Shown: positions 1-64,000 of the stretch, one piece after another
How the letters are laid out: each line of letters starts with the position of its first letter
How positions within the stretch are numbered: the stretch's first letter is position 1
DNA from: Ostreococcus lucimarinus
Lineage: Eukaryota
Assembly (NCBI GenBank): GCA_000092065.1
Contig: CP000594.1
DNA length: 64,000 nucleotides
Direction: 5' to 3' (one strand)
Notes under the pieces: generated by a model
Databases searched by the model: none
What the model saw: the letters and a program-made list of their open reading frames with translations, nothing else
Told to the model about the DNA's origin: nothing
Program-made: the position numbers and the translations under genes

Positions 1-1
1 C

Positions 2-790
2 ATGCTGGCGAGGGCGTTTCCCGAGGGTGATCCGATGCGGGATTTGGTGACGAAAGAAGATTTGCACAAGGCGGTGGTGGATGGCACGTACGAGGCTGAT
101 GCGGAGAGCGAGCTCGAGGAGGAACCGCCGGAGGATGAAGCGAACGATCCCATTGAGACGAAGACGTACGATCGCCCTTGGCCGAAAGAAACTAATATCC
201 CCACGGAACAGGAAGTGTCGGACGAATTAGAAGCCATGCGCGCCGCTGCAAAAGAACGGCAAGCGCAAATGCAGCAACCGCTCGACGCGGATGGGAACCC
301 AAAATTGGTCTTCAAGGTGAAGCGATCGCGCGAGTCGACGGACGATTTAGTCGCTTCGGCGGATGGCAAAGACGTCGCGATGGACAATGCTGACAAGCAA
401 ACGGAAGGAACGAAACCAGCGGTGGAGATGACGACTGGTACTGATCCCACCGGCGGAGAAGATGAAGAACCCGACGCGAAACGCCCTGCGCCCGAAGACG
501 CCGCCGCGAGCGCCACGCCGCTCGGCGACCAACGCCGCATCGCCCTTAATAAAGTCGTCAATGTCGAATACGGCGGCGACAAGACCGTCCTTCGCTGGCT
601 CGACACCCACGGCTGGGGTCATTACGCCGGTTCGTTCGCCGTCTACGGCGTCTCCCGCCGGACCCTGAACTACCTCTCGATGACAGATTTGGAAAACATT
701 CAAGTCGACGCGCCGGCGCGCGCGCAAATGTTCAGAGCGCTCGATCGCCGTCGCAAGCGCAACGAAAAGTACCGCTTGAACGGCACATGA
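2..790 (+). CDS. 3' part of a gene encoding an acidic protein with a C-terminal SAM (sterile alpha motif)-like domain; 5' end lies upstream of window
   Basis: ORF open to the window start. C-terminal ~70 aa (VLRWLDTHGWGHYAGSFAVYGVSRRTLNYLSMTDLENIQVDAPARAQMFRAL) fits the SAM-domain hydrophobic pattern (WL..hGL.qY...F.....L..LT..DL..lGI). Stop TGA at 788-790. Confidence 0.35.
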   Translation: MLARAFPEGDPMRDLVTKEDLHKAVVDGTYEADAESELEEEPPEDEANDPIETKTYDRPWPKETNIPTEQEVSDELEAMRAAAKERQAQMQQPLDADGNPKLVFKVKRSRESTDDLVASADGKDVAMDNADKQTEGTKPAVEMTTGTDPTGGEDEEPDAKRPAPEDAAASATPLGDQRRIALNKVVNVEYGGDKTVLRWLDTHGWGHYAGSFAVYGVSRRTLNYLSMTDLENIQVDAPARAQMFRALDRRRKRNEKYRLNGT

Positions 791-925
791 CTTTTCATCG
801 CAATTTGCATAGCACTTTTTAGCGTTTCATAAAAACTTTCCACGCGTTCGCGACGAAGTCCATCCGCGTCTCGTCGCGCGGCGCCGCACACCGCGACGCG
901 ACATCCATCGCGAGATCGCGTCACC

Positions 926-3787
926 ATGTCCACCGGATGGCTCCGAGGCGTCGTCAAAGCCGTCCCCAGCGGTGATCAAGTCATCATCGCCGCACCGTGC
1001 GCGCCAGGGGTGCGTTCGCGCGCCGTACCGACCGATTTCGTCGCGCGATGTCGACGCGACGGTTGCCCGATCGCGCGAAACTGACCACTCTCGCGACGAT
1101 TCTCGCGCTCGCAGGCCCCGCCCGGCGTCGAAAAAACGCTCACGCTCGCCGGTATCGTCGCGCCGCGTCTCGGTCGCCGCGACGGGTCGAGCGCGGACGA
1201 GGCGTTCGCGCGCGAGTCGAGGGCGTCGCTGCGGCGCGCGCTCGCGGGACGACGCGTGTCGTTTCGCGTCGAGTACGCGGTGGAGTCGATAAATCGCGAG
1301 TTCGGCGTCGTGTTCACGGAGAGCGGGGAAAACGTGAGCGTGATGCAAGTGTCTAAGGGGCTGGCCAAGGTGAAGGCGCCCGGGGGGAACGATCGAGCGG
1401 TGGCGAACGCGGAGGAGTTGGAACGACGCGAACTCGAGGCGCGAGAAGCCGAGGCGGGGATGTGGAGTAAGGATCCCGCGGTGCTCGCGGCGGCGAGTCA
1501 GCGAACGGTCGTGCAGGCGATGAAAGCGGAGGACGTGCTGGGTGCGTTGCGGATGAAACCGACGCCCGCGGTGGTGGATTACGTGCTGAACGGTGGGACG
1601 GTGAAGCTTGTGCTGACGGGGGACGGCGCGACGCGCGATCAGAATATCACGTTGTCTATCGGTGGGATTTCAGTGCCGTCCGTCGGGCGCAAGGGGGCGA
1701 AGAACGAAGATGGGACAGATCAAGGTCCAGAGCCGTTCGCGCTCGCGGCGAAGCATTTCACGGAGATGGCGCTCCTGCATCGAGACGTGCGGGTGATTTT
1801 GGAAGGTCTCGATCGTCGTAATAATTTCATCGGTTCAATCTTGCCCGCGGACGTGAACGATACGTCGTTCGTGAACGTCGGCGAAGAGTTGTGTCGGCTA
1901 GGTCTCGCGCAAGTGCACGAGGCGAGTGCGGCGGCGTTGATCGGTGGCGCGGCGACGCTTCGCGCGGCGGAGAAGATGGCCAAGGATCAGCAGTTGCGAC
2001 TTTGGCATGGATACGTCCCGCCAATATCTTCCTTGAACGCGATGACGACGAAAGTCTTCGATGCCAGAGTAGTAGAAGTCATCAGCGGTGATTGCATTTC
2101 CGTGGTGCCGACGTCAGGGCCGGATACGTCTGAGAGACGAATCAATCTGTCGTCGATTCGGGCGCCTAGAATTTCCAACTCACGAGATGACAAGTCCAAT
2201 CACGAACCTTGGGCGATAGAGGCAAAAGAGTTTTTGATCTCGCGTCTGATCGGGCGCACCGTATCGATTAATATGGATTACGCACGCAAGATTGGAGAAG
2301 GTGCGAACGAACGAACGTTGCACTTCGCCACGGTGAAGCTGCCAAACAACAAGACGGGCGGTGACCCGCTCAACGTTTCAGAGATGCTTCTCATGCGCGG
2401 TTTCGCGTCGTGCATTCGTCACCGTTCTGAGGAAGAACGTGCGGCAGACTACGATGAGCTCATCGCGGCGGAAAAGAAGGGCGTGGAGAGCAAAAAGGGA
2501 ATGCACAACAAGAATCGCGAGGCGCCTGTACACAGGACGAATGATTTTAGCATCAACGCGCATAAGGCGAAGACGTTTTTGCCGTTTTTGCAACGCGCGG
2601 GTAAGTGCGTCGCTATGGTAGACTACGTCGCCGCTGGACACAAAATTCGAGTTTCAATTCCCAAAGAAGGCGCGGTGATCGCCTTTTGCTTGGCGGGCGT
2701 TCGCTGTCCCCAGCGCGACGAGCCGTACGCCGCCGAGGCGTTGGCGTACACGCGTTCTCGAATTCTTCAGCGAGAGGTGGAAATCGTGGTAGACTCCGTG
2801 GATAGAACTGGAATTTTCCTTGGCACCTTATTTGCGGACAACGGGCGATTAAATCTCGGTGAAGAACTCCTTCGAGCCGGATTAGGAAGCTTGCACCCGG
2901 CGTTCCCGGTGGATCGCGTTCACTACGGTCGCGCGCTCGCGGACATTGAAGCCGCGGCACGGGAAGTCAAGGCTGGTTTATGGAAAGACTGGACCCCTCC
3001 GATCGTCGAAGTAGACGGGCCTGAGGATAGTTCGACCGGCGAACTCGTGCGAGTCGGCGTCACCGAGTGCGTCGCCGGGGGCCGATTCTTCGTGCAGAAG
3101 TTAGATGGGAGTAAGATTCAAGAGGTCACGGACAAACTCGCCGAGCTTTACGACGGCGTGGACACGAGCAAGCCGCACGATGGCGTGTTCGAACCAAAGC
3201 CTGGCGATGCCGTCGCCGCCAAGTTCACCGGAGATGACAAGTGGGCGAGAGCCATCGTCACCGCGAAGCGCGTCGGTGATAAGCCCGTCAGCGTCTTCTA
3301 CTGCGACTTTGGCAACGTCGAGGACATCGGTTTCAATCGTCTTCGACCTTTGAAGGATCCAACGGTCACCACAGTTGCTATCCCACCCATGGCCAACTTC
3401 TGCGCGCTTTCCTTCCTCAAGATTCCTCGCATCGATTCCGATTACGGCTACGCCGCCGCTTCGCACGTCGGCAAACTCATCTCTGGCCAGGCTTTCCACG
3501 CCCGAATCGACGCCCGCGATCGTTTCCCCACCACAAAACCATGGGAAATCGACGCACAGCCCGCGTTCTCGCTCACATTATTCCCCGACGCCAACGCTCG
3601 CGCCGCTGAATCCGTCGCCCTCGACCTCCTTCGCGCCGGCTTTGCGCGCGTCCACCGCCGCGCCGCCGCCCGTCGTCTCGATCGCGACGTCTTCGACGCC
3701 ATGGTCGACGCCCAGGAGTCCGCGCGTCGCGCGAGGGTCGGTCAGTGGGAGTACGGCGACGTCGATTCCGACGACGACGCGTCTTAG
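926..3787 (+). CDS. SND1: Tudor-SN / staphylococcal-nuclease-domain protein (SND1 family). Two exons, 926..1009 and 1115..3787
   Basis: Long ORF with repeated SNase-like (OB-fold) modules. A Tudor domain (KFTGDDKWARAIVTAKRVGDKPVSVFYCDFGNVEDIGFNRLRP) is inserted in the last SN domain. ATG at 926 encodes MSTGWLRGVVKAVPSGDQVIIAAP, matching the SND1 N-terminus (RGIIKMVLSGCAIIVRG...). The same frame hits TGA at 1082 and resumes at 1115 with APPGVEKTLTLAGIVAPRLGRR (cf. SND1 [21 protein letters not shown]). The ORF track's 1256 start is a GTG inside exon 2. Confidence 0.8.
1010..1114 (+). other. spliceosomal intron 1 of the Tudor-SN gene (105 nt, GTGCGT...CAG), phase 0
   Basis: Donor gtgcgt at 1010 lies right after the in-frame GGG codon. 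Acceptor cag is at 1112-1114. The length is a multiple of 3 and removes the in-frame TGA at 1082. Flanking exon translations align to conserved SND1 N-terminal sequence. Confidence 0.6.
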
Positions 3788-3938
3788 CCTTGTAATCGCG
3801 TTCGCGTCTCCCGTCGCGTTTGAACGCGCCGCGCAGGCCGCGCCAAAACCCTGTTCTGGATAAGAAAAGCGAACAACGACGCGCGCGCGCCGCACACCGC
3901 GTCGCGCGACGCCGCCCGTCGGCGCGCACACGACGACG

Positions 3939-5399
3939 ATGCACTCGCACGCGATGCGCGCGCGCGCGCCGCGCCCGCGCGCGAGCTCGCGCGCGTCGAC
4001 GCTCGAAAGCGCGCGCCGAGGCCGATGCGACGGGACGGGACGACGCGCGCTCGGACGCGTCGCGCGAAGCGCGAAGCGCGGCGACGGCGTCGCGACGCGC
4101 GCGCAGGGCGACGTCGACCTGCTGAATCACCTGGGAAAGAAGCGCGTGGTGATCACGGGGATGGGGGCGGTGACGGCGCACGGGGACGACGTGGATGAGA
4201 TGTACGAAAAGCTGTGCCGAGGGGAGAGCGCGATCGCGACGATCGATAAATGGGACACCGGAGAGATCGGAACGAAGTTCGCGGGGGAGATAAAAGCGTT
4301 CGATTGTGGGGATTATATGAATAAAAAGATGGCGCGCAGGGTGGATCCGTACATTGCGTACATGATCGTCGCGGCGAAGCGAGCGCTGGAGTCGGCAAAG
4401 GTGAACTGGAACGACGAGTCGGGGGAACATTACGTCGATAAAGCGTTGAGTGGATGTCTGATTGGTAGTGCGATGGGGGGGATGCAAACATTCGCGACGG
4501 CCACGGAGAATCTCGTGACGCAGGGACACAGAAAGATGAACCCGTTTTGCATTCCGTTTGCGATTACGAATATGGGAAGCGCGCTGACGGCGATGGATAT
4601 TGGATTCATGGGGCCGAATTATTCGATCGCGTCCGCGTGTGCGACGGGCAACTTTTGCATCTTGAATAGCATCATGCACATTCAAAACGGAGAGGCGAAC
4701 TTGATGCTCGCCGGGGCGAGCGACGCGGCTGTCATTCCCATCGGTATGGCGGGTTTCTCCGCGGCGAAGGCGTTGAGCACGCGCAACGATGACCCCGCGG
4801 CGGCTTCGAGACCGTGGGACGCGAACCGAGACGGATTCGTTATGGGTGAAGGTGCGGGCGTTCTCGTACTCGAATCTTTGGAAAGCGCATTGGCGCGCGG
4901 TGCGCCCATCGTAGCTGAAGTTTTGGCCGGGTTTGCGACGTGTGACGCTCACCACATGACTGAGCCTCGACCGGATGGCGTGGGCGTCAACTTTGCCATC
5001 GACAAGGCGCTCGAGATGACTGGCGTGAAGGCGGAAGATGTCAACTACATCAACGCTCACGCCACGTCCACGCCGGCCGGCGATATGGCGGAACTCCGTG
5101 TGTTGCAAAAGAAGTTCAAGGCGTCGGGGGCGAAGATTAATAGCACCAAGAGCTTGATCGGGCACTTGCTCGGCGCAGCTTCCGCCGTCGAAGCCGTCGT
5201 ATGCATCAAAGCCATCACTAGCGGCGAAGTTCACCCCAACAAGAACCTCGAAACCCCAGATGAAGGCGTTGACACCTCGATGTTGGTTGGCACAACGAGA
5301 GAAAAGCTCGACGTGAAGGTTGCTTTGTCCAATTCTTTTGGCTTTGGCGGGCATAACTCGGCGGTCCTGTTCGCTCCGTACAAGCCTAAACGCTCGTAA
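3939..5399 (+). CDS. 3-oxoacyl-[acyl-carrier-protein] synthase (KAS I/II, FabB/FabF family) with an Arg/Ala-rich N-terminal organellar-targeting-like extension
   Basis: Condensing-enzyme fold. Active-site Cys is in IASACATG. The two catalytic His are in HATSTPAGD and GHLLGAAS. The domain begins KKRVVITGMGAVTAHGDDVDEMYEKL. Starts at a verified ATG (3939). Confidence 0.85.
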   Translation: MHSHAMRARAPRPRASSRASTLESARRGRCDGTGRRALGRVARSAKRGDGVATRAQGDVDLLNHLGKKRVVITGMGAVTAHGDDVDEMYEKLCRGESAIATIDKWDTGEIGTKFAGEIKAFDCGDYMNKKMARRVDPYIAYMIVAAKRALESAKVNWNDESGEHYVDKALSGCLIGSAMGGMQTFATATENLVTQGHRKMNPFCIPFAITNMGSALTAMDIGFMGPNYSIASACATGNFCILNSIMHIQNGEANLMLAGASDAAVIPIGMAGFSAAKALSTRNDDPAAASRPWDANRDGFVMGEGAGVLVLESLESALARGAPIVAEVLAGFATCDAHHMTEPRPDGVGVNFAIDKALEMTGVKAEDVNYINAHATSTPAGDMAELRVLQKKFKASGAKINSTKSLIGHLLGAASAVEAVVCIKAITSGEVHPNKNLETPDEGVDTSMLVGTTREKLDVKVALSNSFGFGGHNSAVLFAPYKPKRS

Positions 5400-5496
5400 A
5401 CGACGCTTGATAATGTTATAAGAACTAGTCACCTGAATCACCGAACGTTCCTTCGTGCGTGCGCTTATATTTGATTGCCTAACGTATTGCAAATTG

Positions 5497-8400
5497 CTAA
5501 AAAATCAAATCAAGACCAAATACGGCGCTGATGACAAATAATACACCGAAGGCGAGCGCGACGGCGCTCGATCCACGAGCGATATAGCTCACAAACTTGG
5601 GATTATTCTTCTCCAACGCTGCCGTACCCGCACCAATGCAGTACGTGTACGTCCCCATGGCGATAATGGTTCCGATGAAGAACGTCGCCAAAAAAGAAAT
5701 CGCCTCGACGCGAGGGAGCGCCAGGGCAGGTAAAAGCAGAAACAATGAATCCGGTTGTAATCCATGGATGGTGCCAGTAATATACGTCCATGAGATGAAG
5801 CTGCTATCGCGCTTCGCGGGCACATCGCTCCCATGCGAGTGCGAATGCGAGTGTGAGTGTGAGTGTGAATGTGAGTGCGAGTGACCGCCCATGCTTTCCC
5901 AAAAGCCAATAGCGCCAATAATAATGAGCGTCAAACCGACGATTCCTTGTCCAAACTGACCGATAACTTCCAAGTTGAGCGGTAATTTATCCCTCAAAGC
6001 GATGAAAATACATCCAAATAAAATTTGACCCGTGTTATGCCCGAGCCCCCAAAGCGCGCCCATCAACGCGTTTTGCGCTCTGCTCGGTCCCACTGTCAGT
6101 GGCGTGAGTGCCGCTAAGTGGTCTGGCCCCGTGAGCGTGTGCAAGCAACCGGCTAATAGACCAGCCCATGCAGACTTAAACGCCGTGATTACGCTCATCC
6201 AGTGTGCGACGTGCAAATGTTTGACCCAAATGGCAATCGCTTCGCTGCACACCGAGTACGCTGCGCCCAAGCAACAAAACACGGTGAACGTCGTGAGGGC
6301 CACGGTAGTACTCTTGGACAACGGCTGTCGCCCGAACGTGACAAGCAAACGCACTGAGTTCATCGCCACCATGAGGGTCGCGCCTTCGTGCAGCAATACC
6401 GCCAACCATAGCGGAAACGCGCCGAAGAGAGCGGGAATAGCTGACCCCAAGATTGATACCACGGCGAGTGCGATGTTTTGTCGTAAAGTGCGTCGCGTGC
6501 GCTCGGCGATGGAAAACAGCTCTGGTAATTGAGAGATGCCTCCTTCGTCTTTAGTGAGCAACAGTACATCCGCCGCACTCGCGGCGGCATCGCTCGGCGT
6601 CGACGCGATGGCGACGCCGACATCCGCGGCGGCGAGCGCTGGGGCATCGTTGATACCATCGCCAACCATGGCCACGCGAGGATATTGCTTGGATTTCACG
6701 CGCTCTCGCATTGATTCAACCAGTGCAAGCTTTTGAGACGGAGTCAATCCGGCGTGTACGTCTTCCGGTTTCAACTTGATCTCCTCAGCCATGGCTATGG
6801 CGCTCGTCTTGTTGTCGCCCGTGAGCATGGCCAACTCCATACCCGTCGAGTCGCTCGCCACCTCCCACCATCTCCGTCGGCACTTGCCAGTACGCAGGGA
6901 CTCGATGGCATCGGGCGCCTGCAAATTAAGCGTATCACTAAACCTAAACAGCGCCGGGCTTTCGCCCTCAATCGCGAGCACAGAGAGCACTTCGCCCTCT
7001 TGCGCGATGACCTCGGCGGAGCATTCCGCAGCGCCAGTGTTACACAGCTCGAGCGCAAACTCGGAGCTACCGAATCGCGCACGCTTGCCGTCGATCGTGC
7101 CTTCCACACCACTCCCCGCGATGACTTTGTAATCCGTCACGGGACCGACGTCTGGCAAAATGATCCCCCGCGCCGCTTGCGTCACCGCGGCGGCAATCGG
7201 GTGGGACGAACCGCGTTCGAGGCTCAGCGCGTACGCCAGAGCCTTGACTGACGCGCTCGGAGCAGTGTCGTGTTGCGCACCGTCTTCAAATTGTGTGATA
7301 TTCGTGCAGCTCATTTGCCCCGTCGTGATGGTTCCCGTCTTATCGAGCGCCACCGCGCCGACTTCGGCCAAAGCGTCGAGAGTCAAGCCGCCTCGAATGA
7401 GCACACCTCGCCGAGCCATGGCCCCGATGGCCGCCACGTACACGAGCGGCGACATCAACAATGCACACGGCGCTGCGGAGGATAAAAACGCAAAGCTGCG
7501 ATACATGGCACCGCCGCGACCCAAAAATGGAATCCCGAGCACCATCGGCGCCGCGGCCATGGTAATAAAGGTGATGGCCAATATCGCCTTACTGTAGCGG
7601 TCTCCTATGCTATCGATCAATCGTGAGACTTTCGGACGACGCCGCTGCGCAGCCTCGGTGAGTCGCGCGATTCGCGCCGGTGTGCTCTCCTCGCTCGATC
7701 TCAAGCTCTTCACCACGAGCACGCCGTCGGTGTTCATCGCGCCGGCGGGAATCTCATCGCCGTATCTCTTCATCACCGGCAAAGCCTCACCGGTGATGTG
7801 TTGAATGCTCACTAACGCGCTGCCGTGGACAACCATACCATCCAACGGCACTTGCTGTCCAGCCTTGACGAAAATCATCGTCCCAACGTCGACGTCCGCC
7901 GCGGGCATCTCTCGGAGCGTCGTCAAATCCGGCGTCCCATCGGCGAGCAACTGCACGACGTCCGCCGTCGTGGGCACCGTGCCCCACAACGCCTTCAAAT
8001 CCCCCCGAGCGTGCAGCGTCAATCGATCCTCCACGAAGTGCGCCAGGGCGAAGAGCACCAAGAGCAGCGCGCCCTCCATCGCGCACCCCAAGAGCACGGT
8101 GCCGAACACGGCCAACGTCGTGAGCACGTGAATGTTCACGTTCCCCACCGCGAGCTCGTACGTCACGTCCACAAACTCGGGCGTCCCCGCCAACACGTAA
8201 ACCAGAATCGTGCACACCCGACTGACGTTCGCCGCCATCGTCGTCTCCACCAATCCGCCGCCGCCGACGTGCGTCGCCACGTGCGCCGCCCCCGCGACGA
8301 GAAACAGCGCCCACGACACCACCGCCACCGCCGCGTTCCCGCGCAGGAAATCCGCCACCGCGTGCAAACCAGTGGCGTTAAACATCGCATCCAGCGCCCT

Positions 8401-8889
8401 CTCCGTGCGTCCGCGCGGTGCAAACTCCCCGGAGCTCGTCGCCGCCATCATCCCCGCCTGCGACACGAACTCGTCCTCGTCCGCGCTCATCGCGCCGTCC
8501 ATCGCCCGCGCGCCCCGCGCCTTACCGCACGAGTGCCCACAACACGAGTGAAATTCCCCACCGTGCGCCCGCGCGCGCTCGAAACCGCGTCGACCGCCTT
8601 CCCCGCGCGTCCGCGTCCCGCGTCCCGCGTCCACCCTCGCGAACCTCCCCCCCCGCGCCCCCACGACGCGCGCGCGCTCGCGATTCGACGCCGCGCGCGC
8701 GCTCGACGCGTCCATCCGCGCGCTCGCGCGCGTCCGGTCGCATCTGTCTCGCGCGCGCGTCCCCGTCGCCGCCCCCGTCGCCGTCGCCGCGCGCGCGACA
8801 ACGATGCGCGTCGCCGTCGTCGCGCGTCCGCGCGCGCGCGGCGCGCCCGCGAGCGCGCGCGGCGAGGGCGCGATCGCGTGCGCGCGCAT
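5497..8889 (-). CDS. P1B-type heavy-metal-transporting ATPase (HMA1-like, P1B-4 subgroup) with a ~350-aa C-terminal multi-TM extension resembling NicO/NiCoT nickel-cobalt permeases
   Basis: P-type ATPase motifs are TGEA (actuator), DKTGTIT (phosphorylation), MLTGDN and GDGINDAPAL (hinge). TM6 reads AAPCALLMSPLVYVAAI, which matches the HMA1/CoaT-type SPC/APC signature. N-terminus is a transit-peptide-like Ala/Arg/Thr-rich leader plus an HSCCGHSCG cluster. The C-terminal extension has ~7 predicted TM helices, HTLTGPDH (HX5DH), GLGHNTGQ (cf. NiCoT GHSSVV), and a (HS)9 loop followed by HGLQPDS. ATG verified at 8889. Confidence 0.85.
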   Translation of the reverse strand: MRAHAIAPSPRALAGAPRARGRATTATRIVVARAATATGAATGTRARDRCDRTRASARMDASSARAASNRERARVVGARGGRFARVDAGRGTRTRGEGGRRGFERARAHGGEFHSCCGHSCGKARGARAMDGAMSADEDEFVSQAGMMAATSSGEFAPRGRTERALDAMFNATGLHAVADFLRGNAAVAVVSWALFLVAGAAHVATHVGGGGLVETTMAANVSRVCTILVYVLAGTPEFVDVTYELAVGNVNIHVLTTLAVFGTVLLGCAMEGALLLVLFALAHFVEDRLTLHARGDLKALWGTVPTTADVVQLLADGTPDLTTLREMPAADVDVGTMIFVKAGQQVPLDGMVVHGSALVSIQHITGEALPVMKRYGDEIPAGAMNTDGVLVVKSLRSSEESTPARIARLTEAAQRRRPKVSRLIDSIGDRYSKAILAITFITMAAAPMVLGIPFLGRGGAMYRSFAFLSSAAPCALLMSPLVYVAAIGAMARRGVLIRGGLTLDALAEVGAVALDKTGTITTGQMSCTNITQFEDGAQHDTAPSASVKALAYALSLERGSSHPIAAAVTQAARGIILPDVGPVTDYKVIAGSGVEGTIDGKRARFGSSEFALELCNTGAAECSAEVIAQEGEVLSVLAIEGESPALFRFSDTLNLQAPDAIESLRTGKCRRRWWEVASDSTGMELAMLTGDNKTSAIAMAEEIKLKPEDVHAGLTPSQKLALVESMRERVKSKQYPRVAMVGDGINDAPALAAADVGVAIASTPSDAAASAADVLLLTKDEGGISQLPELFSIAERTRRTLRQNIALAVVSILGSAIPALFGAFPLWLAVLLHEGATLMVAMNSVRLLVTFGRQPLSKSTTVALTTFTVFCCLGAAYSVCSEAIAIWVKHLHVAHWMSVITAFKSAWAGLLAGCLHTLTGPDHLAALTPLTVGPSRAQNALMGALWGLGHNTGQILFGCIFIALRDKLPLNLEVIGQFGQGIVGLTLIIIGAIGFWESMGGHSHSHSHSHSHSHSHSHGSDVPAKRDSSFISWTYITGTIHGLQPDSLFLLLPALALPRVEAISFLATFFIGTIIAMGTYTYCIGAGTAALEKNNPKFVSYIARGSSAVALAFGVLFVISAVFGLDLIF
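5833..5885. repeat. hexanucleotide microsatellite (GAGTGY)n that encodes the (His-Ser)9 loop on the minus strand
   Basis: gcgagtgcgaatgcgagtgtgagtgtgagtgtgaatgtgagtgcgagtga read directly. It corresponds to HSHSHSHSHSHSHSHSHSH in the minus-strand ATPase ORF. Confidence 0.85.
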
Positions 8890-9311
8890 CGTTCGACGCG
8901 CGCGTCCCGGACGCGGCGCGCGCGGGCGTGTGACGCGCGTCGCGACGCGATCGGACGCGCGCTAGGGAAGCCGCGCGTTCGCGGCCGACGATCGCGCCCG
9001 TAATCGCCATTTCGCGACGCCCGACATGGATTTATTTCGGGACGCGCGCGTGGAGATGATAGGTTTAAAACGTCCTCGAACGCGCGTCGGAGGCGCACTT
9101 TTCGCGCGCGCGGGCGATGGATGCGCGCGCGTCGACGACGCGGGGGGCGCGCGCGGCAGAGCGCGGCGGGTCGCGACGGCGACGGCGACGGCGCGGACGG
9201 TCGCGGCGAAGCCCGGACGAAGGCGCGTCGACGCGCGCGCGGCGCGCGGACGCGAGCGACGCGACGCGCGGTCGACGAGAGGCGTGAGTTCGAGTTGGGT
9301 GTTGACGGTGG

Positions 9312-10694
9312 ATGTTGACGACGGCGATGGCGTCGTTTTCGAGCGAGGCGCTTCGCGCGTGGCGCGCGGGGGACGAGGAAGACGCGCGCGAACGCGCGGC
9401 GTTGATCGCGGCGAGCTCGGGGGGCGACGGCGGCGCGGATGGGGCGCGGGGGGGGGGCGACGACGGCGGCGCGAGGGCGAGCGCGCGAGGACGACGCGCG
9501 CTCGCGGCGGCGGCGTGCGTCGCGGCGCTGGTGGGCTTGGGGGCGTGCGCGCGCGCGCACGGTGCGGAGATGAGCGGGCGCGAGCGTGGGGTGCGCGCGG
9601 CGGCGCTCGGTGGGGAGGCGCGTTCGGGCGGGACGCGGCGGCGCGGCGCGCCGAGACGCGCCGCGCCGAGACGCGCCGCGGCCGCCGCGGCCGCCGTCGG
9701 GCAGAGCGAAGCCGAGAGCGGTCTAGTGGTGTTTAATGAAGCGCCGGAGTATACGTGCGCGAAACGGAATAAAGCTTTGAGAGAGGCTGCTTACGCCGCG
9801 AGGATGGGGTCGCCGTGGACGCCGGGGTGTCACTCAAAGCTAGGCGAGGAGGGGTGCACGAAGATTTCAGACGCCGGCGCGCGACTGGCGGCGTTGAGCG
9901 ATCACGTGTACGTCATCTGCATGAAGTGCGATAAAATAGTGCTCCCATTGCAGTGGGCGGGGAAGGTGACGACGGTGCACGGCGCCGACATCGATCCGTG
10001 CTACGGGCGCGCGGCCGCGGATCACTGGCACAAGGCGTCGATGTCGCACGTGCACGCGCTCCTCGACGCCGTCAAGTACCAGTACAAGACGGTGACCATC
10101 GTCGAAGAAGATGCGATAACGGTTTCACCCGATCGCGTGGACGCCAACGCGGGGTTCGACATCGACGGCTTAGAGCACGCGATCAAGAATGACTCGAGTT
10201 GGAACACCGTTCGCGTGGGTTACAGACCATTCTTTTTCGAGCAACAGTCTGCAAACGTCCCAGTCGGTTCGACACCGCATTACGCCTGCCCGCTGGCGTG
10301 TAAGTGCCACGAAACGACGGCGAAAAACGCGTGCATCGTGCGCGAGAATGGATGTGACATGCGAAGCAGCGACTTTTACATGATTCGCATGTCGCAGTCG
10401 CGCGCCATCAGAAAAACCGTCGGCGCGGGGAGCACGATCGACATGGAAGCTTTACGCAACGTGCATCATCAAATGTACGTGTTGCCGCAGCTCAGCTACC
10501 AAGCGAACCTCGATCGCACGCGCGAGCAGCAAGTGAATATGGCTCGACGATTCAGAGACTTGTGCTTTGTGCCGAAAACTCCGTCCGACGAAGTCGTGCA
10601 AGACGCGGCGACGGCGGAGCGCGAGTACGAAGAGCGAGTGAGCACCATCGAGTCCGCGGACTCGACGCGATATATCACCAAACCACAACGATAA
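9312..10694 (+). CDS. putative type-II membrane glycosyltransferase, weakly GT25-like (LPS/collagen galactosyltransferase family)
   Basis: ATG at 9312. N-terminus is a Gly/Ala/Arg-rich cytosolic tail followed by a single hydrophobic anchor (LAAAACVAALVGLGA). The lumenal domain has HVYVICMKCD...HKASMSHVHAL...IVEEDAI, loosely matching GT25 (IYVINL...GEIGCxLSH...LEDDAI). Family assignment is tentative. Confidence 0.35.
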   Translation: MLTTAMASFSSEALRAWRAGDEEDARERAALIAASSGGDGGADGARGGGDDGGARASARGRRALAAAACVAALVGLGACARAHGAEMSGRERGVRAAALGGEARSGGTRRRGAPRRAAPRRAAAAAAAVGQSEAESGLVVFNEAPEYTCAKRNKALREAAYAARMGSPWTPGCHSKLGEEGCTKISDAGARLAALSDHVYVICMKCDKIVLPLQWAGKVTTVHGADIDPCYGRAAADHWHKASMSHVHALLDAVKYQYKTVTIVEEDAITVSPDRVDANAGFDIDGLEHAIKNDSSWNTVRVGYRPFFFEQQSANVPVGSTPHYACPLACKCHETTAKNACIVRENGCDMRSSDFYMIRMSQSRAIRKTVGAGSTIDMEALRNVHHQMYVLPQLSYQANLDRTREQQVNMARRFRDLCFVPKTPSDEVVQDAATAEREYEERVSTIESADSTRYITKPQR

Positions 10695-10812
10695 CCACTC
10701 AGCTCGCGTCCATCGATTGTAGTCTCACGAGAGCCACTTAGCGAACGTCGCGCCGCCGCTCGACCTCGCCGCGCGCCGCGCGCCCGACCCTCCCCACTCC
10801 GCGGCGCGCGTC

Positions 10813-11055
10813 ATGGTCTTCGCCACCGCCGCCGCCCTCGCCCGTCGCGCCCGTCGCGTCGGTTTCAACGCCCTCACGACGAAGCTCGCCAAGAAGGGTT
10901 TCTACAAGGGCAAGGGCGCCGTCTCTCCCGGCGTCCGCACGCGCACCGGCCGGTTCAAGGTCGTCCCGTGGAAGCGTCCCGAGTACGTCGTCCCCGCCAG
11001 CGCGCACGGCGTCAGCGCGTTCGCGCCCTACGTCGAGCGCGCGAGCGTCAAGTGA
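10813..11055 (+). CDS. MRPL41: mitochondrial ribosomal protein mL41 (MRPL41 / yeast MRP-L27 family), 80 aa
   Basis: KKGFYKGKGAVSPGVRTRTGRFKVVPWKRPEYVVPASAHGVSAFAPYVE matches the mL41 signature (RGxKGxG...G..T..G.F......VPEFVVPDLxGFxLxPYV). Verified ATG at 10813, stop TGA 11053-11055. Confidence 0.6.
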   Translation: MVFATAAALARRARRVGFNALTTKLAKKGFYKGKGAVSPGVRTRTGRFKVVPWKRPEYVVPASAHGVSAFAPYVERASVK

Positions 11056-11147
11056 TCGCGCGCGCGCGTCGATCGATCGCGCGCGCGCGCGCGTTCGCGC
11101 GCGCGCGGTTTGTAATTCATTCGTAGCGTCCTAGTCGTCGTCACACG

Positions 11148-11154
<7 letters not shown>

Positions 11155-11180
<26 letters not shown>

Positions 11181-11209
11181 ACGCGACGCGACGCGACGCG
11201 ACGCGACGC
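11155..11209. repeat. pentanucleotide microsatellite (GACGC)11
   Basis: gacgcgacgcgacgc... read directly, immediately upstream of the ATG at 11210. Confidence 0.85.
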
Positions 11210-11929
11210 ATGCGCGCGGTGCCGTGCACGTGCAAGCGCGGCGCGGCGTCCGCGCAGCGGCGCAAGCTGGAGAAGCGCCGGGACGCGCGCGAGGTCGAGC
11301 TCGAGCGCGCGCGAAGGCTCGAGGCTCGAGCGCGCGCCGAGGCGTTTCGACCGCCCGCGCCGGCGCCGGCGGCGACGAGCGAGCGAGAGGCGACGGCGCG
11401 CGTCGAGGAGGCGCGCGATGACGCGCGCGCGAGCGGAGAGGCGCTGCGACGGGCGAAGGAGGAGGCGAGGGCGAGCGAGGCGTGGGACCCGAACCGAGGG
11501 TATAAAAAGTTTCCAAACGTGACGGCGCTCTTCGCGGAGTACGACGCGAAACGCGCGCGATGGGTGGAGACGAAGCTCGAACGCGCGCTGACGATTTGGG
11601 GTGAGGTGACGGGGGGGGAGTTTAAGACGCTGGAGGCGTTTAATTGGTACTACGGGGAGGATTTGGACGCGCGCGACGGCGCGAACGCGAAATCCGTGAC
11701 GTACATGCTGCCCGCGGTGATGAAAGCGTCGGCACCGCGCGCGGTGGCGGAGATATGCGAAGTCGCGTGTCGCATCGGTGCGCCGAGAAGCGGTGCGATC
11801 GATTTAGGGGACAAGCTGCGCGCGCAGGCGGTGGCGAAGCTTGAAGAGGCGGCGGAGTTTGATTTGCTCGAAGACGACGAGTTGGAGACGCTCGAGGCGT
11901 TGAGGAGTTGGGTCGTGGAGGAAAAGTAG
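11210..11929 (+). CDS. hypothetical protein (239 aa): Arg/Ala/Glu-rich N-terminal half, non-repetitive C-terminal half
   Basis: Verified ATG. C-terminal half (NWYYGEDLDARDGANAKSVTYMLPAVMKASAPRAVAEICEVACRIGAPRSG...) is not low-complexity. No family recognised. Confidence 0.4.
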   Translation: MRAVPCTCKRGAASAQRRKLEKRRDAREVELERARRLEARARAEAFRPPAPAPAATSEREATARVEEARDDARASGEALRRAKEEARASEAWDPNRGYKKFPNVTALFAEYDAKRARWVETKLERALTIWGEVTGGEFKTLEAFNWYYGEDLDARDGANAKSVTYMLPAVMKASAPRAVAEICEVACRIGAPRSGAIDLGDKLRAQAVAKLEEAAEFDLLEDDELETLEALRSWVVEEK

Positions 11930-11962
11930 GTGGGAAGAAAACTTCTGTGTTGATGTATTTAT

Positions 11963-11972
11963 TGTAATGTAA
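11963..11972 (+). promoter_or_regulatory. two overlapping TGTAA motifs (green-algal polyadenylation-signal-like), ~35 nt after the stop of the 11210..11929 gene
   Basis: attgtaatgtaag read in sequence. TGTAA is the usual chlorophyte poly(A) signal. Confidence 0.3.
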
Positions 11973-12044
11973 GAACTCGGTTGCGTTGAAGAATTCATTA
12001 CGCGGGCTTTTCGGTGCAAAAAAGTACGCTCGCGCGGGTGCGTT

Positions 12045-12937
12045 TTAAAGCGCCGTCGGGCGCCCACCGTCGACGCCGTCGCTCGACGCCTCGGCGGAGG
12101 CGCTCAAATACCCTTGCGCCCACGCCTCGTCGCGACTCCATCCGTCCTTTCCAGATGAAATCGAATTCACCGCCGTGGGCTTGGGTTCAGACGTGTACGA
12201 CGGTCTAGCGCTCTCGACGCGCGAACCGACGGCGTCGAGAAGATCGTTCGCCCACGGCGCGCCCGGCATCACTCCCGACAGATTGGGATCGGCGAAGTGG
12301 GTCTCATCTTTCGGAGCCACCACGTACTCTCCCAATCGACGCTTGATCGCGTTCAGAGCCATCTCCGCTCGAAGCGTGCGCTTTTCAAGTCTTCTGTTCT
12401 CCGCGTTCAAGCTGAGCACTTCGCGCTCGAGCGAAAAGTCGTCCACGAGCATCTTCGCGCGCTCTAAGTGCATTTGCTCCACCTTCGCCCGCAACCGCTT
12501 GCGGTCGGCGCGCGCGGGCCAACCGAGAACCAAATTCCCAAAAAAAGCGCCGAAAAACCCACCCTTCATCACCCGTCGCGTCTCCGGCTTGAGATTCATC
12601 CACTCCTTTCTAATCGGCTCCGTCACCGGCTTCAACAAATTATTAATCTGCCTCGCCGTCGGCCCAAAGTGATCGACCGCCACGTTCATCGACGGCTGTA
12701 TCAACTTCGCCTTCTCATTCATCTCCTTCGTCACCACGTTCTGCGTCGACTGCGCCCACGTCGCCGTCGTCGCCGTCGCTCGTCTCGTCAGCTCGCTCGC
12801 CTTGTCGAACCACTTCCCCCACCCCCCGCCCTTGCCGTCGCCACCGCTCGCGCTCGTCGAGGCCCCACCGCTCGCGCTCTGCGCGCCGCTCGCGCCGTTC
12901 GGTTCCTTGATCGACCGCACCGCGCGTCCGCGCGCGC

Positions 12938-12974
<37 letters not shown>

Positions 12975-13094
12975 GCGTCGTCCCGTCCCTCGTCGTCGCG
13001 CGCCGTCGTCGCGCGTCGTCGCGCGTCCGCGAAACGCGCCGGGTGCGCCGCGATCGAGTCCGCGCGCGCCGAGTCCGCGCGGCGGCGGCAGCAT
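12045..13094 (-). CDS. hypothetical coiled-coil protein with a (Thr)12 tract and a GWGKWFDK.../FFGAFFGNLVLGW hydrophobic segment
   Basis: Minus-strand ORF. The first ATG is at 13094 (the track's 13151 start is TTG). No family recognised. Confidence 0.4.
12940..12975. repeat. trinucleotide microsatellite (GTC)12 encoding the poly-Thr tract on the minus strand
   Basis: ccgtcgtcgtcgtcgtcgtcgtcgtcgtcgtcgtcgtg read directly. Confidence 0.85.
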
Positions 13095-13430
13095 GGCGCC
13101 GCCGTCGTCGCGCGTCGGCGTGCGCGGACGCGCGACGACGCGTCGCGTCAACGGCTCGGTCGGACGAGGACCGCTACACAGCGCAATTGGAGGTACTTTA
13201 TGACCTCAGCGTTCATATTAGGACGGTGCGTGTACCTATTTACCGGACGAGGACTGCGTCGTATCGGTAAACAGTGCGAGCGACTGACGCTTCAGTCGCG
13301 GTCGCGCGACGGACCCGTCGTCGCGCCGCGGCGCGCGCGACGGACCGCGAGCGAGGCGTCGTCCGTCGCTCGACGTCCGCGCGGCGTTCGCGCGCGCGAT
13401 CGAGGCGCGCGCGCGTCGCGACGGACGACG

Positions 13431-16400
13431 ATGGTGTTCGAGCGGTTGTTGGCGGACCAACTGAACGCGAGGCTCGGGCGCGTGCTCGAGGGCGTCGATC
13501 GCGACGACGTGCGCGTGGGCGTGCTGAACGGAGACGTGCGGATACGGCGGGTGCGGGTGCGGGCGTCGGCGCTGACGAAGATATTGGACGAGCCGAGCGC
13601 GCGGGTGCGGTGCGGATTCGTGGACGAGCTGCGCGTGCGCGTGCCGTGGAGGAACTTGGGGAAGGAGGCGGTGCGAGTGACGTTTCACGGGGTGTACGTC
13701 GTGGGGGAGATCGATGTGAACGGAGACGACGAGGCGCGGGAGAGCGAGGAGGAGCGGAGGGAGAGACAGCGGGTGAAGGCGTTGAGGACGGCGCGCAGGG
13801 CGGCGGACGCGGCGGAGCGGGCGTGGTTGAAGTGGAATCCGGCGGTGAACGCGGAGGCTTTGGAGGCGGAGGACGGCAGGGAGAGCGCGCAGGATGGGGT
13901 GAGGAAGAGGAGCGCGATCGCTGGGCTCATCGACGTCGCCCTGGCGAACGTTCTGATTGAAATTTCAAACGTGCACGTCAGAATCGAGGGCGAGTACGGA
14001 GCGGGCGTTCCGTGGGGAATGGGACTCGTGCTCGAACGCGTGTCGCTGACGACCGTTGGAGAAGATTTCGAAAATGACTTCAAAGTCGGCGGTTTCGCCG
14101 ACAGTTTACGAAAGATGATTGCGTTAGAGCGCGTCGGCGTGTACGCCGATTTCAATTCGCCGTCAGTCGCGTCAGAGACGCCGGACGGTTGGCGAGGCAT
14201 CCGCGAAGACCAATTCGTGCGGCAAATGTCCGCGGTCTTCAATACCGAGGTTGGCGAGCGCATGAAAGAAGGCACCAGCGGCGATGTCGTGATACCGCAA
14301 TCGTACGTATTCGGACCGTTACGAGGAACGGCGACGTACGCGAGAAGAGGTCACGCCGAGGACACCAACACGCCGCTGCATCAATTACGGATGGATATAA
14401 ATTCTATTCAAATCAGCATCAAGTCAACGCAGCTTAAGGTGTTTTACAACATGTACTCCAATTTACGCACCAGTCGCGTGCGGTACACGTATGCGCATAT
14501 ACGCCCAAGGGTCGGCGTCAAAGGAAATGCGCGTTTATGGTGGCGTTTCGCGGGCGCCGGCGTTCAGATGCACGTCGACGAAATACGTAAACGGCGTGGA
14601 TTGGACTTTAAATCTAGTGTTAGCGCTATGGTGCGCATAACTGAGGCTCGCCAGCGTTATATTCCTTTATACGTCAAGCATTTGCGCTCTGCACCGCCAC
14701 CTCCAGAGTGTCTAATCGCCGAACGCGCCGAGCGACGCAATAAGCTTTGGCCACCTAAACTGAAGATTGGGATGTCGACAGAAATTGATGAAATCGAAGA
14801 AGGTATTCCCCTGCAGAGTATTATTACTTTCCGAACGCTGGCGCACGTAGAATACCGGGAGTCTGGCGGGGTGAAAGCGGCGGTAGCGAGAGAACGAGCG
14901 GCTCGCTTTGGCAAACGTCGGGTCGTCAGAGCAGTCGTCGGTCTCGCGGGCGGTGGTGCGAAGAACACGGCAAAGGTATTGAAAGGGCTGTCGGCGCCGA
15001 TTCGTGGTCTTGCTCGAGCAGTTAACAAACGCGACTCGACAGCATTATTAGTCGAGAGGCAAAAGCGTTTGCGAAAGTCGCAACCGGAAGAAGATGATGA
15101 TTCAAACTGGCGAGAAAGTCTAGAGAATACGGTGCAATTGAGCCAGCGAATGGTGGCTCTAGAAGAAGAAGCCGTGCACTCTTCGGTTGAGCTATCCGGA
15201 GTGGTGAATGTTGAAAAAGTATTAGTTTGCATGGTTGATGACGAGGTTGACAATCCAATCGGTGAGCAGGAGATTTTTAGAATAGGTGTCCATGAAGTCA
15301 GTTTGGGAACGCTGCGAGGTTCTGGACGACGAGAACAACGCGTTTCTATCCGCCGATTGGCGATCGTAAGCCCGGAAGGGACACTACTCGATTCCAGTAA
15401 GACCACTGATAATGAAGAGAGAGCGACCTCTCTCGATCGTTCACAAGTTGCGTTATGGGACAAGGCGTCCGAGTGTAACGCGGTGCAATTGCAAATAGTC
15501 AAAGGCGATGTCGAGACAGAAGAAGATATCTTCATAAAGTTTCAGATGAGGCAGTCGATCGTGCACTTATTGCGAGAGCCTTTAGATAGAGTGGCGCGAG
15601 TGGCTGTGCGACACAAAGTGACGACGGCATATCTCGAATCTTTCATTTACGACGATGAAGCGAAACAGCGCAATCACACACACTCCATCGAAAAGCAGGC
15701 AGATGAGTTCAAAATCAGACCAAGAGTGCGATTAGACGCGCGAGTTCACGGTCCCGTGATTATTTTGGATGGCGACGGCGTAAACTTACGCATAGACCTT
15801 GGTACAACGGTAATTGAGTCTATGACGCCAGTTTCAGCTGGCATCGAGAGCTCACTAGCAAAAGAACACAATGTTTTCTCATTTCAATGCACAGGATTCC
15901 AAGTCGGATTTATCGACGATGAATGGGATACGAATTCGAACCGACCTGTGGAAGATGAACAGATAATACTTCCGCTGTTGAGTGCACCGTCGTCAAACAC
16001 CGTCGTGATTCAAAATTTGAATGCCGCATCCGATGCGCCGAATCTCAAGGTGCACTCAAAGTTCAGCGCCATTGATATTTCGGTTTCTCCTGTGCGAGTG
16101 TTTAAGATCCGTTCTTTGGTCAAGGCATTGAAGCCAACAACGTCCATAAGTGAGGAACACGTCGCCGCGGTTGTCACCGAAAACGAGGTCCGAGTGCTGC
16201 TGCTGCAATTGGATGAAAGCGGCGAAGTGTGTTGGATACCGGCGACGATATCGTTGCAAAACAATAGTTCTATGGATATTAGAACGATTAATGGGCTCAA
16301 AAGTCGAACAATTCACATCAACCTCATGGAAAGCAACGGGGCGAGCAAATTGCGAAGTGACATTTGCGCGAAACTCTCCTTGCACAAGGACGTACTCACT

Positions 16401-19400
16401 ATCGGTGAAACTGTGCATTCTTTGGACGAGTTAATGATTTCAGCTATGTCGGATGATAGTCTCAGCGTGATGTTTGATATTGACGATGATGATGCGAGAT
16501 CTCGCGACACGGTCCTGTTCGATGCATGGTACGCACGGATTAACGGCGTCGCTCGCGAAAATATCACTAGGCTGACAAATGCTGCAAAGAACGGCAAGCT
16601 GTCGAAGACTCAAGTGATTTTAAGTGTCGGCGCCGAAAAGCTGTCTGTTCATGTTTTTGCACCTCTCAAAGCACATCCATCCGAAGATGATTCCGCTGTG
16701 ATAAATGACGAATCAGATTCTGAACGAGCGCTCGCAAGCCTTTGTTTCGACGAGCTCAACTACGACTCGTCGTTGGCTCGTACCGTGAAAGTCCATCATA
16801 TAAAAGCAAACTCACTCGTTTTGTACGACAGATATGCAAGTGAAGGTCTTGGACGCGAGTGCATCGCCGGAATTGGAGGACAGGGCTCCGGTCAACCCCT
16901 ACTTACAGTCACGGTCGCCGTTCGCCATCAGAGCGATCCCCAATATTGCGGATTGGACAAGCTGATCGAAGTCGACATTCACAAAGAGTTAGTGATGAAT
17001 ATTCGTCGGCCCACGCTCCTTGCATTGATCTCGTTGAGATTCAGACTGCGTCCACCCGGTTTCAAGATTATTAAGATCATGCCTGATGTATCGTCGCGCA
17101 TCATGATTTCTGGCAAGCTCGTAAAACGGATCAAACGCGAGATACGCGTGAACGTTGCGGCAGTGACTGCGAATGGCTTTTATGATCACGACAAAGAGAT
17201 GGATGTTCCTGTGCTAGTGTTGCGTGCCGAAGATTCGTATTGGAGCACCATTATCAGTCCTCCAACACGTGAAACAAGCGTAAGCGTTGGCACCATAAAA
17301 CTTGCGACGGGACAGATGCAAGCTCGGGGCGCTTGGAATCTACAACCTTCACCCGAGTCGAGCTCAAACATCATACTTTTACGTAATGACGTGTACGACA
17401 GAGGAGAAGAATTAGACGGGGCCGATGTGTCGTGGGAGATCGAGCTCGGAAATTTGGACATAGTTATGACTCCTGAGATGAAGGAAATTGGATCGTGGTT
17501 CGCATTCTTTCGTCAAATAAGACCTGATCATATTGAAAAGTACGTCCACCCATGTGCACGACCTCGAGCTGGATTTCAAGTGCTCAAATCCCGTCTCTTG
17601 ATCAAGATGGACGATCAAAGGATCACCTTGCCCGTCGCCCTCAGCGAGGGCGAGTCAAATCACGACGTCGTCATCAACTCAGGATGTGTAGAAATCACCA
17701 GATCATTTTCTTCGAAAGCAATCAATGAAGCGCATTCAATATTTTGGCAAACAACGGCATTGAGCGTGTCAGAGTTTGAAGTAAGTGTCATCTCATTTGC
17801 GGAGAAGCGGAGAGAAAGCGTTTCTAAAATTACGCAGAAGCCGTTTGGTGTGAAATTGTCTTTGCGGAAGAGAATTGACAGTGGCCCCGCAATCGTGAAT
17901 GAACTCGATGATAAGAACAAAATCAGAGTGCAGCCTATTTTCCTCGACTTATCCGGTAGCGAATTTCGATGTGATCCACGATTCCATCAAGAACATTCAG
18001 TTGAGTAAAGTTCGGCCGAACGTCAAAGTGGAAAATCCTATCAGATGGGGTAGCGTCGGACCGCTCCCTGTTTCAGACGTGCTCGCGCCGGCATCGTTGA
18101 AGTCGATGGAATTGAGCGTTATTCTGAGCAGCGCAAAACTCCGCGTCTTCCGGCTACCGATGCAAAGTCGTCCCCTCTCAACGATAAAGGTAGTTGGCGT
18201 CGACGTGTTTGTCGTAAAAAACTTGAATCGCAAGTCTGGAATCAATCTCGACGCTACCGTGGATATGATTGGCGTCGACGATAATTCTCGACAATCCCAG
18301 AACCTTAAAGTCAAGCACGTTCTCTATGCGGGTTCTCCGAAATTACCATTGCTTCATTTGACGCTCGGTGTGAATGATGACAGCACGCGCCTGCGAATTT
18401 CGCTACAGCATGTAGAAGTATTGCTGCGTGTGGGAATCATTTTGGATACCATACGGACTTTCGCACCTCGAAAATTTGGAGGGGTCTTTTTAGCCAGTAC
18501 GATTCTTCCTCAAGACATTAAGTGCGTGCACGGCAGTGACTTCCATCTCGATAAGGATGTCACTCTGACGAAAAGTACGAGACTGCTGGCCGACGATCCC
18601 AAAATTGTTGCTGGCAAATATGTGCTGCGCGGAGGTGGACATACCATAAAATTCGCCGATGGCAAAGGAGCGATCATTCGTCATTATTCCCATGGCTCTC
18701 GACGCAAGACGATGCCACGCATTATTATCGGTCATGGCGCAACGCTGAAGATTGAAAACGTCACCTTCAATTGTACACGCTCAACATTGTCAAGGTTTAT
18801 CAAAATGATGCCCGGCGGTAGTTACTCCCTCGGTAAGAGTGTTTCCTTTGACGAGACCGAAGAAGAGTTGATACCGGTTCACGATGGTCTTGTTGAAAGC
18901 ACACCAGTTATTGATGCCGCAACAAAGCGTGCAGAAGAAGGACCAGGGCGAAGAATGAAGGAAATTAAAAAGAAACCGCTGTTGGTCGAGGTGGATGTGT
19001 CATGCGTACATATAGTCATCGGTGAAGAATTGAGAGCTGATCAGATCAACTTGATGTTTGGAGTCGATGTGGCAATAATTCGGGACGAAGAATTGAACAC
19101 GACGGGAACTTATCAGCTACTTCGTCTTCGTACGAAGGACACTATGAAACCACCGCTTCTGGAACCAGCAAGCGTGACAATGCACGTTGTATCGCGTGAT
19201 GGCGGCACCACAACTTGCACGGGGTGTGTGACACCTATCAAGATGCAGTTGAGTCCCAACAGGATTTGTATCTTGAAGAATTTCACGGAACGTATTGAGC
19301 GATCATTTGCAATTGCGCCCATCTTGCAAACCGGCGTGTATTCGTGTGTCTGGGCAGGACATGCAACCACTTTAACAAAAAAAGTAACTGAGGCGGGTGT

Positions 19401-22400
19401 GCTCCGACAAAATCAAGCCGGTAGCAATACTTCCTACTCTATCTGGAGACCCGTTGCTCCACCTGGTTACGCCATACTATCTGATGTCGTGAAGTCTGAA
19501 GGAGGAGCTCCTGAAACGCAAGTTTTGATCGTTCGGGATGCGCCCGCTCTGTGCACGTTGCCAGAGAGATTTGAGAAAGTCAAAGGCACCGCAAATCCTT
19601 GCCTGTGGCGCCCGATCGCACCGACGGGTTTCGTGAGCTTAGGCGATATTGCGTCAGTATCGGATGCGGATGAACCGTCGCTGGACGTCGTCCGGTGTAT
19701 TCGAGAAGAGCTCGTGACGAACATCGGTCAAGCGTCTACACTCGCAAACTTTCGCTTGTACGGAGATTTCAGTCAATCGAATACAACGTTGTGGCAAATG
19801 AATAACAGAGTCCGCGGATTCGTGGTGGTCTCGAAGTCGAATATTCGGCCTTACGCGTACGACATTCGCTCCCCTCCTGGATTTCAACGCAAAGTTTCGA
19901 CGGGAACCAAGGAGAAGATAAAGCTGCAGGAAAAGGAGTGCGAGTGTGCCACCGCGGTGAATTTCAAAAAGATTGGCATGGCACAAAACGCGAAGTCAAC
20001 TGTTGGGTTTTGGGAAGTCATTCCGCCTACGGGTTATGTATCCACCGGACACTGCATGAGTGTGGGCAAACTTCCGCCTTTAAGCAGTAGAGTGTTCGCG
20101 GACGATAAACGTACTTTTCGACAACCAGAGTCATATGAAAAAGTTGCTTCAGCGCGTACGTACGGCACCACACAGCGTTTGACAATTTGGAAACCAGTGC
20201 CATGCGCCGGGTTTGTGAGCGTCGGGTTTGTTGTCACCACTGAAGATAACGAGCCTTCTGTGAATGACTCGATCGTCTGCGTCCGAGCAGAATTGGTATC
20301 TTACATGCATCAAAGGAACTGGACTACAGACAACTCTGTTTGGACAGTTGACGAAAATGCTACAGACACCACGCACTTCTGGATCCACAAATGATCACAC
20401 GAAAAATTTCGTTATGAGTGTTTTGACGACTGGCATGACGCCCGATTTCGGCTTTGATATCGGCTTCCTAGAAAGCTCTTCGTTAAGGGGGCAAGTACAA
20501 ATGCCAAATTTCATTATGAAATTCGACGTGCCTCTTGTGAGCGTCGGACTCTCATTTGAAAGATTGTTTCGCAACCAGATGCTCTTCTTGCTTCGATTGG
20601 AAAAAACGAAGTTGAGTTGTACGAAAACGTCGAAATTGAATCTGTCGTTAGATTCTTCGCTGTCTCTCCTGCATAGAAATACGCGACTGGGATACAGTCT
20701 AGAACCCATTGTGGCGCCGTGGAAGTTTTCGGTTCTGTTGGATGACTCAAAAAATGATGTTTCGGGCGTGAATCCCGCGGGGTTGGACATGTTCATTGAA
20801 AGTAAAAAGAAGATTGAGATAATCGTCAATCAAGCCTCCATAGTTGACGCAGTGGATGCCGTGATGCAGTTTAAGAAACCACGCGACAAAAACTCAAAAA
20901 TTGCACATTTGTTGGCTTACGAAGCCGTGCAAAACAACGTCATTGTGAATTCCACGGGACGCGACTTATGGGTTCGCGAACTGAATGGCAATATACAAGA
21001 AGTACCGCCTGGAAATAGCATTTCGCATTTGGTACATGCCGCTGAAACCGAAGCAAATTCTGGATTCGAGAGTGCATCAAATGAGCAGACGATGCGCGGT
21101 ATGACTGACGTCGTTGATGACATGAATCATCACGGTGACGAACAGCTCATTATCGCATACCTGATGATGGATATCGTGGCAATTGACTCGTTGGATGACT
21201 GGCTTTACCCCCGCATAACTTTCAAGATTTGGGATGAGGCTTTGCAGGGTCATCGTACCGATCCATTACCCATCGGCGTTACGCGCGGCTCAGCAAAGTT
21301 ACCGATCCCTCATCCTTTTTTCCATCGCGATAGTGATAGCGAGTTCATCAACAATGACGATATCACCATTATCGTCGAAATTTCTCATATTGGGCCAAAT
21401 GGCGAAACATTGAGCTTCAGTGGTGACTTTGAAGCTCCAATCGAACAACAACGCGGTGGATGGATTGGCGGTAAAACTGGAAGCTGGATAGACTGTGCTG
21501 CAGGCAATGGTGACTCCGTGAGAATTAAGCTGCGCGCTCGAGTGGTGGAAGGTTTGAATGGCGACGCCAGTCACAGAAACGGTAGAGTTGTATCAACTCT
21601 TAAAGAGTCCGCAGAAAACGATTATCAAGAGTAAATTACAAGTTGAATCACCACCTCTCATCGTGTGTCGTACGAATGACATGGTGAAGCAATGGTGGAC
21701 AAGAGATCATCAGCAAAGTAAAAGTGCCCTAAGTGCTTGGAAGCCGCACGTCCCATCGACGTATGAACTCGAGACGAGATATAAGTTTTGTTCGAGTAGA
21801 GCTGAAAACGAGTATAAACTCGTACCTTTTGGGACCATCCTCTTGCCCGGCCTCATCGCGCCTCGCAGTGCGCTCATGGCAGTTGTCTTAGAACATAATT
21901 CAGATCAGCGGGCACCGACTGCTTTTCCCTCGGGGTTCGAAAATATTTGGACGAGCGATAAAAATGATGTCTCATTTTGGAAGCCCATTGCACCAGACGG
22001 TTACGTTGCAGTTGGTAACGTGGTTGCGGCGAGCGCCGAAATGCCTTCCACCGATTGCGTCGTTTGTGTTCGCGAGGATTTGACAAAACTTGCAGAAGTG
22101 CCTCCGGATGTTGCATGGAAATCGAACAGACGATTTCGCAATAATGATGAAAGAGAATTGGCGCTTATTCAAAACGGCCAACTGAGTACTGGTGGATGGT
22201 CGTTCTTGAAGGAGAAAATCAAGCGCACGAGTCCAGGCGTGATTTCGAACGTCATTCCATCTATGCATAGACTTAATGACAGGATGTGCATTCATTCTTT
22301 GGATGACGAAGGTATTCGCGAGTTTTGGATCGATAACCGCACTCATATAGATCATATAAAGCAAGAATTACAAGCTGGAGAGTCAATTCTCGCCATTTCG

Positions 22401-25400
22401 TTTTCTCCTTCCGGGCCGTTTGAGCAAGTGCGTCTTAATCTAGGCGCTTCACACGTTGTTCGTCACAAGACTCACGATTTAGTCTTTGACAGTCAAAAGG
22501 GGCATCTTTTGAGCTATGTTTCGTGCGAAAACGAAACAGATTCTGATATATTCGTTGATGTTCATCCAGCTATGAAGAGAGAACTCACGACTTCTAATTT
22601 GGACATATCTCTGAGTGAGAAGTATGAGTCGCCGAGCGATGTCGCGGATATAGAAGTATTTGAATCGGAACGATATTACCCGTTGAGAGGATGGCGTGCT
22701 CCAAAAGACGCTATCGTAAAAGCTCGTTATAGCAGGCATAAAAGTGGACGAGGTTCGCAAAAACGGTTTCCAGACGTCAAAGCTCCAAAAGGTTTCAGAT
22801 TTGAAGGACCGTGGGAGCTCGACAAACCACCAAATCTGGTGAATGACGACGGTTGGGCGTACGGTGCTATTTGGCTAAGGAAGTGGCCACCGCCTCGTGG
22901 ATCAGACAAAAGTAAAGGTCGTGCAACCCGTCGCCGACGATGGTTTCGTCGTGTCGTTCGATTGAAATCAGCTGAAGAAATTGAATCGCGCGTTTCCCTT
23001 CATAACATGAAGCGAGATTTCATCGAAGATTGGCACGGCACGTTGGCGGTACACGGACGTCTTACGCTACCTTCTTGTTCACGAACCGAGTCCTACATGT
23101 TGGCGTTACGCACGGGGGCTGACGTCGCATCAATTACCGCTCCGTCGTTTACCGAGAGAGATGACGCGCTGGATATTCGTGACGTGTTATCAGAGCAAGG
23201 CAACTGTGCGCTTGCTTACAACAACCTGCACGATCACTTTCTTTTGGTCAAAGAAGAATTGTCGAATGATGTGCAAAGTAGCGCGATAGGTGCTATTCCA
23301 GGCGTCAAGATTCGTGTCGTTGCCCCTGTTCACGTTGTCTCATTGATGGATTGTCCGTCGCAAGTTGTTTTGTACGCCAATGGCGAAGAAAGAATTGCCA
23401 TGCATCTTGCCGCGAACGAAACGAAACGTATCACGGCGATCGATGCAAACTGTGATACAATAGAGGTGCTCGTGTCTTTGTTCGAAGATTATCTCAGCCT
23501 TAGTAACGACAGGCCGCTGCGTCTAGATGTCACCCCGGCTGGAAGTCCACCGGCGCCACAGGTAAACTGGTTGAACATCAAAGGCTATCCGTATGTGGTT
23601 TCTATGCTGTTGATGGAGACGTGTAGAACTAGAATGGCGGGTGATAAATTCAACGATGATCCTTCGCAGCATCTCTTGAGTCTGACGTATCGCAATGTGC
23701 TGATGGTTACAAATGCATCACCGATCGACATTAAGTGTTTGGCGTGGGTCGCTGGCACAAGTACGACAAACGCGCACATAGATGCATACGTTGGGGTACC
23801 CAAAGGCGAGTCGCAACCTGCCATGTTTCTGAAATCGAGTGCGAAAACCCTCGCCAAAGTTTCGAGCAAAGAATTTGTGCTCGGTTTTTGTATCGATTCG
23901 TCTCCAGTACTAGTGAAAATTTCACCAAGTTCTGAGCCCGTGATGTTTACGCTTATGACAGCAAGTGGGGACGAACTTGCCTTTCAATGTTCCGTAGTAT
24001 TATGGGAGGGTCAAAACACCAACGCCGCGACATGGCCAACGCTTGAAGTTGTTTTACAACCCGTGCTCGTGGCGATCAACTTGACTCGAATTCCTCTCGC
24101 GATTCGCTCAAACACTATGGAACACAAGATACTCGAGCCAGGTTCATATCCCACGCCGTTTTCTTTGGATATTAAGTCTTCGAAAAGCGTAGACGAAGTT
24201 GAAGCCGTGCTTAATCAAGCCGCGATTCAAATAGCGGATATGTCGTGTCATTCGGAAGGAAAAGATATACTTTGGAGTTCGCCGCTGCAGAATTTGGTGC
24301 GCTATTCTGGAGCGATGTGGAGCATCCCACAAGGTGCCTCCCCCTTGGCGGATGAAATTAATGCATTTAGAAGACTTGGAGGTATCGACGAGTCTGGCGA
24401 AAACGTAAATTTCAAGGCACCTATCATCGTTCAGTTTCTTGTCGAGCGCGGTGAGCACGGTTGCTTCAGGGTCTTTTTTAGGGGGGGCGACGGAGCATCT
24501 CTGCAGAAGGCGCCAATCATGATCAAAAACCATTTGCACGAACCTTTACTCATTCGACAAGTGAAAGCGAACGACTTTGAGGACGTAGAAAAGAAGTCGG
24601 TGCAAAAGTCCACCGTGCGACTACTGCAAGGTATTAAGAAAGCCTCACACGGCGTAGGACAGTCTTTTGCAATTCGCCCGTTCTCAGCGATATCTTGGGC
24701 GTGGAGCGTCCCAGGTATTCCTATGAGATTGGACAACTTGAAAAAACAGGAGCTCGAGGCAAACGCCGCGGAGCTCGCATTTCGAAAGCGGAAATTTTTG
24801 GAGATATCGAACAATACAGGGGATCACGTCATCATAGAGATAAACGCGTTCAGCTCGCGATTCAAGGGTTTCATGCACCTCGGCGACATGCAATTTGGAG
24901 AACTAGGCAAGCGCACGTTACACGCAACGATTATTGGTGAATGGCGTGACGCATCGTTCGTGATCTTCGTGGTTGATAAAACGATAACGTTTGACAACTT
25001 TTCTTTCACGACTGAAATGACGAATCAAGCGAAAGCATTGACGTTGTACGCGCGGCAGCAAGAAACGCACATCTCTGTCAATTTGGCTGGCTTCTCCGTA
25101 ACAATCATCGATCGCCTCCGCGACTCATTCGTCGAGTTATTCCATCTCACGATCGACGACGTGATGATCAGGCACGGAATCAACTTGAATCAACAGCAGT
25201 TCTGTCTATAGTTATCTCAGAATTGGTGCACTGCAGATAGATTTTAGCACGCATGACGCAAGCTATCCAGTCTTCGTTTGGCACGACCCGGCGGACGGGC
25301 ACTTGCTTGAAGCGTACGCTACTTTGAGTATGAATTCTCATATCGGTGGTGACTCGATCGATGTTTATCACGTCCAACTAACGACAACGAAGAAAGGCCT

Positions 25401-26739
25401 CGTGATTCGCGCCGGTGAAGATCTCGTCTGGACAATCTTGAACTTTTGCAGACTCCTCCAAACGCAACTTCCACAACGCAACGCTTCAGCAGGTTCCGCC
25501 ATCGCGCCACGCGAAACGTTTGTTGGAAAGCAAACCTCACAAGATAGTTTGCTGAATATCGCCACTTTATACGTGGAACCGACATCTTTTGTTGTCACGT
25601 TTGCTCCAAATTCCGATATCCGACCTGCAGACGCCGACGCTCGGATGATCGCCGCGTTGACGTTTGCAAGTTTACAGCGCCTGCATTTGGTGCTCAACAA
25701 ATTTGATAAATTCGATGAGAGCATACTTCGTTCGAATTTGATTCGCGAATTCCGAAACTATTTCAAGTCACAAATGATAGCGCAAACGCTCAGTGTCATG
25801 ACATCGATGCACACGCTGACAAACGTTTCCACGGGTCTAGATGCAGTGAGCAAGGCGGTCGAAACCGGCTTCGGCGTACTCGCGCCTTCTCGTACGGCGC
25901 CTTTGGCTCGTTTGCCATCTTCTGTCGTCGGCCGAGGAAGCAGAAGCGACGGTCAGGGCAACTTTGCGAAAAGTGTATTCGTTGGTCTGAAACGACTGGG
26001 GGGTGGTATTTCTAAGGGAATTATCGGCCTTTTCGTCAGCCCTGTAAAAGGTTGCATGGAAGGCGGCGTCGTGGGCGGGTGTAAAGGATGCGCTCGAGGC
26101 GTCGCCGACTTGGTAGCTAAACCGACCGCTGGCGCGTTAGCTCTCGCCTCAAAGACGGTCGAAGGCGTAGCCAATGCCGCTAAAGGCGTACAGACTGCCG
26201 CGTGGGACATCATCACCACGAATAATGTCTCAAAAGCGTGCATTAAACGCCTCCCCATCGCCGTGCGATCGGATGGCATCATTCGAAGATGGGATGCGCA
26301 CGACGCGTTGGGTGTTTATTGCATGCGCACATGCGTCGTGTCCAGTCGAACACTGGGCATTTCTTACTGTCCGGGCGTGAAAGACTCATTCTCCTCGATG
26401 CATGACATTTTCGGTGAATATTTGTTGCTTGTCACCGACAAGCGCGCGTTGTGCGTTCGGACGCCGGAGATGGACGGGGCCATGCCGGCGCGCGCGCCGA
26501 CTTGCGCGTGGTACATCTCTTGGAGTGATGTGAGCTCGATATGGATCGAAAACTCTGTGATCATAAAGTTGCAGATGAACGTCACGAGTGAGGGCGACAC
26601 TTCCAACCTGGGTGCGCAGAAGCGTGAAACCGAATCTTGTTTTTCGATTCGCGCTAGAGCCCAAGACGAGGCGGCGAACATCGAAGCCGCGATGCGTCAA
26701 AGCTGGAACGCCTACCTGGATACAACAGAAGAAGAATAG
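13431..26739 (+). CDS. VPS13: VPS13-like bulk lipid-transfer protein gene (~4,400 codons), split across five ORF segments in alternating frames: 13431..18008, 17899..20394, 20264..21634, 21558..25211 and 25303..26739
   Basis: N-terminal chorein motif (MVFERLLADQLNARLGRVLEGVDRDDVRVGVLNGDVRIRRVRV) follows a verified ATG at 13431. C-terminal ATG2_C-like motif GVVGGCKGCARGVADLVAKPTAGALALASKTVEGVANAAKGV is in the last segment. Middle segments carry repeated W/F-x-P-x-x-P-x-G-[YF]...G motifs (SYSIWRPVAPPGYAILSDV, LWRPIAPTGFVSLGDIA, FWEVIPPTGYVSTGH, TIWKPVPCAGFVSVGF, SFWKPIAPDGYVAVGNV), as in the DUF946/Vps62-like inserts of plant VPS13s. Segment junctions overlap by 77-131 nt or are separated by ~90 nt, which implies short introns or frameshifts. 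Confidence 0.8.
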
Positions 26740-26789
26740 AATCACAATTAATGATAGTACTAGCAGTAATTCGCAGTGCGCGCGCCGCG

Positions 26790-27491
26790 TCAACGCCCTA
26801 ACCCAATCTTTTTCAACAGCGATTTTGATTCGCTCGCGAGCGCCAACCTCTCCGTGAGCTCGTCAATCTCCTCCTCCGTGAGCTCCGTCTTCACCTGATC
26901 GCCGTCCGGCGATTTCCCTTGTATCTTACGCACGAGATAAATGATGGAATCCCGCTCGTCGTTCGCCTTACGCAGTCGCTCTTGAAGACTTTCCAACAGT
27001 TGCGTCTCCCGTTCGTCCGTCGGCGCTCGCGCCTCCCTCGACCCATCTCCCCGCTCATCCCGCGCCTTCGTCTCGCGCGTCGCCACCATCTCCATCGCAT
27101 CGTTCGCGCCTCCGCGCCTCGCGCTCCCTCCGTCGTCCGCGCGCGCCGCCGCGCCTCGCGCGCCGCCGAACCATCCGAATCCGCGTCTCCCCCTCGCCTC
27201 CATCGCCGCCGCCCGCGCCGCCTCCCGCGCCGCCTCCCGCGCCCGTATCCTCGCCTCGATCCGATCCCCGATCGACTGCCCCCCCCGCTCGCCGAACACG
27301 TCGATGTACGACGCGTACCACGCCCGCGGCGCCGCGCACAGCGTCATCAACCCGAGCGTCATCCACGCGATGCACGCCCTCGCCCGTCGCGTCCCGCGCT
27401 CGTGCGTCGCCCGCGCGTGTTGCGGCGTCACCTGCGCGTGTCTCGTCGGCGCCCGCGCGTCGCGCTCGCGTCGCTCGACGCGCGCGCGCAT
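26790..27491 (-). CDS. hypothetical protein with one predicted TM segment and a C-terminal coiled coil
   Basis: Verified ATG at 27491. TM-like MTLGLMTLCAAPRAWYASYIDVF. C-terminal QLLESLQERLRKANDERDSIIYLVRKIQ is coiled-coil-like. Convergent with the VPS13 3' end. Confidence 0.3.
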   Translation of the reverse strand: MRARVERRERDARAPTRHAQVTPQHARATHERGTRRARACIAWMTLGLMTLCAAPRAWYASYIDVFGERGGQSIGDRIEARIRAREAAREAARAAAMEARGRRGFGWFGGARGAAARADDGGSARRGGANDAMEMVATRETKARDERGDGSREARAPTDERETQLLESLQERLRKANDERDSIIYLVRKIQGKSPDGDQVKTELTEEEIDELTERLALASESKSLLKKIGLGR

Positions 27492-27899
27492 GTTTTCTTC
27501 GATTCGGCGCGACGTCGAGTGGCGCGCGTCGCGTCACTTCGCGCCATGTCGCTTCGACTCCGCTTCGCCGGCCGCGGCGTCGGCGGCGCGGACGACGCGC
27601 GCGAGCGCGCGAGCGACGATCGCGTCTCCTTCGGCGTTTTGCGGCTGTGCGTCGGTCGAGGGACGTTCGCGCGGTGGAAGAGCGTGCTCTTGCACTTTAA
27701 TCCGGAATCCGCGAGCGTCGTCGCGCGCGGACGCGCGAACGCGCAGAAGCGCGCGGTCGAGGTGCGACGAGCGAGCGCGCGACGCGCGACGAACGAACGC
27801 GCGACGCGACGAGCGAACGCGCGACGGCTCGCTGACGATGCGGGCGAAAACTTTAAATCGATGCACTTCATTCGCAGGAACGGTTATCGCCGTTTTTCG

Positions 27900-28754
27900 A
27901 TGTCGATGACGTTTGAGACGCGAGAGGCGTGCGATGCGGATCGAATCGTCGAGGCGCTGGCGCGCGTGGTGGTGGACGACGGCGCGCTGGGCGCGGAGGG
28001 GGAGACGCCGAGCGATTTTGAGGCGCGCGTGACGACGATGAAGGCGGACGTGGCGGCGCAACTGGACGAGGCGAAGAAAATGTACGAAGAGAGGGCGAGG
28101 ACGGGAGGCGCGCCGCGACGATTGACGCTGCGAGAGATGGATAGGAAGATGAGCTTCAGGGACGTCGCGAACGCGGTACGCGCGGACGCGGGAGCGTTCA
28201 ATTGGTACCTGGTTCGCGGAGACGCGAACGGCGCTTCGGAGGTGTTTAACGCCGGCGGCGGGAGCTTGGACGAGATGAAGAAATCGTTGGCGTCCGACGA
28301 GGTGTTTTTCGGGCTTCTGCGCATGGGTTTCGGGCGCGGCGCGTTTCGGCGCGTGAAGCACATATTCATTCACTGGTCCGGCGCCGACGTCAATCCTTTG
28401 AAACGCGGCCAACACAACGCGAATGAGGAGGCGATTCGCAAACTCGTCGGACCGGTGAATCTGAGCCACTTCGCGACTGAGATGGATGAGATGAATCTAA
28501 ACGATTTACTCGACAAGGTGAAAACTAAGGTGGTGCTGGACGGCGAGGCAATCGACGATGTGGAAGATCTGTTCAGTTTGGAATCGTACATGGTTTCGTG
28601 CGAAGACGACGCCGAGGCGATGAAGCGTGAATTTCCCGACGCGATACGTGAAGGCGACGGCGAGGAAGACGAGCAAGAACCAACGTTTGAAGAGGCTTTG
28701 GAGTCCGTGCGGGATAAGTCTCAGCCGTACAATTGGATGTTGTGCACGCTTTAA
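27900..28754 (+). CDS. ADF-H (actin-depolymerising factor homology) domain protein of the coactosin/Abp1/drebrin type, with ~100-aa N-terminal extension and an acidic C-terminal tail
   Basis: NWYLVRGDANGASEVFNAGGGSLDEMKKSLASDEVFFGLLRMGFGRGAFRRVKHIFIHWSGADVNPLKRGQHNANEEAIRKL matches the Abp1/coactosin ADF-H pattern (NW.L..Y.gs...l...GsGgl.el...l.dd.v.Ygf.r......K.vlI.W.Ge.v....kg....h....). In-frame ATGs are at 27861 and 27900. The long 5' extension of the ORF track (from 26919) is Arg-rich antisense noise. Confidence 0.5.
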   Translation: MSMTFETREACDADRIVEALARVVVDDGALGAEGETPSDFEARVTTMKADVAAQLDEAKKMYEERARTGGAPRRLTLREMDRKMSFRDVANAVRADAGAFNWYLVRGDANGASEVFNAGGGSLDEMKKSLASDEVFFGLLRMGFGRGAFRRVKHIFIHWSGADVNPLKRGQHNANEEAIRKLVGPVNLSHFATEMDEMNLNDLLDKVKTKVVLDGEAIDDVEDLFSLESYMVSCEDDAEAMKREFPDAIREGDGEEDEQEPTFEEALESVRDKSQPYNWMLCTL

Positions 28755-28794
28755 AGCCGGCGTTCTCTCCATAGCGACGCAAGGTACCGTAGTT

Positions 28795-28799
28795 TGTAA
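28795..28799 (+). promoter_or_regulatory. TGTAA polyadenylation-signal-like motif ~40 nt after the ADF-H gene stop
   Basis: gtagtttgtaaaacaattgaataaaag read directly. Confidence 0.3.
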
Positions 28800-28841
28800 A
28801 ACAATTGAATAAAAGTTAAAGTTAAAGTTGTTGTCACATTT

Positions 28842-31800
28842 CTAAACTTCGCGCTTCGACTTCTTGCCGCGTAAGATTCCCGCCGCCTTTGCTGATTTCA
28901 CGACGCCACCAAGCTGCGCGCGAGCGGCAACTTTTTTGCTATTGCGTCGATTCAAAAGTTTTGGATCAAGCGGCCAATACGCGTACGGCTCGAGCTTGGT
29001 TTGCTTCGAGTAGACGTCACCAGTCGTCTTACCCTTCGCCTTGTACAAATCAGCGCTGTGGCGCTCGTGCGTCGTGCGCTGCCGTTTGACACCGTTGGAA
29101 TTGTGCGTACCAACCGTACGCGAAGACTTGCCGGTAGCATTCGTCCGCGCGGTGGCGGCGCCTCGCGATTTACCAGTTTTGGACGTGTAACGTGAGCGAC
29201 CGCCTTCAGACGCGTTGTCTTCCTCTTCTTCGCGTCGACGCTTCGCGCCTTTCGCTCTCTTCAACAATCATGAGCTTGCCATCAGCGCCCGTACGGTAGC
29301 CACTGTCATCGTCATCGTCTTCGAACTTCACACGACGACGTTCTCCTTGCGGTAGCATCGATCGGCGCATGGCGCTATCGTCCAACAAATCAAGCGGGGC
29401 GTCGCCGGAAGCAGGAAGTCGTGCACCGCCCGTCGCGCGCTTCGCAGCCGCGGCTGCGGCGGAACGAGGACCCTCGCCACCACCTCGTCTAGAGGCTGGG
29501 GCAAAAGATCCTCCATCACGACCTCCGCGTCCACTTCTGCGCGATCGGCCGTCGTCGCTGTCGTCGCCCTCGTCGTCGCTGAAAATGTCGCCGTCGCGCC
29601 ATTCTGAACGTCTCGCCGTTCGCGTGGACTTGGCGCCGTGTTCACTACCTGCAACGGACGATTTCTTCTTCTTTTCTAATCGTGTCTCCTCGCGCTTGAT
29701 GTGCGCGATAAGTGCCATGTGTTCTTTTGGCATGCTCGCTTCGACGACTTCGTAACCACAACGTTTGCACATGCGTTCCAACACGACACGCACCTTGAGC
29801 TTGAAGCGATTCTTCGAATCTTCCGACCAATGCAACAGCGCTGGGACAAGTCGCGGAAGTTCGGCGGCGAGATCTTGTTGAGGTAGACGCACGACGACAA
29901 CCTTCACGAAGCCGAGGCACGACTTGACCACTTCGCGAGATTTTCCTTCGAGCAACGCGCACACTGCCGGTAAGAGTTCAGGAACGGTGGACACGAGCGC
30001 AGAGGAAAATTCGTAGAGCAAACGAGCGAGAGCCATGATGGTGGCCGATTGCATCTGAGGTGACGAGCCGACGATGCCAGCGAGCACGGTGAGGAAAAAT
30101 CGTCGAACGCCCACACCCATTTGCTCAGTCTCCATCGCCTCGTCGTCCTCCTCCTCTGTAGCCGCGCCGAGCCAGGCGGCGACGCCTGCGTTACCAGAGC
30201 GCGCAACTCCGCGTGCCGCTTCTGCATTCTTGCGCTCGATTGATCGTGGAATGCTTATCAAGAGCTGATACGCCAGCGTGCGCGTGCGCGCGTTGGTTTC
30301 TTTTGTGGCGAGAATGAGTTCGGAGAGAAGCACAGTGAGCGATCCAGTTTCGGCGATGCTCCCGGCACCGTCGCCGCCTTCCTCAGCGTCCGCCGCAGCG
30401 TCGCGTTCTTGAAGCGCTGGTAAAATCTTACCGATAACTTTCAATCGATACCGTCGCGCCGATGGTAAGCAACAATCAACGCCAGAAACGAGGAGCTCTT
30501 CGATTTCCGCCGCGCGCGGTTCAAGCCACTTCCCGTCTTGTGCCTCGCACAGCTCGTTGAGCAACTTGTATGCGCGCTTTTGAATCCACACTTTCCTTCT
30601 CCAGACACGCGGGTTTGGCAATTTTGTAAACCATTTCCAAGCCCTGATCGTCCAAGCCGGAAACGAGCGCGAAGACGAGATCCATGAAGGTGCACCTTCG
30701 TGCGGTCTTGTCGTCTCCGCCCTCCACCAAAGCGTCCGGCGCGCCCGGATCGTCCGCGGTCACTTTGACGAGTTTGCGCAGTACAGTCCTGAAGAAGCCG
30801 CCCAACTGCGCTTGATCGGTCACTTTTGCAAATGCACCGATTGTATGCGACAGCTCACCACGTCGTGACGTCGGTGACGAAACGAAGAGATTAAAAAGAA
30901 TGGGCAAAAAGTTCCGAGCGTACTTGCTCACCGCCGCGAGCTGCGCTTCGGCGATATCAACCGTGAAAGTCGCGGGCATTTGATCATCGTTGGGCTCACC
31001 CGCGGCGATTGTGGACGCACCGTCACCGGCTTCGTCGTCATCGTCGACTTCGTACACACCAGCGCCGATTCTTCCTTGACGAATCAAGCGCTTCAAGCCT
31101 ACGCAAATGGGCCCTTGCAAATCGATTCTCGAACTCAACGCATTGCCTAAATCCTTGGCAATCAACGGAAACGCGTCCGAGGCGTCGCTCGGCCAATTAG
31201 CAAACGCTGGAAACAGGCTCCAAAGTGCGTGCTCGGCGGCACCGCAGCGCTGCGCTTCGTACGAACTTTGAGAGTTTCGCGCGTGCTCGGCGCGAGCGCC
31301 CAACGCGCGCGCTTGCGGCAAAATGGCGTCAGCAAAAAATCCCATATTCGCTCCAACCAAACCAGAGCGCAACAACGGCACGAGCCAAAGTCGTCCAGTC
31401 TCTTGACTCGCTGCATTCATGACGTCTTGCTCGTCCACTTCCATGCCGTCTCCGTCGCCTTGACGGTTAGCGAGCTCGGCGTCGATGGCTTCTTCGAGTT
31501 TTAACGGAAGCGACGCGAGCACCTGCTCAGGACCTATGGCTTGAATCGCCGCCGTGATGCAGTCTTGCAGCTGTTGTTTGCACATCAACTCGCTCGCGTG
31601 CTCGCCCATCTCGCCGAGCGCGTTCAAAGTACCAGCCAAGATTGGCCCGGACGCGGGACCAAGGCGCATGAACGCGCATGTGGCGACGGGAATGGAAACA
31701 GCCCACGCGCCGCGATAGCGGAACCCGATCGCGGACTCAATGCTCGACGCCACGGACATCAACGTCGTCGGTTTGGACGGCGCGGACTTCCCCGCCGCTC

Positions 31801-33280
31801 GCGCAGATGCAATAGCCTTGATCCCTTCTTGCACCATACCGGAATCGATGCATGAGCGCACGAGCGAAATCAACGCTTCGGCGACCTCGGTCGCAACGCC
31901 CTCATGAGGCGACGCGAAGAGCTTCACGAGGGAATGAAACGTCGTCGGCAACGCTTTTGCAGAGGCTTGCGCGTCGATGGCGTGGAGCTTACACTGCGCG
32001 CGAGAGAGCAAGCGCGCCAAAGAAATCACCATCGTCGGCGCCGTGTTCAAGTTCGCATTCGCCACGGCGGCGATGGGCGCCATCAGCCCTACGATCGTGT
32101 CCGCGCTCACGCCTTCGCTGCCGTCATCGGCATCCATCGTGGGCGAATTTGCGAGCGCCAGAAGCGCTTCCGTGGCGTGTTGCGTGAGCAAAGGCTCATC
32201 CAAATCCAATAATCCCGCGCACGCATCCGCGCACGCCCCGCACGCGGGTTCGGCGAGTTCGGGCAACAAAACCTTCATCGCGCCGAGCATGTACAGCGCC
32301 TCCGTCGCCGCCGCCGTCGCGCGCGCGCGAGCATCTTTCGCACCCGCCGCACCTCGCGCCTTTTGCATCTCCGCCGCCGCGCGTTCGGGCGCCTCGCCAA
32401 TCTTTCTCGCGAACGCCGCCGTCATCTCCCCGTACGCCGCCGCGCGCGCCGCGTCCCCACGCACCCTTCGCACGACGTCTCCCAGCGCGTGCACCGCCGC
32501 CTTCCGCACCTTTGGCCTTCCATCGATCGACAGATTCAACGTCGCCTGAAACGCGCGCTTCCCGTGTTTCTCGCTCGTCTCTCCTCCCGACTCGCCCTTC
32601 GTCGTCGCCGCCGCCGCCGCGCACGACGCCAACAATCTCGCCACGTGTCGCATGCTCTTCGGCGACCTCTCGCTCACCACTCGTCCGCATCCCATCACCA
32701 CCTCGATCGTCCGCTCCATCTTCGCCCGTATCACGCGTCCATCGACGTCCGCCGCCGCCTCGGCCGCGCACGCGCACACCGCCTCGAGCGCCTCCAGCGC
32801 GTCCTCGCTCCCGTCCGTCCCCGCCCGCGCGCTCGCCCGCTCCAGCGCCCCGAACGCCGCCGCGAACACCGACGTCGCGTTCACTCGCATGTCTCCCTCC
32901 GCGATCGCGCGCTCGACCGCGTCGCACGCGCGCACGACGCGCGCCGAGCTCGCGCTCGCGCTTCGTCCGTGCGCGCGCCGCAACCGCTCGAGCGCGCCCT
33001 CGGGCGTCGCGCGCGCGTCGCGCGCGTCCGCGGTCGGGCGCGCGTCGTCGTCATCGCTCGACGCCATCGCGTCGAGCGCGTCGAGCGCGTCGAGCGTCGG
33101 CGCGCGCGCGAATGGCGTCGCGCGCGCGTGGCGGCGGATGGCGGCGATCGACGTCGCGCGCTCGATCCGACGCCGTTCGCGCGGCGCGCGCGGAGGGGCG
33201 CGCGCGAGCGTTTTTATCGGCGAGTCCGTCCGCGCGACGACGCGCGATGACTCGCGTCGCGTCCACGCGCGACGATTCAT
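28842..33280 (-). CDS. RRP12: RRP12-like pre-ribosome nuclear export / HEAT-repeat protein, in three ORF segments: 30521..33280, 29206..30621 and 28842..29267
   Basis: VSKYARNFLPILFNLF, SKNRFKLKVRVVLERMCKRCGYEVV (cf. human RRP12 SKNHFKLKVRHLLDRFVRKFGFELV) and GADGKLMIVEESE (cf. DGRLIIREEAD). The C-terminal segment has GKTTGDVYSKQTKLEPYAYWPLDPKLLNRRNSKKVAARAQLGGVVKSAKAAG (cf. [41 protein letters not shown]). Segment overlaps at 29206-29267 and 30521-30621 imply two short introns or frameshifts. N-terminal ATG candidates are at 33280 and 33067. Confidence 0.7.
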
Positions 33281-33646
33281 TCATTCGTGCATTCATTCAC
33301 GGTTCGCTGGCTACCGCTAACGCGCGCGCCGGCGCTGGCTATCGCCGATGCGCGCGACGACGCGCGCGCGATCACGCGCCCTCGAGCGTCGCCGCGCGCG
33401 CCTCGCGCACGGCGCCCGCGAAGGCGTAGAACTGCGCGACGCTCATCTCCATCTGCTCGAACCAACGCCCGTCTCGCGCGTCGTCGTCGCTTCGCGCGTC
33501 GTCGTCCTCGAGCGTCAGCCTGACGACGACGCGCGAGACGCCGCTGGCGTTCGTCTCGCTCGTGCTCGCGGTCACGGCGAGGCGCCAGGCGAGATCGACG
33601 CACCGCGGCGGCATGGAGTGCGGCGCGCGCGGGACACCGCGACGCG

Positions 33647-34657
33647 ATGGCGAACCCGTTCGCGACGCTCGACGGCGACGCGCGCGGCGACGACGGGCGA
33701 GACGACGGCGAGAGTGGCGACGCGGCGCGCGGCGCGCGCGCGGCGACGGCGGCGACGCGCGCGAGACGGACGACGACGACGACGACGAGGGCGGCGAAGA
33801 AGCGCGAGACGGCGGCGCGGCGAGCCGAGGCGGAGGCGATGCGCGCGCGCGCGCACGCGGCGATGGCGATGGAAAAACGAGAGGACGATCGTTGGGGGAA
33901 GGTGGCGAAGGGATCGGGAATCGCGAGGAAGGCGGCGAAGGAGATGGCGAAGACGATGACGACGACGGCGGCGAGGGACGACGACGACGCGACTGGAGAG
34001 ACGACGACGGAGACGACGGAGACGACGGAGACGACGACGACGACGAGTGATGCGATGGCGAAGGTGAGTGAGGTGTTCTGGCACACGTTCGAGGACACGG
34101 GGGCGTCGTGTTGGTGCGTGCGAGTGGAGGACGAGGACGGCGAGTCGACGACGATGTCGATTACGAAATCCGTGCCTCGCGCGAGAAAAATTCCGAGCGA
34201 TGGGGGCGAACGACCGGTGTTGGTGAGCGGCGAGATTCGACTATTACTCGCTGAGTGGGACGATCGCACGCGCATCGATCGAGCGAGGCGCGCGAAGGCG
34301 AAATTGAAGGCGGCCAAGGCGGCGGCCAAGGCGGCCGCGGAGGCGGCCGAGGCGCCGGCCGAGGCGCCGGCCGAGGCGCCGGCGGTCGAGACATCGCCCG
34401 CGCCGGTGGCGGAGACGCTGTCCGCGGCACCGCCTGATTTCGGCGCGACGCGTAGAGCGCCGCCGCCCGGGTTCGAAAAACCTGCGTTTCGAGTCGTGCA
34501 CGTGCCGGTTGTCGATCCTGCTGTCGAGGCGAGGCAACGCGAGCTCGAGGCGCAAGTCGCGGCGTTGCAAGCGCAACTCGCCGCACAGCAGATGATGCAA
34601 CAGACGACGTACGCGCCACCGCCGCCAAGCTTTTCGGGAGGATCATCGATCTGGTAA
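33647..34657 (+). CDS. Stm1 / HABP4-SERBP1 (PAI-RBP1)-like RGG-rich ribosome- and mRNA-associated protein
   Basis: Verified ATG. N-terminus MANPFATLDGDARGDD matches the family signature M..NPF.LLDDD. Followed by RG-rich low complexity, a poly-Thr/Glu-Thr tract and (AEAP)n. Family assignment rests mainly on the N-terminal motif. Confidence 0.45.
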   Translation: MANPFATLDGDARGDDGRDDGESGDAARGARAATAATRARRTTTTTTRAAKKRETAARRAEAEAMRARAHAAMAMEKREDDRWGKVAKGSGIARKAAKEMAKTMTTTAARDDDDATGETTTETTETTETTTTTSDAMAKVSEVFWHTFEDTGASCWCVRVEDEDGESTTMSITKSVPRARKIPSDGGERPVLVSGEIRLLLAEWDDRTRIDRARRAKAKLKAAKAAAKAAAEAAEAPAEAPAEAPAVETSPAPVAETLSAAPPDFGATRRAPPPGFEKPAFRVVHVPVVDPAVEARQRELEAQVAALQAQLAAQQMMQQTTYAPPPPSFSGGSSIW

Positions 34658-34732
34658 CTCGTTATTTGTTCGTTGTAATTGTCACATTGACAAATCTAGC
34701 AAACGCGAGCGCAAAATAATCTACAAATAATC

Positions 34733-35185
34733 TCAAGACGATTCTTCGTCGTCGCAACGCTGGAACTCGAGCTTCATCTTTCGAGGCGCGGGCCACGTAG
34801 AGATAGCCGCCATAACGACGTCGAACGACTCTCCACGAGTGGAAAATCTGATTTGCTCTTCGCCTTTTTTAACGCTCACTCCGCCGTAGTCCATTTCGCT
34901 GTTGAACACGATCGCCGACGTAGCGATTAATCTATCACCCACGCTAATCAGGCCGCTCTGCTCGGCCGCACCGCCGGGCACGAGTTCTTCGACAAAAATA
35001 TTTCCATTTTTATCGTTCGCCAGAAACATGCCGAGCGGTTTCTTCAGTTCCACCGCGTATCTCGCGCATCCCGGGGGAACCGGTTCGTCGTCCGCCGCCG
35101 CCGCGCGGCGGCGGGTGAGCCGACGCCGAGACGGTCCCGCGCGCGGCGTCGCGACGGCGCAACGAATGGCAGCACTCGTTGTCAT
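34733..35185 (-). CDS. small PDZ-domain protein with an Arg/Ala-rich N-terminal (transit-peptide-like) leader
   Basis: Verified ATG at 35185. VELKKPLGMFLANDKNGNIFVEELVPGGAAEQSGLISVGDRLIATSAI fits the PDZ fold (GLGF-like loop, betaB-betaC, GD.Ll.vng). Confidence 0.5.
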   Translation of the reverse strand: MTTSAAIRCAVATPRAGPSRRRLTRRRAAAADDEPVPPGCARYAVELKKPLGMFLANDKNGNIFVEELVPGGAAEQSGLISVGDRLIATSAIVFNSEMDYGGVSVKKGEEQIRFSTRGESFDVVMAAISTWPAPRKMKLEFQRCDDEESS

Positions 35186-36387
35186 CTGCGTTCGAAAATA
35201 AGAAGCGAAAAAGTGAAAATGTCAGTCTTCGTCCGCTCGCTCGTTCATCGTCTCAGAGAGTATGGTCACAAAATATCCACATTGGGTATTCGGTAAAGTT
35301 TTTGGGTTAAAGGTTTTCATCTTCCTTGACGACGGCGCGATGAAGTCGAAGAAAAACGAACGTCGAGAACGACGACGACGACGACGGATGTAGCAGGGGT
35401 TCTAGAGGCCGTTAGTCATGGACAGACACGAAGCCCGCTTTACCCAAGCGTCACTCTACGGGCGTCTTCTGACGCGTCCGCGAATCTTTGAATCGCGGCG
35501 CGCACGTTCGAGATAAATCTCGCACCCAACATCGATCGAAAAGTAAAATGAATCCATTCAGCGGCGTGTCAGTGTTTCGTGAATCTTTTCACCGCGCCGA
35601 AACGCTCTAAAGGTGTCCTAAGATATATTGACGAAGTCATCACCCACACCGCCGAAACGGCGAGAAAAACCAAACAAACAAACCAACGATCGCGTCAGGA
35701 ATCAAAAATGATTTCGTTTCAAAGGAAGCCACTGAACACGGAGTCCTCAATTGAACTATGCCTTGATTCGAGCATCACCCGCGTCGTCGTCCGTCGTCTT
35801 CGTCGTCTTCGTCGTCGCTCGACGAGAGAAAAATCCACCCGCCGCTCGCGCGCGTTTCCAAGCCTCAGCTTAACGAGATTCACAAGTTTGATCGTCACCG
35901 AAATCAGATGGTACGGACAAGTGTGTCTCATCATCGGCTTCGCGCGCGCGACGGGCGGTCGCGCGTTTTCGTTTATCCGGCTAGCGTTCCGGCGTCGCGG
36001 GACCGGCCCGCGCGCCTCGCTCACGGTTCGCCGCGTCTCGCGCGTCGGCTCGCGCTCTCGCGCCCGTCCCGAGAGACGCGCGCTCGATCGCGTGCGTCAT
36101 CGCTCGACGGTGGTTTATCTCGGCGCGACCGAGCGCTGCGCGCGTCATGAGCGGGACGCGGCAGTGACTCTAGAGTGGATCGGCCTCTCGCGTTCTCGCG
36201 CGTCGCGTCGTCGTCGTCGTCGTCGTCGTCCTCGTCGCGTCGCGTCGCGTCGTCGCGCACCTCGTCGCGCGTCTCTCGCGCGCGCGTCTCGCGTTCGCGC
36301 GCGCTCGCGTCGCGCGGTGCGGTCGGGTCCGATTCGCCGCCGCCGCCGCACACCGCGACGCCGCGTCGACGCGCCGCGACGACGCGC

Positions 36388-37422
36388 ATGGAGACGGACG
36401 CCGACACCGGACGGGTGCGCGTGAAACCTGCGCTCGAGGCCGTGCGCGCGCACGACGGCCCGCTCGAGATCGATCTCGGGACGCTGCGCGTCGTCGACGC
36501 CGCGCCGCTCGATGTCACCGCCGCCGACTCGGGCGAGGCGGAGGCGCACGCGCGCGAGCGCGCGCGAGACGTCCTCCAGCGCCTGGTCGCGGAGTTGTTC
36601 GCGCTGCCGAGCGAAACGGACGCGCACGGACGGTTCGCGCAGTTGCCCGAACCGACGACGACGTTCCCGAGGCTGCGCGCGTTGCCCCCGAGCGAGGCGC
36701 CGCTGACGAAGTGGGAAAAGTTCGCGAAGGAGAAGGGGATCAAGAAACGGAAGCGAAGCAAGGAGGTGTTCGATGAGAAGACGGATGAATGGAAACGGCG
36801 GTATGGGTATCAACGCGCGAGGGACGGGAACGATGTCATCATCGCGCCGGGGAAGATGACGGACGTGCCGGGGAAGACGGAGGACCCGTTTACGCGCGAG
36901 GAGCGAGAGAAACGGGAACGGACGTTGAAGAATCGAGAGAAACAAGATAAGAATTTGATGAACGCGGTGGCGGAGAAGGGTGCGAAGGCGTTACCGCCGA
37001 CGCTGCGATTGGCGGTGACTGGTAAGAAGGACTCCGTGGGGAGCGGGAAGCTAGGGAAACGGGAGATGAAGGACGTGGCGGCGCGCGTCTCGCACTCCAC
37101 GGCGTCGGTCGGCAAATTCAACGCCCCAGTGCCGGGAGACGATAAGGTCAAGGTTCGCGGCAAGCGACGTCAGTTTGCGAGCGTGACGGATATGGATTCT
37201 GAGCGTAAGAAGAGCTCGGAAATCATCGATAAGTTGCTCGCGAAGGAGAAGCGCGGCGGCGTCGTCGACGTCAACGCGGCGGCGCGGAAGATTCAGCAAG
37301 AGAAGGAAAAGGCGAACCGCGTGAGCAAGCGCAAGAAGGCTGACGGCGAGAGTAAGGAGCGGGCGTCCGGTAAGCGAGGGAAACCATCCGCAGCCGGAGG
37401 CGCTCGCGCGAAGAAGAAGTGA
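36388..37422 (+). CDS. RRS1: RRS1 (ribosome biogenesis regulatory protein) homologue
   Basis: PLTKWEKFAKEKGIKKRKRSKEVFDEKTDEWKRRYGYQRARDGNDVIIAPG (cf. RRS1 PLTRWQQFARLKGIRPKKKTNLVWDEVSGQWRRRWGYQRARDDTKEWLIEVPG) and VSHSTASVGKFN (cf. VAKVSTASVGRFQ). Lys-rich C-terminus. In-frame ATG at 36388. Upstream track extension from 36175 starts at GTG in Ser/Arg low complexity. Confidence 0.7.
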   Translation: METDADTGRVRVKPALEAVRAHDGPLEIDLGTLRVVDAAPLDVTAADSGEAEAHARERARDVLQRLVAELFALPSETDAHGRFAQLPEPTTTFPRLRALPPSEAPLTKWEKFAKEKGIKKRKRSKEVFDEKTDEWKRRYGYQRARDGNDVIIAPGKMTDVPGKTEDPFTREEREKRERTLKNREKQDKNLMNAVAEKGAKALPPTLRLAVTGKKDSVGSGKLGKREMKDVAARVSHSTASVGKFNAPVPGDDKVKVRGKRRQFASVTDMDSERKKSSEIIDKLLAKEKRGGVVDVNAAARKIQQEKEKANRVSKRKKADGESKERASGKRGKPSAAGGARAKKK

Positions 37423-37581
37423 TTAGATTGTGATATAACCAAACGACGACACGACGTTAAAGAACCGTAACAAACATCGCGAGTACATGTCGCGACCCGG
37501 GGCGACCACGACTTATGTTCCCTCGTATAGTTGCGTCTTCTCATAGTGATTTGAAGTCGTAAAGTATGAAAAAAGTTGGTG

Positions 37582-37679
37582 ATCAACAGGTCCGGAGTTC
37601 GATTCTCCGAGGCCCCTACGACAGACCCATACCTAGGGCACTCGGGGTCTTAGCTCAGTGGTAGAGCGGTTGACTGCAG
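37582..37679 (+). tRNA. circularly permuted tRNA-Cys(GCA) gene. The 3' half (positions 38-73) is at 37582..37617 and the 5' half (positions 1-37) is at 37644..37679, separated by a 26-nt linker
   Basis: 5' half GGGGTCTTAGCTCAGTGGTAGAGCGGTTGACTGCAG matches eukaryotic tRNA-Cys-GCA (GGGGGTATAGCTCAGTGGTAGAGCATTTGACTGCAG...) through anticodon-loop position 37, then diverges. The missing 3' half, A-TCAAC-AGGTC-CGGAG-TTCGATT-CTCCG-AGGCCCC-T, lies 27 nt upstream. It closes the anticodon stem (GTTGA/TCAAC), makes a T-arm (CGGAG/CTCCG, loop TTCGATT) and pairs 7/7 with the acceptor 5' strand (GGGGTCT/AGGCCCC, one G-U). A/B-box order is therefore reversed, as in permuted tRNA genes of red algae and prasinophytes. 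Confidence 0.7.
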
Positions 37680-37812
37680 TTAAAAACCATTTCTTTTTTG
37701 GACGTTTCTCGTCTCGACGCGTTTAGGGCACTCGGGGTCTTAGCTCAGTGGTAGAGCGGTTGACTGCAGTTAAAAACCATTTCTTTTTTGGACGTTTCTC
37801 GTCTCGACGCGT
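37634..37812 (+). repeat. 2 x 90-bp perfect tandem duplication containing the tRNA-Cys 5' half plus its T-tract. The second 5' half (37734..37769) has no adjacent 3' half
   Basis: tagggcactcggggtcttagctcagtggtagagcggttgactgcagttaaaaaccatttcttttttggacgtttctcgtctcgacgcgt occurs twice, head to tail. Confidence 0.85.
37694..37699 (+). terminator. RNA polymerase III terminator-like T6 tract 15 nt after the tRNA 5' half
   Basis: ttcttttttgg read directly. An oligo-T run is the Pol III termination signal. A second copy is at 37784..37789. Confidence 0.5.
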
Positions 37813-37909
37813 AACGCGATAGACGTGCGCGCGCCGACGTGTCTTCGTGATGTCTTCGTCTAAATCAGCACTTCACTTTTTATCACAATAGTTGACGACG
37901 ACGACGCGT

Positions 37910-39706
37910 CTATTTCTTCGCGACGACTTGCGCGAAGCTCACTTTGACCTTCTTCGCCGCCGCGGTCTCCGTCCCCGCGTGTAAATCATCGTTGAGCGAG
38001 TCCAATTGCGTGATTGAATCGTCTTCTTGCATTTCTTTGCGTTTGCGAGCCGCCTTCGTATCGTCTCCCAGGGGCAAAGGTTTCTCTTCGGAGATTTTCT
38101 TTTCCTCGTCCTCCGCGCTCGCCGCTTTCTTCTCCTTCTCCGGCGCGTAGATGTCCTTGACGTAGCCGTCGATTTCTTCTTTCACGAAGCTCGGTAAATC
38201 CTTGCGCTTCAAATATTTGACGTTCGCCTGCATCCCGGGTACCCAGTTCGATTCCCCAGTCGCGCGATCCATCCACGACGTCACAGTCATTTGGAACTGC
38301 TCCACCGCGGGATTCAAGTTGAGCGAAACCTTCTCCTCCTTCTTCTTCAGGCTCGAAGGAAATAACCCCAAGAACAGCGTGACGTGCGAGTTTTCGTCCT
38401 TCTCCGGATCTTTGTACCTCGACGTGCCGGGATGCGCAAGCATTTGCCCTCCCGTGGCGTTTTCGATGCCTTGGATTAAAAGCTTGATTCGCGAGCCGAC
38501 CCAACCTTCCCACTTCTTAAAGTCATCTTCGTTCTTGGCCGAGATGGTAACCATCAAATAATGCTTGTATTTTTCTAAAAAGTTCAACGAACACCACAGC
38601 TGCTCCCACTTCGCGGTGTTTAAAAGAATCATCTTGGTCACTTCCTTGCCGCGCTTGAACTCGGCTTTGAGCACCTCGAGCGTGCTGACGCTCACGTTGA
38701 ACGTAGAGTTTTGCGCCGGATACGCCGGAGTTAAGATTTTCATCAACTGATATCGCTCTGCCTTGTTCACACGCTCGTCCCACACTCGCATCCCGGGTAA
38801 GCCTTCGTCGACGATGGGTACGAGCATCACCGGCGTCGTCCATTGCCACGCCGACCATAGTTGGAAAAAGCTGTACACGAGCATGGAAGGTGCGGCGTTG
38901 GGGTACAACTGACACACGCGCGCTACTAAAATCGCCAGGTTTACGCCACCGAAAAACCCGACGACGTTGCTATACACCCCGCGCCGCTGCGCCCACAGAC
39001 GCAACGTGCGAAGCGCCACTCGAAACGCGTCGTGGTTTGGCACGACGCGCAACAACTGATCCGCCACGCGACAACCATTCAGGGATTTCACCCCTGGGTC
39101 GTCCAAATTCATCATCACCGACGTCTGACACACGTCTAAGTCCTCTGGCACGTGCGTGTACGACGGTAAGCTCGTGTACGCCATATCTATTTCAAAACCT
39201 CTAAACACGAGTTTGATTTCTGGCACGATGGCGTCGCGCACGGGCACGATGCTCTCCGTTCCAGGGTGTTTCCGCATCACGTCATAAAACGACCCTTCGT
39301 AATCATTCTCATCCCATCCAAAGAAATCCTCCTCTCGGCTCAGATGTCTCGGCCCGAGGCACAGCGTATCGATATCCGCAGCCGGTCCGTGCACGCCCAA
39401 TCTATAGCTCCCAAACGTGTACAAGTTACACGACGGCCGCATATCCTCTGTGATCCCCTTTCGCTCGCTCGCCGCCAGCACCCAGTCTTGCAACAACGCG
39501 TTTATCTCCCCCAGCACCTCCTCGCGTCGCACGCACTCGTCCGCGTCTTCGTACACGTCCTCTTCCCGCAGTTTGTCATCGAGCGCCTTGCTCAACTTTT
39601 CGTCGAACGCCGTCGGCATCTCGTTCGACATCACGCGATTCAGCGCCTCCGCGGACGCCGACTGGGTCATGACCGACGGTGCGGAGGGCGTCTGCGCGCC
39701 GATCAT
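37910..39706 (-). CDS. canonical nuclear poly(A) polymerase (PAP, Pol-beta nucleotidyltransferase superfamily)
   Basis: Verified ATG at 39706. N-terminal region KLSKALDDKLREEDVYEDADECVRREEVLGEINALLQDWV. Catalytic segment FGSYRLGVHGPAADIDTLCLGPRH carries the metal-binding aspartates. Central and RNA-binding domains follow, then a Lys/Glu-rich C-terminus. Confidence 0.85.
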   Translation of the reverse strand: MIGAQTPSAPSVMTQSASAEALNRVMSNEMPTAFDEKLSKALDDKLREEDVYEDADECVRREEVLGEINALLQDWVLAASERKGITEDMRPSCNLYTFGSYRLGVHGPAADIDTLCLGPRHLSREEDFFGWDENDYEGSFYDVMRKHPGTESIVPVRDAIVPEIKLVFRGFEIDMAYTSLPSYTHVPEDLDVCQTSVMMNLDDPGVKSLNGCRVADQLLRVVPNHDAFRVALRTLRLWAQRRGVYSNVVGFFGGVNLAILVARVCQLYPNAAPSMLVYSFFQLWSAWQWTTPVMLVPIVDEGLPGMRVWDERVNKAERYQLMKILTPAYPAQNSTFNVSVSTLEVLKAEFKRGKEVTKMILLNTAKWEQLWCSLNFLEKYKHYLMVTISAKNEDDFKKWEGWVGSRIKLLIQGIENATGGQMLAHPGTSRYKDPEKDENSHVTLFLGLFPSSLKKKEEKVSLNLNPAVEQFQMTVTSWMDRATGESNWVPGMQANVKYLKRKDLPSFVKEEIDGYVKDIYAPEKEKKAASAEDEEKKISEEKPLPLGDDTKAARKRKEMQEDDSITQLDSLNDDLHAGTETAAAKKVKVSFAQVVAKK

Positions 39707-39833
39707 GATCGCGGGCGACGACGCGCGCGCGTCGATCGCGTCGGAGTGTGAAGTCGGGCGCGATTAATTTCGACGGCGCGACCGTATTTCGCGGCGCGCG
39801 CGCGCGCGTTCGTTCGCGCGCGATTCGGTTTCG

Positions 39834-40724
39834 ATGCTCGGGACTCAATCTCGCGGTCACGCCGCGGGCGATCGCAAGAGCGCGCTCGTGCGCTACGGAC
39901 TCGTGGCGATCGCGTTGATGAATGTCGGTGTCGAATTGATTAAGATGTACTTTGGAACGAGCGCGCGCGGCGTGGAGGGGCGATACGGACGCGTGCGCGC
40001 GGAGGTGGCGTCGGTAAATCATCGCACGTCGTCGCTCGAGCGGACGATGCCGCGCGCGGATGCGCTGGCGCCCGAGGTGGAGGAGACGCGGGCCGAAACG
40101 GCGGCGGCGACGGCGCTGGCGCCCGAGGTGGAGGAGACGACGACGCCGGCGAACGTTCGGCGGCGAGAGAGAGAGTGCGGTTCGCCCGCCGTCGATGGCT
40201 ACGCGCACGTAAATTTGACGTGCTTGGCGATGAGTGCGACGGCGAGAGAATTCGCTCACGCGTCGGCGAGCGGGCGCGAGAAGTTGCGAGCGCACATCGA
40301 AGAACACGCGTCGTACGACGGCGTGGCGGTTCGTTGGGGAATCCATCACACGACGGAAACCGCGGAGGAGTGCGGTGAGCGGTGCAAAGAACACGTGGTA
40401 AAGCCGGACGGAATCGGTGCAGAAGTTTTGCCGTGCAACGTGTTCGTTTGGTGTCCCAAAGACGTCGGTGAGGGCGGTTGCTTTGAACCAGACGCGCACC
40501 AGCACTTCGCGGGCGACTGTTGGCTCAAGTTTAGCGAGACTCCGGAGAACGTCGAGGTGAACCAGCGAGGGGCCAACGACGCACCTGGGTTCGTGAATAA
40601 GGATGGAAAGACGTTCGCCGAGCGACACGCGAACGCGCCGAAATTAGTCCATTGGTCGAGCGGCGTGCTGCTTCCGGAATCGATGACAGCTTCGAGCACG
40701 CTCGGGCCGCGCGCAACGTGGTAG
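39834..40724 (+). CDS. hypothetical Cys-rich protein with an N-terminal hydrophobic anchor and an internal direct repeat (ALAPEVEET x2)
   Basis: Verified ATG. TM-like LVRYGLVAIALMNVGVELI. Cys-rich C-terminal half (GERCKEHV...LPCNVFVWCP...GGCFEPDAHQHFAGDCWLKF). No family recognised. Confidence 0.4.
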   Translation: MLGTQSRGHAAGDRKSALVRYGLVAIALMNVGVELIKMYFGTSARGVEGRYGRVRAEVASVNHRTSSLERTMPRADALAPEVEETRAETAAATALAPEVEETTTPANVRRRERECGSPAVDGYAHVNLTCLAMSATAREFAHASASGREKLRAHIEEHASYDGVAVRWGIHHTTETAEECGERCKEHVVKPDGIGAEVLPCNVFVWCPKDVGEGGCFEPDAHQHFAGDCWLKFSETPENVEVNQRGANDAPGFVNKDGKTFAERHANAPKLVHWSSGVLLPESMTASSTLGPRATW

Positions 40725-40768
40725 ACATGTAGAAAATTTGTTGTTATACATATACTTGTACACTTTGA

Positions 40769-41035
40769 TTACTGTACGCGGGCCATCCAGTTTGCAGGCG
40801 GTGACCAGGTTGTCACCGCCGCATGGTGATCTCTCTGGTCTTTAGGTGGGCAAGGCCCCATAGCCAAAAACTTCAAAGAACTACTATATTCCAGCGTGTC
40901 CAGTGCTTCCACATTGCGAAGCTTTTCGTCATCTCTTTTTTCCACCAACACGCAGAATTCATTTACTTCCACTGCCCAGGCCTGGCCGGTGTTTCTTTCT
41001 ATTTTGTACATGCCGGCTCTGCATTGGAGGCCCAT
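40769..41035 (-). CDS. second small tandem ORF (~87 aa) starting MGLQC, same strand and frame as the MGCCLS ORF and separated from it by an in-frame TAG
   Basis: The ATG encoding MGLQCRAG lies ~27 nt downstream of the upstream ORF's stop. Coding status uncertain. Confidence 0.25.
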   Translation of the reverse strand: MGLQCRAGMYKIERNTGQAWAVEVNEFCVLVEKRDDEKLRNVEALDTLEYSSSLKFLAMGPCPPKDQRDHHAAVTTWSPPANWMARVQ

Positions 41036-41062
41036 ATTGAAAAGCTTAGCCTCGTTGACTTG

Positions 41063-41389
41063 CTAACAAACTTTCTCAAATGCCTCTACCATTTTCGGCG
41101 GTGTGCAACCCACCGGGAAGCGTATAGCAGACCAGCATCGGATCGTTTCACAAATGGGCCACCCCCCCATGTCCTTCAGTGCGCCGTTCAAGATATCTAC
41201 AAGCTCGATCGCCACGGGTGAGTTTCTCGACCAATCTGGGTCACGGGCACGCATGTAGAGAGGCGACGGCGCATGGGTTTTCAGCAGGGGGGCGATGCGC
41301 CAGGACGTGAAGTCGTGTTTCCCCTGAACTTGAAGAACTGCGAGCAGGTCGGGGTGATAGAATGCTGGGGTGCTCAGGCAACAACCCAT
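41063..41389 (-). CDS. small ORF (108 aa) starting MGCCLS (N-myristoylation plus palmitoylation-type motif), inside a low-GC island
   Basis: Verified ATG at 41389. The N-terminus MGCCLS fits the MGxxxS/T myristoylation consensus with adjacent Cys. No family recognised. Local GC is ~50% against ~68% in flanks. Confidence 0.3.
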   Translation of the reverse strand: MGCCLSTPAFYHPDLLAVLQVQGKHDFTSWRIAPLLKTHAPSPLYMRARDPDWSRNSPVAIELVDILNGALKDMGGWPICETIRCWSAIRFPVGCTPPKMVEAFEKVC

Positions 41390-41595
41390 GATGCGCTGTG
41401 TTTCTTTTCTCGGCCACGCGCGCGTTTTCTTTTGTCCGCCTCTCTCTCGCGCGCGCGTCGTCGAGTGATGCTGGTGCCGCTCGTGACGGATTTAAGGGCG
41501 TGAACACCCGCGTGTAAAAGCAGACACTTTATATAGCACTTTGGGAGGTTAAAAGGTGTCCCAAAGTCTCATACATTGGCCTATACTTTGGCAAC

Positions 41596-41637
41596 ATCCC
41601 GCGCTTTGATTACTGTACAGTAATCAAAGCGCGGGAT
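41596..41637. repeat. perfect 42-bp palindrome (atcccgcgctttgattactgt / acagtaatcaaagcgcgggat)
   Basis: The reverse complement of the right 21 nt equals the left 21 nt exactly. Related motif copies are at 40761..40788 (ctttgattactgtacgcgggccatcc) and 61487..61516 (tacagtaatctatacccgggata). Confidence 0.9.
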
Positions 41638-41730
41638 ACCGTGGAATGGACTCGGAAAAACCTCTAGAAGTTCGGCGGCGCCATTCCGCGCGCGATCTCA
41701 GCGGGCGAGCGTGATCACCAACGTGGACCG

Positions 41731-43800
41731 ATGAGGCACCGATCGTACCGTGTATGCAATGGACGCACGCTCGCACTCATCGCGCTCGTCGTGCTTGTCG
41801 CACGCACGCAGCGCGTCTTCGCTTCGCCGACCGACGAGCGAAGATTCTGGACGCCCACTGTCGTCGCCGTGGACGACGGCGTCGGTTCGAAGATCCGACG
41901 CATGGGAAACGATGTGGAGAAATCGAAGTCTTTCGTGTTTGAGAACACGGTAGCGGAATCGCTGACAAGAGATGGCGTCGTCGCGGTGCGAGTGCGAGGC
42001 TTGAACGAAGCAAAGACACAGAGCGCAAAACTCTTCATGGATTGCGCGCGGGTTACGGATAATGTTGCAGTAGAAGAGTACGACGATGGATCCAGGCGCG
42101 TGACGCTCGCCACGACGACGAAGCAGAGGGGGAGTGGTTTCGGGGAACCCACGTCCAAAGCATGTAAGAAGTTCGAGGTCACGACGAAAATGCTTCGCGC
42201 GAAAGTTTCTGTGGCCGAACAAGCAATCACGGACGTGTTTCAGAGCAAGTTTTCAGATCTGAGTGAATTTGCGAACGGGGTACTGATGCAGGGAGAGAAC
42301 GGCGAGACCTATAAAACTTTCTCGGAAGTATTGAAAGACTGCGAGCACCTTGAACATTTTCACGGCTACACGATTTCACCACAACAAAAATTGAAGAATA
42401 GTAAAGTGCGGACGATCGAAGAGCACACGGATCAAGGTCTACTCATCGCATTCGTCCCGGCCATAATTGTCGATGCAGTGACGGGAAGGCGCGATAAGTT
42501 TTCCTCAACCGGCGATTTTTATATGACGCTTCCTGGGCATCGCAAGGTGCTTCTCCATTTTGACACGCTTCCAGACGATGTCGTTATTTTTATGCTGGGT
42601 CAAGCAATCGAGCAACAAATCACTCCCAAACTTGCAAACGGCCTTGAGCTTCACGCTGTACCACACGCAATGGATATGCCCAATCTTAAATCTAATCAGT
42701 TCAGATTTTGGTATGGGCGAATGTTCCTCCCACCTGAGAATGCCTTGGACGAAAGCCATGGTCTCTCTTTTGGGACAGTGCGCGCTAACATCATCGAAGA
42801 TTTCGCACGTGGGCTGAAGACATCCGTGGGATGTGGTCGTGAGCTCCTCTCCGTGGCAGGGAGCGGTTCATGCGCTAGCAACCAGATATGGTGCTGGATG
42901 CGATGCATGAATCACTCAGCGCCGGCGAGCAATCCACTCACATGCAGGACGGGTCATAGTGTCCAATGTTTGAGCCAAAGACTGGAAGTCTGGACGGATG
43001 CCGACAGTCATGGTGATTATAATCCTGGATGCACCGACGAGACCAACGAGACAAAGCCCGTCACCGATCCACCGACCATCCCAGCTCGAGCAGCCTCTTG
43101 TACAGATGGAAACGCCTGGGAAACTTTTTTGAACCACTCCGAATATGAAAACAGCTTGGAGCTGTTACAAGATAAGTTATATTTACTCTGGACTGTTCAA
43201 AATGGTAAGTTAAAAGCCCGAGTTGCCTTCAATGGCAAGATTGGTTGGTTTGCTCTCGGCATCAAAAACCTAGGAGGGAAACACAACGGGATGAACGGGG
43301 CGAACATCGTCATGGGCGTCCACGACCCTCATCCAATGGGTCACGACAGCAATTTCGGTTCTCCTTATGTTGGAAAGAGCAGTGCGAAACAATACAAAAT
43401 CCACGATCATTCTTCTGCTTTTCGACATTGGAATGACACTGCTGACGTTGCCTCACCCTTCGTGAGTTCGACGACGTTCAATTCATGTTTCAGTTGTATG
43501 CGTTTCGAGACGGCCTCGATACGGGGCGAGGCTCTGAATCTCACCTCTGGTATTAATGAACTCATCTGGGCTGCTCATGATGGCACTTACCTCAAAGGCT
43601 ACCATGAAGTACAAGGATTCGATCGGAGAGATGCACGCGGGCATCTCACGCTTGACCTGACGCGAAATTACGGTCGTGTAACGTGCGGCTTCTCAAGAGG
43701 CTGGGCTGCGGCGAGTCAAACATGTGCTTTTTCGGCAGCAAGCACTCCTTCAGCGATAGTTTCTATATCCATTGCTGTCATTGCAATCCTCGTTATGTGA
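41731..43800 (+). CDS. secreted or GPI-anchored-type protein with a 2OG-Fe(II) oxygenase-like core followed by a DOMON-like domain
   Basis: Verified ATG. Signal peptide is MRHRSYRVCNGRTLALIALVVLVARTQRVFA. EEHTDQGLLIAFVPA...GDFYMTLPGHRKVLLHFDTLPDDVVIFMLGQAIEQ...LELHAVPH resembles the HxD...H double-stranded beta-helix motif. The C-terminal LYLLWTVQNGKLKARVAFNGKIGWFALGI...ANIVMG...ELIWAAHDG resembles DOMON. A hydrophobic C-terminus (AIVSISIAVIAILVM) follows a Ser/Ala-rich linker. Confidence 0.5.
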   Translation: MRHRSYRVCNGRTLALIALVVLVARTQRVFASPTDERRFWTPTVVAVDDGVGSKIRRMGNDVEKSKSFVFENTVAESLTRDGVVAVRVRGLNEAKTQSAKLFMDCARVTDNVAVEEYDDGSRRVTLATTTKQRGSGFGEPTSKACKKFEVTTKMLRAKVSVAEQAITDVFQSKFSDLSEFANGVLMQGENGETYKTFSEVLKDCEHLEHFHGYTISPQQKLKNSKVRTIEEHTDQGLLIAFVPAIIVDAVTGRRDKFSSTGDFYMTLPGHRKVLLHFDTLPDDVVIFMLGQAIEQQITPKLANGLELHAVPHAMDMPNLKSNQFRFWYGRMFLPPENALDESHGLSFGTVRANIIEDFARGLKTSVGCGRELLSVAGSGSCASNQIWCWMRCMNHSAPASNPLTCRTGHSVQCLSQRLEVWTDADSHGDYNPGCTDETNETKPVTDPPTIPARAASCTDGNAWETFLNHSEYENSLELLQDKLYLLWTVQNGKLKARVAFNGKIGWFALGIKNLGGKHNGMNGANIVMGVHDPHPMGHDSNFGSPYVGKSSAKQYKIHDHSSAFRHWNDTADVASPFVSSTTFNSCFSCMRFETASIRGEALNLTSGINELIWAAHDGTYLKGYHEVQGFDRRDARGHLTLDLTRNYGRVTCGFSRGWAAASQTCAFSAASTPSAIVSISIAVIAILVM

Positions 43801-44142
43801 CGCGGAAGTTTGCATTCTTCACGATCTTTCAATCGACACCCGAAACAGTCTGAGCACGCACCGACAGTCACGCCGTTGTAGGTCCCGGCGTGATAACAGA
43901 ACTCTTCGCTTGATGCGAGTGCGTTCGTGCTCGCGTACGCACTCGAAACGGTGCAGTCGGCGTGAGAGAAACACACGTCGCCCGGGTCCGCGCGCGCGGT
44001 GTGCGCGACGGCGAGAGCGAAAACGAACGGCACGAGGAGGTTCTGAAACATTTTTGGTGTGGGTTTAGCTCGCGAAAAAGTTTCAGCGAGGCTTGACGTG
44101 CGCCGCAAAGTGAGGTTCGGAGATCCGGAGATCCGCCGGTTG

Positions 44143-44310
44143 ACGCCCCGCGGGGCGTGTGTGCCAGCCCGTAGGGTTTAGGGGATCGGACATATGGAGC
44201 CTCACTATTAAGACACACTGTCATATATATTAATGGATTTATGACAGTGTGTCTTAATAGTGAGGCTCCATATGTCCGACCGCGGGCACACATCCCCGCG
44301 GGGCGCCAGC
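44143..44310. repeat. MITE-like hairpin element. Perfect 38-bp inverted repeat (44187..44224 / 44241..44278) with a 16-nt AT loop, nested in a longer imperfect palindrome and flanked by ccccgcggggcg on both sides
   Basis: cggacatatggagcctcactattaagacacactgtcat / atgacagtgtgtcttaatagtgaggctccatatgtccg are exact reverse complements. Outer arms gccccgcggggcgtgtgtgccagcccg / cgcgggcacacatccccgcggggcg are imperfectly complementary. Confidence 0.55.
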
Positions 44311-44640
44311 AGGGTCAGGTCGCAATTTTGCGTTTTCCCGCTCAGCCTTCACTAGAAACGTGTCTAAACCGGCCACTTTTTAAATCTTGTTTTTTGCTAG
44401 GTTTTTACTGTCTCCGGGTCTCGGAGGAATCGCGTGGAGTGACCGGTTATGGGTTTAGTGGTTGGAGGTCCTGTGAGGAACTTTCTCTCCGTCACTTTTT
44501 TTCCATTTTTGAAAAAAAAAACGTCACATGTAAACTTTATAAATAAACCTATAACCTATAACCTATAACCTTGAAGGTTGAAATTTCTTAAGACCCGGGG
44601 TCCGCTGTTAAGGGGGGTCGGAACGCACAGAGAAATCGGG

Positions 44641-45180
44641 CTCGTCGTCCTGTGTATCAGCAGTCCTGTAGTAGGAAGTCATTTTTTGCTGTTTTGGGCA
44701 TCCCTTGCGTTCAGAGATTCCATTCTGAAGAAATCTTAAGCGAGGGCACCAAAAACTCAAGGTCTCAACGGTCGCACGCTTCAGACTAGTTACATCTTCT
44801 GTACCTCCAAGCAGCGAAGTGCTCCTGTGTGTCAGGTTTGTCTCACCAAACACCGAGATCTTCGAGAAGACGAACACGTTCCGCTGAGAGTTTGCACGTG
44901 CACCTGTCTTCCTTTGCCTGATTTGTGAGCCATCACCCCAGATTTGAATGTGGCGTATCTTATCGCGACACTCTCGCTTAAGATCTCTTCAGAATGGAAT
45001 CTCTGAACGCAAGCCGTGGATGTATTAAACTGTGAACGAGGCTAGTCATGGTTCGATTTTTTGGATTACAAGTGTAGGTCTACTTTTACGTTTCGTGGAC
45101 TCCGCTTGAGTCGGCCGATGTCACCACGTCAGGTGTTTCGAGTGCACTAGAGACGTGACCGCCGATACACAGGACGTCGA
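44641..45180. repeat. nested inverted-repeat structure: inner arms 44703..44746 vs 44966..45013 (44 bp, 1 mismatch), outer arms 44641..44660 vs 45161..45180
   Basis: Inner arm cccttgcgttcagagattccattctgaagaaatcttaagcgaggg pairs with its reverse complement ctctcgcttaagatctcttcagaatggaatctctgaacgcaagcc. Outer arm ctcgtcgtcctgtgtatcag pairs with gatacacaggacgtcgagc. Confidence 0.6.
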
Positions 45181-45837
45181 GCTCGGCGTGCCTGATTTCA
45201 CGACTCGGTGACCATGGTTTGAAACCGAAATGACCATCGGCTTCAGGCCCAGGCGCGGCCGCAATGCTACTTTAAACTTAATATATTTTTTTTGAAAAAA
45301 GAGTAGTAAGAGTAATAAAAATAAACTTTTTTTTTGAGTTGGGGCACCCCAACATGATAAAACCGCACATCGCGGCGAGCCATGCGCGACCATCAATTTG
45401 ATGTCATGTCTAGTCAGGCTCTCGTGGTAAAAACGTAAGATGTGCTTATTACAGCATATGCCAATTGCGCAGTAAATCTCGAAGGACGACATCAAACATA
45501 TCACAGAGCGCGCGCTTCACACCGTACAACACCATCTAAGGTACTTTCGACCGACGTTTTAGGCAATTTTGACTCGCCGACTGGTCTTTTCCAGTTGTGA
45601 CGTCAGATTCGATACGATACTGGGTTACGATGCGTTGAGTTGGACTGTAGAGGCCTGTACCCTTACATGCACATCTTCCATGGAGCGCTGGAGAAAAGGC
45701 ATTGTTGCATAATTATTGTCAAAATATAGATATTTTAATTTGACGCCACCATTATTAACTTTAAAATCAAGCCAGATCGCGACGACACTGAACATTTGAA
45801 TGTGTATTCACACTTGAGAGACACTGGTTTCGGCAAC

Positions 45838-46821
45838 TCACGATCGAGTACCGAAGACAAAATTAGCGCACTTTTTTCTATCATCTGCAGAATGCGAGTT
45901 TGGCGCATTTTTTACTGCGTCGCAGTGTTTCTTAGCCGCTTTGCACTGTTTGGAGCAGACATGCGGACATGCTGCCACCCAGGTTGGGTTGGAACATAGA
46001 TGGCGCCTGCCTTCCGGCTTGCCGCAGCCCCGCGGAATCGATTCACAGGGAGCCATGTTGGGTAGATCAGGCGTTTCCCAGACGGTACCAGAGATACCAT
46101 CGAAACCTGGGCACGTGTAATCGTCACTCAGAGTACAGCCAGTCGCCGCCGAGCCTTGACAAGATCTTTTCCAACCACCCAAACGCCTATGGCCCTTTGT
46201 ACGCTTTTGGCAAGTACCCGTCGACACGTTGTACGCTTGTTTAGCTTCCTTAGTATCAAACGAGTGACACACGCATGAATCAATCAGTGGCAAAGCGCGG
46301 ACCTGTACGGCCGGCTCATGCTCGCACGCCCAACACGAGTGTCCTCCAATACTGATCCCGAACCGCTGGCGCATCTCTGACGCGCAGACTTTCGCGCGTT
46401 CCTCCTCGTTGAGCTCCATTCCCGCGCAGGCACAAGCGCACTGTGCACGCGACCACTCCACTCCATCTGTCGCACCAACATAACCTCTCATATCATTCTC
46501 CAGTTGGGCGTGTTGGTCGTGGCATATTCTCGCACACGCCGCGAATGTCTTCATAGATTCTGGTAGTCCGTAGTGCACCGCGGCCTGGGACACCGCGTCG
46601 TCATCCATGAGTTTCCACCCCGTGACCCCCGAGCTCACTGGCCGCCGCCGCCGCCCGAGCTCACTTGACGGTGCATCCAAATCACCGCCCGCATCGCCTG
46701 GGTCCGTCGCCACCGCCGTGAACGGCGCATCCGCGTCAACGCCCGCGGCGACGTTCAGCGCCGCGGCCCCCACGAACAGCGCCAACGTCAAAGGTGACAC
46801 ACATTGCCTTCGAAACCCCAT
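45838..46821 (-). CDS. hypothetical secreted Cys-rich protein (signal peptide, ~30 Cys), possibly with a C-terminal ShK-like Cys knot
   Basis: First ATG at 46821 (MGFRRQCVSPLTLALFVGAAALNVAAGVDA, signal-peptide-like). The track's 46962 start is TTG. Many spaced Cys (CACACAGMELNEEERAKVCASEMRQRFG...HLCSNPTWVAACPHVCSKQCKAAKKHCD). Confidence 0.4.
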   Translation of the reverse strand: MGFRRQCVSPLTLALFVGAAALNVAAGVDADAPFTAVATDPGDAGGDLDAPSSELGRRRRPVSSGVTGWKLMDDDAVSQAAVHYGLPESMKTFAACARICHDQHAQLENDMRGYVGATDGVEWSRAQCACACAGMELNEEERAKVCASEMRQRFGISIGGHSCWACEHEPAVQVRALPLIDSCVCHSFDTKEAKQAYNVSTGTCQKRTKGHRRLGGWKRSCQGSAATGCTLSDDYTCPGFDGISGTVWETPDLPNMAPCESIPRGCGKPEGRRHLCSNPTWVAACPHVCSKQCKAAKKHCDAVKNAPNSHSADDRKKCANFVFGTRS

Positions 46822-47111
46822 CCCGCGCGCGCGATCTGCTTTTTCGTCCACGCGGCGTCCACTCGCGAACGCGCGGATACCGTTCGCTCTCTCAGCGCCC
46901 TCCACGTCCGATCGGTTCGGAAGTGACGCGCGCGCGCAGAATAGTTTCGCGTCACAACGCAATTATTCATTCCCGTGTTGATTTTATTCTATTCCAGGGG
47001 GTATGGGTATAGAGTTTACAGTGCCTTCGTACGAGATATTTCCCAACACCCTTTAGTACCAAAACCTAATTGCGTATCTTCCCTCACTTTCCGACGTCAC
47101 GCGCGCACGCG

Positions 47112-50100
47112 ATGACGTCGGCGACGCCGAAACGACGGCGCGCGCGCAGATTTTTGTATGCGTTCGGAGGACCGACACTCTTATTTAACCTCATGCGCGT
47201 GTTTGCCATGTCCGGGCTCGTGGCAACAATTACAATGTCAACAGCCGCGGGCGCCGCCCACGGTGGAGGTGCGAGCATGGACGAGGGACCGGCGCAAATG
47301 CATTATATGCCTGATCGATTTCGCAGCCTCGCGGGCGGCGGCTGGCTTACTATCTCATCGAGAGACGTGCACAAGAGCCTGATGCCCATGCCTGGGATGC
47401 GCGGTGGCGGGGAAGGCGCGAATGAGTCAGCAGTAAGTGGCAGCGCGATGAAGGACGAGGTGAAGATCGATCTGGCCCACGGTGACCCAGACGGTGAGCG
47501 ATCGTGCGATCTCGTGCATTACAAGTCATCCTCGAATGAGTTGGTGTGTTCACCACGTGCGGTGGATTGCTGTTTGGACGGACTCACGGCGCAGGAGCTC
47601 GCCAGCGTAAGCGATGGGTGCCCGTCGGTGAGACCAGAGCTGAACGTCGAGGTCAACGGTCAGCGATTGACGTGGGGCAGCGCTGGTAGAAATGGAAGGG
47701 ACACGCTCACGGACGAAAGTCTCAAAGTGAGCCATGGGCAGACGCCGACGATCGTGGCGGTCGAGCCGGCTGAGGTTCGTCCCGGTGAGTTGATCACGGT
47801 GTACGGACGAACGTGCTTTGGCGATGTTTGGAAGAAAGATGAAGATGATGGTTCGTCTCTACGTGATGATCCCGACGCACTGCGAGATCTATTCTCGGTT
47901 GAAGCGAGCGCAAGAGAGGATCCGCGCCAAGAAATTGGATTGGAAAAGTCTCTCTACAAGGTGCTCATCGGTGACCTACCGTGCGAGGTTCGAGATCCAC
48001 TCACAAACAGGTACTACCGATCCGAGCGCGGCGATGGTCCATACACAGCCCACCGGCAAACAGAGTGTGGACCCGTTAACGGTTGGTTTCAGTGCCGTGT
48101 ACCCCAAGACATCGATTCCGGTCTTCATCTACTTCATTACGAGACGTACACCAGAGGCAATGCTGTGATCCTGTCTGAGGCGCTCAGATGGAATGCATCG
48201 GACGCGTCCAAGGGCTACGTGCTGTCAGTGGTTGATGATAAGTCGGAAGATGAAGATCCACCGCGTGTTTATAACATAACGCAGCTCTCGAAGGATGAGT
48301 CCAAACAGCGACTCCTTGTTGAGGGTGCGTCTCTTGATGCGCCAAATATCGTCGTCGAGCTTGACGGGGAGCGCTGTGGTGGAAAAAAGGTTGTGTCCAG
48401 ATCTGGCATCGAGGTTGAATGCTCAGGTTCAGCTGGAGCGAGCTCGCAGTATCACTACGGCCCCCCCGCGTGGCTGCGTGAAGACTGGGTGTTCAAGGAC
48501 AAGAATAATAAGTTTGTCGGTGGCAAAGCGTGGTCTAACGCTCTCCACGTTTTGAAGCAGCGTGGAGAAAGGTACAACCCTCTCGCCGACGAAGTCATGG
48601 ACGCTTTAAGCTCGGCATTGGCAACGAATGGCATTGTCCGCGGGTACAAGATCGAGAAAGTTCAACAGTATCTCACGAGCCCATCGGTTGGATCACCATA
48701 TGTTGAGGCAACTAGCGGCATGAAAGCGGCGCACGCCGGACTCATCCGTCACCGAAGGATACGGAATGCTGTGTTTGAACGTGTAAGCGGAGTCATCACC
48801 GCCAAAGCAAACGGGCGAATGCGCGTGGCGATCGCCAATGCGGCGGGCAATAACATGGTGCTTCGTGTGCGACATGTTTCCGACAACTTAAATGTATTCA
48901 AACCTTGGTTGTTAGTTTCCAAATTTTGCGGCACCAGATACAGCAGACAAAACATTTATCGATACGGCTTTTCACAGTGGTTCAGTGTTCGTGGTAACGA
49001 AAAATACTATATGGAATTTCTGATGAACTTGGACCCCAGATACTTGCACAATTTCGGGGGATTCGATGTTAAGATGGAATTTTCCTACGACGCGGGTAAT
49101 CCTGCGGGATCAATTGGGCAACTTACGCACACGACAACGCCTCACGTGCCCAAACGAGCGCATGGTGGCGATTACGTCGTGCGCTTTAGCGGCGCTTCGA
49201 AAACTGCGATCAGATTCGCTCATAATGCAACTTCTTCAAGAAGCAATTTTGAGTGGAAACTCTTCAGTGGCGGCAAGACCATCGAGTTCAATACGAAGAA
49301 TTGGTTGCATGCACGCGAACACGTGCGGAAAGTTAGAGACGCTCTGCGATGGGCTAACTGTACCGCGCTGCCTGAAGACTCAAAGATGTGGGACGCGGAC
49401 TCGACCCATTCTTCGCACCCATTCGACGTCGAGAATCGATGGCTCATGGTGCGTGATACGCAGACCTTCAAAGAGCCCACCACAGATTGGAACTTCATAT
49501 GGCAACGTCGCATGGGCGGATTCAGAGGCGCGTCGATCGACTGGAGTACCTCGTACTGTTCGACACACAGTCAAAAATTTGATTTGTCGTCACTACCCCC
49601 AGGAAGAGTCATCACTCCTTCTTCTCATTTCGACGTACCTGCATCTTCTCGTGCGACGACGAATAAGTTTCTGAACTTTGCCTACAAAGTCACTCCGGGT
49701 ACGCGAGCGACCTTGTTACTTCGTCTAAAGTACCGAAGCGGTAATCGGGACATATCGACCACGTGCGCGGTTCTCCTCACCCATGAACAAGCGACTGGGA
49801 ACGTGAAGAACTTCGATCACCCAGCGTGTGTGGACCTTCGAAGCGTCTTCAAGGATGATGGAGAGTGGCACTTTATTTCATTCGATTGGCGAACTGCGTT
49901 GGCCGGTGGTGAGTATGCCCCGAGTTATTTGGGCGAGGCTATGTTCCCGCATAAAGTGCAAGTTCAACTCGATGGTATCGGTGTCGGCGCGCAGAGATTC
50001 CTCGGCAAGTGTCCGAATAAACAGCGCTTAGCGGAAATGTATGTCGGTGATGAAGGAAGTGAACTGCGCGGTTACCTCTGGTTGGATAGCGTTTCTGTGA

Positions 50101-53100
50101 CACAGGAACGCTACTCTCCTCAACGAGTCGAGACGCCCTCTGCACAGCTCGGAGGTATGCAAGAAGGCGTTCACGCAATCACAGATATTGAATATTCGGT
50201 CATCAGCCGAAGCGATGGCTCTAAGTGCAAATCGCTGTCGGACTGTGATATCATCGTGAGCCTGCGTCAGGTGAAGAGATGCATTGATGCGCAGTCGCGA
50301 GGCGATTTCAATATTTCGCCGATGGTGATGTCACAGACGAGTCCAAACCCGCAACCCGCGACGGTCTCGTGTGGTCGTCACTATGCAGCGAACTGCTCGA
50401 CTTGTCCGTGGAAGGTGTCCGCGGAAGGTGTCCGTGGAAGGTGGATGGGCTGGAAATATTGCAATGGTGCGTGCGAATGGAGATGGCACGGGCGTATCAA
50501 TGCAGGTGGCACGTGCGTGTCAAAGCCAGCTCCAACTCCTCCGGCAATAACAGTCACGGATCGTACTTCTTCAACACGTGGAACCGTCACTGCACAGATC
50601 ACAGGGGGGACGATGACGCAATTTTCCACCTCTGCCAATTCATCTGAAGTGCAGGACGCATTACGTCATGTCCTCGGAGCGCACGACGGAGGCTTCGTGG
50701 TGAGTCCAAGCATGGATTTGTTTGATGCGTGCGGTGTGAGCGCTCATCGCATGCGCGTTGCGCATGCGAGCGATCTCGAATCGATCCAAGCGCGGTACAA
50801 AGAAGTCGTCAATGGTGTGCCCCTGGGAATGCTACCGAAATCTTCCCGAGGCCGCACTGCGGAAAATGACGCAGGTCTCCTTAATATAACTGTGAATGTC
50901 TCAGGCGGCCTCGCTGAGATAGTCGCGACAGACGAGTCGAGCGATTTCATCGGTATGGTGCCCCTGGACACGAGAACAGATCTCGATGTGCGCGCCTTGA
51001 TTCGCGGTGGCGACGCCGTGTTGGCGACGGCTGTTGTGACGGATGGCGACACAGTCGTACCATGTTCTGTCTCACCTGACCGTATGTCTGCGACTGGCTT
51101 CAAACAAGTTCCGAACGGGCAGGCATTCGTTGGCGATGCTTCTTGCCACATCATTGTGCCACACGAGGAAGTTGCATCTGACGCGACCGTGCACGCTCCG
51201 ACGGAGTTGAATCAGGATGGTTTTCCCTCACTCGGTGAGTCCGTGAGTCAATCGAGTCCGACAGACCAGAAACGTCGACGGGACGTCGAAACTATCCGTC
51301 GGCGCAGCATGTCAAACTCGCTAAAATTTCCTGGCCATGATACCTGGGCAAAACGAGATCTATCGATGAGTAGATCCGATCTTGGACGATTAACAGTCAC
51401 AGTGGTTGGTTTTGGTGCGCGTGTGCACAACGGCGCCGCGCACCGTAGAGCTGCGAATCACGCGCGGAAACTGTTGAAAACGGAACTCGTCGCGAAGGAT
51501 GCAGGTCAGGGGAGTCTCAACAATACGAAAAGCAAGTATGAATTTCCGGCGGGCGCGGGTCGATTCAGTGATCCATCGACGTGGGGTCCTCGGGGAGTGC
51601 CGGACCAAAACTCGACGGATATGCTCTTTATTCCTGCCGGTTTCAATCTTACTCTGGATGTCGCCGATACGTACTTCCGCGTGTGGGTGATTGAGGGGCA
51701 CCTAAATTTCCAACGGGGCATGAACATCACGATGCAAGCAGAAATGATCGTCATCAACGGCGACGACGCACACTTTAGCATTGGGAGTGAAACACGTCCC
51801 TTTGAAGATCAGGCGAATATCATCATGCACGGTCACTGGCGATCCCTCGGCTTGCCCAAATATGGGGTGAAGTGCATCTCACTGACGAGCGGACGATTAA
51901 CATTCTATGGTCAGCACGTCACGCCTTGGATGGAACTGGCCACTACGGCTTCAGCTAACGCAAACGTTATTTCCGTCAGAAGCAAGGAAGGCAAGACTCC
52001 AGATCTCGCCGGATGGAAACCGGGTGCGAGTATTGTGGTGACGTCAACCTCTTACGGGGACAGGAGATGTCGGCAAAACCGTACAGACGACTGTCAACCC
52101 GAGGAGCGCGTTATTGAATCTGTCACTCCTAGAGGCAACTTTGCGGACATAACTCTCGATCGACCGTTGAAGTATGAACATTTGGGTGAATCCGTGAATG
52201 TGGCGGGAAGCCCCCGCGGGGCTACGATTGAGCGTCGTGCTGAAGTAATGCTTCTCACGAGAAATATCAACGTGCGCGGCACGACTGAACACAATGGGTA
52301 TAAGCTCGTCGGCTTTGGCGCGCACACTATGATGATGTCTGGTCAAATGGTGTTGAAAAATGTTGAATTCGGCCCAAACGTCGGACAGGCCTTCCAACTG
52401 GGTCGGTATGCCATCCACTACCACACGCCCAATGAAAAGATGTTCAAATATGGTTTGACAGCCTCAAATGACCCGAGGATGCAGGGCGCAGACCAGCGCT
52501 TGAGTCGTGTGGAGGGAGTCTCGGTCCACCAATCAAACAACCGTGCGATCGCGGTGCATGGTTGTTATCGACTGAACATCATTAACAACGTCGCGTACAA
52601 CATCTTGGGACATGGGATGTTCGTTGAAGATGGTGTGGAAATGTGGAACCTCTTCAAGGACAACGTTGTTTCTCTAGTGCATCGCTCTTTCTCTCTTTTG
52701 AACACTGATCAAACACCTGCAGCGTTTTGGATATCGAACGCTAACAATTTCTTCATCGGTAATCGAGTGTCATCGAGTAATCATCATGGATATTGGTTTG
52801 ACCCACCAGGAGGACCTACCGGACCGTCGTCGCGAACGCTCACGGGGCCTTTGGAAATCCAAAAATTAAGCACTCGGAAGGTACCGCTCGGCCAGTTTGA
52901 AAATAACAGAGCCCACTCGAATGGCCACTCCGGACTTTGGATTGATCAAATAAACACGGTCTTGCAGCAAGGCGGCAGGCTCAGAATGTACATGGTCGGT
53001 ACCCACGTATGGAACAATGGAATCAACGGTTTCGGAATGATTACCGGCGTTGGGCATCTACAGATTGTGAATACGTTTGCCATGGGCAACGGGATTGACA

Positions 53101-56100
53101 TCATGTATATCAAGTCGACTGGTGCGACGTGGGCGATGCCGACGAATGGTTGGTCCGGTAACTTGGTGTACAACGCCACCCTTCGCGGTGACCCGAAACG
53201 CAATACCCAGGCAATCGGCTGTCCGCACGGCGGATGGGTAACATTTAACGATATCCTCATTAGTGGCTATCAAAGTAGGTTGCCCCCAATACACCACTGC
53301 GCTGTGTGTCCGGGTTTCAAAGGCGGCATGGAAGTTCGTTTCATGAATATGAAATTCGTCGACAGTGATACAAGGCGGCTCCGCGGTGGTTCAACATCTC
53401 GACCGCGCGTATTCTGGAACGGGTACAACTCCAACCTTTTGCTCGACGTGGATGGGACCCTGAGTGGATCGCCAGGTCCACGATGGGCGCATTCAGTCAA
53501 GGGCGCCAGTGATGATCCCAGGAACCGGCCGACGGGTCATTTTCCGCCAGAACACTGCACCCTCAATGATCACATCGGAGGTGTTGTTTGCGACGCCAAC
53601 ACTGTGTCGTTGCGAGAGGTGCAGTGGCGCCGTATCAAGCCCATGACCCTTATACCCATGGCGATGCAGACAGCACCTGATCAAAATGCAGGGCAAGTGA
53701 ACTTTTATCATTACGACCATATCGAGCGACGTTTCAATTGGCGTACGACATTGGTTATGGTTAAAAGTCCGAACGCGAAGCCATACATCCATAACTTTAC
53801 GTTTAAGTTTAAAACATGGCAAATTGATGACCCGGACGCTTGGTACATGGAGGTCCGTGAGCTTCAGCCCAATGAATGGGCTATAATGCGATTCCCCACA
53901 CTCCGCAATCCGTGGCGTTGGAACTTGAATTCAAGAATACCGACGGTCACATTGAATAACTACAATCAAAGTGATTATAGTTTCAATGAGAGCAAGGCCA
54001 TCACCACCACGAGCAACGAATGGCTGAGTTGGAAAAATCACAAGTTCGGCGACCACACATACCTACCCGTTGTGGAGACAAGGGATGTTAATGTAAAGCC
54101 AGATCCAGGGCTGCTCGATATCATGATATCTGGCAAGCGCGAACAAGGATGGACACAATCGTACGCCCTCGGTGCCAACTATGATGGCGCGCGTGAAGAT
54201 ATGCCCGTCTGCACCACTTCATGCGGAAGCTCGGCAAAGTCAACATGTGGCATGAAACGCTACAACTGCAGACCGGGCGACAAGAAACGATGTTTGCCGA
54301 TGGAAAAGCCTGCAAACTGCTTCGACAATCGACCTATACCCGAGGTAGATCCCGAGCCTAAAACTTTTTCCTGGTGCGACTCAAACGAAGTTTGGTCTCC
54401 GCCGGCATTCGGGGATGACGTCATGATCAAGGCTGGTTGGACGGTCATCTTAGATGAAACCTGTCTGGTGACCAACATAACTAGACACGTGGATTTATAT
54501 GGGTCCCTGTTGCTTCGTGATCCAGGCGCTGGTAAAACCATCAAGTTCCGAGCGCAGACCATCCACGTCGCGGCTGGGATTGGATACCTCGAAGCTGGTG
54601 ACCAGGATGATCCGATATCGAATGGCGACGTTCGTATCGAGCTTTATGGGAACAGATTTTCTAACGCTCGAATGGGCTACGGTATGGAGACAAAGTACAT
54701 CGCCGTTCTCGGACACCTCAGCCTCGTCGGAAAGGCGAGCGTGGAGCAAACGTGGTCGACGCTTAGAAGCGATGCGCCCGCGGGAAGCAGTACAATTGAA
54801 ACGACAGCCTGTGGCGGTTGGAATACTGGCGACACGCTCATGATTGGTGGCGCTATGCACAATTGGACCGGGATCAAGCATGCTTGGTTTTTGAGCGCGG
54901 AGCGCTGTGATATTTCCTCCATAGCAGTTGCGAGCGAAGGTTGCGTCATACGGTGTACTTCCAGCTTCAACTACACGCACTCAGGCCCGGCCCAAAAGCA
55001 CGAGGTCAGTTTTGGTGGAATGCCAGTGACTCTCATGCATAGGCGCTCTCCAGGTGGGCGCGTGCAGGTAGTTGGCATGGAAGACAAAAACAAGGCACTG
55101 GCAGAGCAGCACTATGGTGCTGTTATTACTATCCTGAAACCGAAAAAGAAAGGCTATGACGCAAAATTGGCTAAGAGATTCAAGATAGAACTCAAGACGC
55201 CCGAGCGCATGCAAGCGGCAACTGAAAGCATGAAACATGATCCCCCGCCTGAATGCCACCGCAGACAAGGTTCGGCTGTGATCGTCAATGTCAACTTTGC
55301 GCATTGCGGTCAGCGGCACTCTAGTCGCGCGTGTGTTTCTTTTGCCGCCGGTATTGGCGCTGAGTATCGAGCTACGTTCGCAGAAACGACATCGATGGCA
55401 CTCGTTGCGAACAACACATTTGCGGACGCCTACAATTTTGCCGTGAGCGCAGCAGGAGATGGAATTATTATAGAGAATAACGCCATCGCACAAACCTATC
55501 ACGGTGGATTCGAGGTCTCTGGTGCGAACAACACAATGTCTAATAACGCAGCTGTTCGATTATTCGACGATGTTAGTGATTACTTTCACGACATTGGGTC
55601 GGTTGGTTTCAAGTTGTCGGGATCAGGGAAATGGTATACTAACGTCGTCGCCTCCGTGCAGTACACTGGGTTTAAAATTCCTGGATATCCGTGCGAAATG
55701 ATGACTCCAGACGTGGAGGATGAGGGTTTAGACGTTCGCGCTGTGACCACCGTTCCCGCCGAACCTACAATGCGTGACCTTCGCGCGTATGGTGGCATGG
55801 TAGGCGTGAATCTGCGGGGCGGGCGTACTCGGATGGTCACACGTGAACCGGTGGAGGCCTACGCGCCGCTCGAGTGTCGCCAATGGAGCGACTTCGAGAT
55901 TCGTTCAATGGTTTGGTACGGCGTAACCACGTTTGGTCAGGGAAAAACGTCTATTGTGTTGAAAAACTTTAATATTTGGGACACCGGACTTGGTTTCGCG
56001 CTGTGGATGGTCAACGGTGGCTCAGCCGCAGGTTCGAGCAGCGAGCGAGGGCATTTCGCAGAAATCAGTGACACGACGATAATCGGTTCTGCAAGTCGAT

Positions 56101-58946
56101 GTAGAAACGACGGCATTGGGTTTCCCGCGTTTTACTTAACGGCAGAACCGTACCGGCCGGATCAAGGAGTGAAAACGCCATCGCGCTTTGGTGGAACGAC
56201 GCTAAGAAACATAAGGTTTCGCGATTTCGGCGCATGTGAAAAGAAAGGCGTTCGTCAAGTTCGTCAAAAGAATTACGCATTGGTGAACGCCATGAACCGT
56301 GGGCGATACGCGTGGGTTTACTACGACAACGCGAACCCCGTGCGATCTTCTGGCTTGAGCTTTAAGGGTGTACCATTCGAAAACAGGTTACTCATGATCC
56401 ATCCAAGCTGGGGTCGAATAGGCAATGGGAAATGGGGCTGTGCCCAAATGTACTGCGACGGACATCGCAACACGTTTGTGATGGATGAGGACGGTTCGCT
56501 GCTCGGTGATAACGCCGCATTCGGGACCATCTTGCCCGAAAACGAGATTGGTTGGTTCAAGAAACTGGCCTATATCGATCCGCTCAGCCGTGACATTCTT
56601 GAAGATTTGGTTCCATTCACACACCAGTGGCTGCCCAACGGTACCAAACTGACGCCCATGCGAGGGAAGCTCTACGACGAGCCAGGCCATCTCAAAATGG
56701 GCTGTCGAAAGGAGGCTTCATGGCAGGCGTGGCTCTGTCCCGAACACAGGCACAGGCAAATAATCCACGAAAGTTTGGACGGCGATCACACGAAGAGGCG
56801 CATCTCCCCAACTTCTGTTCTCACAGAGCTACCATCTCAGAGCAAGCGTTTCATGTCTCTGTACACTGGGCCTGCGAAATACGGAGGAAACTGGGCAGGT
56901 AAAATAACCAGACATAACACACTCTGGATTACCGGCCATGTCGGCGCGACGCACACGATCCACCACTCGAGCACGAATCCATCCATTTCGCGCGTAACAT
57001 TTGCCGATGCCACGGAGGATGAGGCCGTGCATGTCAAGCTTTATTACGGCGTACCAAATCGTGTCGACGTTTACGTCGATGGAAGGTACGTCCCACCGCT
57101 TGCGAACATCACTTGGGATCAGCCGGACGTTCCTGATATCAGTAGCTCGGGCAGTCTTGAGACTATGCCACACGGCGCGAACTTTTACAATCGTCTGAAC
57201 GGTTATCTCGAATTCGTGCTGAGAGGCCCTAAAGAAGTGCAAATTCGCGTCTCGAACATCGTCGTACTCAGCGCTACCGTCACAGTCACCGAGGACACAT
57301 TCTTCGTGCCGGGAATAAAAGCACTGGTGAACAACATTCGTCTCTTGCTTAACATTCCGGAGGAACGAATCGCAGTCGCGGGAGTTGGCGATTTCAAGCT
57401 AGCGAAACAAATCGCAAAAACTGAAGCATCCTCCCTTGGGTCATCTGGAGACAGTACTGAGCACGTCATCGAATTGCTCATAGAGGAGGCAACTACAACA
57501 CAGCTCAGTTCGAGCGAGGAAGACGTCGAAGACGTAGATCCGGTCGCAGAGGCAAACGCGTACTCGAACTCTAGTTCTGAGCTTACTTCGCTGGCTCGGC
57601 GTGTGCAGCAAAACGCTAAAAATTTGACGTTGGGAACTGCTCTGGGGTTGGCAAATTCAACATTACCAGTTGAAAAGTCACCTATTGACATGGTGGCGGG
57701 CTGGACGTGTGAAACCAGAATGTATAACGATGGCACTTGCGATTGTGATTGTGGCGCGTGGGATCCTGATTGTGACGGTGGGCAGACTATCTTGCGAGGC
57801 TGCCCATCGCACGCGGAGATCAACAGCACCGGTACCCCATTTGAATTCGCAAATAGTGTACGGGCATACTGCGTTAACAATTCAGACGTCGTGACGTGTA
57901 GTTTAGCAGTGCCTCCTGATGACCTCTGCAACGAGTGGCCATGCCTGGATAGTGATCCGTCTGATGTTCTCGTCTCTTACTTACAACGGGCCTCTAGTAA
58001 TGAGTTAAAATGCGTCAAGCGGCAGAGTTCGCCACATGCAATGCATACGGGAGAGTGTGCTTTAAGCATGTTGGACGAGCGTGGCGACACCCTTGAACCG
58101 ATTCTGAGCTGGAACTCCACAGATTTGCCTGCTTCACCACAACCACAAACGTCATCTTCGGTACCGTCTTCACCGCGTCCGGATGTCCCCGCACCAGTAC
58201 CGTCTTCATCGCGTCCGGATGTACCCGCACCAGTACCGTCTTCGCTGCGTCCAGATGTACCCGCACCGGTACCGTCTTCGCCGCGTCCGGATGTACCCGC
58301 ACCGGTACCGTCTTCGCCGCGTCCGGATGTACCCGCACCGGTACCGTCTTCGCCGCGTCCGGATGCTCCGCATCGAGGCCCCTCACGAGAGTCAGCACAA
58401 GCGCGACGAGACCGCCGTCGTGACGACCGCGCGCGTCAAAGACGAAGCATTAGAAGGCTTCAAAGACAAATCGCTAGAAGATTTTCTGTCTCACAGGAAG
58501 ACTTGAGAAATGCGACAACATTGAGCTCGATTGTTGAGCTTGCGCAGGCTGAGGTGCAAGAAGCCCAACGCTCCGTACCAACACTACAGACGAAATATGA
58601 GTCGGCGAAGGCTCTGTACAAAGGGAACAGAACTACTACAAATAAAGCGGCGCGCCGCCAGGCAAAGATAAATTTGCGCGTTGGAAGAAAACAACTGAGG
58701 CGCGCGAACAAGAAGCTTGAATTACTTGAAGAACTCAGCAGGGCACTCACCACACCGGAACAAGGCGGCGCTTTTGCCCTTGGTATCGGTAACCCACGCG
58801 GACGAGAAAATTCGATGCTCGTCGTCGCTGTCGCGATGGGCGCGTGCGCCATGGCCTCCCTCGCCGTGCGATCTCACCGCAGAGCGAACAAACGACTTTA
58901 CGTGGATGAATCCACGGCACTCTTGAGGAATCGTAGGCGTTTTTGA
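47112..58946 (+). CDS. giant (~3,940 aa) fibrocystin-L/PKHD1L1-like single-pass membrane protein. Order: signal sequence, TIG/IPT-like domains, G8 domain, parallel beta-helix (PbH1) repeats, second G8 domain, beta-helix region, 6 x 11-aa Pro-rich stalk repeat, coiled coil, C-terminal TM, short cytoplasmic tail
   Basis: First in-frame ATG at 47112 (the track's 47070 is TTG). Signal-like MRVFAMSGLVATITMSTAAGAAHG. TIG-like QTPTIVAVEPAEVRPGELITVYGRTCFG. G8-1 is FSDPSTWGPRGVPDQNSTDMLFIPAGFNLTLDVADTYFRVWVIEGHLNF...IVINGDDAHFSIGSETRPFEDQANIIMHG. PbH1-like runs include NRAIAVHGCYRLNIINNVAYNILGHGMFVEDG...NANNFFIGNRVSSSNHHGYWFD. G8-2 is SWCDSNEVWSPPAFGDDVMIKAGWTVILDETCLVTNITRHVDLYGSLLL...GDVRIELYGN. 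Stalk repeat is RPDVPAPVPSS x6. TM is MLVVAVAMGACAMASLAV, tail RSHRRANKRLYVDESTALLRNRRRF. Confidence 0.8.
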   Translation: MTSATPKRRRARRFLYAFGGPTLLFNLMRVFAMSGLVATITMSTAAGAAHGGGASMDEGPAQMHYMPDRFRSLAGGGWLTISSRDVHKSLMPMPGMRGGGEGANESAVSGSAMKDEVKIDLAHGDPDGERSCDLVHYKSSSNELVCSPRAVDCCLDGLTAQELASVSDGCPSVRPELNVEVNGQRLTWGSAGRNGRDTLTDESLKVSHGQTPTIVAVEPAEVRPGELITVYGRTCFGDVWKKDEDDGSSLRDDPDALRDLFSVEASAREDPRQEIGLEKSLYKVLIGDLPCEVRDPLTNRYYRSERGDGPYTAHRQTECGPVNGWFQCRVPQDIDSGLHLLHYETYTRGNAVILSEALRWNASDASKGYVLSVVDDKSEDEDPPRVYNITQLSKDESKQRLLVEGASLDAPNIVVELDGERCGGKKVVSRSGIEVECSGSAGASSQYHYGPPAWLREDWVFKDKNNKFVGGKAWSNALHVLKQRGERYNPLADEVMDALSSALATNGIVRGYKIEKVQQYLTSPSVGSPYVEATSGMKAAHAGLIRHRRIRNAVFERVSGVITAKANGRMRVAIANAAGNNMVLRVRHVSDNLNVFKPWLLVSKFCGTRYSRQNIYRYGFSQWFSVRGNEKYYMEFLMNLDPRYLHNFGGFDVKMEFSYDAGNPAGSIGQLTHTTTPHVPKRAHGGDYVVRFSGASKTAIRFAHNATSSRSNFEWKLFSGGKTIEFNTKNWLHAREHVRKVRDALRWANCTALPEDSKMWDADSTHSSHPFDVENRWLMVRDTQTFKEPTTDWNFIWQRRMGGFRGASIDWSTSYCSTHSQKFDLSSLPPGRVITPSSHFDVPASSRATTNKFLNFAYKVTPGTRATLLLRLKYRSGNRDISTTCAVLLTHEQATGNVKNFDHPACVDLRSVFKDDGEWHFISFDWRTALAGGEYAPSYLGEAMFPHKVQVQLDGIGVGAQRFLGKCPNKQRLAEMYVGDEGSELRGYLWLDSVSVTQERYSPQRVETPSAQLGGMQEGVHAITDIEYSVISRSDGSKCKSLSDCDIIVSLRQVKRCIDAQSRGDFNISPMVMSQTSPNPQPATVSCGRHYAANCSTCPWKVSAEGVRGRWMGWKYCNGACEWRWHGRINAGGTCVSKPAPTPPAITVTDRTSSTRGTVTAQITGGTMTQFSTSANSSEVQDALRHVLGAHDGGFVVSPSMDLFDACGVSAHRMRVAHASDLESIQARYKEVVNGVPLGMLPKSSRGRTAENDAGLLNITVNVSGGLAEIVATDESSDFIGMVPLDTRTDLDVRALIRGGDAVLATAVVTDGDTVVPCSVSPDRMSATGFKQVPNGQAFVGDASCHIIVPHEEVASDATVHAPTELNQDGFPSLGESVSQSSPTDQKRRRDVETIRRRSMSNSLKFPGHDTWAKRDLSMSRSDLGRLTVTVVGFGARVHNGAAHRRAANHARKLLKTELVAKDAGQGSLNNTKSKYEFPAGAGRFSDPSTWGPRGVPDQNSTDMLFIPAGFNLTLDVADTYFRVWVIEGHLNFQRGMNITMQAEMIVINGDDAHFSIGSETRPFEDQANIIMHGHWRSLGLPKYGVKCISLTSGRLTFYGQHVTPWMELATTASANANVISVRSKEGKTPDLAGWKPGASIVVTSTSYGDRRCRQNRTDDCQPEERVIESVTPRGNFADITLDRPLKYEHLGESVNVAGSPRGATIERRAEVMLLTRNINVRGTTEHNGYKLVGFGAHTMMMSGQMVLKNVEFGPNVGQAFQLGRYAIHYHTPNEKMFKYGLTASNDPRMQGADQRLSRVEGVSVHQSNNRAIAVHGCYRLNIINNVAYNILGHGMFVEDGVEMWNLFKDNVVSLVHRSFSLLNTDQTPAAFWISNANNFFIGNRVSSSNHHGYWFDPPGGPTGPSSRTLTGPLEIQKLSTRKVPLGQFENNRAHSNGHSGLWIDQINTVLQQGGRLRMYMVGTHVWNNGINGFGMITGVGHLQIVNTFAMGNGIDIMYIKSTGATWAMPTNGWSGNLVYNATLRGDPKRNTQAIGCPHGGWVTFNDILISGYQSRLPPIHHCAVCPGFKGGMEVRFMNMKFVDSDTRRLRGGSTSRPRVFWNGYNSNLLLDVDGTLSGSPGPRWAHSVKGASDDPRNRPTGHFPPEHCTLNDHIGGVVCDANTVSLREVQWRRIKPMTLIPMAMQTAPDQNAGQVNFYHYDHIERRFNWRTTLVMVKSPNAKPYIHNFTFKFKTWQIDDPDAWYMEVRELQPNEWAIMRFPTLRNPWRWNLNSRIPTVTLNNYNQSDYSFNESKAITTTSNEWLSWKNHKFGDHTYLPVVETRDVNVKPDPGLLDIMISGKREQGWTQSYALGANYDGAREDMPVCTTSCGSSAKSTCGMKRYNCRPGDKKRCLPMEKPANCFDNRPIPEVDPEPKTFSWCDSNEVWSPPAFGDDVMIKAGWTVILDETCLVTNITRHVDLYGSLLLRDPGAGKTIKFRAQTIHVAAGIGYLEAGDQDDPISNGDVRIELYGNRFSNARMGYGMETKYIAVLGHLSLVGKASVEQTWSTLRSDAPAGSSTIETTACGGWNTGDTLMIGGAMHNWTGIKHAWFLSAERCDISSIAVASEGCVIRCTSSFNYTHSGPAQKHEVSFGGMPVTLMHRRSPGGRVQVVGMEDKNKALAEQHYGAVITILKPKKKGYDAKLAKRFKIELKTPERMQAATESMKHDPPPECHRRQGSAVIVNVNFAHCGQRHSSRACVSFAAGIGAEYRATFAETTSMALVANNTFADAYNFAVSAAGDGIIIENNAIAQTYHGGFEVSGANNTMSNNAAVRLFDDVSDYFHDIGSVGFKLSGSGKWYTNVVASVQYTGFKIPGYPCEMMTPDVEDEGLDVRAVTTVPAEPTMRDLRAYGGMVGVNLRGGRTRMVTREPVEAYAPLECRQWSDFEIRSMVWYGVTTFGQGKTSIVLKNFNIWDTGLGFALWMVNGGSAAGSSSERGHFAEISDTTIIGSASRCRNDGIGFPAFYLTAEPYRPDQGVKTPSRFGGTTLRNIRFRDFGACEKKGVRQVRQKNYALVNAMNRGRYAWVYYDNANPVRSSGLSFKGVPFENRLLMIHPSWGRIGNGKWGCAQMYCDGHRNTFVMDEDGSLLGDNAAFGTILPENEIGWFKKLAYIDPLSRDILEDLVPFTHQWLPNGTKLTPMRGKLYDEPGHLKMGCRKEASWQAWLCPEHRHRQIIHESLDGDHTKRRISPTSVLTELPSQSKRFMSLYTGPAKYGGNWAGKITRHNTLWITGHVGATHTIHHSSTNPSISRVTFADATEDEAVHVKLYYGVPNRVDVYVDGRYVPPLANITWDQPDVPDISSSGSLETMPHGANFYNRLNGYLEFVLRGPKEVQIRVSNIVVLSATVTVTEDTFFVPGIKALVNNIRLLLNIPEERIAVAGVGDFKLAKQIAKTEASSLGSSGDSTEHVIELLIEEATTTQLSSSEEDVEDVDPVAEANAYSNSSSELTSLARRVQQNAKNLTLGTALGLANSTLPVEKSPIDMVAGWTCETRMYNDGTCDCDCGAWDPDCDGGQTILRGCPSHAEINSTGTPFEFANSVRAYCVNNSDVVTCSLAVPPDDLCNEWPCLDSDPSDVLVSYLQRASSNELKCVKRQSSPHAMHTGECALSMLDERGDTLEPILSWNSTDLPASPQPQTSSSVPSSPRPDVPAPVPSSSRPDVPAPVPSSLRPDVPAPVPSSPRPDVPAPVPSSPRPDVPAPVPSSPRPDAPHRGPSRESAQARRDRRRDDRARQRRSIRRLQRQIARRFSVSQEDLRNATTLSSIVELAQAEVQEAQRSVPTLQTKYESAKALYKGNRTTTNKAARRQAKINLRVGRKQLRRANKKLELLEELSRALTTPEQGGAFALGIGNPRGRENSMLVVAVAMGACAMASLAVRSHRRANKRLYVDESTALLRNRRRF
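58156..58375 (+). repeat. 33-bp tandem repeat x6 (ccgtcttcrccgcgtccggatgtmcccgcaccrgta) encoding (SS[PSL]RPDVPAPVP)6 inside the giant gene
   Basis: Read directly. Units differ by 1-2 synonymous or conservative substitutions. Confidence 0.85.
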
Positions 58947-59029
58947 ACAGTACAATTTTGTCATACCTACAGTCGCAAGCAAAAACGCCACATTCAAATT
59001 TGGGCGTCCCGCTTAAGATTTCGGTACCC

Positions 59030-59072
59030 TCGCTTAAGATTTCTTCAGAATGGAATCTCTGAACGCAAGGCG
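59030..59072 (+). repeat. third copy of the cgcttaagatttcttcagaatggaatctctgaacgcaag repeat also found at 44703..44746 (inverted) and 44966..45013. Adjacent 58990..59012 matches a further piece of the 44.9-kb region in inverse orientation
   Basis: ccctcgcttaagatttcttcagaatggaatctctgaacgcaagg matches 44966..45013 at ~95%. gccacattcaaattt is the reverse complement of aaatttgaatgtggc at ~44941. Confidence 0.6.
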
Positions 59073-59544
59073 TGAAATCACTTAGCCATCCTGCCCGAGT
59101 CTGACGAAAGTAGCAAAGTAGCACTTTTTGCACGCCTCCCAAAGGTGGCCCCTGGGGAAATTATTTATTTTGTGGAGTGGTGAAAAATAAAAATTCCCAC
59201 TGGATACCTTCTGGGACACTGCTTTTTTGCTACTTTTGCTACTTTTTCGACGAGATCGGGGTACTGCAAAGCACACGGCGAAGACGGGTGGCCGATGATC
59301 CGTGTGCGCGTGTCGCCTTTGATGGGTCGCTCCCGTTCATGACTCAAGAGTTGTCGCGCGACCTCGCGCGTGCACGAGGGTGCCACGTTTTAGGTACCAG
59401 AGGTGCCCATTTCTTCGTGGTAAGATGGTCCCTCGTGTATCACGCCGCTCCCCTTTAAGCATGAAAAGTTGTGTCCAATATATTGCGCGCGATGTCCGAT
59501 GGTACATCATACAATATCATAGTTAAGCCACACTTATCATACGA

Positions 59545-59705
59545 CGGTGGCGGTCCACCTGTCGGTCGTCACAGAAAAGTTGCGTCTGAGACTGAGGATG
59601 TGTGTTGCTCATGTGTCTTATATATACCTCATACATACATATATTAACATTTACAACGATATGTATGGGGTGCCCAGCCCATCCGCGCGGCGTGGCTTCT
59701 GCCGG
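59545..59705. repeat. copy A of a ~150-bp dispersed repeat (ggcgg.ccacctgtcggt...gaaaagttgcg...gaggatg...ctcat.aatacatatatta...ggtgcccagcccatccgcgcgg)
   Basis: Alignable by eye to 60450..60613 at ~75-80% identity with indels. Both copies end in the identical 22-mer ggtgcccagcccatccgcgcgg. Confidence 0.6.
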
Positions 59706-60024
59706 TTTTTGCCATTCGAACCATGAGAAACTACAACTCTATAATAACTTAAACTTAAAATTTTTTTAAGTTTAAGTACCTACACGTTAGTAATTTTGAA
59801 AATTTTTGTGACCCGTGACTCCCAAGCAAAAAGTCGCGCGTTGCTCCAGTGGCTGGGCACCCAAACATGGACCCAGACTCATGAATCATGAACCGTGAAT
59901 AGCCGAGTCCCAGGATTGACGAATCATGACTCGTATCAATCCGCCGCTCCCGAATGCGTGTGCCCCGTGTGACGAAATCGTCTCCGGGATCCGGAGGAAA
60001 AAACCTCCAGGAGGAAAACCTAAA

Positions 60025-60116
60025 GCGCGCGATCGACGTCTCCGAACGTCAAAGCCCGCCGCCTCCCTCCGCGCGCGATCGACGTCTCCGAACGTCAAAG
60101 CCCGCCGCCTCCCTCT
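60025..60116 (+). repeat. 2 x 46-bp tandem duplication (gcgcgatcgacgtctccgaacgtcaaagcccgccgcctccctc)
   Basis: Read directly. The copies differ at 1-2 positions. Confidence 0.8.
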
Positions 60117-60449
60117 GCGCGTGCTCGCGCGCCCGAGGAACGGTCAGCGTTTCCGCTCCGGCGTCCAGTAGGAGTTCCCGTGAAACGGACCAAAAGGAGG
60201 CTTTGTTGCGTGTTTGCCAGTTTTCGAGGACGTTGGAGTGAGAGGGCGCTTGCCGAGATGCCCTCCATCTTGATCTCGCGCGAAAACTGTTTCATGTTCC
60301 GCCGGGCCATCGTCGCCGATCGCGTCGCCGTGCATACTGTCCACGGGCTTAAAAAGGTCGCGGAGGTCAACGTTATCACTCATGGTCATTTTTTGACGTT
60401 TTGTTTCTGTCGCGCCCGACATCTTGCGTCGGAGTGGGTCAATGGCGAC

Positions 60450-60613
60450 GGCGGCGGCGGCCCACCTGTCGGTGTTTACGGAAAAGTTGCGGCTCGAAAT
60501 GAGGATGGCGTGGCCCATGTTTCTTATAGATACCTCATGAATACATATATTACAAGTTATAATGCTATTAATATATAATTGATTGGATGGGTGCCCAGCC
60601 CATCCGCGCGGGC
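60450..60613. repeat. copy B of the ~150-bp dispersed repeat, lying just 3' of the GIY-YIG ORF
   Basis: See copy A (59545..59705). Confidence 0.6.
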
Positions 60614-60644
60614 TGTATCTAGCTAGCTATGTATGTGCGACGGA

Positions 60645-61145
60645 TTAAAAACAGCACCAAATATTTTTTAAACAGCACCAACATTTTTTATAGTCGGTTT
60701 CATCGGTTTCCTCGATGGTCGAGCCTAGTTCCAGTTCACCGAGGAGCTGCTCGTCTTCTTCATGCAACCACGGTTCGTCCGCGCGTCCAGGCACAACGTT
60801 CGGACACTGGTTCACAAAATGGCCCAACTGACCACACCTGAAGCATCGATCACCCGCACCTCGCATCATGAGTTCGATAATCTCGAGGTGCGATCTCGGG
60901 AGAACGATCTGACTGAACGTCCCACCGCGTACGTTCTCAACGCCGTGTTCGGCCATGAGTCGTAACACGTGCTTGTCCTCGTCAAATGGTCCACATTCCT
61001 CGATGAACAGTCGACGGTACGGTTTGTATTTTTTCGTCCACGCGGCACCCATGCCGCGAAAATGGTCGTCGATCCTCGACCTGTTGTCGCACCGCCCCAC
61101 GTAGTATTTGCCCTGCGCACACGCGAGGCCGTATATCAGTGACAT
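60645..61145 (-). CDS. GIY-YIG nuclease-domain protein fused to a CCHC zinc knuckle and an acidic, Cys/Trp-rich tail (166 aa). Candidate selfish or mobile-element nuclease
   Basis: Verified ATG at 61145. N-terminus MSLIYGLACAQGKYYVGRCDNRSRIDDHFRG...AAWTKKYKPYRRLFIEE...HVLRLMAEHGVENVRGGTF carries the GIY...YYVG, conserved R, and catalytic E / N-V-R-G-G elements of GIY-YIG nucleases. CFRCGQLGHFVNQCP is a CX2CX4HX4C zinc knuckle. C-terminus is ETDETDYKKCWCCLKNIWCCF. The ORF lies in a ~50% GC repeat-flanked island. Confidence 0.55.
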   Translation of the reverse strand: MSLIYGLACAQGKYYVGRCDNRSRIDDHFRGMGAAWTKKYKPYRRLFIEECGPFDEDKHVLRLMAEHGVENVRGGTFSQIVLPRSHLEIIELMMRGAGDRCFRCGQLGHFVNQCPNVVPGRADEPWLHEEDEQLLGELELGSTIEETDETDYKKCWCCLKNIWCCF

Positions 61146-61269
61146 GATCCATGTGGTCTAGTGCCCCCGGGCCGTCGTCGCGCGCGCCGCGGTGTGCGGG
61201 GGCACGCAGACCAGCGGCGGCGGTCGAGTCGCAGATGCGTCCATCACTGACGTCGAACGAGAATCGGGA

Positions 61270-61440
61270 TCACCCGTGGGTCCGTTGGCGCCCCGCGGGT
61301 GTGTGTGTCAGCCCTCAGGATAACCAGCCGCGCGAGGATCAAATCAAACATGGACCCGAACTCGCGGGTGTCGACACGGTCGGTCGGACATATGGAGCCT
61401 CACAATTTGGCCGTATGACCACATATATTAATTTATGTAT
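61270..61440. repeat. partial (left-half) copy of the 44.2-kb hairpin element: cgccccgcggg + gtgtgtg + cagccc ... cggacatatggagcctcac... + atatattaat
   Basis: ggtcggacatatggagcctcacaatttggccgtatgaccacatatattaatttatg resembles 44187..44240 (cggacatatggagcctcactattaagacacactgtcatatatattaatggattt). The upstream gcgccccgcgggtgtgtgtgtcagccc resembles 44145..44170. Confidence 0.5.
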
Positions 61441-61873
61441 GGCTATCATCCCGTGCTATCCCGGGGGTAAATTACAGTACAGTAATCTATACCCGGGATA
61501 GCGCGGGCTGAATAGAATAAATCCAGTAATATACGTTGTTTTTTGGTGTTGCACATTTTTTTAGTGTTACACCGCGCGTGCAAGCGACACTTCGTCCCGC
61601 GGTGGCGGAAGTTCTGTCATCTATAGAAAGCGATCTTCACCATTGATCAGTTCGATTAGCTCTGTTCTTTGAGCGTACTCATTATTCTTGGATCACTTAA
61701 ATAATCTTAAGCGGTGACAGAAAAAACAAAATTTTGGTGATTTTGGTGATAATCCGACCGACCGAACAACACGCGCGCTCGAACGAACGTCGAGTGTTAC
61801 GCCATCATTCGTCCGCGCTCTTGCACGTGAACTCGAGGCACCGACGAAAGAAAAATCACCACATAATCGCCCG

Positions 61874-63805
61874 ATGCCTCTCTCGACGCGCGCCATGCGC
61901 GAGGCCGAACTCGACGTCGATTCCTTCCGGACGGACCTCTTCGCGAATCGCGACCGCGCGCGTCAACGGCGGGAGCGCCGTTCGAGGCTCGGACTCATGT
62001 TCACGTGTGCGTTAGCGATCGTGGCGCTGATGATATTCGTTGACAATGCGTGCGCAGAGGCCATAATGAATGACGTCGGTGAAGCGGTAATGCCGAAGAT
62101 GCGTTTCCAGCGCCAACCCCATAACACCATCGCTAATCTCGGCGGATGGAAGAAGTGGACGAAAAAAGCTTCAAAAGCCGCGAAGAAAGCAGCCGATCAG
62201 GCAGCCGCGGCGCGGGCAGCCGCGGAGGCAGCCGCACGGGCAGCCGCAGAAAGGGCAGCCGCGGAGGCAGCCGCACGGGCAGCCGCGGCAAAGAAAGCCG
62301 CGGAGGAAGCCGCGAGGAGAGCCGCGGAGGAAGCCGCGGCGAGGGCAGCCGCGGCAGAAGCGGCCGCGAAGGCAGCCGCGGAGGAAGCCGCGGCGAAGGC
62401 AGCCGCAGAGGCAGCCGCAGCAAAGAAAGCCGCGGAGGAAGCCGCGGCGAAAGCAGCCGCAGAGGCAGCCGCGGCTAAGGCAGCCGTGGCGCAAGCCGCA
62501 ACCGACGCGTACGACGCGGGTAAGACACTCGCTGGAAACACGTATTCCCAGACACTCTCCAATGTGAGAAACAAGTTTGGCGATGCCAAAGTGAACGCGT
62601 ACTTCGGTAACCAGAGAGATATGCTGCAAAATAAGTACGACTCGGCTAAGGGCTTCACCGATGCCGCTGTGAATGACATGAAGTCCGAAGTGAAAGAGCT
62701 CAGGAAGGATCTCGTCGGCGTCGCAGAAATGGTCGTCGCTTTCTTTAACGGCTTGAATTGCAACATCGGCCCATCAACGATGACCAGTTTTACCACGTCT
62801 TTGAAAAATGCTTTCAAGTCCAGCGGTACTGCTGATTTGGTAAACAAAATTAAAAACGAGCCGTCGCGATTCTACAGAGACATGGATGCGGCGACATGCG
62901 ATTTGATCTGGAATACGGTGTTCACTTCATCTTCTGCTGCCATCACGACCTTCGGGACTGCCATTAAGACGCTTAAGAGCGATTGCCCCGCGCTCGGTGG
63001 TGCCAACCCTGCGTTTACGCTCGGTTTCACACTCGACGTCGACGTAACCTTTGCGTCAAGGACGGGCGGCATTGGCACAGAGATTGGCGTCGGATTTGAT
63101 ATGACGGGCCAAAAGTTCTGCTACGTCGGCGGGTGTGTCACTGCTGGCCGGACTTTTGGTTCCAACTCAGCTGCCAACGCGGATCTCACTCCAGGCCTCG
63201 CTTTGTCCGGCTACAAAGAACTCACTTCTGTCCCGGGTGAATGTTCTTTGCTCGACGTCGGCATTGATATCAATCTTCCGACTCCCATTAAAGTCGAGGG
63301 CGGCGGCGGCCTCACATATCTGTATGGCGGAGGTATGGGAGATTTTGTTGGCCTTTCATACCCAATGGAGCTCGGCGCTGGTGATCCGGTGCCTGGTGCT
63401 GATGTTTCCATCAAACGTGGCATGTGCTGCACGCCCATCTGTTTGAAGACGGACGGTACCTCGTGCGCGCCGACGAACTGGAAAAACCCGTGCCCGACGA
63501 TGGCAGATCCGAATGCGTACCTAAATCTCATCACGACGTCGTCGAGCGCTGCTCTTGGTGGAGAGCGAACGCTCGATATGAGCCACGAGGACCATACTAA
63601 GTACTACCGACGCATCGGTGATCCGAAATCGCACACATACGATGCAATCTCTGAGCGTCTGTCGCAGTCGACCATCGTTGCTTCAGTGTTGACGATCTCC
63701 GTGCTGGCGCTCGCCATCGTCGCACATCGTCGCCGCGTCGCTCGCAAGATTACCGCGGACGAATCCACGCCTCTTCTCGAAGAAGCGTGCTTAAAACATG
63801 AGTGA
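61874..63805 (+). CDS. single-pass membrane protein. Order: N-terminal signal or anchor, ~100-aa Ala-rich helical repeat (AAAEAAARAAA-type), Gly/Thr/Ser-rich globular ectodomain, C-terminal TM, short tail ending DESTPLLEEACLKHE
   Basis: Verified ATG at 61874, with an alternative in-frame ATG at 61997 before the hydrophobic LGLMFTCALAIVALMIFVDNACA. C-terminal TM IVASVLTISVLALAIVA followed by HRRRVARK. No family recognised. Confidence 0.5.
   Translation: MPLSTRAMREAELDVDSFRTDLFANRDRARQRRERRSRLGLMFTCALAIVALMIFVDNACAEAIMNDVGEAVMPKMRFQRQPHNTIANLGGWKKWTKKASKAAKKAADQAAAARAAAEAAARAAAERAAAEAAARAAAAKKAAEEAARRAAEEAAARAAAAEAAAKAAAEEAAAKAAAEAAAAKKAAEEAAAKAAAEAAAAKAAVAQAATDAYDAGKTLAGNTYSQTLSNVRNKFGDAKVNAYFGNQRDMLQNKYDSAKGFTDAAVNDMKSEVKELRKDLVGVAEMVVAFFNGLNCNIGPSTMTSFTTSLKNAFKSSGTADLVNKIKNEPSRFYRDMDAATCDLIWNTVFTSSSAAITTFGTAIKTLKSDCPALGGANPAFTLGFTLDVDVTFASRTGGIGTEIGVGFDMTGQKFCYVGGCVTAGRTFGSNSAANADLTPGLALSGYKELTSVPGECSLLDVGIDINLPTPIKVEGGGGLTYLYGGGMGDFVGLSYPMELGAGDPVPGADVSIKRGMCCTPICLKTDGTSCAPTNWKNPCPTMADPNAYLNLITTSSSAALGGERTLDMSHEDHTKYYRRIGDPKSHTYDAISERLSQSTIVASVLTISVLALAIVAHRRRVARKITADESTPLLEEACLKHE
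62190..62490 (+). repeat. 9-nt-periodic GC-rich coding repeat (gcagccgcg / gaggcagcc / aaggcagcc ...) encoding the Ala/Glu/Lys/Arg helical repeat
   Basis: Read directly. The antisense frames give the spurious RLP/RGS-repeat ORFs 62133..62423(-) and 62146..62478(+). Confidence 0.75.
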
Positions 63806-64000
63806 AGACGATTGAAGCTTCTTCACTTATTCGCGGGCTTCGTCCCGGCGCCGCAATTTTCGCCCTTTATTTCACTTCAACTCAACTAAAACTAAAAGCC
63901 TTTAAATACTCCTTAACTACTCAAGTACTTTTTGTAAATCTTGCAATCAAAACTTTCGTCATAAGCTGTCGCGCGTAGCTTTATCGGGAGCGACCTGCGA

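Follow-up and report, generated by a model that had tools for sequence, protein, structure and literature searches.

Does one gene of a picoalga encode two metal-transport modules that are normally separate, and if so, what is the second module and what does the join mean? This question is raised by a minus-strand open reading frame (ORF) in a 64,000-nucleotide stretch of Ostreococcus lucimarinus DNA (contig CP000594.1; hereafter the window), which encodes 1130 residues and a stop codon with no interruption (Table 1). The earlier note had read it as an HMA1-type ATPase fused to a NicO/NiCoT-like permease. The protein consists, in order, of a transit-peptide-like N-terminus, a P1B-4 ATPase, an adapter helix and a domain of six transmembrane helices (6-TM domain); both modules are intact, and the full-length AlphaFold2 (AF2) model has a pLDDT of 85.9. 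The ORF is a genuine, evolutionarily kept gene fusion of an Ostreococcus-clade prasinophyte picoalga, with a polypeptide of roughly 15 TM helices. A single polypeptide does combine, as first proposed, an HMA1-like (P1B-4, APC-type) pump with a second multi-pass domain, whose family is regarded as metal-transport-related; and the motifs APC, DKTGT, GDGINDAP, HX5DH and GHNTGQ were all found where they had been placed. No published description of the fusion was found in the literature.

Table 1. Features of the fusion gene, with positions in the window and residues of the encoded protein.
Feature	Residues	Position	Strand	Basis or remark
Fused HMA1-type ATPase, adapter TM and NiCo/CGF-like domain	1-1130	5497..8889	-	Complete ORF, profiles, homologues
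Arg/Ala-rich N-terminal region	1-129	8503..8889	-	Transit-peptide-like; poorly conserved
Short Cys/His-rich motif HGGEFHSCCGHSCGK	109-123	8521..8565	-	Candidate N-terminal metal-binding motif
P1B-4 ATPase core, 8 TM (MA, MB, M1-M6) with A, P and N domains	180-850	6340..8352	-	Profiles, AF2
APC motif in M4	473-475	7465..7473	-	Motif scan; variant of P1B-4 SPC
DKTGT phosphorylation motif	516-520	7330..7344	-	Motif scan
GDGINDAP hinge motif	743-750	6640..6663	-	Motif scan
HEGAT motif in M6	834-838	6376..6390	-	Motif scan; P1B-4 signature
Adapter/linker TM helix between pump and permease-like domain	859-889	6223..6315	-	Hydropathy, AF2
NiCo/CGF/ZN-like 6-TM domain (UreH-like TM, PF13386-related)	895-1130	5500..6207	-	Homology, AF2
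HX5DH motif HTLTGPDH in TM1	917-924	6118..6141	-	H917, D923, H924 invariant
GHNTGQ motif in TM2	950-955	6025..6042	-	G950, H951, G954, Q955 invariant
(HS)8H tract in central TM3-TM4 loop	1003-1019	5833..5883	-	Imperfect CAY-TCN hexanucleotide repeat
HGLQPD motif in TM4	1042-1047	5749..5766	-	G1043, L1044, P1046, D1047 invariant; H1042 nearly

A full P1B ATPase was recovered by the profile search across residues ~250-850. The TIGR01525 score was 460.6 bits (cutoff 346.25) and the TIGR01512 score was 379.5 bits, above its cutoff; the Pfam models PF00122 (145 bits) and PF00702 (61.6 bits) were also matched. The catalytic motifs of P1B ATPases, i.e., TGE (residue 366), DKTGT and GDGxNDxP, are all present together with xPC in M4. 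The P1B-4/HMA1 subclass is indicated by APC (not CPx) in M4 and by HEGAT in M6; the APC variant has been reported for the HMA1 of Ostreococcus and Micromonas (PMC3922081). The nearest named relative of the pump is a Cymbomonas protein annotated as HMA1 (47% identity), in a retrieved set from which land-plant HMA1 is absent. The PDB relatives by sequence are ZntA (4umv, 199 bits) and sCoaT (7qbz, 190 bits), two scores that do not discriminate between them. Comparison with the HMA1/P1B-4 pumps, such as AtHMA1 of the chloroplast inner envelope and the bacterial sCoaT, showed that the full catalytic core, the 8 TM helices, xPC in M4 and HEGxT in M6 are common to all. The ferredoxin-like HMA domain is likewise missing from them, and PF00403 had no match at E<=1 in the fusion protein. 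The difference lies in an extra ~280 residues (the adapter TM and the 6-TM NiCo/CGF-like domain), which are missing from the two retrieved trebouxiophyte HMA1s, the retrieved bacterial P1B-4 pumps and land-plant HMA1.

This extension runs ~280 residues past the last ATPase helix (residues 851-1130) and not ~350 as first estimated. The seven or so further TM helices counted there correspond, by hydropathy and AF2, to one adapter helix plus the 6-TM domain. Searches with this domain retrieved plant CGF1, CGF2 and ZN at E values of 1e-52 to 1e-54 (44-47% identity, ~80% of the query covered), and the homologues numbered 2230 representatives at E<=0.001. The AF2 model of the domain (pLDDT 81, pTM 0.71) is a confidently predicted 6-helix bundle after a long helix; the six TM helices form a 3+3 layout with which hydropathy agrees, and TM1 and TM4 are kinked at their motifs. 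The HGLQPD motif is the pseudo-symmetric counterpart of HX5DH. Motif invariance was read from alignments of 19 and 94 sequences, and the candidate metal-liganding residues (H917, D923, H924, H951, H1042 and D1047) are kept in fused and free-standing members; the second domain does carry the conserved His/Asp motifs and the His-rich loop that had been noticed at first. Judged by its sequence, it is clearly a member of the plant chloroplast NiCo / CGF1-CGF2 / zebra-necrosis 'UreH-like TM domain' family. With plant NiCo (At2g16800/At4g35080), which are CGF1/CGF2, and with rice and tobacco ZN it shares ~45% identity along the entire 6-TM domain, the 3+3 layout, and the invariant HX5DH, G-H-x-x-G-Q and HG-x-QPD motifs. 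The plant proteins are free-standing behind their own transit peptide, whereas the domain of the fusion is tethered to the pump via the adapter helix. In these plant proteins the acidic central loop carries a Cys pair and KKKK and usually lacks His; in the fusion it contains the His-Ser repeat. No solved structural relative of the 6-TM domain was found.

The earlier note had proposed that the extension is a bona fide NicO/NiCoT (HoxN/NixA/RcnA-type) Ni/Co permease, which is now very unlikely. The layout is indeed RcnA-like: 6 TM helices, His residues in TM1 and TM2, and a long central His-rich loop (TM3-TM4, cytoplasmic) are common to both, and the end-to-end hhalign register matches. RcnA itself has precomputed matches to PF03824 and PF13386, one bacterial relative of the domain matches the RcnA model weakly (E 0.0013), and published work uses the name 'NiCo' for the plant members (PMC4780311). 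However, the NicO profile PF03824 was matched by 0 of 94 family members at E<=0.01, and the window protein did not match it either. The NiCoT signature HX4DH (H.{4}DH) had no match; the motif is H.{5}DH, so that the spacing in TM1 differs from that of RcnA/NicO. The extension of the window protein had no Pfam match at E<=1, PF13386 included. PF13386 (DsbD_2) was matched by 58 of the 94 homologues, mostly near the 24.9-bit cutoff, and HupE_UreJ (PF04955) weakly by 7 of 94 (best E 0.0028). In hhalign against RcnA, the probability fell from 95.4% with loops to 0.5% (E 0.11) with the loops deleted, in a comparison whose RcnA side had no sequence diversity. Since the His-rich loops account for the score, the 95% match to Escherichia coli RcnA appears to be an artefact, and no significant profile similarity to RcnA/NicO is left outside these loops. 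With low-complexity sequence removed, none of the profiles of characterised metal transporters was matched significantly by the domain. Moreover, no nickel-enzyme genes were seen among the Pfam-scanned neighbours of the prokaryotic relatives. The PF13386 name, 'cytochrome c biogenesis protein transmembrane region', also suggests a thiol-disulfide electron transporter of the DsbD/CcdA type. This reading is as good as refuted, because the conserved Cys pair is lacking: the domain has no Cys position that is invariant or close to it, His and Asp occupy the motif positions of TM1 and TM4, and the CcdA match ranked below generic helical-bundle matches.

A single ORF might also be an artefact of an assembly error, of a missed intron bearing a stop, or of read-through of two genes. 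A metagenome contig (L001, 99% identical) has the gene as two called genes, split at the repeat; however, the split is due to one inserted G in the repeat, and only the frame of the window reaches the conserved second half. A 339-kb contig carries a 99%-identical region with unchanged gene order. Both modules were present in 68 of the 240 proteins from the first two homologue searches, with ATPase identities of 40-99%, and about 11 of the top 150 representatives at 50% identity were long proteins with the domain match at the C-terminus. The two modules are also encoded by complete MMETSP transcripts (P0166; P0178/P0241 from Pyramimonas parkeae; P0291/P0292), and by the Cymbomonas proteins KAK3235878.1 and KAK3235877.1, where the NCBI annotation is HMA1. 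Because the fusion stands on numerous independent contigs and in complete transcripts of several genera, the artefact reading is refuted. The concern that an intron might carry a stop no longer applies, since the junction is unbroken here and related algae have complete transcripts with both modules. Chance is likewise excluded by the strong homologues of both halves and by the dozens of independent contigs and transcripts that show this architecture. The description of the fusion as unusual is true in part: land plants and the two retrieved trebouxiophyte HMA1s are without it, but it is kept across prasinophyte-grade green algae, which indicates a lineage-wide architecture and not a one-off.

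The adapter helix (hydropathy peak 1.79) is helical in both AF2 models, and the linker has low pLDDT. Each of the 22 fused homologues with a delimitable linker has a hydrophobic adapter segment, whose sequence itself is not conserved. The chain of a P-type ATPase ends on the catalytic (cis) side. With one adapter helix after this end, the 6-TM domain would start on the opposite side, and its TM3-TM4 His-Ser loop would come back to cis. By canonical ATPase topology and helix counting, the loop is thus predicted on the side of the catalytic domains, from which metal enters the pump; the K+R bias (6 cis versus 3 trans) weakly agrees with this topology.

The His-Ser loop is disordered in the AF2 models. 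Its tract was first given as (HS)9; it is (HS)8H, with nine His and eight Ser. It is encoded by a hexanucleotide repeat as described, but not a perfect one, for the CAY-TCN units contain synonymous differences (TRF period 6, 8.3 copies, 86% matches). The suspected length polymorphism holds among clades, where the length varies widely, whereas inside 90%-identity clusters the length is almost fixed. The median His count of the loop is 11 in fused forms (at least 5 in 87%) and ~0 in the forms typical of land plants; Cymbomonas has 5 His in its fused copy and 1 in its free one. This strong enrichment suggests that the second module has been adapted to its partner. Other P1B ATPases also carry metal-binding extensions, such as the N-terminal HMA domains of Cu/Zn pumps and the His/Cys-rich C-termini of plant HMA2/HMA4. 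A His-rich element attached to the metal-entry side of the pump would be common to these proteins and the fusion; in the other pumps the extension is a soluble tail or domain, whereas here the element is a loop within an extra polytopic transporter-like domain.

The first 129 residues include 31 Ala, 29 Arg and 8 acidic residues, and this composition suggests that the fusion protein may be targeted to the plastid. Conservation starts at about residue 130 (MD..S.DEDEFVSQAGM), and the start codon is uncertain. The short Cys/His-rich motif recalls the His-rich N-terminus of AtHMA1. It is retained in L001 with an in-frame 3-nt difference, and analogous motifs (SCCG, CCNHSH, CHGHSH, HGDHGHSH and poly-His) are found at the equivalent position in other fused lineages.

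As a whole explanation, the conserved fusion is regarded as a two-module divalent-metal homeostasis unit in the plastid envelope, with a probability of about 0.65. Divalent-metal homeostasis by two modules is the most likely function, and the mechanism that we infer for it is as follows. The 6-TM domain would act as a secondary metal permease in the plastid envelope, a label suggested by its motifs and family resemblance. The ATPase would pump metal out of the compartment served by this domain. The cis-side His-rich loop and the N-terminal Cys/His motif would buffer or sense metal, and either pass it to the pump or gate the permease. Both HMA1 (PMC3922081) and NiCo (At2g16800; PMC4780311) are inner-envelope proteins. 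A pump and a permease that handle one metal in one membrane would work against each other in a futile cycle, unless regulation or different selectivities prevent this.

The modules might instead be merely co-translated without mechanistic coupling, for stoichiometric co-expression or co-targeting, or as a polyprotein that is cleaved once imported. Both modules are complete and look like the free-standing proteins, free-standing copies exist in land plants and at least in Cymbomonas, and the linker is poorly conserved in sequence with low pLDDT. The prokaryotic relatives, too, almost never adjoin a P-type ATPase: the two families were linked in only 1 of 57 prokaryotic loci, and the other neighbours were housekeeping genes. 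However, the fusion has been kept even where the ATPases are only ~40% identical, always with the topology-fixing adapter TM, and the concentration of His-rich loops in fused forms also argues against simple co-translation, which is considered rather unlikely. The one exception among the prokaryotes is a Verrucomicrobiales MAG locus (L019, CALBIE010000593.1), in which one strand carries, head-to-tail, the genes of a P1B-4 pump, an AI-2E permease and a CGF-like protein. It shares with the fusion the two families, the pump subclass (SPC, HEGST), the pump-first order and a His-rich loop in the CGF-like protein; the genes are separate, however, with the third gene in between, and as a single case among 57 loci the linkage may be coincidental.

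There is also some chance, though a low one, that the C-terminal domain is a non-transporting, membrane-embedded accessory or regulatory part, with the His-Ser loop as the metal-binding domain of the pump. The P1B-4 pumps are without the classical HMA domain, and so is the fusion protein; the loop is predicted on the entry side of the pump, and its His-richness is specific to the fused versions. Transport has not been demonstrated for any member of the NiCo/CGF/ZN family (PMC4780311). Against this, the intramembrane HX5DH, GH and HGLQPD motifs are invariant in fused and free forms, an invariance that fits a conserved site within the membrane better than a simple anchor of the loop. The homeostasis unit, with a transporting second domain, is still preferred.

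The fusion matters because, as a Rosetta stone, it links HMA1 to NiCo/CGF. By this logic, the envelope HMA1 and NiCo/CGF of land plants are predicted to act together, a hint that these separate proteins cooperate. Defective chloroplasts have been reported for cgf1 cgf2 mutants (PMC7168881). A bolder and tentative idea is that HMA1 and NiCo/CGF might be an ancient obligate pair in green plastids, i.e., an ATP-driven extruder together with a secondary permease, both using one stromal element that senses or buffers metal. If this were true, the prasinophyte fusion would be a fossil record of an HMA1-NiCo/CGF complex, and its polytopic C-terminal domain would represent a novel type of module, embedded in the membrane, that regulates a P-type ATPase or delivers metal to it. 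The obligate pair would also account for the severe chloroplast defects in the cgf1 cgf2 and zn mutants, and the import and export phenotypes reported for HMA1, which contradict each other, would be explained by NiCo/CGF as the missing partner.

The minus-strand ORF 5497..8889 encodes a protein of 1130 aa without interruption, as the earlier note had claimed, and every motif named there was found in this product. In the Pfam and NCBIfam scans a full heavy-metal P-type ATPase spans aa ~250-850, with matches to PF00122, PF00702, TIGR01525 (460.6 bits; cutoff 346) and TIGR01512 (379.5 bits); the Pfam scan of the fusion protein gave no match to the metal-binding domain PF00403. The pump carries the P1B-4 signature: M4 has an SPC-type motif, in the form APC, and M6 has HEGxT. 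The APC variant is not new, since PMC3922081 describes it for HMA1-like proteins from Ostreococcus, Micromonas and Coccomyxa. The relatives of solved structure are near-equal to the pump by sequence, with 199 bits for ZntA (4umv) and 190 bits for the P1B-4 pump sCoaT (7qbz); the subclass call therefore depends on the motifs, by which the pump is assigned to P1B-4. A look-up of the fusion protein with seven alternative start codons returned no exact-sequence record.

Features of the fusion protein and its downstream neighbours
Feature	Residues (aa)	Window position	Strand	Remark
Cys/His motif HGGEFHSCCGHSCGK	109-123	8521-8565	-	just upstream of first conserved block
TGE	366			fusion protein
APC	473-475			fusion protein, M4
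DKTGT	516-520			fusion protein
GDGINDAP	743-750			fusion protein
HEGAT	834-838			fusion protein, M6
HTLTGPDH (HX5DH)	917-924			fusion protein, TM1 of 6-TM domain
GHNTGQ	950-955			fusion protein, TM2 of 6-TM domain
(HS)8H, 9 His + 8 Ser	1003-1019	5833-5883	-	central loop of 6-TM domain
KASII-type 3-oxoacyl-ACP synthase		3939-5399	+	ketoacyl-synt domains in syntenic L001 gene
639-aa antisense ORF		3573-5492	-	overlaps KASII gene

The extension behind the ATPase measures ~280 aa (aa 851-1130), which is shorter than the ~350 aa first estimated. The AF2 full-length model (aa 151-1130; pLDDT 85.9, pTM 0.75) contains MA, MB and M1-M6, the canonical set of eight P1B helices, together with the A, P and N domains. 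A long helix at aa 859-889 and six more helices follow, in agreement with the seven further TM helices proposed before. In this model TM1 and TM4 of the 6-TM domain are kinked at HX5DH and HGLQPD, respectively, and the loop at aa ~1001-1028 is disordered. A hydrophobic TM-length segment lies between HEGxT and HX5DH in 22/22 fused homologues with a delimitable linker; its Kyte-Doolittle maximum is 1.7-2.5, and its sequence differs between lineages. The C-terminal end of P-type ATPases is on the catalytic side. Together with the odd number of adapter helices, this would put the 6-TM domain's N-terminus on the opposite side and bring the His-rich TM3-TM4 loop back to the catalytic, metal-entry side. 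The K+R counts (6 vs 3) agree weakly with this topology.

The full-length homologue search revealed many long proteins spanning both halves. Of the 240 proteins collected by then, 68 had BLAST matches to both the ATPase and the extension, with ATPase identities from 99% to ~40%. Transcripts had been proposed as a check of the fusion, and complete MMETSP transcript ORFs of related algae do encode it, namely those of P0166 (1097 aa), P0178/P0241 (Pyramimonas parkeae) and P0291/P0292 (~1200 aa). Cymbomonas tetramitiformis has two fused proteins (KAK3235878.1 and KAK3235877.1), which NCBI names chloroplastic HMA1 and nothing more, and also a free-standing copy of the domain (KAK3248731.1). The land-plant NiCo/CGF matches are all free-standing (260-460 aa); neither the trebouxiophyte HMA1s that were retrieved (Botryococcus, Micractinium) nor any bacterial pump retrieved has the extension. 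The two modules might be merely co-expressed, or the product might be a polyprotein that is cleaved; the free-standing copies in land plants and Cymbomonas speak for this, and the adapter segment kept in the fused proteins speaks against it. This reading is rather unlikely.

The syntenic metagenome contig L001, of 99% identity, matches the gene order of the window (MRP-L27, fusion, KASII, Tudor-SN), and its fusion gene is divided into two calls of 899 aa and 107 aa. The split is caused by one extra G in the His-Ser repeat (L001 6630-6640, window ~5865), and the conserved second half is reached only in the frame of the window. The most probable source of the extra G is a mistake of assembly or sequencing within the repeat; a null allele is possible. 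The multi-contig evidence, the transcripts and the L001 frame exclude artefact explanations, so that an artificial fusion has a negligible probability. Among prasinophyte-grade green algae, the fused architecture is lineage-wide. An NJ tree built for the 6-TM domain, coarse and contaminated with fragments, did not discriminate between one origin of the fusion and several. Both modules and the APC motif are already known, and fused sequences are public under the label 'HMA1'. No description of the fusion was found in the searchable literature, including two surveys of P-type ATPases in the green lineage, both with Ostreococcus among their species (PMC3355532, PMC3922081); a prior mention in the main review of algal metal transport (Blaby-Haas & Merchant 2012, PMC3408858) is possible.

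Several observations concern the surroundings of the gene. The KASII gene is its convergent downstream neighbour, with the two stops ~100 nt apart; the antisense ORF was rejected as a gene and rated a GC-rich shadow ORF. Window 8001-10000, with the divergent stretch that separates the fusion gene from ORF 9312-10694 (+), has 73% GC and is crowded with short tandem repeats rich in CG. Within the fusion gene, this part differs most from L001, with many indels. ORFs 9312-10694 (+) and 11210-11929 (+) fall into one cluster of at least 90% identity, together with one O. lucimarinus 'predicted protein' of 660 aa (XP_001421281.1), which assigns the window to an alga of the Ostreococcus clade. An MRP-L27 gene is called between their counterparts on L001. 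XP_001421281.1 may be a mis-merged gene model, or a single gene may have both ORFs as exons. Further on, an 1846-aa ORF at 12468..18008 (+) extends into a long lower-GC block at 14001-26000 (also 42001-46000), with 47-51% GC against 52-73% in the rest of the window. Low-GC outlier regions have been described on Ostreococcus chromosomes, and the block resembles them.

In direct scans the extension alone matched no Pfam or NCBIfam model. Its clear homologues are the inner-envelope proteins NiCo/CGF1/CGF2 of Arabidopsis (At2g16800, At4g35080) and ZN of rice, and an exhaustive HMMER search gave 2230 representatives of the domain (50% identity, E<=0.001). In the family alignments, the invariant residues include H917, D923 and H924 in TM1, G950, H951, G954 and Q955 in TM2, and G1043, L1044, P1046 and D1047 in TM4, where H1042 is nearly so. 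As judged from sequence conservation, this putative pseudo-symmetric His/Asp set in the membrane helices is of a type usual for a transition-metal site, and the resemblance to metal permeases pointed out in the earlier note was judged sound. PF13386 matches 58/94 family members, with a best E of 1.6e-8 and the majority near the gathering score. Its Pfam name suggested a DsbD/CcdA-like redox role, which is ruled out since the alignments contain no conserved Cys in the 6-TM domain; any redox function of the extension is very improbable.

The narrower assignment to NicO/NiCoT could not be upheld. In Pfam, PF03824 matches 0/94 family members, and HupE_UreJ weakly matches 7/94; the motif search found no NiCoT HX4DH spacing in the extension. 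By hhalign, the A3 profile gave a probability of 25% against a single RcnA sequence, and a broad 328-sequence domain profile gave 95.4% against E. coli RcnA, in register from TM1 to TM6. The latter match was dropped, since the probability collapsed to 0.5% (E 0.11) once the His loops were removed on both sides, which indicates that the signal was low-complexity histidine. The RcnA side had no sequence diversity, so the low value does not count against a distant relationship. The control with a reversed sequence reached a score of 11.2 over 12 columns. An RcnA-seeded homologue search gave only E. coli/Shigella variants of at least 89% identity, and thus no diverse NicO profile. Genuine RcnA proteins have precomputed matches to PF03824 and PF13386 alike, which would fit a distant superfamily relationship without proving it. 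That the extension is a true NicO Ni/Co permease is distinctly improbable, and the His-rich loop can produce false homology to RcnA/NicO.

The tract in this loop had been described as a perfect (HS)9 repeat. It is perfect in the protein, although one Ser shorter; at the DNA level, CAY-TCN hexamers form an imperfect array (86% matches). Virtually all fused lineages have His-Ser or His-x repeats in the central loop, and the fused forms have a median of 11 loop His (at least 5 in 87%). In typical land-plant proteins the loop is acidic and has zero His; it contains a Cys pair and a KKKK motif. His-rich loops also occur in some free-standing algal and grass proteins; in Cymbomonas, the loop has 5 His in the fused copy vs 1 in the free copy. 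The suggested polymorphism of the repeat was only partly borne out. Between clades the count differs widely (7 to 24 His), and an internal duplication of ~25 aa was found in one sequence. However, the length is nearly fixed inside 90%-identity clusters: an extra unit was found in 1/12 members of one cluster, and no variation in three others. The synonymous heterogeneity of the DNA, together with interruptions in close relatives (HSHPHSH, HSNSHSHDGHSH), points to a His-rich peptide being selected for, and not to free microsatellite slippage. The extension might also be an accessory domain without transport, which gives the pump its metal-binding loop; the loop is His-rich mainly in fused forms, which speaks for this, and the intramembrane residues are invariant across the family, which speaks against it. 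This reading is considered rather unlikely.

The motif HGGEFHSCCGHSCGK is located in an Arg/Ala-rich, otherwise unconserved N-terminus. Other fused lineages have SCCG, CCNHSH, CHGHSH, HGDHGHSH or poly-His at the same relative position, so translation would start upstream of the first conserved block. These analogues suggest that the motif is a candidate metal-binding element. It is predicted to share one side with the His loop, as two candidate soft-metal-binding elements.

At least 57 prokaryotic relatives of the domain were confirmed in a pattern-limited genome scan. The main groups among the matches listed are Verrucomicrobiota, Planctomycetota, Myxococcota and Acidimicrobiia, and no cyanobacterial relative is among them. 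No CGF homologue has been reported in cyanobacteria either (PMC7168881), and the origin of HMA1 is thought to be in Chlamydiae, also of the PVC lineage (PMC3922081); both modules may thus be of non-cyanobacterial origin. A P-type ATPase within 6 kb was found at only one of the 57 loci listed, a Verrucomicrobiales MAG locus (CALBIE010000593.1). At positions 2211-6639 it encodes a P1B-4 pump (SPC, HEGST), an AI-2E-family permease and a CGF-like protein of 218 aa with its own His-rich loop, head-to-tail on one strand. These are three tandem genes, whereas the alga has a single ORF; the locus is possibly a prokaryotic operon counterpart of the fusion, a weak and perhaps coincidental likeness. The conserved neighbours at the other loci listed are housekeeping genes with no metal-related gene among them, including Maf, sugar transferase, squalene/phytoene synthase and FGE-sulfatase in Verrucomicrobiales and MurG-like genes in Myxococcota. 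A general guilt-by-association with metal pumps was therefore rejected.

The fusion protein joins two intact modules. Its putative metal ligands and its adapter helix are conserved, and His-rich loops are enriched in the fused forms. It probably acts as a unit of the plastid envelope, in which the 6-TM domain would be a secondary metal permease and the ATPase an ATP-driven extruder, with one compartment as their common target. Metal would be buffered or sensed by the His loop on the cis side and by the N-terminal Cys/His motif, which would either deliver it to the pump or gate the secondary permease. Moving the same metal both ways would be futile, so the pump and the permease probably have different selectivities or are under reciprocal regulation.

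HMA1 and NiCo/CGF/ZN are both chloroplast-envelope proteins with an unsettled function in plants. The metal and even the transport direction of HMA1 are disputed (PMC3922081 vs PMC5948301). NiCo/CGF/ZN proteins are necessary for chloroplast integrity, and their sole link so far is PIC1, by yeast two-hybrid (PMC4780311, PMC7168881, PMC7214486). The Arabidopsis NiCo is an inner-envelope protein reported to bind PIC1 in that assay (PMC4780311), and chloroplasts of the cgf1 cgf2 double mutant are defective (PMC7168881). Annotation pipelines call the fusions plain 'HMA1' or cut them into two genes. A conserved natural fusion with fixed relative topology gives the specific, testable hypothesis that HMA1 and NiCo/CGF/ZN cooperate, and also predicts on which side, relative to the pump, the His-rich loop lies. 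A tractable picoalga thus offers a single-gene system for comparing pump-dead, permease-site and loop-deletion mutants. Through this Rosetta-stone link, the functions of HMA1 and NiCo/CGF/ZN become jointly testable.

Follow-up and report, generated by a model that had tools for sequence, protein, structure and literature searches.

[quoted passage not shown] 2007, Science 318:450) carry the 3' half, a linker and the 5' half in this order on one strand, with a TATA-like element upstream and a T-stretch downstream. Their tRNAs mature via a circular intermediate with the help of the tRNA splicing machinery, RNase P and tRNase Z, and their junctions lie at 20/21, 37/38, 50/51 or 59/60 with various forms of the bulge-helix-bulge (BHB) motif. 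An upstream promoter has been proposed in the literature for such genes, in which the A and B boxes stand in reversed order. The split tRNAs of Nanoarchaeum equitans are likewise encoded in halves, with the break near the anticodon loop, and rely on the splicing machinery for joining.

Permuted Cys(GCA) genes with the same junction type have been described in Ostreococcus tauri (38-nt linker) and Micromonas pusilla (12-nt linker), for neither of which an extra 5' half is reported in the review that lists them (PMC3978253). Table 1 of the same review (Soma 2014) places Cys(GCA) of Ostreococcus lucimarinus in type II (37/38) and gives 26 nt for its intervening sequence; the gene is described there as having no extra intron and an additional 5' half downstream (PMC3978253). 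As cited there, the entry goes back to Maruyama et al. 2010 (Mol Biol Evol 27:1070) (PMC3978253). It has been suggested before that the extra 5' half may mark an intermediate stage in how permuted genes originated (PMC3978253). Green-algal junctions are termed hBH, the name of a relaxed motif; circular intermediates, as well as expression by northern blot or RT-PCR, have been documented for some of the permuted tRNAs of green algae (PMC3978253). Michely et al. found the annotated conventional tRNAs of both Ostreococcus genomes insufficient to decode all codons and joined permuted genes to the tRNA predictions. The Ostreococcus genes are still cited in later papers, the latest being a 2026 review. 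Further, the range of permuted genes extends beyond Cyanidioschyzon, a few prasinophytes and nucleomorphs, to which the original prediction had restricted them, as they are also known from Bathycoccus, the prasinovirus BpV1 and the archaeon Thermofilum pendens.

The locus reported here lies in a 64-kb stretch of O. lucimarinus DNA, all of which was analysed and which we refer to as the window. Species, anticodon, junction, linker length and extra half all agree with the published description, and therefore the gene in the window is the already published permuted tRNA-Cys(GCA) gene of O. lucimarinus, including its additional 5' half, and its recovery is a rediscovery. No difference from the published gene was found in the window; what we add is population and outgroup context. 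Taken as one whole, the observations are very probably best explained by a nuclear, circularly permuted tRNA-Cys(GCA) gene of type II (37/38) in O. lucimarinus CCE9901, matured by the mechanism proposed below and altered by a recent 90-bp duplication. The gene resembles those of C. merolae in its order of halves on one strand and in both flanking elements, and its junction lies at 37/38, with what may be a relaxed hBH-type motif. It differs from the N. equitans genes, whose halves are separate, distant transcription units with long complementary flanks, whereas the window holds one unit in permuted order. Isoacceptor and junction type are the same as in O. tauri and M. pusilla, and its linker measures 26 nt.

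Anatomy of the gene and its relatives

The gene occupies the spacer between two convergent protein-coding genes, and the elements of the locus are arranged as follows:

36388..37422, + strand: gene for an RRS1-domain ribosome biogenesis protein (PF04939), ending 159 nt before the 3' half
37560..37567, + strand: TATA-like AT-rich element TAAAGTAT, lying 22 nt ahead of the 3' half; candidate Pol III promoter
37568..37581, + strand: 5' leader, ending in GTTGGTG with G at -3; predicted to be removed at the 37/38 junction
37582..37617, + strand: 3' half, positions 38-73 (A38 to T73), ATCAACAGGTCCGGAGTTCGATTCTCCGAGGCCCCT; assigned by sequence, cloverleaf and covariation
37618..37643, + strand: linker, the 26-nt intervening sequence, equal in length to the published one; in the precursor it would connect the tRNA 3' end with the 5' end
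37644..37679, + strand: 5' half, positions 1-37 (G1 to G37), GGGGTCTTAGCTCAGTGGTAGAGCGGTTGACTGCAG; assigned by sequence and cloverleaf
37680..37699, + strand: trailer TTAAAAACCA followed by the Pol III terminator-like tract TTTCTTTTTT (tract at 37690-37699); assigned by sequence
37910..39706, - strand: poly(A) polymerase (PAP) gene, convergent with the RRS1 gene; protein identical to O. lucimarinus CCE9901 ABO99724.1 and ABO99758.1
Joined sequence at G37-A38, + strand: GACTGCAG followed directly by ATCAACAGG, the expected ligation junction

The 3' half thus stands upstream of the 5' half on one strand, with 26 nt between them. It comprises the 3' strands of the anticodon and acceptor stems, the variable loop, the T arm and the discriminator U73; the 5' half comprises the 5' strands of the acceptor and anticodon stems, the D arm, the anticodon GCA and G37. 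The original prediction of a 3'-half/linker/5'-half tRNA-Cys(GCA) gene with its junction at 37/38 agrees with the sequence, the cloverleaf and the published description, and all the elements it named, a 5' half (1-37) partnered by an upstream 3' half (38-73) on the same strand, are present in the sequence. Two of its details need adjustment. The short linker it described is there and measures 26 nt when T73 is counted with the 3' half; the predicted 27 nt had left T73 out of that half. The predicted T6 run also exists (37694-37699), starting 15 nt after the 5' half and not directly behind it.

Relatives of the locus were retrieved from environmental contigs by way of the flanking genes, using the identical PAP protein and the RRS1 protein, and by a DNA pattern scan. 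All 11 distinct O. lucimarinus-clade contigs found via PAP or the pattern scan show the order 3' half, 26 nt, 5' half, and the 5' half is identical in every contig of the clade that was read. The metagenome scan for the permuted Cys architecture yielded just two extra contigs, both of a haplotype seen before, and the same pattern had no match in viral contigs. Additionally, three more divergent Ostreococcus-like lineages, whose PAP proteins are 71-80% identical to that of the window, likewise have a permuted Cys gene between PAP and RRS1:

L017/L018: permuted Cys gene with a 57-nt linker
L019: permuted Cys gene with a 42-nt linker, in opposite orientation
L020: permuted Cys gene with a 45-nt linker

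Leaders, linkers and trailers of the four lineages show no recognisable sequence kinship, while the tRNA halves are kept. Because the three outgroups carry the permuted gene at the same locus, the permuted arrangement would be older than the split of these lineages. Two further PAP-like loci (L021 and L022) were rejected as relatives, having no Cys halves and a different neighbourhood.

Several further features of the window and its relatives were observed. The permuted tRNA-Cys gene of L019 (6185-6298) is reversed relative to both neighbours and still sits in the PAP-RRS1 spacer. The two CCE9901 accessions of the PAP protein suggest a second identical copy of the gene elsewhere in the genome; within the window, neither a second PAP nor a second tRNA copy was found, nor any repeat of at least 150 bp. 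The G+C content along the window is about 47-51% at 14001-26000 and peaks at 72-73% at 8001-10000 and 32001-34000.

Cloverleaf, transcription unit and proposed processing

When the two halves were joined in the order 5' half, 3' half, the resulting 72 nt were identified by ARAGORN as tRNA-Cys(gca) with a complete cloverleaf (acceptor stem 7 bp, D stem 4 bp, anticodon stem 5 bp, T stem 5 bp), the anticodon GCA and the discriminator U73. The unconstrained minimum-energy fold of the joined halves is the same cloverleaf (-26.9 kcal/mol). Run on the native 64-kb window, ARAGORN found no tRNA at all, conventional ones included, and the sole Rfam match reaching the gathering threshold was a C/D-box snoRNA, snoR117 (35860-35939, - strand, 43.4 bits against a gathering threshold of 42), located upstream of the RRS1 gene and marking the window as eukaryotic. 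The silence of both programs on the tRNA is expected because the gene is permuted.

Covariation was assessed over 21 cloverleaf pairs in five distinct joined tRNA sequences from the clade of the window and the three further lineages. Every pair is standard in every sequence (21/21 pairs in 5/5 sequences, 105/105 cells paired). Five stem pairs are altered on both sides, and all stem substitutions among the five sequences are compensated. Two of the doubly changed pairs, 3:70 (G-C to A-U) and 4:69 (G-C to U-G), bridge the halves within the acceptor stem. The observed pairing values were reached by none of 500 shuffled controls, and pairing fell to 36-53% when the partner columns were slid by 1-3 positions. 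This covariation excludes chance pairing. As the compensated pairs 3:70 and 4:69 span the acceptor stem formed between the two halves, we regard them as direct evolutionary evidence at the sequence level that the separated halves work as one RNA.

The surroundings of the halves are equally regular. No run of four or more T occurs within the 3' half, linker and 5' half of any of the four lineages, and the first such run follows 7-31 nt past the 5' half in 4/4 lineages. An AT-rich, TATA-like element precedes the 3' half by 22-37 nt in all four: it lies at -22 in the window and at -35, -33 and -30 in the other three. The window therefore has the arrangement of a single transcription unit, with a linker free of terminators, a T-stretch behind the 5' half and, ahead of the 3' half, an AT-rich element with a putative promoter role. 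This layout fits one Pol III transcript driven from upstream. By analogy with C. merolae and the green-algal literature, we regard TAAAGTAT as a candidate promoter.

We next consider the junction, for which the original prediction had suggested folding the leader against the trailer in search of a BHB motif. In folds constrained to the tRNA body, leader nucleotides -1 to -3 of the window pair with nucleotides 33-35; the leaders of the other lineages form 2-3 bp with nucleotides 32-35 in varying register, and A36, G37 and the start of the trailer remain single-stranded. Neither the canonical hBHBh' form nor any full BHB could be drawn at 37/38 in any of the four lineages under these constraints. 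What the folding yielded is a pairing of 2-3 bp, which may represent a relaxed, hBH-type motif. Position -3 of the leader is G in 4/4 lineages (leader ends GTG, GCT, GAC and GCC, each followed by A38), in leaders that are otherwise unrelated. This conserved G(-3) is able to pair with C32, which we take to be the anticodon-intron pair needed by the eukaryotic tRNA splicing endonuclease. A 7-bp pairing between AAAAAAG of the leader and CUUUUUU of the trailer was rejected as functional, being disrupted in other haplotypes (GAACCAAG, GAAATACG).

Following the literature on permuted genes, we propose this course of events. Pol III would probably start at the upstream AT-rich element and produce one RNA consisting of leader, 3' half, 26-nt linker, 5' half and trailer, ending in the TTTCTTTTTT tract. 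The halves would fold into a normal cloverleaf in which the linker closes the acceptor stem. The tRNA splicing endonuclease, guided by the mature domain and the relaxed hBH-type junction with its possible C32:G(-3) pair, would remove leader and trailer at 37/38, and a ligase would form a circular intermediate by linking G37 to A38. The linker would then be excised by RNase P and tRNase Z, and CCA would be added. The circle, the enzymes and the individual steps of cleavage, ligation and CCA addition are all modelled on published systems.

The second 5' half and alternative explanations

Downstream of the gene the window contains a perfect tandem duplication, which adds the following features:

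37634..37812, + strand: tandem duplication of 2 x 90 bp (Tandem Repeats Finder: period 90, 2.0 copies, 100% matches)
37734..37769, + strand: second 5' half, an orphan, followed by a duplicate T-tract at 37780-37789
Repeat junction, + strand: CGACGCGTTTAGGGCACTC

Tandem Repeats Finder thereby bears out the predicted 90-bp repeat copying the 5' half and its terminator. The 90-bp unit takes in 10 nt from the linker's end, the whole 5' half, the trailer together with its T-tract and 24 more nt. At the junction (GACGCGT-T-TAGGG) there is one extra T, untemplated by the single-copy haplotype, which makes it look like a repair junction. The orphan 5' half was accepted as a tRNA by ARAGORN when joined to the 3' half. 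Downstream of it neither a B-box-like sequence nor a 3' half was found, and as it stands behind the T6 terminator and has no 3' partner, it is most likely functionless.

A single 5' half is present in 14/14 distinct environmental O. lucimarinus-clade contigs read at the locus, a count that leaves out eight further similar places from the RRS1 look-up and that is made up mostly of other haplotypes. Two of the contigs, L023 and L024, found via the RRS1 protein, share the haplotype of the window: they differ from it by 0 and 1 mismatch, respectively, in 4.1 kb, and leader, T-stem and linker agree, down to the C at 37633. Their sole departure at the tRNA locus is that one 90-bp unit is missing. 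Each of the three outgroup lineages has one 5' half as well. Several contigs, L023 among them, bear assembly labels of k = 119-141. By our own reasoning, collapse of the repeat by the assembler is unlikely in these contigs because the 179-nt region, with its 90-nt period, contains no repeated word of at least 90 nt. Since the outgroups are permuted with one 5' half and the duplication occurs in the reference alone, the duplication appears to be newer than the permutation. Judged from these comparisons, it would be very recent and confined to the reference-strain sequence, being either private to CCE9901 or an assembly error. The original prediction had left open whether the duplication is recent or evidence of how such genes arise; the comparisons support the first option and not the second, as the duplication is absent from the same-haplotype contigs, the rest of the clade and the three outgroups.

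These data bear directly on the proposal that the extra 5' half is a relic or intermediate of the event that created the permuted gene, which we now consider highly improbable. The suggestion exists in the literature, and a tandem duplication does exist at the locus. A relic should be as old as the permutation and common to related lineages, but the extra half is neither: its two units are 100% identical, it is missing from L023, L024 and 12 other contigs of the clade, and the outgroups show an old permutation and a new duplication. Moreover, the relic model would leave behind either a 5' half before the 3' half or a 3' half after the 5' half, and does not predict a second 5' half with a terminator downstream. 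A better, if still rather doubtful, candidate is that the duplication is an artefact of the reference assembly and that the true genome has one 5' half. Perfect identity of the copies would fit this explanation, as would the single unit in both same-haplotype contigs examined (with the eight similar places outside the count) and the derivation of all published mentions from one assembly. Against it, the extra T resembles real repair more than a collapsed or stuttered read, and Sanger sequencing brought the O. lucimarinus genome to a high-quality finished state. Contigs from the metagenomes, too, represent wild populations and not CCE9901, so that a duplication private to the strain would give the same picture.

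Two other explanations concern the gene as a whole, and both appear exceedingly remote. According to one, the halves are non-functional debris and tRNA-Cys is supplied by a conventional gene elsewhere. The tRNA search covered 64 kb of the genome and the gene is known here from its DNA, which leaves some room for such a gene; debris, however, would hardly show compensation of every stem substitution, including in the pairs that bridge the halves, or conserved synteny in four lineages despite diverged leader, linker and trailer, or a terminator and an AT-rich element that hold their positions in all of them. The shortfall of conventional tRNAs noted by Michely et al. in either Ostreococcus genome also speaks against it. 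According to the other, the tRNA is split, with halves transcribed separately and joined in trans, and the second 5' half forms an independent unit. The second 5' half does have its own T-tract, and it follows the AT-rich trailer of the first copy at a distance of 35-54 nt. However, just 26 nt, free of any terminator, separate the 3' half from the first 5' half on the same strand; long complementary leaders of the split-half kind are absent, and no extended leader/trailer complementarity is conserved. The second copy, for its part, has no B-box or 3' half nearby and is missing from all wild contigs read.

Wild variation and meaning of the locus

Wild haplotypes of the O. lucimarinus clade vary at the locus in several ways. 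In five distinct contigs (L008, L009, L012, L013 and L025) the variable loop of the 3' half is interrupted by a 53-nt insertion, at the equivalent of 37591/37592 in the window. The insertion occurs in two slightly diverged versions and on two T-arm backgrounds. It has duplicated AGGT flanks and contains (AAACCCT)3, a plant-type telomere repeat on the opposite strand; two of its blocks are reverse-complementary to the leader, with which it forms a strong hairpin. An identification as a BHB intron was rejected, as no bulge-helix-bulge was found at five equivalent placements in both versions of the allele.

The window at 37571-37633 was also compared with L014, L005 and L025, haplotypes that are otherwise nearly identical. 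Between the window and L014, 8 of the 11 substitutions in 3.2 kb fall within these 63 nt, in the leader, T-stem and linker. Among the clade haplotypes, three versions of the T arm occur, all of them fully paired (CGGAG/CTCCG, CCGCG/CGCGG and CCGAG/CTCGG). The clustered substitutions and T-arm variants could stem from gene conversion or from the raised rate at which strongly transcribed tRNA genes mutate. Further, five contigs (L005, L006, L010, L015 and L016) have an insertion 23 nt past the repeat (at about 37835), a dispersed element of some 420 bp bounded on both sides by CGACGTG. In L007 the same element links the PAP gene to another neighbourhood (Zip transporter and others), which could be a real rearrangement or a chimeric assembly.

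It is conceivable, if quite unlikely, that the tRNA-Cys locus is a hotspot of structural change in the wild O. lucimarinus clade and that the widespread insertion allele is functional at the sole tRNA-Cys gene. If this were true, the cells would do something new: they would either excise from a Pol III transcript an insert that is bounded by GU...AG and has no BHB, or use a tRNA with a variable arm of about 58 nt. The reading applies to the related loci and not to the window.

The gene itself, including its extra 5' half, has been known since 2010 and is nothing new. Our modest new point is a correction: the extra 5' half would be a recent duplication within a gene that was already permuted. 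Its recency, the covariation across the two halves and the insertion allele in wild populations are small additions to the published description. For genome annotation, the locus is an example of how standard finders overlook permuted tRNA genes, as with ARAGORN, which made no tRNA call here. To encode an essential RNA by a permuted gene is rare, and such genes bear on how tRNA genes get rearranged.

Follow-up and report, generated by a model that had tools for sequence, protein, structure and literature searches.

A perfect palindrome in Ostreococcus lucimarinus as the probable scar of a ~9-kb loss, beside a broken MGC-family gene and within a dispersed family of palindromic-core repeats

Results

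The region analyzed lies between a gene of 64% GC on its left and a DOMON-like gene of 51.3% GC on its right, in the reference genome of the marine green picoalga Ostreococcus lucimarinus CCE9901 (Table 1). The window is the whole 64,000-nt stretch of DNA that was studied. The region holds one gene of a family termed here MGC, two direct repeat units that bracket it (C-units), and a perfect palindrome between the right unit and the DOMON-like gene. As a preliminary description of the sequence had stated, the palindrome is 42 bp long; it has 21-nt arms and no spacer, and about 1e-8 such structures are expected by chance in 64 kb. The motif CTTTGATTACTGTAC is found at 40763, at 41604 and, on the minus strand, at 41615 (expectation 0.04). 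The same description had taken the motifs at the two ends to be related and to mark a structural boundary, and both points were borne out. It had also placed a low-GC island here. Positions 40740–41700 have 52.5% GC, compared with 56.2% for the window, and what is seen instead of an island is a step down in GC that persists for about 18 kb rightward. Exact protein matches to XP_001421431 and XP_001421254 identify the window as the CCE9901 reference.

Table 1. Features of the MGC/DOMON locus and related palindromes in the window
Feature	Position	Strand	Remarks
Left C-type repeat unit, remnant	40750..40776	+	Terminus CTTTGATTACTG at 40763-40774, then TA at 40775-40776
MGC-family gene, single, 206 aa when intact	40769..41389	-	Interrupted by TAG at 41063-41065; N-terminus MGCCLST
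Right C-type repeat unit, ~105 nt, ending …ATCCCGCGCTTTGATTACTG	41510..41615	+	Direct repeat of the left unit
Perfect 42-bp palindrome	41596..41637		Right C-unit end, central TA (41616-41617) and 20-nt inverted stub
Junction of reference-specific indel	41616..41617		Relatives carry 8.7-9.4 kb at the site
Inverted stub CAGTAATCAAAGCGCGGGAT, 20 nt	41618..41637	+	Adjoins the DOMON-like gene in all relatives
DOMON-like gene, 689 aa, XP_001421254	41731..43800	+	Divergent from the MGC gene; right flank of the junction
Palindrome of two distal A-type arm halves (TCGGACATATGGAGCCTCAC…)	44144..44310		Centre without core and GCGCGGGAT part
Third family member, imperfect long palindrome, core AATTACAGTACAGTAATC	61384..61539		Between divergent GIY-YIG ORF and 643-aa ORF

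ORF calling (bacterial code, introns ignored) gives two minus-strand ORFs between the repeat units, one starting MGCCLS (41063–41389, 108 aa) and one starting MGLQC (40769–41035, 88 aa). These had been read as two tandem genes for small N-acylated proteins. Both ORFs are indeed present on the same strand, but they form a single reading frame in which the reference has TAG and relatives have CAG. An intact ORF of 206–219 aa is found in 15 of the 17 distinct environmental contigs that span the gene (ORFs of this length: L002–L006, L008, L014, L129–L138), and the copy in L001 carries a frameshift. In the alignment of homologues, MGLQC falls within AKLF[ND]MGLQCRA, a motif that does not vary and that is internal to one protein of 200–250 aa. 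The locus is one unannotated, lineage-restricted gene with an N-terminal MGCxxS, interrupted by a nonsense codon in the reference. Neither reference half-ORF was recorded in an exact look-up of public assemblies; there is thus no independent copy of the reference allele. Among conspecific alleles dN/dS is above 1 on only 10–18 differences, which leaves open that the conspecific gene may no longer be functional.

The MGC family is narrow. It has 114 homologues at 90% clustering, and only 41 clusters were found among 1.84e9 representatives. The protein matched no Pfam family and no PDB sequence, even with a profile. Its structure model is only moderate (pLDDT 67) and gave a weak score against the fold of GOLGA7/GCP16-Erf4, the accessory subunit of the DHHC9/Erf2 palmitoyltransferase; sequence and profile comparisons with Erf4/GOLGA7 gave no significant match. 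The N-terminus is more informative. MGCxxS is the classical dual-acylation motif of G-alpha-i/o subunits and Src-family kinases. The MGC protein has the same Met-Gly-Cys start with Ser at position 6, and so has the sequence features expected for N-myristoylation and S-palmitoylation. An alignment of 21 homologues, with identity down to 38%, shows G2 in every sequence, conservation of S6 at 90% or more, and Cys3 in the majority. The likeness has limits, as the remainder of the protein is unrelated to these proteins and some homologues lack the Cys, starting with MGG, MGS or MGA. The MGC protein is probably lipid-anchored through this N-terminus. The earlier proposal of acylated starts is therefore credible for MGCCLS, but not for MGLQC, which is not a start.

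The two C-units are direct repeats of 85–109 nt with a terminus of …ATCCCGCGCTTTGATTACTG followed by TA, and in relatives the right and left copies are 87–90% identical. Further copies occur in L020, L024, L025, L041 and L047. The left unit is damaged in the reference, where 64 nt are gone and TTGTACA, which resembles a nearby CTGTAC, stands in their place. All environmental contigs have it at its full length of about 85 nt (109 nt in L053). The motif at the left end, described before as a collapsed version of the palindrome, is a single terminus of this repeat (…CTTTGATTACTG and TA), and the full repeat precedes it in all relatives. It gives the MGC gene its last codons and stop on the minus strand (GTA CAG TAA), and the GCGGG after the motif is MGC coding sequence (…GCC CGC GTA CAG TAA). 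In homologues from other species, which have no C-units, the gene runs on as …RCYDFPTPSNETTNYV. The ancestral C-terminus has thus given way to the C-unit downstream of the gene, from which the stop codon now comes. The right unit contains a TATA-like CTATATAAAG on the minus strand at about 41528–41537, some 140 nt upstream of the MGC ATG.

Two independent assemblies (L053 and L030) show the arrangement of repeat, gene and repeat as well, in genomic surroundings unrelated to those of this locus. No synteny was found for the MGC homologues of related species, and the repeats are missing there too. Taken together, these two results give partial support for mobility. The ORFs of L053 gave nothing in PHROGs or PDB searches. 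The 952-aa ORF beside its cassette copy encodes a membrane protein with repeats and not a helicase.

Some 20 environmental contigs have the halves of the palindrome 8.7–9.4 kb apart, with a giant DUF285 surface-protein gene between them. The segment also contains a MITE-like element, a 420-nt repeat, an A-type repeat arm and a 35-nt mini-element with telomere-type repeats. Synteny of the window with L001–L006 ends at 41617; with L007–L014 it begins at 41610, 8.7–9.4 kb further along those contigs. The reference is without the segment exactly from TA to TA, and an 8-bp direct repeat, TTACTGTA, is present at both breakpoints. A hypervariable region was considered and rejected, since the segment is 97–100% identical between strains except in the number of DUF285 tandem repeats. 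Over 12 kb rightward of the junction L009 matches the window at 99.975% identity and yet carries the segment, which points to the reference allele as the derived one. The reference junction was absent from 38 metagenome stretches containing GATTACTGTACAGTAATC and from 10 contigs with the exact reference 296-aa allele; it is known from the reference assembly alone and may be an error of cloning or assembly, or a mutation acquired in culture. In relatives the left breakpoint amounts to one half-site (…GATTACTG TA TCCG…). The segment missing from the reference thus has no second proper element end, and excision of the transposase type is not supported. CCE9901 has two other private lesions within 900 nt, the MGC nonsense codon and the replacement in the left unit.

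An island delivered into the strain by insertion, as first proposed, does not agree with these comparisons, because every conspecific environmental contig read has this DNA here too, its boundaries unchanged. Within the species at least, this is the outcome that the preliminary description had itself named as speaking against it. In these alignments what sets the strain apart runs the other way, with about 9 kb missing exactly at the centre of the palindrome.

The motif is not confined to this locus. It belongs to a dispersed repeat family whose members abut end to end at about 27 Ostreococcus-like loci. The termini of this family have the form TA followed by CAGTAATC…GCGCGGGAT in every member. 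Two abutting termini form a palindromic core, GATTACTG-TA-CAGTAATC, mostly located between divergent genes. TA precedes 42 of the 44 distinct termini listed. The arms are of types A, B and C in mixed pairs, the C-unit being one of these types. The core is conserved while the arms vary, and perfect symmetry usually extends over 18–22 nt. Only the mini-elements (CAGTAAT…ATTACTG, 27–35 nt, with TA on both sides) have both ends; the arms are otherwise one-ended. Of the arms that run into an ORF, about 27 do so at its 5′ end and about 5 at its 3′ end.

At three loci the alleles part exactly at the core. At locus D a single host flank has alternative partners on the far side of the core: a DUF285 gene, an MGC homologue or other DNA. 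At the MGC/DOMON locus at least three different right-hand partners follow the same TA, the third being seen in L138. All comparisons with metagenome contigs, that of the 9-kb segment included, carry the caveat that such contigs can be chimeric at repeats, though the exact core in common is just 18–22 nt. A related copy beside the GIY-YIG ORF, noted earlier, was found near 61480 but is part of a larger, imperfect palindrome (61418–61539) with 61-nt arms, 72% complementary, around the core TTACAGTACAGTAA. In L050/L051 the allele of this locus is longer by 70 nt, which consist of core half-sites and lie exactly at the centre.

Among 16 ORFs next to cores, Pfam scans revealed host-type genes or genes of unknown type and no transposase, integrase or reverse transcriptase, so the case for mobility of the family is an anatomical one. 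A DDE endonuclease gene has been reported in Ostreococcus (PMC5082852) and was not linked to the repeat family here. A viral origin of the core was rejected, as 73 IMG/VR matches to the 14-nt core are about what chance would give (by a rough estimate) and none has the CGCGGGAT context. A Penelope-like/GIY-YIG retroelement was also rejected; the GIY-YIG ORF (60645–61145) is just 166 aa long, with a zinc knuckle and no reverse transcriptase. No Rfam family was found at the palindromes, the sole match in the window being a snoRNA elsewhere, and a description of the repeat family was not found among open-access full texts.

Discussion

We consider the palindrome to be the scar of a loss of about 9 kb and the two MG ORFs to be one broken gene, with a dispersed family of palindromic-core repeats underlying both. 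We put the probability of this reading at about 0.72. The reference allele would be a recent, derived deletion of the DUF285 segment. The 8-bp TTACTGTA repeats of two termini would most likely have mediated it, through microhomology-mediated joining or replication slippage. Because the segment is missing from TA to TA, the right C-unit terminus and the inverted stub would have met as a perfect palindrome, which itself may be a scar with no functional role. The family as a whole appears to act either as TA-targeting, non-autonomous inverted-repeat elements or as palindromes prone to central breakage, and both behaviours would make the cores recurrent breakpoints. The mechanism of the deletion may have been microhomology joining, excision or recombination. 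Site-specific or homologous exchange between copies of the core would leave an 8-bp microhomology just as readily.

The strongest of the competing explanations, which we nevertheless regard as unlikely, reverses the order of events. The palindrome would be an ancestral empty target, and the ~9-kb segment, like the 35-nt mini-element, would have been inserted at its central TA by a TA-targeting transposase or site-specific recombinase. The reference would never have had the segment, or would have lost it by the reverse reaction, and the cores would be docking sites for MGC and DUF285 cassettes. TA on both sides of the segment, its right end, which is a proper terminus (…AAATTACTG before TA), the TA-flanked mini-elements in core centres and the alternative partners at locus D and the MGC/DOMON locus are all as this would predict. 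However, the left end of the segment (TA followed by TCCGTATG…) is not a terminus, a suitable enzyme was not found among the 16 core-adjacent ORFs, and part of the allelic diversity may reflect different species or chimeric contigs. The segment is also common to strains 97–99.98% identical to the reference, so that its absence is most parsimoniously the derived state. An extension of the same idea is more speculative: the cores would be active exchange points at which promoter-bearing cassettes (MGC, giant DUF285 genes) are inserted, swapped and excised base-precisely between Ostreococcus strains and loci by a putative TA-specific transposase or recombinase, giving an integron-like variation of the surface repertoire. 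It is doubtful that the cores are instead cis-regulatory sites in bidirectional promoters, recognized by a dimeric factor, with the 42-bp palindrome as a promoter element that serves both the MGC and the DOMON-like gene and whose symmetry is under selection. The bias of arms toward 5′ ends, the plausible spacing between the TATA-like box and the ATG, the telo-box-like AAACCCTAA motifs in the arms and a core conserved beside variable arms would fit, but such a promoter bias is typical of DNA-transposon insertion too, and the left C-unit lies at the 3′ end of its gene. Moreover, 9 kb separates the two genes in all wild relatives, where they do not have this palindrome in common, and the palindrome is thus not indispensable.

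We give very little weight to the original proposal, in which a low-GC island was inserted between host genes with the palindrome and a collapsed copy as borders and two small N-acylated proteins inside. A conserved dual-acylation start, the cassette copy in L053/L030 and the non-syntenic homologues are in its favor. Against this stand the single frame in relatives with MGLQC as an invariant internal motif, the identical boundaries in conspecific contigs, the low GC extending over 18 kb, and bounding repeats that are direct rather than a palindrome and its collapsed form. Still less probable is that 9 kb of repeat-rich DNA dropped out artefactually, in the reference assembly or in its clone library. 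In favor of this, neither the roughly 20 environmental contigs nor the 38 core-containing stretches show the reference junction, and the missing segment has long tandem repeats. Perfect palindromes are unstable in E. coli clones, however, and an artefact is an unlikely source of one; moreover, the breakpoints are base-precise at an 8-bp repeat, and the same strain has the two other private lesions nearby.

The CCE9901 reference is atypical at this locus, being without the ~9-kb giant DUF285 gene of every wild contig examined. Users of the reference genome meet here a broken copy of a conserved, unannotated MGC gene. The family is lineage-restricted and its probable lipid anchoring is easily tested. 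In the smallest free-living eukaryotes, a conserved-core repeat family that lies mostly in divergent promoter regions marks the precise sites at which gene content differs between strains. The rapid structural variation that has been linked to virus resistance in this group may have candidate sources in core breakpoints of this kind beside surface-protein genes. Should the cores prove to be exchange points, this would be a eukaryotic, integron-like variation of the cell-surface repertoire seen by viruses.

The repeats resemble non-autonomous Tc1/mariner elements (Stowaway-like MITEs) in their TA-flanked termini starting 5′-CAGT…, in short derivatives made of two termini with TA on both sides, in their intergenic, promoter-proximal location and in subfamilies that share just the terminal 25–35 nt or so. 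The TA duplication expected at each end of such elements is seen at 42 of the 44 listed termini and on both sides of the mini-elements. They differ in that a transposase was not found and most arms are one-ended with a variable distal end. The arms face each other across a shared TA with no discrete element between, and palindromy sometimes extends beyond the shared terminus. With regard to discrete elements that have two terminal inverted repeats and occur as filled and empty alleles, the picture is mixed: only the 27–35-nt mini-elements are two-ended, and the 9-kb indel runs TA-to-TA but has no terminus on its left. A related autonomous copy with a DD(E/D) transposase was not found by Pfam in the 16 core-adjacent ORFs.

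Palindrome-mediated rearrangement of the human PATRR t(11;22) type, or of foldback elements, offers a second comparison. Here too the breakpoints fall exactly at centres of symmetry (41616/41617, locus D, the 61.4-kb locus and L138), the palindromes are chimeric with arms of different origin, and the centre varies in length through core half-sites (L051). In contrast, the Ostreococcus cores are perfect over 18–22 nt and not over hundreds of AT-rich bases, and the left breakpoint of the 9-kb deletion is a half-site and not palindromic in relatives, so that the two partners are not both long cruciform-forming palindromes. Integron gene cassettes are an analogy only. They share with the present case genes that are each followed by a conserved, site-like terminus, stacked at one site and lost site-to-site; the differences are a eukaryotic nuclear genome, the lack of an integrase among the ORFs searched, genes with their own promoters and few loci.

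A deleted centre, as in the PATRR and foldback cases, is seen once in the window (44186–44279), within the palindrome of A-type arm halves, which carries a telomere-like TAGGGTTTAGGGG on its left arm. At many loci TTTAGGG tracts occur within the repeat arms. Telomere healing may be their source, and they also resemble plant telo-box promoter motifs.

The palindromic junction

The perfect palindrome in the preliminary description was confirmed in the reference (CCE9901) allele. We took wild alleles of the locus from marine metagenome contigs (L001–L014 and L129–L138), which may represent several closely related species and include chimeras. The alignment of the window with L001–L006 stops at 41617, the palindrome centre. 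The alignment with L007–L014 begins at 41610, but 8.7–9.4 kb further along those contigs. In the wild order, the terminus of the right C-unit (the repeat bracketing the MGC gene) is followed by TA, a 130-nt MITE-like element, a 420-nt repeat, a giant DUF285 gene (minus strand), an A-type arm ending AAATTACTG, TA, a 35-nt mini-element (CAGTAAT-TTTAGGGTTTAGGGTTTTGGG-TTTACTG), TA and a 20-nt stub, CAGTAATCAAAGCGCGGGAT, which adjoins the DOMON-like gene. This segment is 97–100% identical across strains, apart from the number of DUF285 tandem repeats. Both allele layouts are observed directly, and the difference between them is precise to the base: the reference lacks all sequence from the first TA to the last TA of the wild segment, with 8-bp microhomology (direct repeat TTACTGTA) common to both breakpoints.

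Contig L009, which keeps the segment, matches the reference at 99.975% identity over the 12 kb to the right of the junction. Strains more distant from the reference also keep the segment, so a recent deletion is the simplest reading of the reference allele. The reference junction is known from the reference assembly alone; among 38 metagenome stretches with the 18-nt core it occurs in none, nor is it in any of the 10 contigs whose neighbouring 296-aa gene matches the reference allele exactly. One of these ten, L138, carries a third allele, with an unrelated partner from the same TA: the right C-unit terminus and TA, then CAGTAACCCTCTAG…, then a coding-like acidic repeat that had no match among the sequences compared.

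Every wild allele carries the MITE-like element, immediately right of the stretch 40740–41700; it has 27-nt terminal inverted repeats (GTATGTATTACTTTCCACGCCCTAAT); an insertion in the tRNA region of L004 opens similarly (GTATGTATT…). The 420-nt sequence persists downstream of the DOMON-like gene. Its direct copy immediately right of 40740–41700 in wild alleles (88% identical) is gone from the reference along with the 9-kb segment. The telomere-type repeats TTTAGGGTTTAGGGTTTTGGG inside the core of L007–L014 lie between the copies of a 14-nt duplication, TACTGTACAGTAAT, an equivalent description of the 35-nt TA-flanked mini-element.

Coordinates of the features (window positions unless a contig is named)
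Feature	Position	Remarks
snoR117 (C/D-box snoRNA)	35860–35939 (−)	43.4 bits, just above the Rfam gathering score of 42
Candidate permuted tRNA-Cys(GCA)-like gene	37575–37800	by eye
3' half (T-arm)	~37587–37625	upstream of the 5' half
5' half	~37644–37679
Duplicate of 5' half and T-run	~37723–37800	tandem
Poly(A) polymerase	37910–39706	exact protein match XP_001421431
27-nt direct repeat	40062–40139	perfect, copies 51 nt apart
MGC gene	40769–41389 (−)
Palindrome	41596–41637	42 bp, 21-nt arms, no spacer
DOMON-like protein	41731–43800	689 aa, exact protein match XP_001421254
Palindrome lacking its centre	44186–44279	within 44144–44310
420-nt sequence	44558–44975
Region with GIY-YIG and zinc-knuckle ORF	59862–61467
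GIY-YIG and zinc-knuckle ORF	60645–61145 (−)	166 aa
130-nt MITE-like element	L002 7887–8012
420-nt copy	L008 982–1391
Telomere-type repeats	about 9843–9900	L007–L014, e.g. L008
Third allele	L138 5848–6138
Replacement of 59862–61467	L051 7730–8818	1,088 nt
Core in unrelated palindromes	L023 7083–7100; L038 8060–8122

Local context

The stretch 40740–41700 had been described as a low-GC island. Its GC content is 52.5%, but the DOMON-like gene and the following 18 kb are equally low, so the pattern is a step and not an island. The window's proteins (poly(A) polymerase, DOMON-like) are also found on hundreds of marine metagenome contigs. ORF lists were made with the bacterial code and serve only as a guide in this compact eukaryotic nuclear genome. 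The 27-nt repeat encodes ALAPEVEET within the 296-aa Cys-rich/PAN-like gene, whose alleles range from 283 to 301 aa between strains. ARAGORN reported no tRNA in the window. In the L004/L005 allele, the 3' half of the tRNA-Cys-like gene has an insertion with (CCCTAAA)3.

The MGC gene and its bracketing repeats

Two small ORFs (108 and 88 aa) are indeed present on the minus strand. They do not encode separate proteins: in environmental alleles they are fused in frame into one gene, of 206 aa in L003–L005, 212–213 aa with an in-frame 18-nt duplication in L002, L006, L014 and L129–L137, and 219 aa in L138. The reference has TAG where other alleles read CAG, and L001 has a frameshift. The gene itself is real, and the split ORFs of the reference represent a pseudogenised or truncated allele. 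MGLQC, taken earlier for a second start, lies within the invariant internal block AKLF[ND]MGLQCRA and is thus an internal methionine. The real N-terminus is conserved in the alignment as MG[C/G/S/A]xxS, with G2 invariant and S6 at least 90%. MGCxxS is the classical myristoylation and palmitoylation signal of G-alpha-i/o and Src kinases. At this N-terminus, the suggested lipidation stands as a prediction.

Database searching gave 114 clusters of MGC homologues, with identity down to 36%; all are metagenomic and unnamed, and none contains a Pfam domain. An MGC profile matched only 41 clusters among 1.84 billion representatives, making this a narrow, lineage-restricted family. Most differences between conspecific alleles are non-synonymous (dN/dS 1.6–9.6, on 10–18 differences only). 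This pattern, along with the two null alleles, suggests that selection in O. lucimarinus is relaxed or diversifying. The N-terminal region (~10–85, FYHPDLL…DPxWxRNSP) has 4–7 matches within each of a few long proteins (P0193, 1071 aa; P0200, 1692 aa; P0197; P0202), suggesting a repeatable domain.

All relatives carry one copy of an 85-nt unit (109 nt in L053) on each side of the gene, the two copies in direct orientation; the unit ends …ATCCCGCGCTTTGATTACTG then TA. The left motif is therefore not a collapsed palindrome, as had been proposed. In the reference, TTGTACA replaces 64 nt of the left unit, which is why just a 20-nt motif was seen there. The recurrence of the motif is real: the 15-mer CTTTGATTACTGTAC occurs three times in the window, against 0.04 expected. 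Coding sequence runs straight into the left terminus (…GCC CGC|G TA CAG TAA), which contributes the final two codons and the stop. In related species the homologues run on …RCYDFPTPSNETTNYV or …RLTPPYNETTNHV, with no C-unit on either side, so the units are lineage-specific additions, one of which truncated the C-terminus. CTATATAAAG in the upstream unit, about 140 nt before the ATG, is a plausible candidate TATA box. Two independent assemblies (L053 and L030) carry a 96.7% identical copy of the repeat-gene-repeat cassette in an entirely different setting.

A dispersed repeat family

The core (two repeat termini meeting at TA) belongs to a repeat family in which alleles differ at the core. A metagenome scan with GATTACTGTACAGTAATC found about 27 distinct Ostreococcus-like loci (GC 0.44–0.57). 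Every arm reads outward as (TA)CAGTAATC, a short spacer and GCGCGGGAT, beyond which lies one of a few families: A (~170 nt, 2 or 3 CCCTAAA units), B (70–300 nt, variable distal truncation), C (the unit of the window) or plain host DNA. The arms of one core often differ in family, and spacer variants are common to A and B. Solo termini at TA with unrelated DNA, 10-nt stubs and TA-flanked mini-elements of 27–35 nt (CAGTAAT…ATTACTG) also occur. At many loci, A arms contain CCCTAAA/TTTAGGG units, and C units have them at their outer ends.

The related copy near 61480 proved to be a larger imperfect palindrome that shares both the core and the ATCCCG.GC block. In L050/L051 its exact centre holds 70 extra bases, made up of TACTGTA/TACAGTA half-sites. 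The adjoining GIY-YIG region is swapped for unrelated sequence in that strain, and this presence/absence polymorphism ends at the 61.4-kb element. The palindrome within 44144–44310 is an A/A pair without its centre, the family core being missing. Its 43-nt arms (98% complementary) derive from two A-type arms, of which they represent the outer halves; telomere-like TAGGGTTTAGGGG is present on one side only.

At one locus (L018, L035, L045, L054, L055), a 99% identical flank with FMN-dependent dehydrogenase and ribulose-phosphate 3-epimerase has partners across the core that vary between samples: a DUF285 gene (L035), an MGC-family homologue (41% identity; L054) or other DNA (L045/L055). Cores lie mostly between divergent ORFs, with about 27 arms toward a 5' end versus about 5 toward a 3' end in a crude count on stop-to-stop frames (about 27 loci, L018–L055, plus window 41617 and 61479).

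Origin of the junction

Microhomology-mediated end joining or slippage probably caused the 9-kb loss. The left-unit change, a second lesion private to the reference, resembles a deletion with a short templated insert and would fit error-prone break repair. Breakage at palindrome centres, as at human PATRRs, would account for the chimeric arms and the centre-specific variation, but the left breakpoint of the deletion has no palindrome in relatives. The family termini (TA + CAGT…) resemble Tc1/mariner ends, and the mini-elements resemble internally deleted copies; against this, most arms are one-ended, and no transposase was found among 16 ORFs neighbouring cores. The family is best placed with MITE/foldback elements, its palindromic junction being unusually conserved. 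No description of it was found in the searchable literature, which is incompletely covered. That cores act as cassette exchange sites, a proposal drawn from few loci and metagenome contigs, we consider unlikely (roughly one chance in eight). The 42-bp palindrome is probably a scar from an ordinary kind of event.

Genes beside cores are often of secreted or surface types (DUF285, aspartyl protease, F5/8 type C, CotH with lamin-tail). In the GC-richer contigs L023 and L038, the same core lies within unrelated perfect palindromes; for example, AAGTGAAC-ATTACTGTACAGTAAT-GTTCACTT adjoins GAAGGTGG-ATTACTGTACAGTAAT-CCACCTTC, and the palindromy reaches into unique sequence.

Follow-up and report, generated by a model that had tools for sequence, protein, structure and literature searches.

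The window, by which we mean the whole stretch of 64,000 nt of Ostreococcus lucimarinus DNA (contig CP000594.1) that was analysed, is divided into two parts of different character. Up to about 41.6 kb it carries housekeeping genes, namely those for VPS13, a cofilin-domain protein, RRP12 and poly(A) polymerase, and exactly the same poly(A) polymerase protein is encoded on many marine metagenome contigs. Past about 41.6 kb the GC content drops to 47-56%, and the genes encode large secreted or surface-type proteins, including a G8/CEMIP beta-helix protein of 3958 aa. This low-GC, strain-variable island of surface-protein genes begins at a TA-bounded junction. A protein of 689 aa encoded just beyond the junction was rejected as a candidate transposase. 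Its signal peptide and the hydrophobic stretch at its C-terminus suggest that it is a surface protein. The protein had no match in Pfam or PDB; by eye it resembles a DOMON domain.

Downstream of the gene for this protein lies a hairpin, the coordinates of which are collected in Table 1. The initial annotation had described a perfect stem of 38 bp with a loop of 16 nt; the perfect hairpin is real, although the stem measures 40 bp (40/40) and the loop 14 nt. With one mismatch allowed, the stem extends to 43 bp and 8 nt separate the arms. The 40-mer of the stem occurs once per strand with 0 mismatches, and shuffles of the window gave 0 chance matches. The longer imperfect palindrome that had been noticed around the stem was also recovered: it spans 44136-44317, and its outer inverted repeat (44136-44155 and 44294-44313) is 85% complementary. 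Folding as RNA, which had been proposed as a check, gave -140.8 kcal/mol for a stretch of 191 nt (z = -17.2), and folding of the same stretch as DNA gave -80.8 kcal/mol (z = -18.2); in either case 0/200 shuffles equalled the value. As had been annotated, CCCCGCGGGGCG stands on both sides of the stem, at 44146-44157 and 44294-44305. It is also found on the minus strand at 44144-44155, and it is part of a 14-mer, CGCCCCGCGGGGCG, that is its own reverse complement. A sequence of about 20 nt, AGCCCGTAGGGTTTAGGGGA, is present in the left arm and missing from the right arm. Comparison with the consensus of the repeat unit described below indicates that the loop is derived from the conserved CATATATTAAT...ATTTATG block of the left unit.

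Table 1. Coordinates of the features at and around the hairpin (window numbering)
Feature	Position	Strand	Basis or remark
Poly(A) polymerase	37910-39706	-	Same 90% cluster as two Ostreococcus lucimarinus CCE9901 proteins
Remnant CTTTGATTACTG, then TA, of another second-family unit	40763-40774	+	
Second-family unit ending ...ATCCCGCGCTTTGATTACTG, then TA	41490-41617	+	TA at 41616-41617
Inverted terminal motif CAGTAATCAAAGCGCGGGATACCGTGGAATGG	41618-41650	+	20/20 palindrome with unit 41490-41617
Upstream module GACGTGCGCCGCAAAGTGAGGTTCGGAGATCCGGAGATCCGCCGG	44091-44135	+	Found before family units elsewhere as well
Left arm, GC-rich outer part of unit	44136-44185	+	Unit profile (nhmmer)
Self-complementary CGCCCCGCGGGGCG within left arm	44144-44157		
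Telomere-type TAGGGTTTAGGGG within left arm	44172-44184		
Left stem, 40 nt	44186-44225	+	First 20 nt are the family signature TCGGACATATGGAGCCTCAC
AT-rich 14-nt loop TATATTAATGGATT	44226-44239	none	Comparison with unit consensus
Right stem, exact reverse complement of left stem	44240-44279	-	
Right arm, outer part	44280-44317	-	CCCCGCGGGGCG at 44294-44305
Full-length unit ending ...GGGGGTAAATTACAG, then TA	61257-61479	+	nhmmer positions 28-201, E = 1.4e-50
TA of full-length unit	61478-61479		
Inverted partner end CAGTAATCTATACCCGGGATAGCGCGGGCTGAATAG..., adjoining full-length unit across TA	61480-61537	-	

The repeat family and its TA-bounded ends

A metagenome collection was scanned once with the 20-mer TCGGACATATGGAGCCTCAC, which is common to the two copies in the window. 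The scan returned 37 loci (denoted here by L numbers) in at least 19 different upstream contexts, and with the second copy in the window this bears out the earlier suggestion of a dispersed family, to which the window hairpin belongs. Three of the loci (L007, L009 and L031) are the same locus as that of the window, and the remaining ones lie elsewhere. The genes next to the units are ordinary nuclear genes, such as those for TCP-1, a CDC48-like ATPase, Vps52, PAPS reductase and poly(A) polymerase. The 20-mer had no match among viral contigs, nor did megablast of 43000-46000 against a phage collection give any; the palindrome core GATTACWGTACWGTAATC occurs in three viral contigs, and these were set aside as unrelated low-GC chance matches. 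The family is apparently undescribed in the literature searched.

A unit of this family is about 200 nt long and consists of GC-rich, modular outer parts and a conserved core of 96 nt (exactly 96 nt in 19 of 21 distinct cores, the range being 94-96 nt). When the copies are aligned on the 20-mer, the outer part reads ...(C)GTTGGCGCCCCGCGGGTGTGTGTGCCAGCCC..., with the canonical form ...GTTGGCGCCCCGCGGGTGTGTGTGCC..., and is followed either by two telomere-type TTTAGGG-like repeats or by a GC-rich module of 60-100 nt. The end of the core reads ...CATATATTAAT...ATTTATGG.TATCATCCCGCG....CCCGGGGGTAAATTAC(T/A)G, and then TA. The sequence that precedes GTTGGCGCC is one of at least four alternative modules. 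The module at 44091-44135 in the window recurs at L005, L015, L017/L018/L026 and L025 (L025 348-396 matches window 44139-44091 with 95.9% identity, and L005, L015 and L017/L018/L026 match window 44091-44163). Thus, the outer side of the unit has no fixed end, and CCCCGCGGGG, which is conserved in nearly every copy at unrelated loci, is an internal part of it. The relative at 61.3 kb had been called a diverged half-copy; the relationship is genuine, but this copy is a unit of full length, and neither arm of the hairpin is as complete. The neighbouring ORF with GIY-YIG and CCHC was considered as a part of the repeat and rejected, as only L032 has a fragment of it in common.

In contrast to the outer side, the inner end is sharp: canonical units all stop at ATTACWG (W = T/A) followed by TA. 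The terminal consensus of 30 nt over 25 distinct junctions, read from the end, is TA followed by CAGTAATYTACCCCCGGGATRKCGCGGGAT. This end is common to at least three sub-families with unrelated interiors. It is also found upstream of the gene for the 689-aa protein, where the CAGTAATCAAAGCGCGGGATACCGTGGAATGG end (41618) sits 113 nt before the gene, and it is absent from the window hairpin. Beyond the TA, an inverted CAGTAAT... end follows in about 20 of 26 hairpin-family ends, producing a palindrome centred on TA. The inverted partner can be a unit of the same family (L006, L016, L017, L020 and L023), a second-family unit (CAGTAATCAAAGCGCGGGAT-TTGCCAAAGTATAGGCC...; window 41490-41617, L004 and L034) or a third-family unit (...GGGATGAATAGCATAAA...GGGGACCGGACCGGCGGGACG...; L015, L021, L024, L027 and L038), and some partners consist of just 11-21 nt of end sequence, after which unrelated DNA follows. 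The DNA beyond the TA is unrelated in L005, L011, L014 and L029, as it is after the second-family end in L040-L045. The conserved sharp boundary is therefore the centre of the canonical palindromes, and it is just this centre that is missing from the window hairpin.

No intact family element was ever seen with a TA on each side; a TA at both ends was seen only around mini remnants of 10-23 nt (L007, L027, L028/L030 and L051) and around an unrelated MITE of 140 bp. The mini remnants are partly explicable as tandem duplications of 12 or 25 nt, and they were rejected as clean excision footprints, since the difference between L024 and L027 is equally well a 12-nt tandem duplication. A regular-expression search of about 50 loci and the window found no complete copy running from a left end to a right end within 4 kb; the sole such pair of ends in the window, at 41618 and 61477, is 19.9 kb apart.

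Structural variation at the locus

The poly(A) polymerase of the window is encoded unchanged on six contigs (L040-L045) that stem from different studies, and collinearity between these contigs and the window runs from about 28 kb to exactly 41617. There a different, separate element is found, the TA-flanked MITE of 140 bp at TA 41616/7, which is another TA-targeting element in these relatives, and the window sequence then resumes at about 44558 (88.9% identity). These contigs lack 41618 to about 44550, so that the gene for the 689-aa protein, a small secreted ORF and the hairpin are all missing. The missing segment, at 2.9 kb, is larger than the hairpin alone. In the comparison of orthologous positions that had been suggested, the hairpin is thus absent from the corresponding position in all six, and the segment around it shows presence/absence polymorphism.

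The same TA is a breakpoint in other haplotypes. L007 is 99.96% identical to window 41610-53559 (12 kb) and diverges at TA 41616/7, to the left of which it has a hairpin-family unit in place of the second-family unit. A hairpin-family unit is also found at this TA in L004, L019 and L034; a simple inversion of 41618-61477 is a weak explanation of these three, as the unit is 85.7% identical to that of the window and the interior differs. L051 matches 59608-61480 with 99.95% identity, and past TA 61478/9 its DNA is different; L049, L050 and L052 keep the arrangement of the window there. Some breakpoints lie away from the ends, at 43834/5 (L001, L002 and L009), at 44693 (L028 and L030) and at 40762, where the window has a deletion of 59 nt with a GTACA filler relative to L004, L034, L040 and L042. 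Instability is thus a general feature of the region, in which the TA positions serve as breakpoints again and again and with precision. The contigs are independent assemblies (k of 119-141) and the arrangements are replicated, so assembly chimeras at a palindrome of 20-40 nt are unlikely.

Origin of the hairpin and alternative readings

Against a unit profile of 201 positions, the final position of which is the TA, the left arm (nhmmer 44130-44244) corresponds to positions 46-164 and the right arm (44317-44224) to positions 48-159. Both arms lack about 40 terminal nt, the terminus included, and for this reason the hairpin can be regarded as a head-to-head doublet from which the centre has been deleted. 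Relative to the consensus, the left arm is preserved as far as ...CATATATATTAATGGATTTATG and the right arm only as far as ...GTCATA, and a TATG microhomology is common to both sides of the deletion junction. A second, imperfect hairpin of the centre-deleted type is present in L039, with 28 perfect bp near the centre and arms diverging outward. The two arms in the window are identical at 40/40 positions, whereas the nearest non-allelic copy reaches at most 33/40, 20 of these positions being fixed by the search pattern, and the arms of other head-to-head pairs are 41-94% identical. The outer parts of the two window arms differ by indels. That the arms are closest to each other only near the centre argues for recent local copying or conversion rather than for two fresh insertions, and the recent formation that had been proposed for the perfect stem is plausible in this respect.

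The best reading, to which we assign a probability of about one in two, is that the hairpin is a relic of two inverted, head-to-head copies of a dispersed repeat of about 200 nt that is specific to Ostreococcus-like picoalgae, and that the repeat belongs to a TA-flanked, CAGT-ended family of the Tc1/mariner-like kind. The centre of the palindrome, which carried both element termini, would have been deleted from the window copy, either through an asymmetric deletion mediated by the TATG microhomology or through a fold-back template switch. The 40 perfect bp would then be a trace of recent copying or arm-to-arm conversion rather than a sign of function. A hairpin without termini should no longer move, and the window copy is probably immobile; today it would be at most a cruciform-prone and recombination-prone spot or a leftover divergent promoter.

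The affiliation with transposons depends on the ends. A TA-flanked end beginning with CAGT is a hallmark of Tc1/pogo-type transposons, and the termini of Tc1, Tc3, Sleeping Beauty and pogo all begin with 5'-CAGT; the combination of TA and a CAGT end is characteristic of Tc1/mariner-type DNA transposons, which move by cut-and-paste and target TA. The occurrence of the sharp CAGT/TA end in several families, the dispersal and the precise breakpoints at TA together argue that the units are transposon ends on which an end-specific enzyme acts. They may be transposon ends or end-derived repeats mobilised by a transposase encoded elsewhere. By analogy with other systems, the ends of different copies may perhaps be used jointly in 'reversed-ends' or alternative transposition, which would yield solo ends, new head-to-head pairings, and indels or inversions with breakpoints at TA. 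In O. tauri, Tc1/Mariner elements have been annotated by EDTA (bioRxiv 10.1101/2025.04.21.649811).

Among about 30 ORFs neighbouring the units, a Pfam search found no DDE transposase or recombinase; these ORFs carry housekeeping and surface-protein domains instead. In place of a fixed interior, the unit has on its outer side a patchwork of modules that alternate between copies. Like the failure to find a transposase or a complete two-ended copy among the sequences searched, this counts against a conventional transposon. A Helitron, recognised by 5'-TC, 3'-CTRR, insertion between A and T and a 3' subterminal hairpin, was considered and rejected, as the ends CAGTAAT... and ...GGCGCCAAC fit neither 5'-TC nor 3'-CTRR.

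The main rival of the transposon reading is a possible, if rather unlikely, one: the unit would be a directional promoter, or 5'-flank module, of secreted and membrane-protein genes that has spread by segmental duplication and recombination and not by transposition. Head-to-head pairs would be bidirectional promoters with an AT-rich, TATA-like centre, ATATATTAAT, and the window hairpin a compacted divergent promoter. Solo and head-to-head units whose outer side is turned toward the 5' end of a gene are also what a directional promoter module would be expected to produce. In about 12 of the 19 contexts a plausible gene, directed away from the unit, begins 100-320 nt past the outer end, a count that is rough, being based on ORFs with no control. 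Both window copies are so placed, one before a secreted ORF (ATG 44052) and the other before the GIY-YIG ORF (ATG 61145). Several of the genes are paralogues with common N-termini and common upstream modules (MMSTREKK..., MYDSVERGAADE..., MSTVAMGV...), and the units are arranged only solo or head-to-head, never tail-to-tail, as tandem and divergent gene pairs would give. A promoter module leaves unexplained, however, why haplotypes that are 99.95-99.96% identical on one side of the TA become unrelated precisely past it, and why a 30-nt CAGT... end is common to three families with unrelated interiors; moreover, the 800 nt next to the hairpin's right arm contain no gene. The promoter reading is compatible with the transposon reading, as a transposon end can carry a promoter.

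A reading that we consider improbable regards the TA-centred palindrome (...GATTACTGTACAGTAATC...) as the core site of a recombinase or hairpin-resolving enzyme, such as a Crypton-type tyrosine recombinase or a protelomerase-like enzyme, that exchanges gene cassettes; the units would be the arms of the site and the window hairpin a dead site without a core. This could account for the mixing of arms of different families at one junction across haplotypes (four partners at 41616/7) and for the rare variants that partner arms have in common at L018, L025, L032, L051 and window 41617. Solo ends are followed by TAC in 5/7 cases, so the common core may exceed TA. On the other hand, ends also adjoin DNA with no recognisable half-site (L005, L011, L014 and L029), no recombinase gene was found near any unit among the ORFs scanned, and outside the conserved 7 nt the arms of true partners are only slightly more complementary than those of shuffled pairs (212 versus 192.5 +/- 10, about p = 0.04).

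Is the hairpin an intact MITE or foldback transposon, as was initially proposed? In such a case the 168-bp palindrome would be the element, its outer ends the termini and CCCCGCGGGGCG a target-site duplication. The long, nearly abutting inverted arms and the dispersal of the family agree with this proposal, and its transposon-like, dispersed character stands; its duplication and its outer termini do not, which makes an intact element very improbable. CCCCGCGGGGCG lies within the inverted repeat and is self-complementary. Any such motif, when both arms contain it, gives the appearance of a direct repeat, so that the argument from target-site duplication disappears. Furthermore, CCCCGCGGGGCG is conserved at the same place within nearly every copy, including those at unrelated loci, homology with other loci reaches beyond it to 44091, and the sequence outside 44136/44313 has no duplication. 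As to the termini, the outer side is modular and variable, and the conserved boundary of the family is the inner end, ...ATTACWG followed by TA, which is central in the canonical palindromes and missing here.

It is hardly tenable that the hairpin functions as a structured RNA, for example as the precursor of an siRNA or of a miRNA-like product or as some other RNA of stem-loop form: the fold is very stable and weakly matches three Rfam miRNA models, but the stem is simply two copies of a repeat, and the scores are far below the gathering thresholds (mir-3149, 44.1 bits against 100; mir-4818, 42.8 against 92; mir-568, 28.6 against 75). The Rfam search covered 40-64 kb of the window and gave only these sub-threshold matches, on the hairpin. 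RNAalifold on 21 units gave -2.8 and -2.2 kcal/mol for the two strands with essentially no covariation, and a candidate small palindrome in the variable segment scored no better than shuffles; with neither a conserved fold nor covariation, the selection for structure that had been offered as the second explanation of the perfect stem finds no support. L007, L009 and L031 are about 99.5% identical to the window over the whole flanking 500 nt, which speaks against any constraint specific to the hairpin. These same-locus copies are too similar to the window to reveal a constraint on the stem. Ostreococcus reportedly lacks Dicer and Argonaute.

Significance and comparison with known systems

The hairpin by itself matters little, being a dead palindromic leftover of a repeat. 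The ends of its family are more useful, as they are recurrent and precise breakpoints in a strain-variable island: natural Ostreococcus haplotypes that are at least 99.95% identical switch to unrelated DNA exactly at the TA-bounded ends (41616/7 and 61478/9). The hypervariability of Mamiellales has been ascribed to 'massive rearrangements of small repeats' with no mechanism named (PMC5498103), and the defined end sequence provides a concrete target for searching complete genomes and long-read population data. A more far-reaching idea, which we rate as rather improbable, is that the TA-centred CAGTAAT palindromes are working joints of a cassette-shuffling system, in which an end-specific enzyme, either a transposase in the 'reversed-ends' mode or a recombinase, cuts and re-joins the arms of different loci. 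If so, the low-GC variable islands of Ostreococcus would gain and lose genes for secreted and surface proteins in this way, a joint of this kind that no longer works would survive as the window hairpin, and there would be a molecular handle on the unexplained hypervariability that is linked to virus resistance in Mamiellales.

Several known systems resemble the family in part. Like Tc1/mariner-derived MITEs (Stowaway-like) and Tc1/pogo elements, it has TA at each canonical end, 5'-CAGT termini, several non-coding sub-families with a common end of about 30 nt and copies near genes. It differs from them in that neither a two-ended copy nor a transposase was found here, the ends mostly stand head to head across a single TA, and the window hairpin has lost both termini. 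Foldback elements (Drosophila FB and the plant foldback or 'hairpin' MITEs) likewise have long inverted arms with little sequence between them, arms built of modular sub-repeats, and copies of different sizes; in FB, however, the outer termini are conserved and there is a target-site duplication, whereas here the conserved boundary is central and the outer side varies, with no duplication. The bacterial REPIN/BIME sequences share the organisation as short, intergenic, non-coding units in a compact genome, mainly in the form of hairpin-forming inverted doublets, but they are mobilised by RAYT (HUH) transposases, and the likeness is one of organisation only, with no relationship of sequence or host.

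With regard to mechanism, the reversed-ends transposition of Ac/Ds and the hybrid-element insertion of P belong to other superfamilies with 8-bp duplications and serve as an analogy only. In both, rearrangement breakpoints fall exactly at transposon ends and solo ends arise, and the ends facing each other across the TA resemble the Ac/Ds substrate. For the hairpin itself, the closest parallel is the centre-deleting revision of palindromes, or template switching at quasi-palindromes. Although this is a general DNA-repair phenomenon that involves no element family, and its operation here is deduced from sequence alone, it would be expected to leave the asymmetric loss of a centre at a microhomology of 4 nt, with arms that are perfect near the new centre and diverge outward, as in the window and in L039.

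Strain-variable segment around the hairpin

The hairpin, a centre-deleted head-to-head pair of dispersed repeat units, lies in a 2.9-kb segment (41618 to about 44550) together with a 689-aa surface-type gene and a small secreted ORF. Six related metagenome contigs (L040-L045) are without this segment, and in them a 140-bp element (Table) occupies the exact TA at which the window has 41618 onward. Two TA junctions directly at unit ends are exact points of divergence of near-identical haplotypes, 41616/7 for L007 and L004 and 61478/9 for L051, and an additional junction is found at 43834/5 (L001, L002, L009). An (AACCTAT)n microsatellite at 44546-44571 differs in both copy number and form among the haplotypes (window, L007, L009/L031 and L040).

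Table. Repeats, modules and ORFs in the window and related loci
Feature	Position	Properties
Another inverted-repeat family	44703-44761, 44973-45013, 59012-59070	Arms of 41-59 nt, 93-98% complementarity
140-bp element	L040:7908-8048; equivalent place in L041-L045	27-nt inverted ends (TCCGTATGTATTACTTTCCACGCCCTAAT), TA on both sides
Two plant-type telomere repeats (TTTAGGG-like) in unit	44172-44184; many loci, e.g., L008, L010, L014, L016, L022	
Two more multi-copy modules	59234-59934, 60147-60610	Often near hairpin-family units in metagenome loci
3958-aa ORF	47070-58946	Uninterrupted; G8, CEMIP beta-helix and right-handed beta-helix domains
166-aa ORF	60645-61145, minus strand	Weak N-terminal GIY-YIG domain, CCHC zinc knuckle
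Alanine-rich coding repeat	62136-62516	Periodicity of 12-15 nt; within 643-aa ORF (61874-63805)

Modules and other inverted repeats

In the unit, the TTTAGGG-like repeats separate the core from the GC-rich outer module, and a module of 60-100 nt takes their place in other unit copies. Each of the two further multi-copy modules has an AT-rich ATATATTA block, which is followed by GGTGCCCAGCCCATCCGCGCGG. At 40762-40774, a unit of a second family, which has the same terminal motif and another interior, shows a 59-nt deletion with a 5-nt filler (GTACA) as compared with L004, L034, L040 and L042. As for the other inverted-repeat family, 44704-45013 looks like a 310-bp MITE, and L018 and L036 also carry copies. 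The third arm (59012-59070) is inverted, and thus the 3958-aa ORF is bracketed by a pair.

Genes of the window and their counterparts

The poly(A) polymerase gene (37910-39706) is represented by two O. lucimarinus accessions of identical sequence. The same gene with its upstream repeats is present in L042, where the downstream neighbors are entirely different (Zip, chlorophyll a/b-binding), an arrangement suggesting a segmental duplication of at least 10 kb. A 12-kb region of low GC content (14000-26000; 47-51%, in DNA that is otherwise 57-73% GC) coincides with a single VPS13-like gene of very large size, which is divided among several ORFs (VPS13_N, Vps62, VPS13_C). The 643-aa ORF has no Pfam match. 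The 166-aa GIY-YIG ORF was considered as a part of the repeat and rejected. It is single-copy; an identical protein is encoded on six contigs, and in L032 a fragment of the ORF adjoins a unit in a different orientation. The 3958-aa ORF includes six 36-nt tandem repeats (58123-58401). In L019, with the same flanking repeat modules on both sides, it is replaced by a 748-aa ORF with DUF5906, interpreted here as a primase-helicase ATPase domain of the D5 type.
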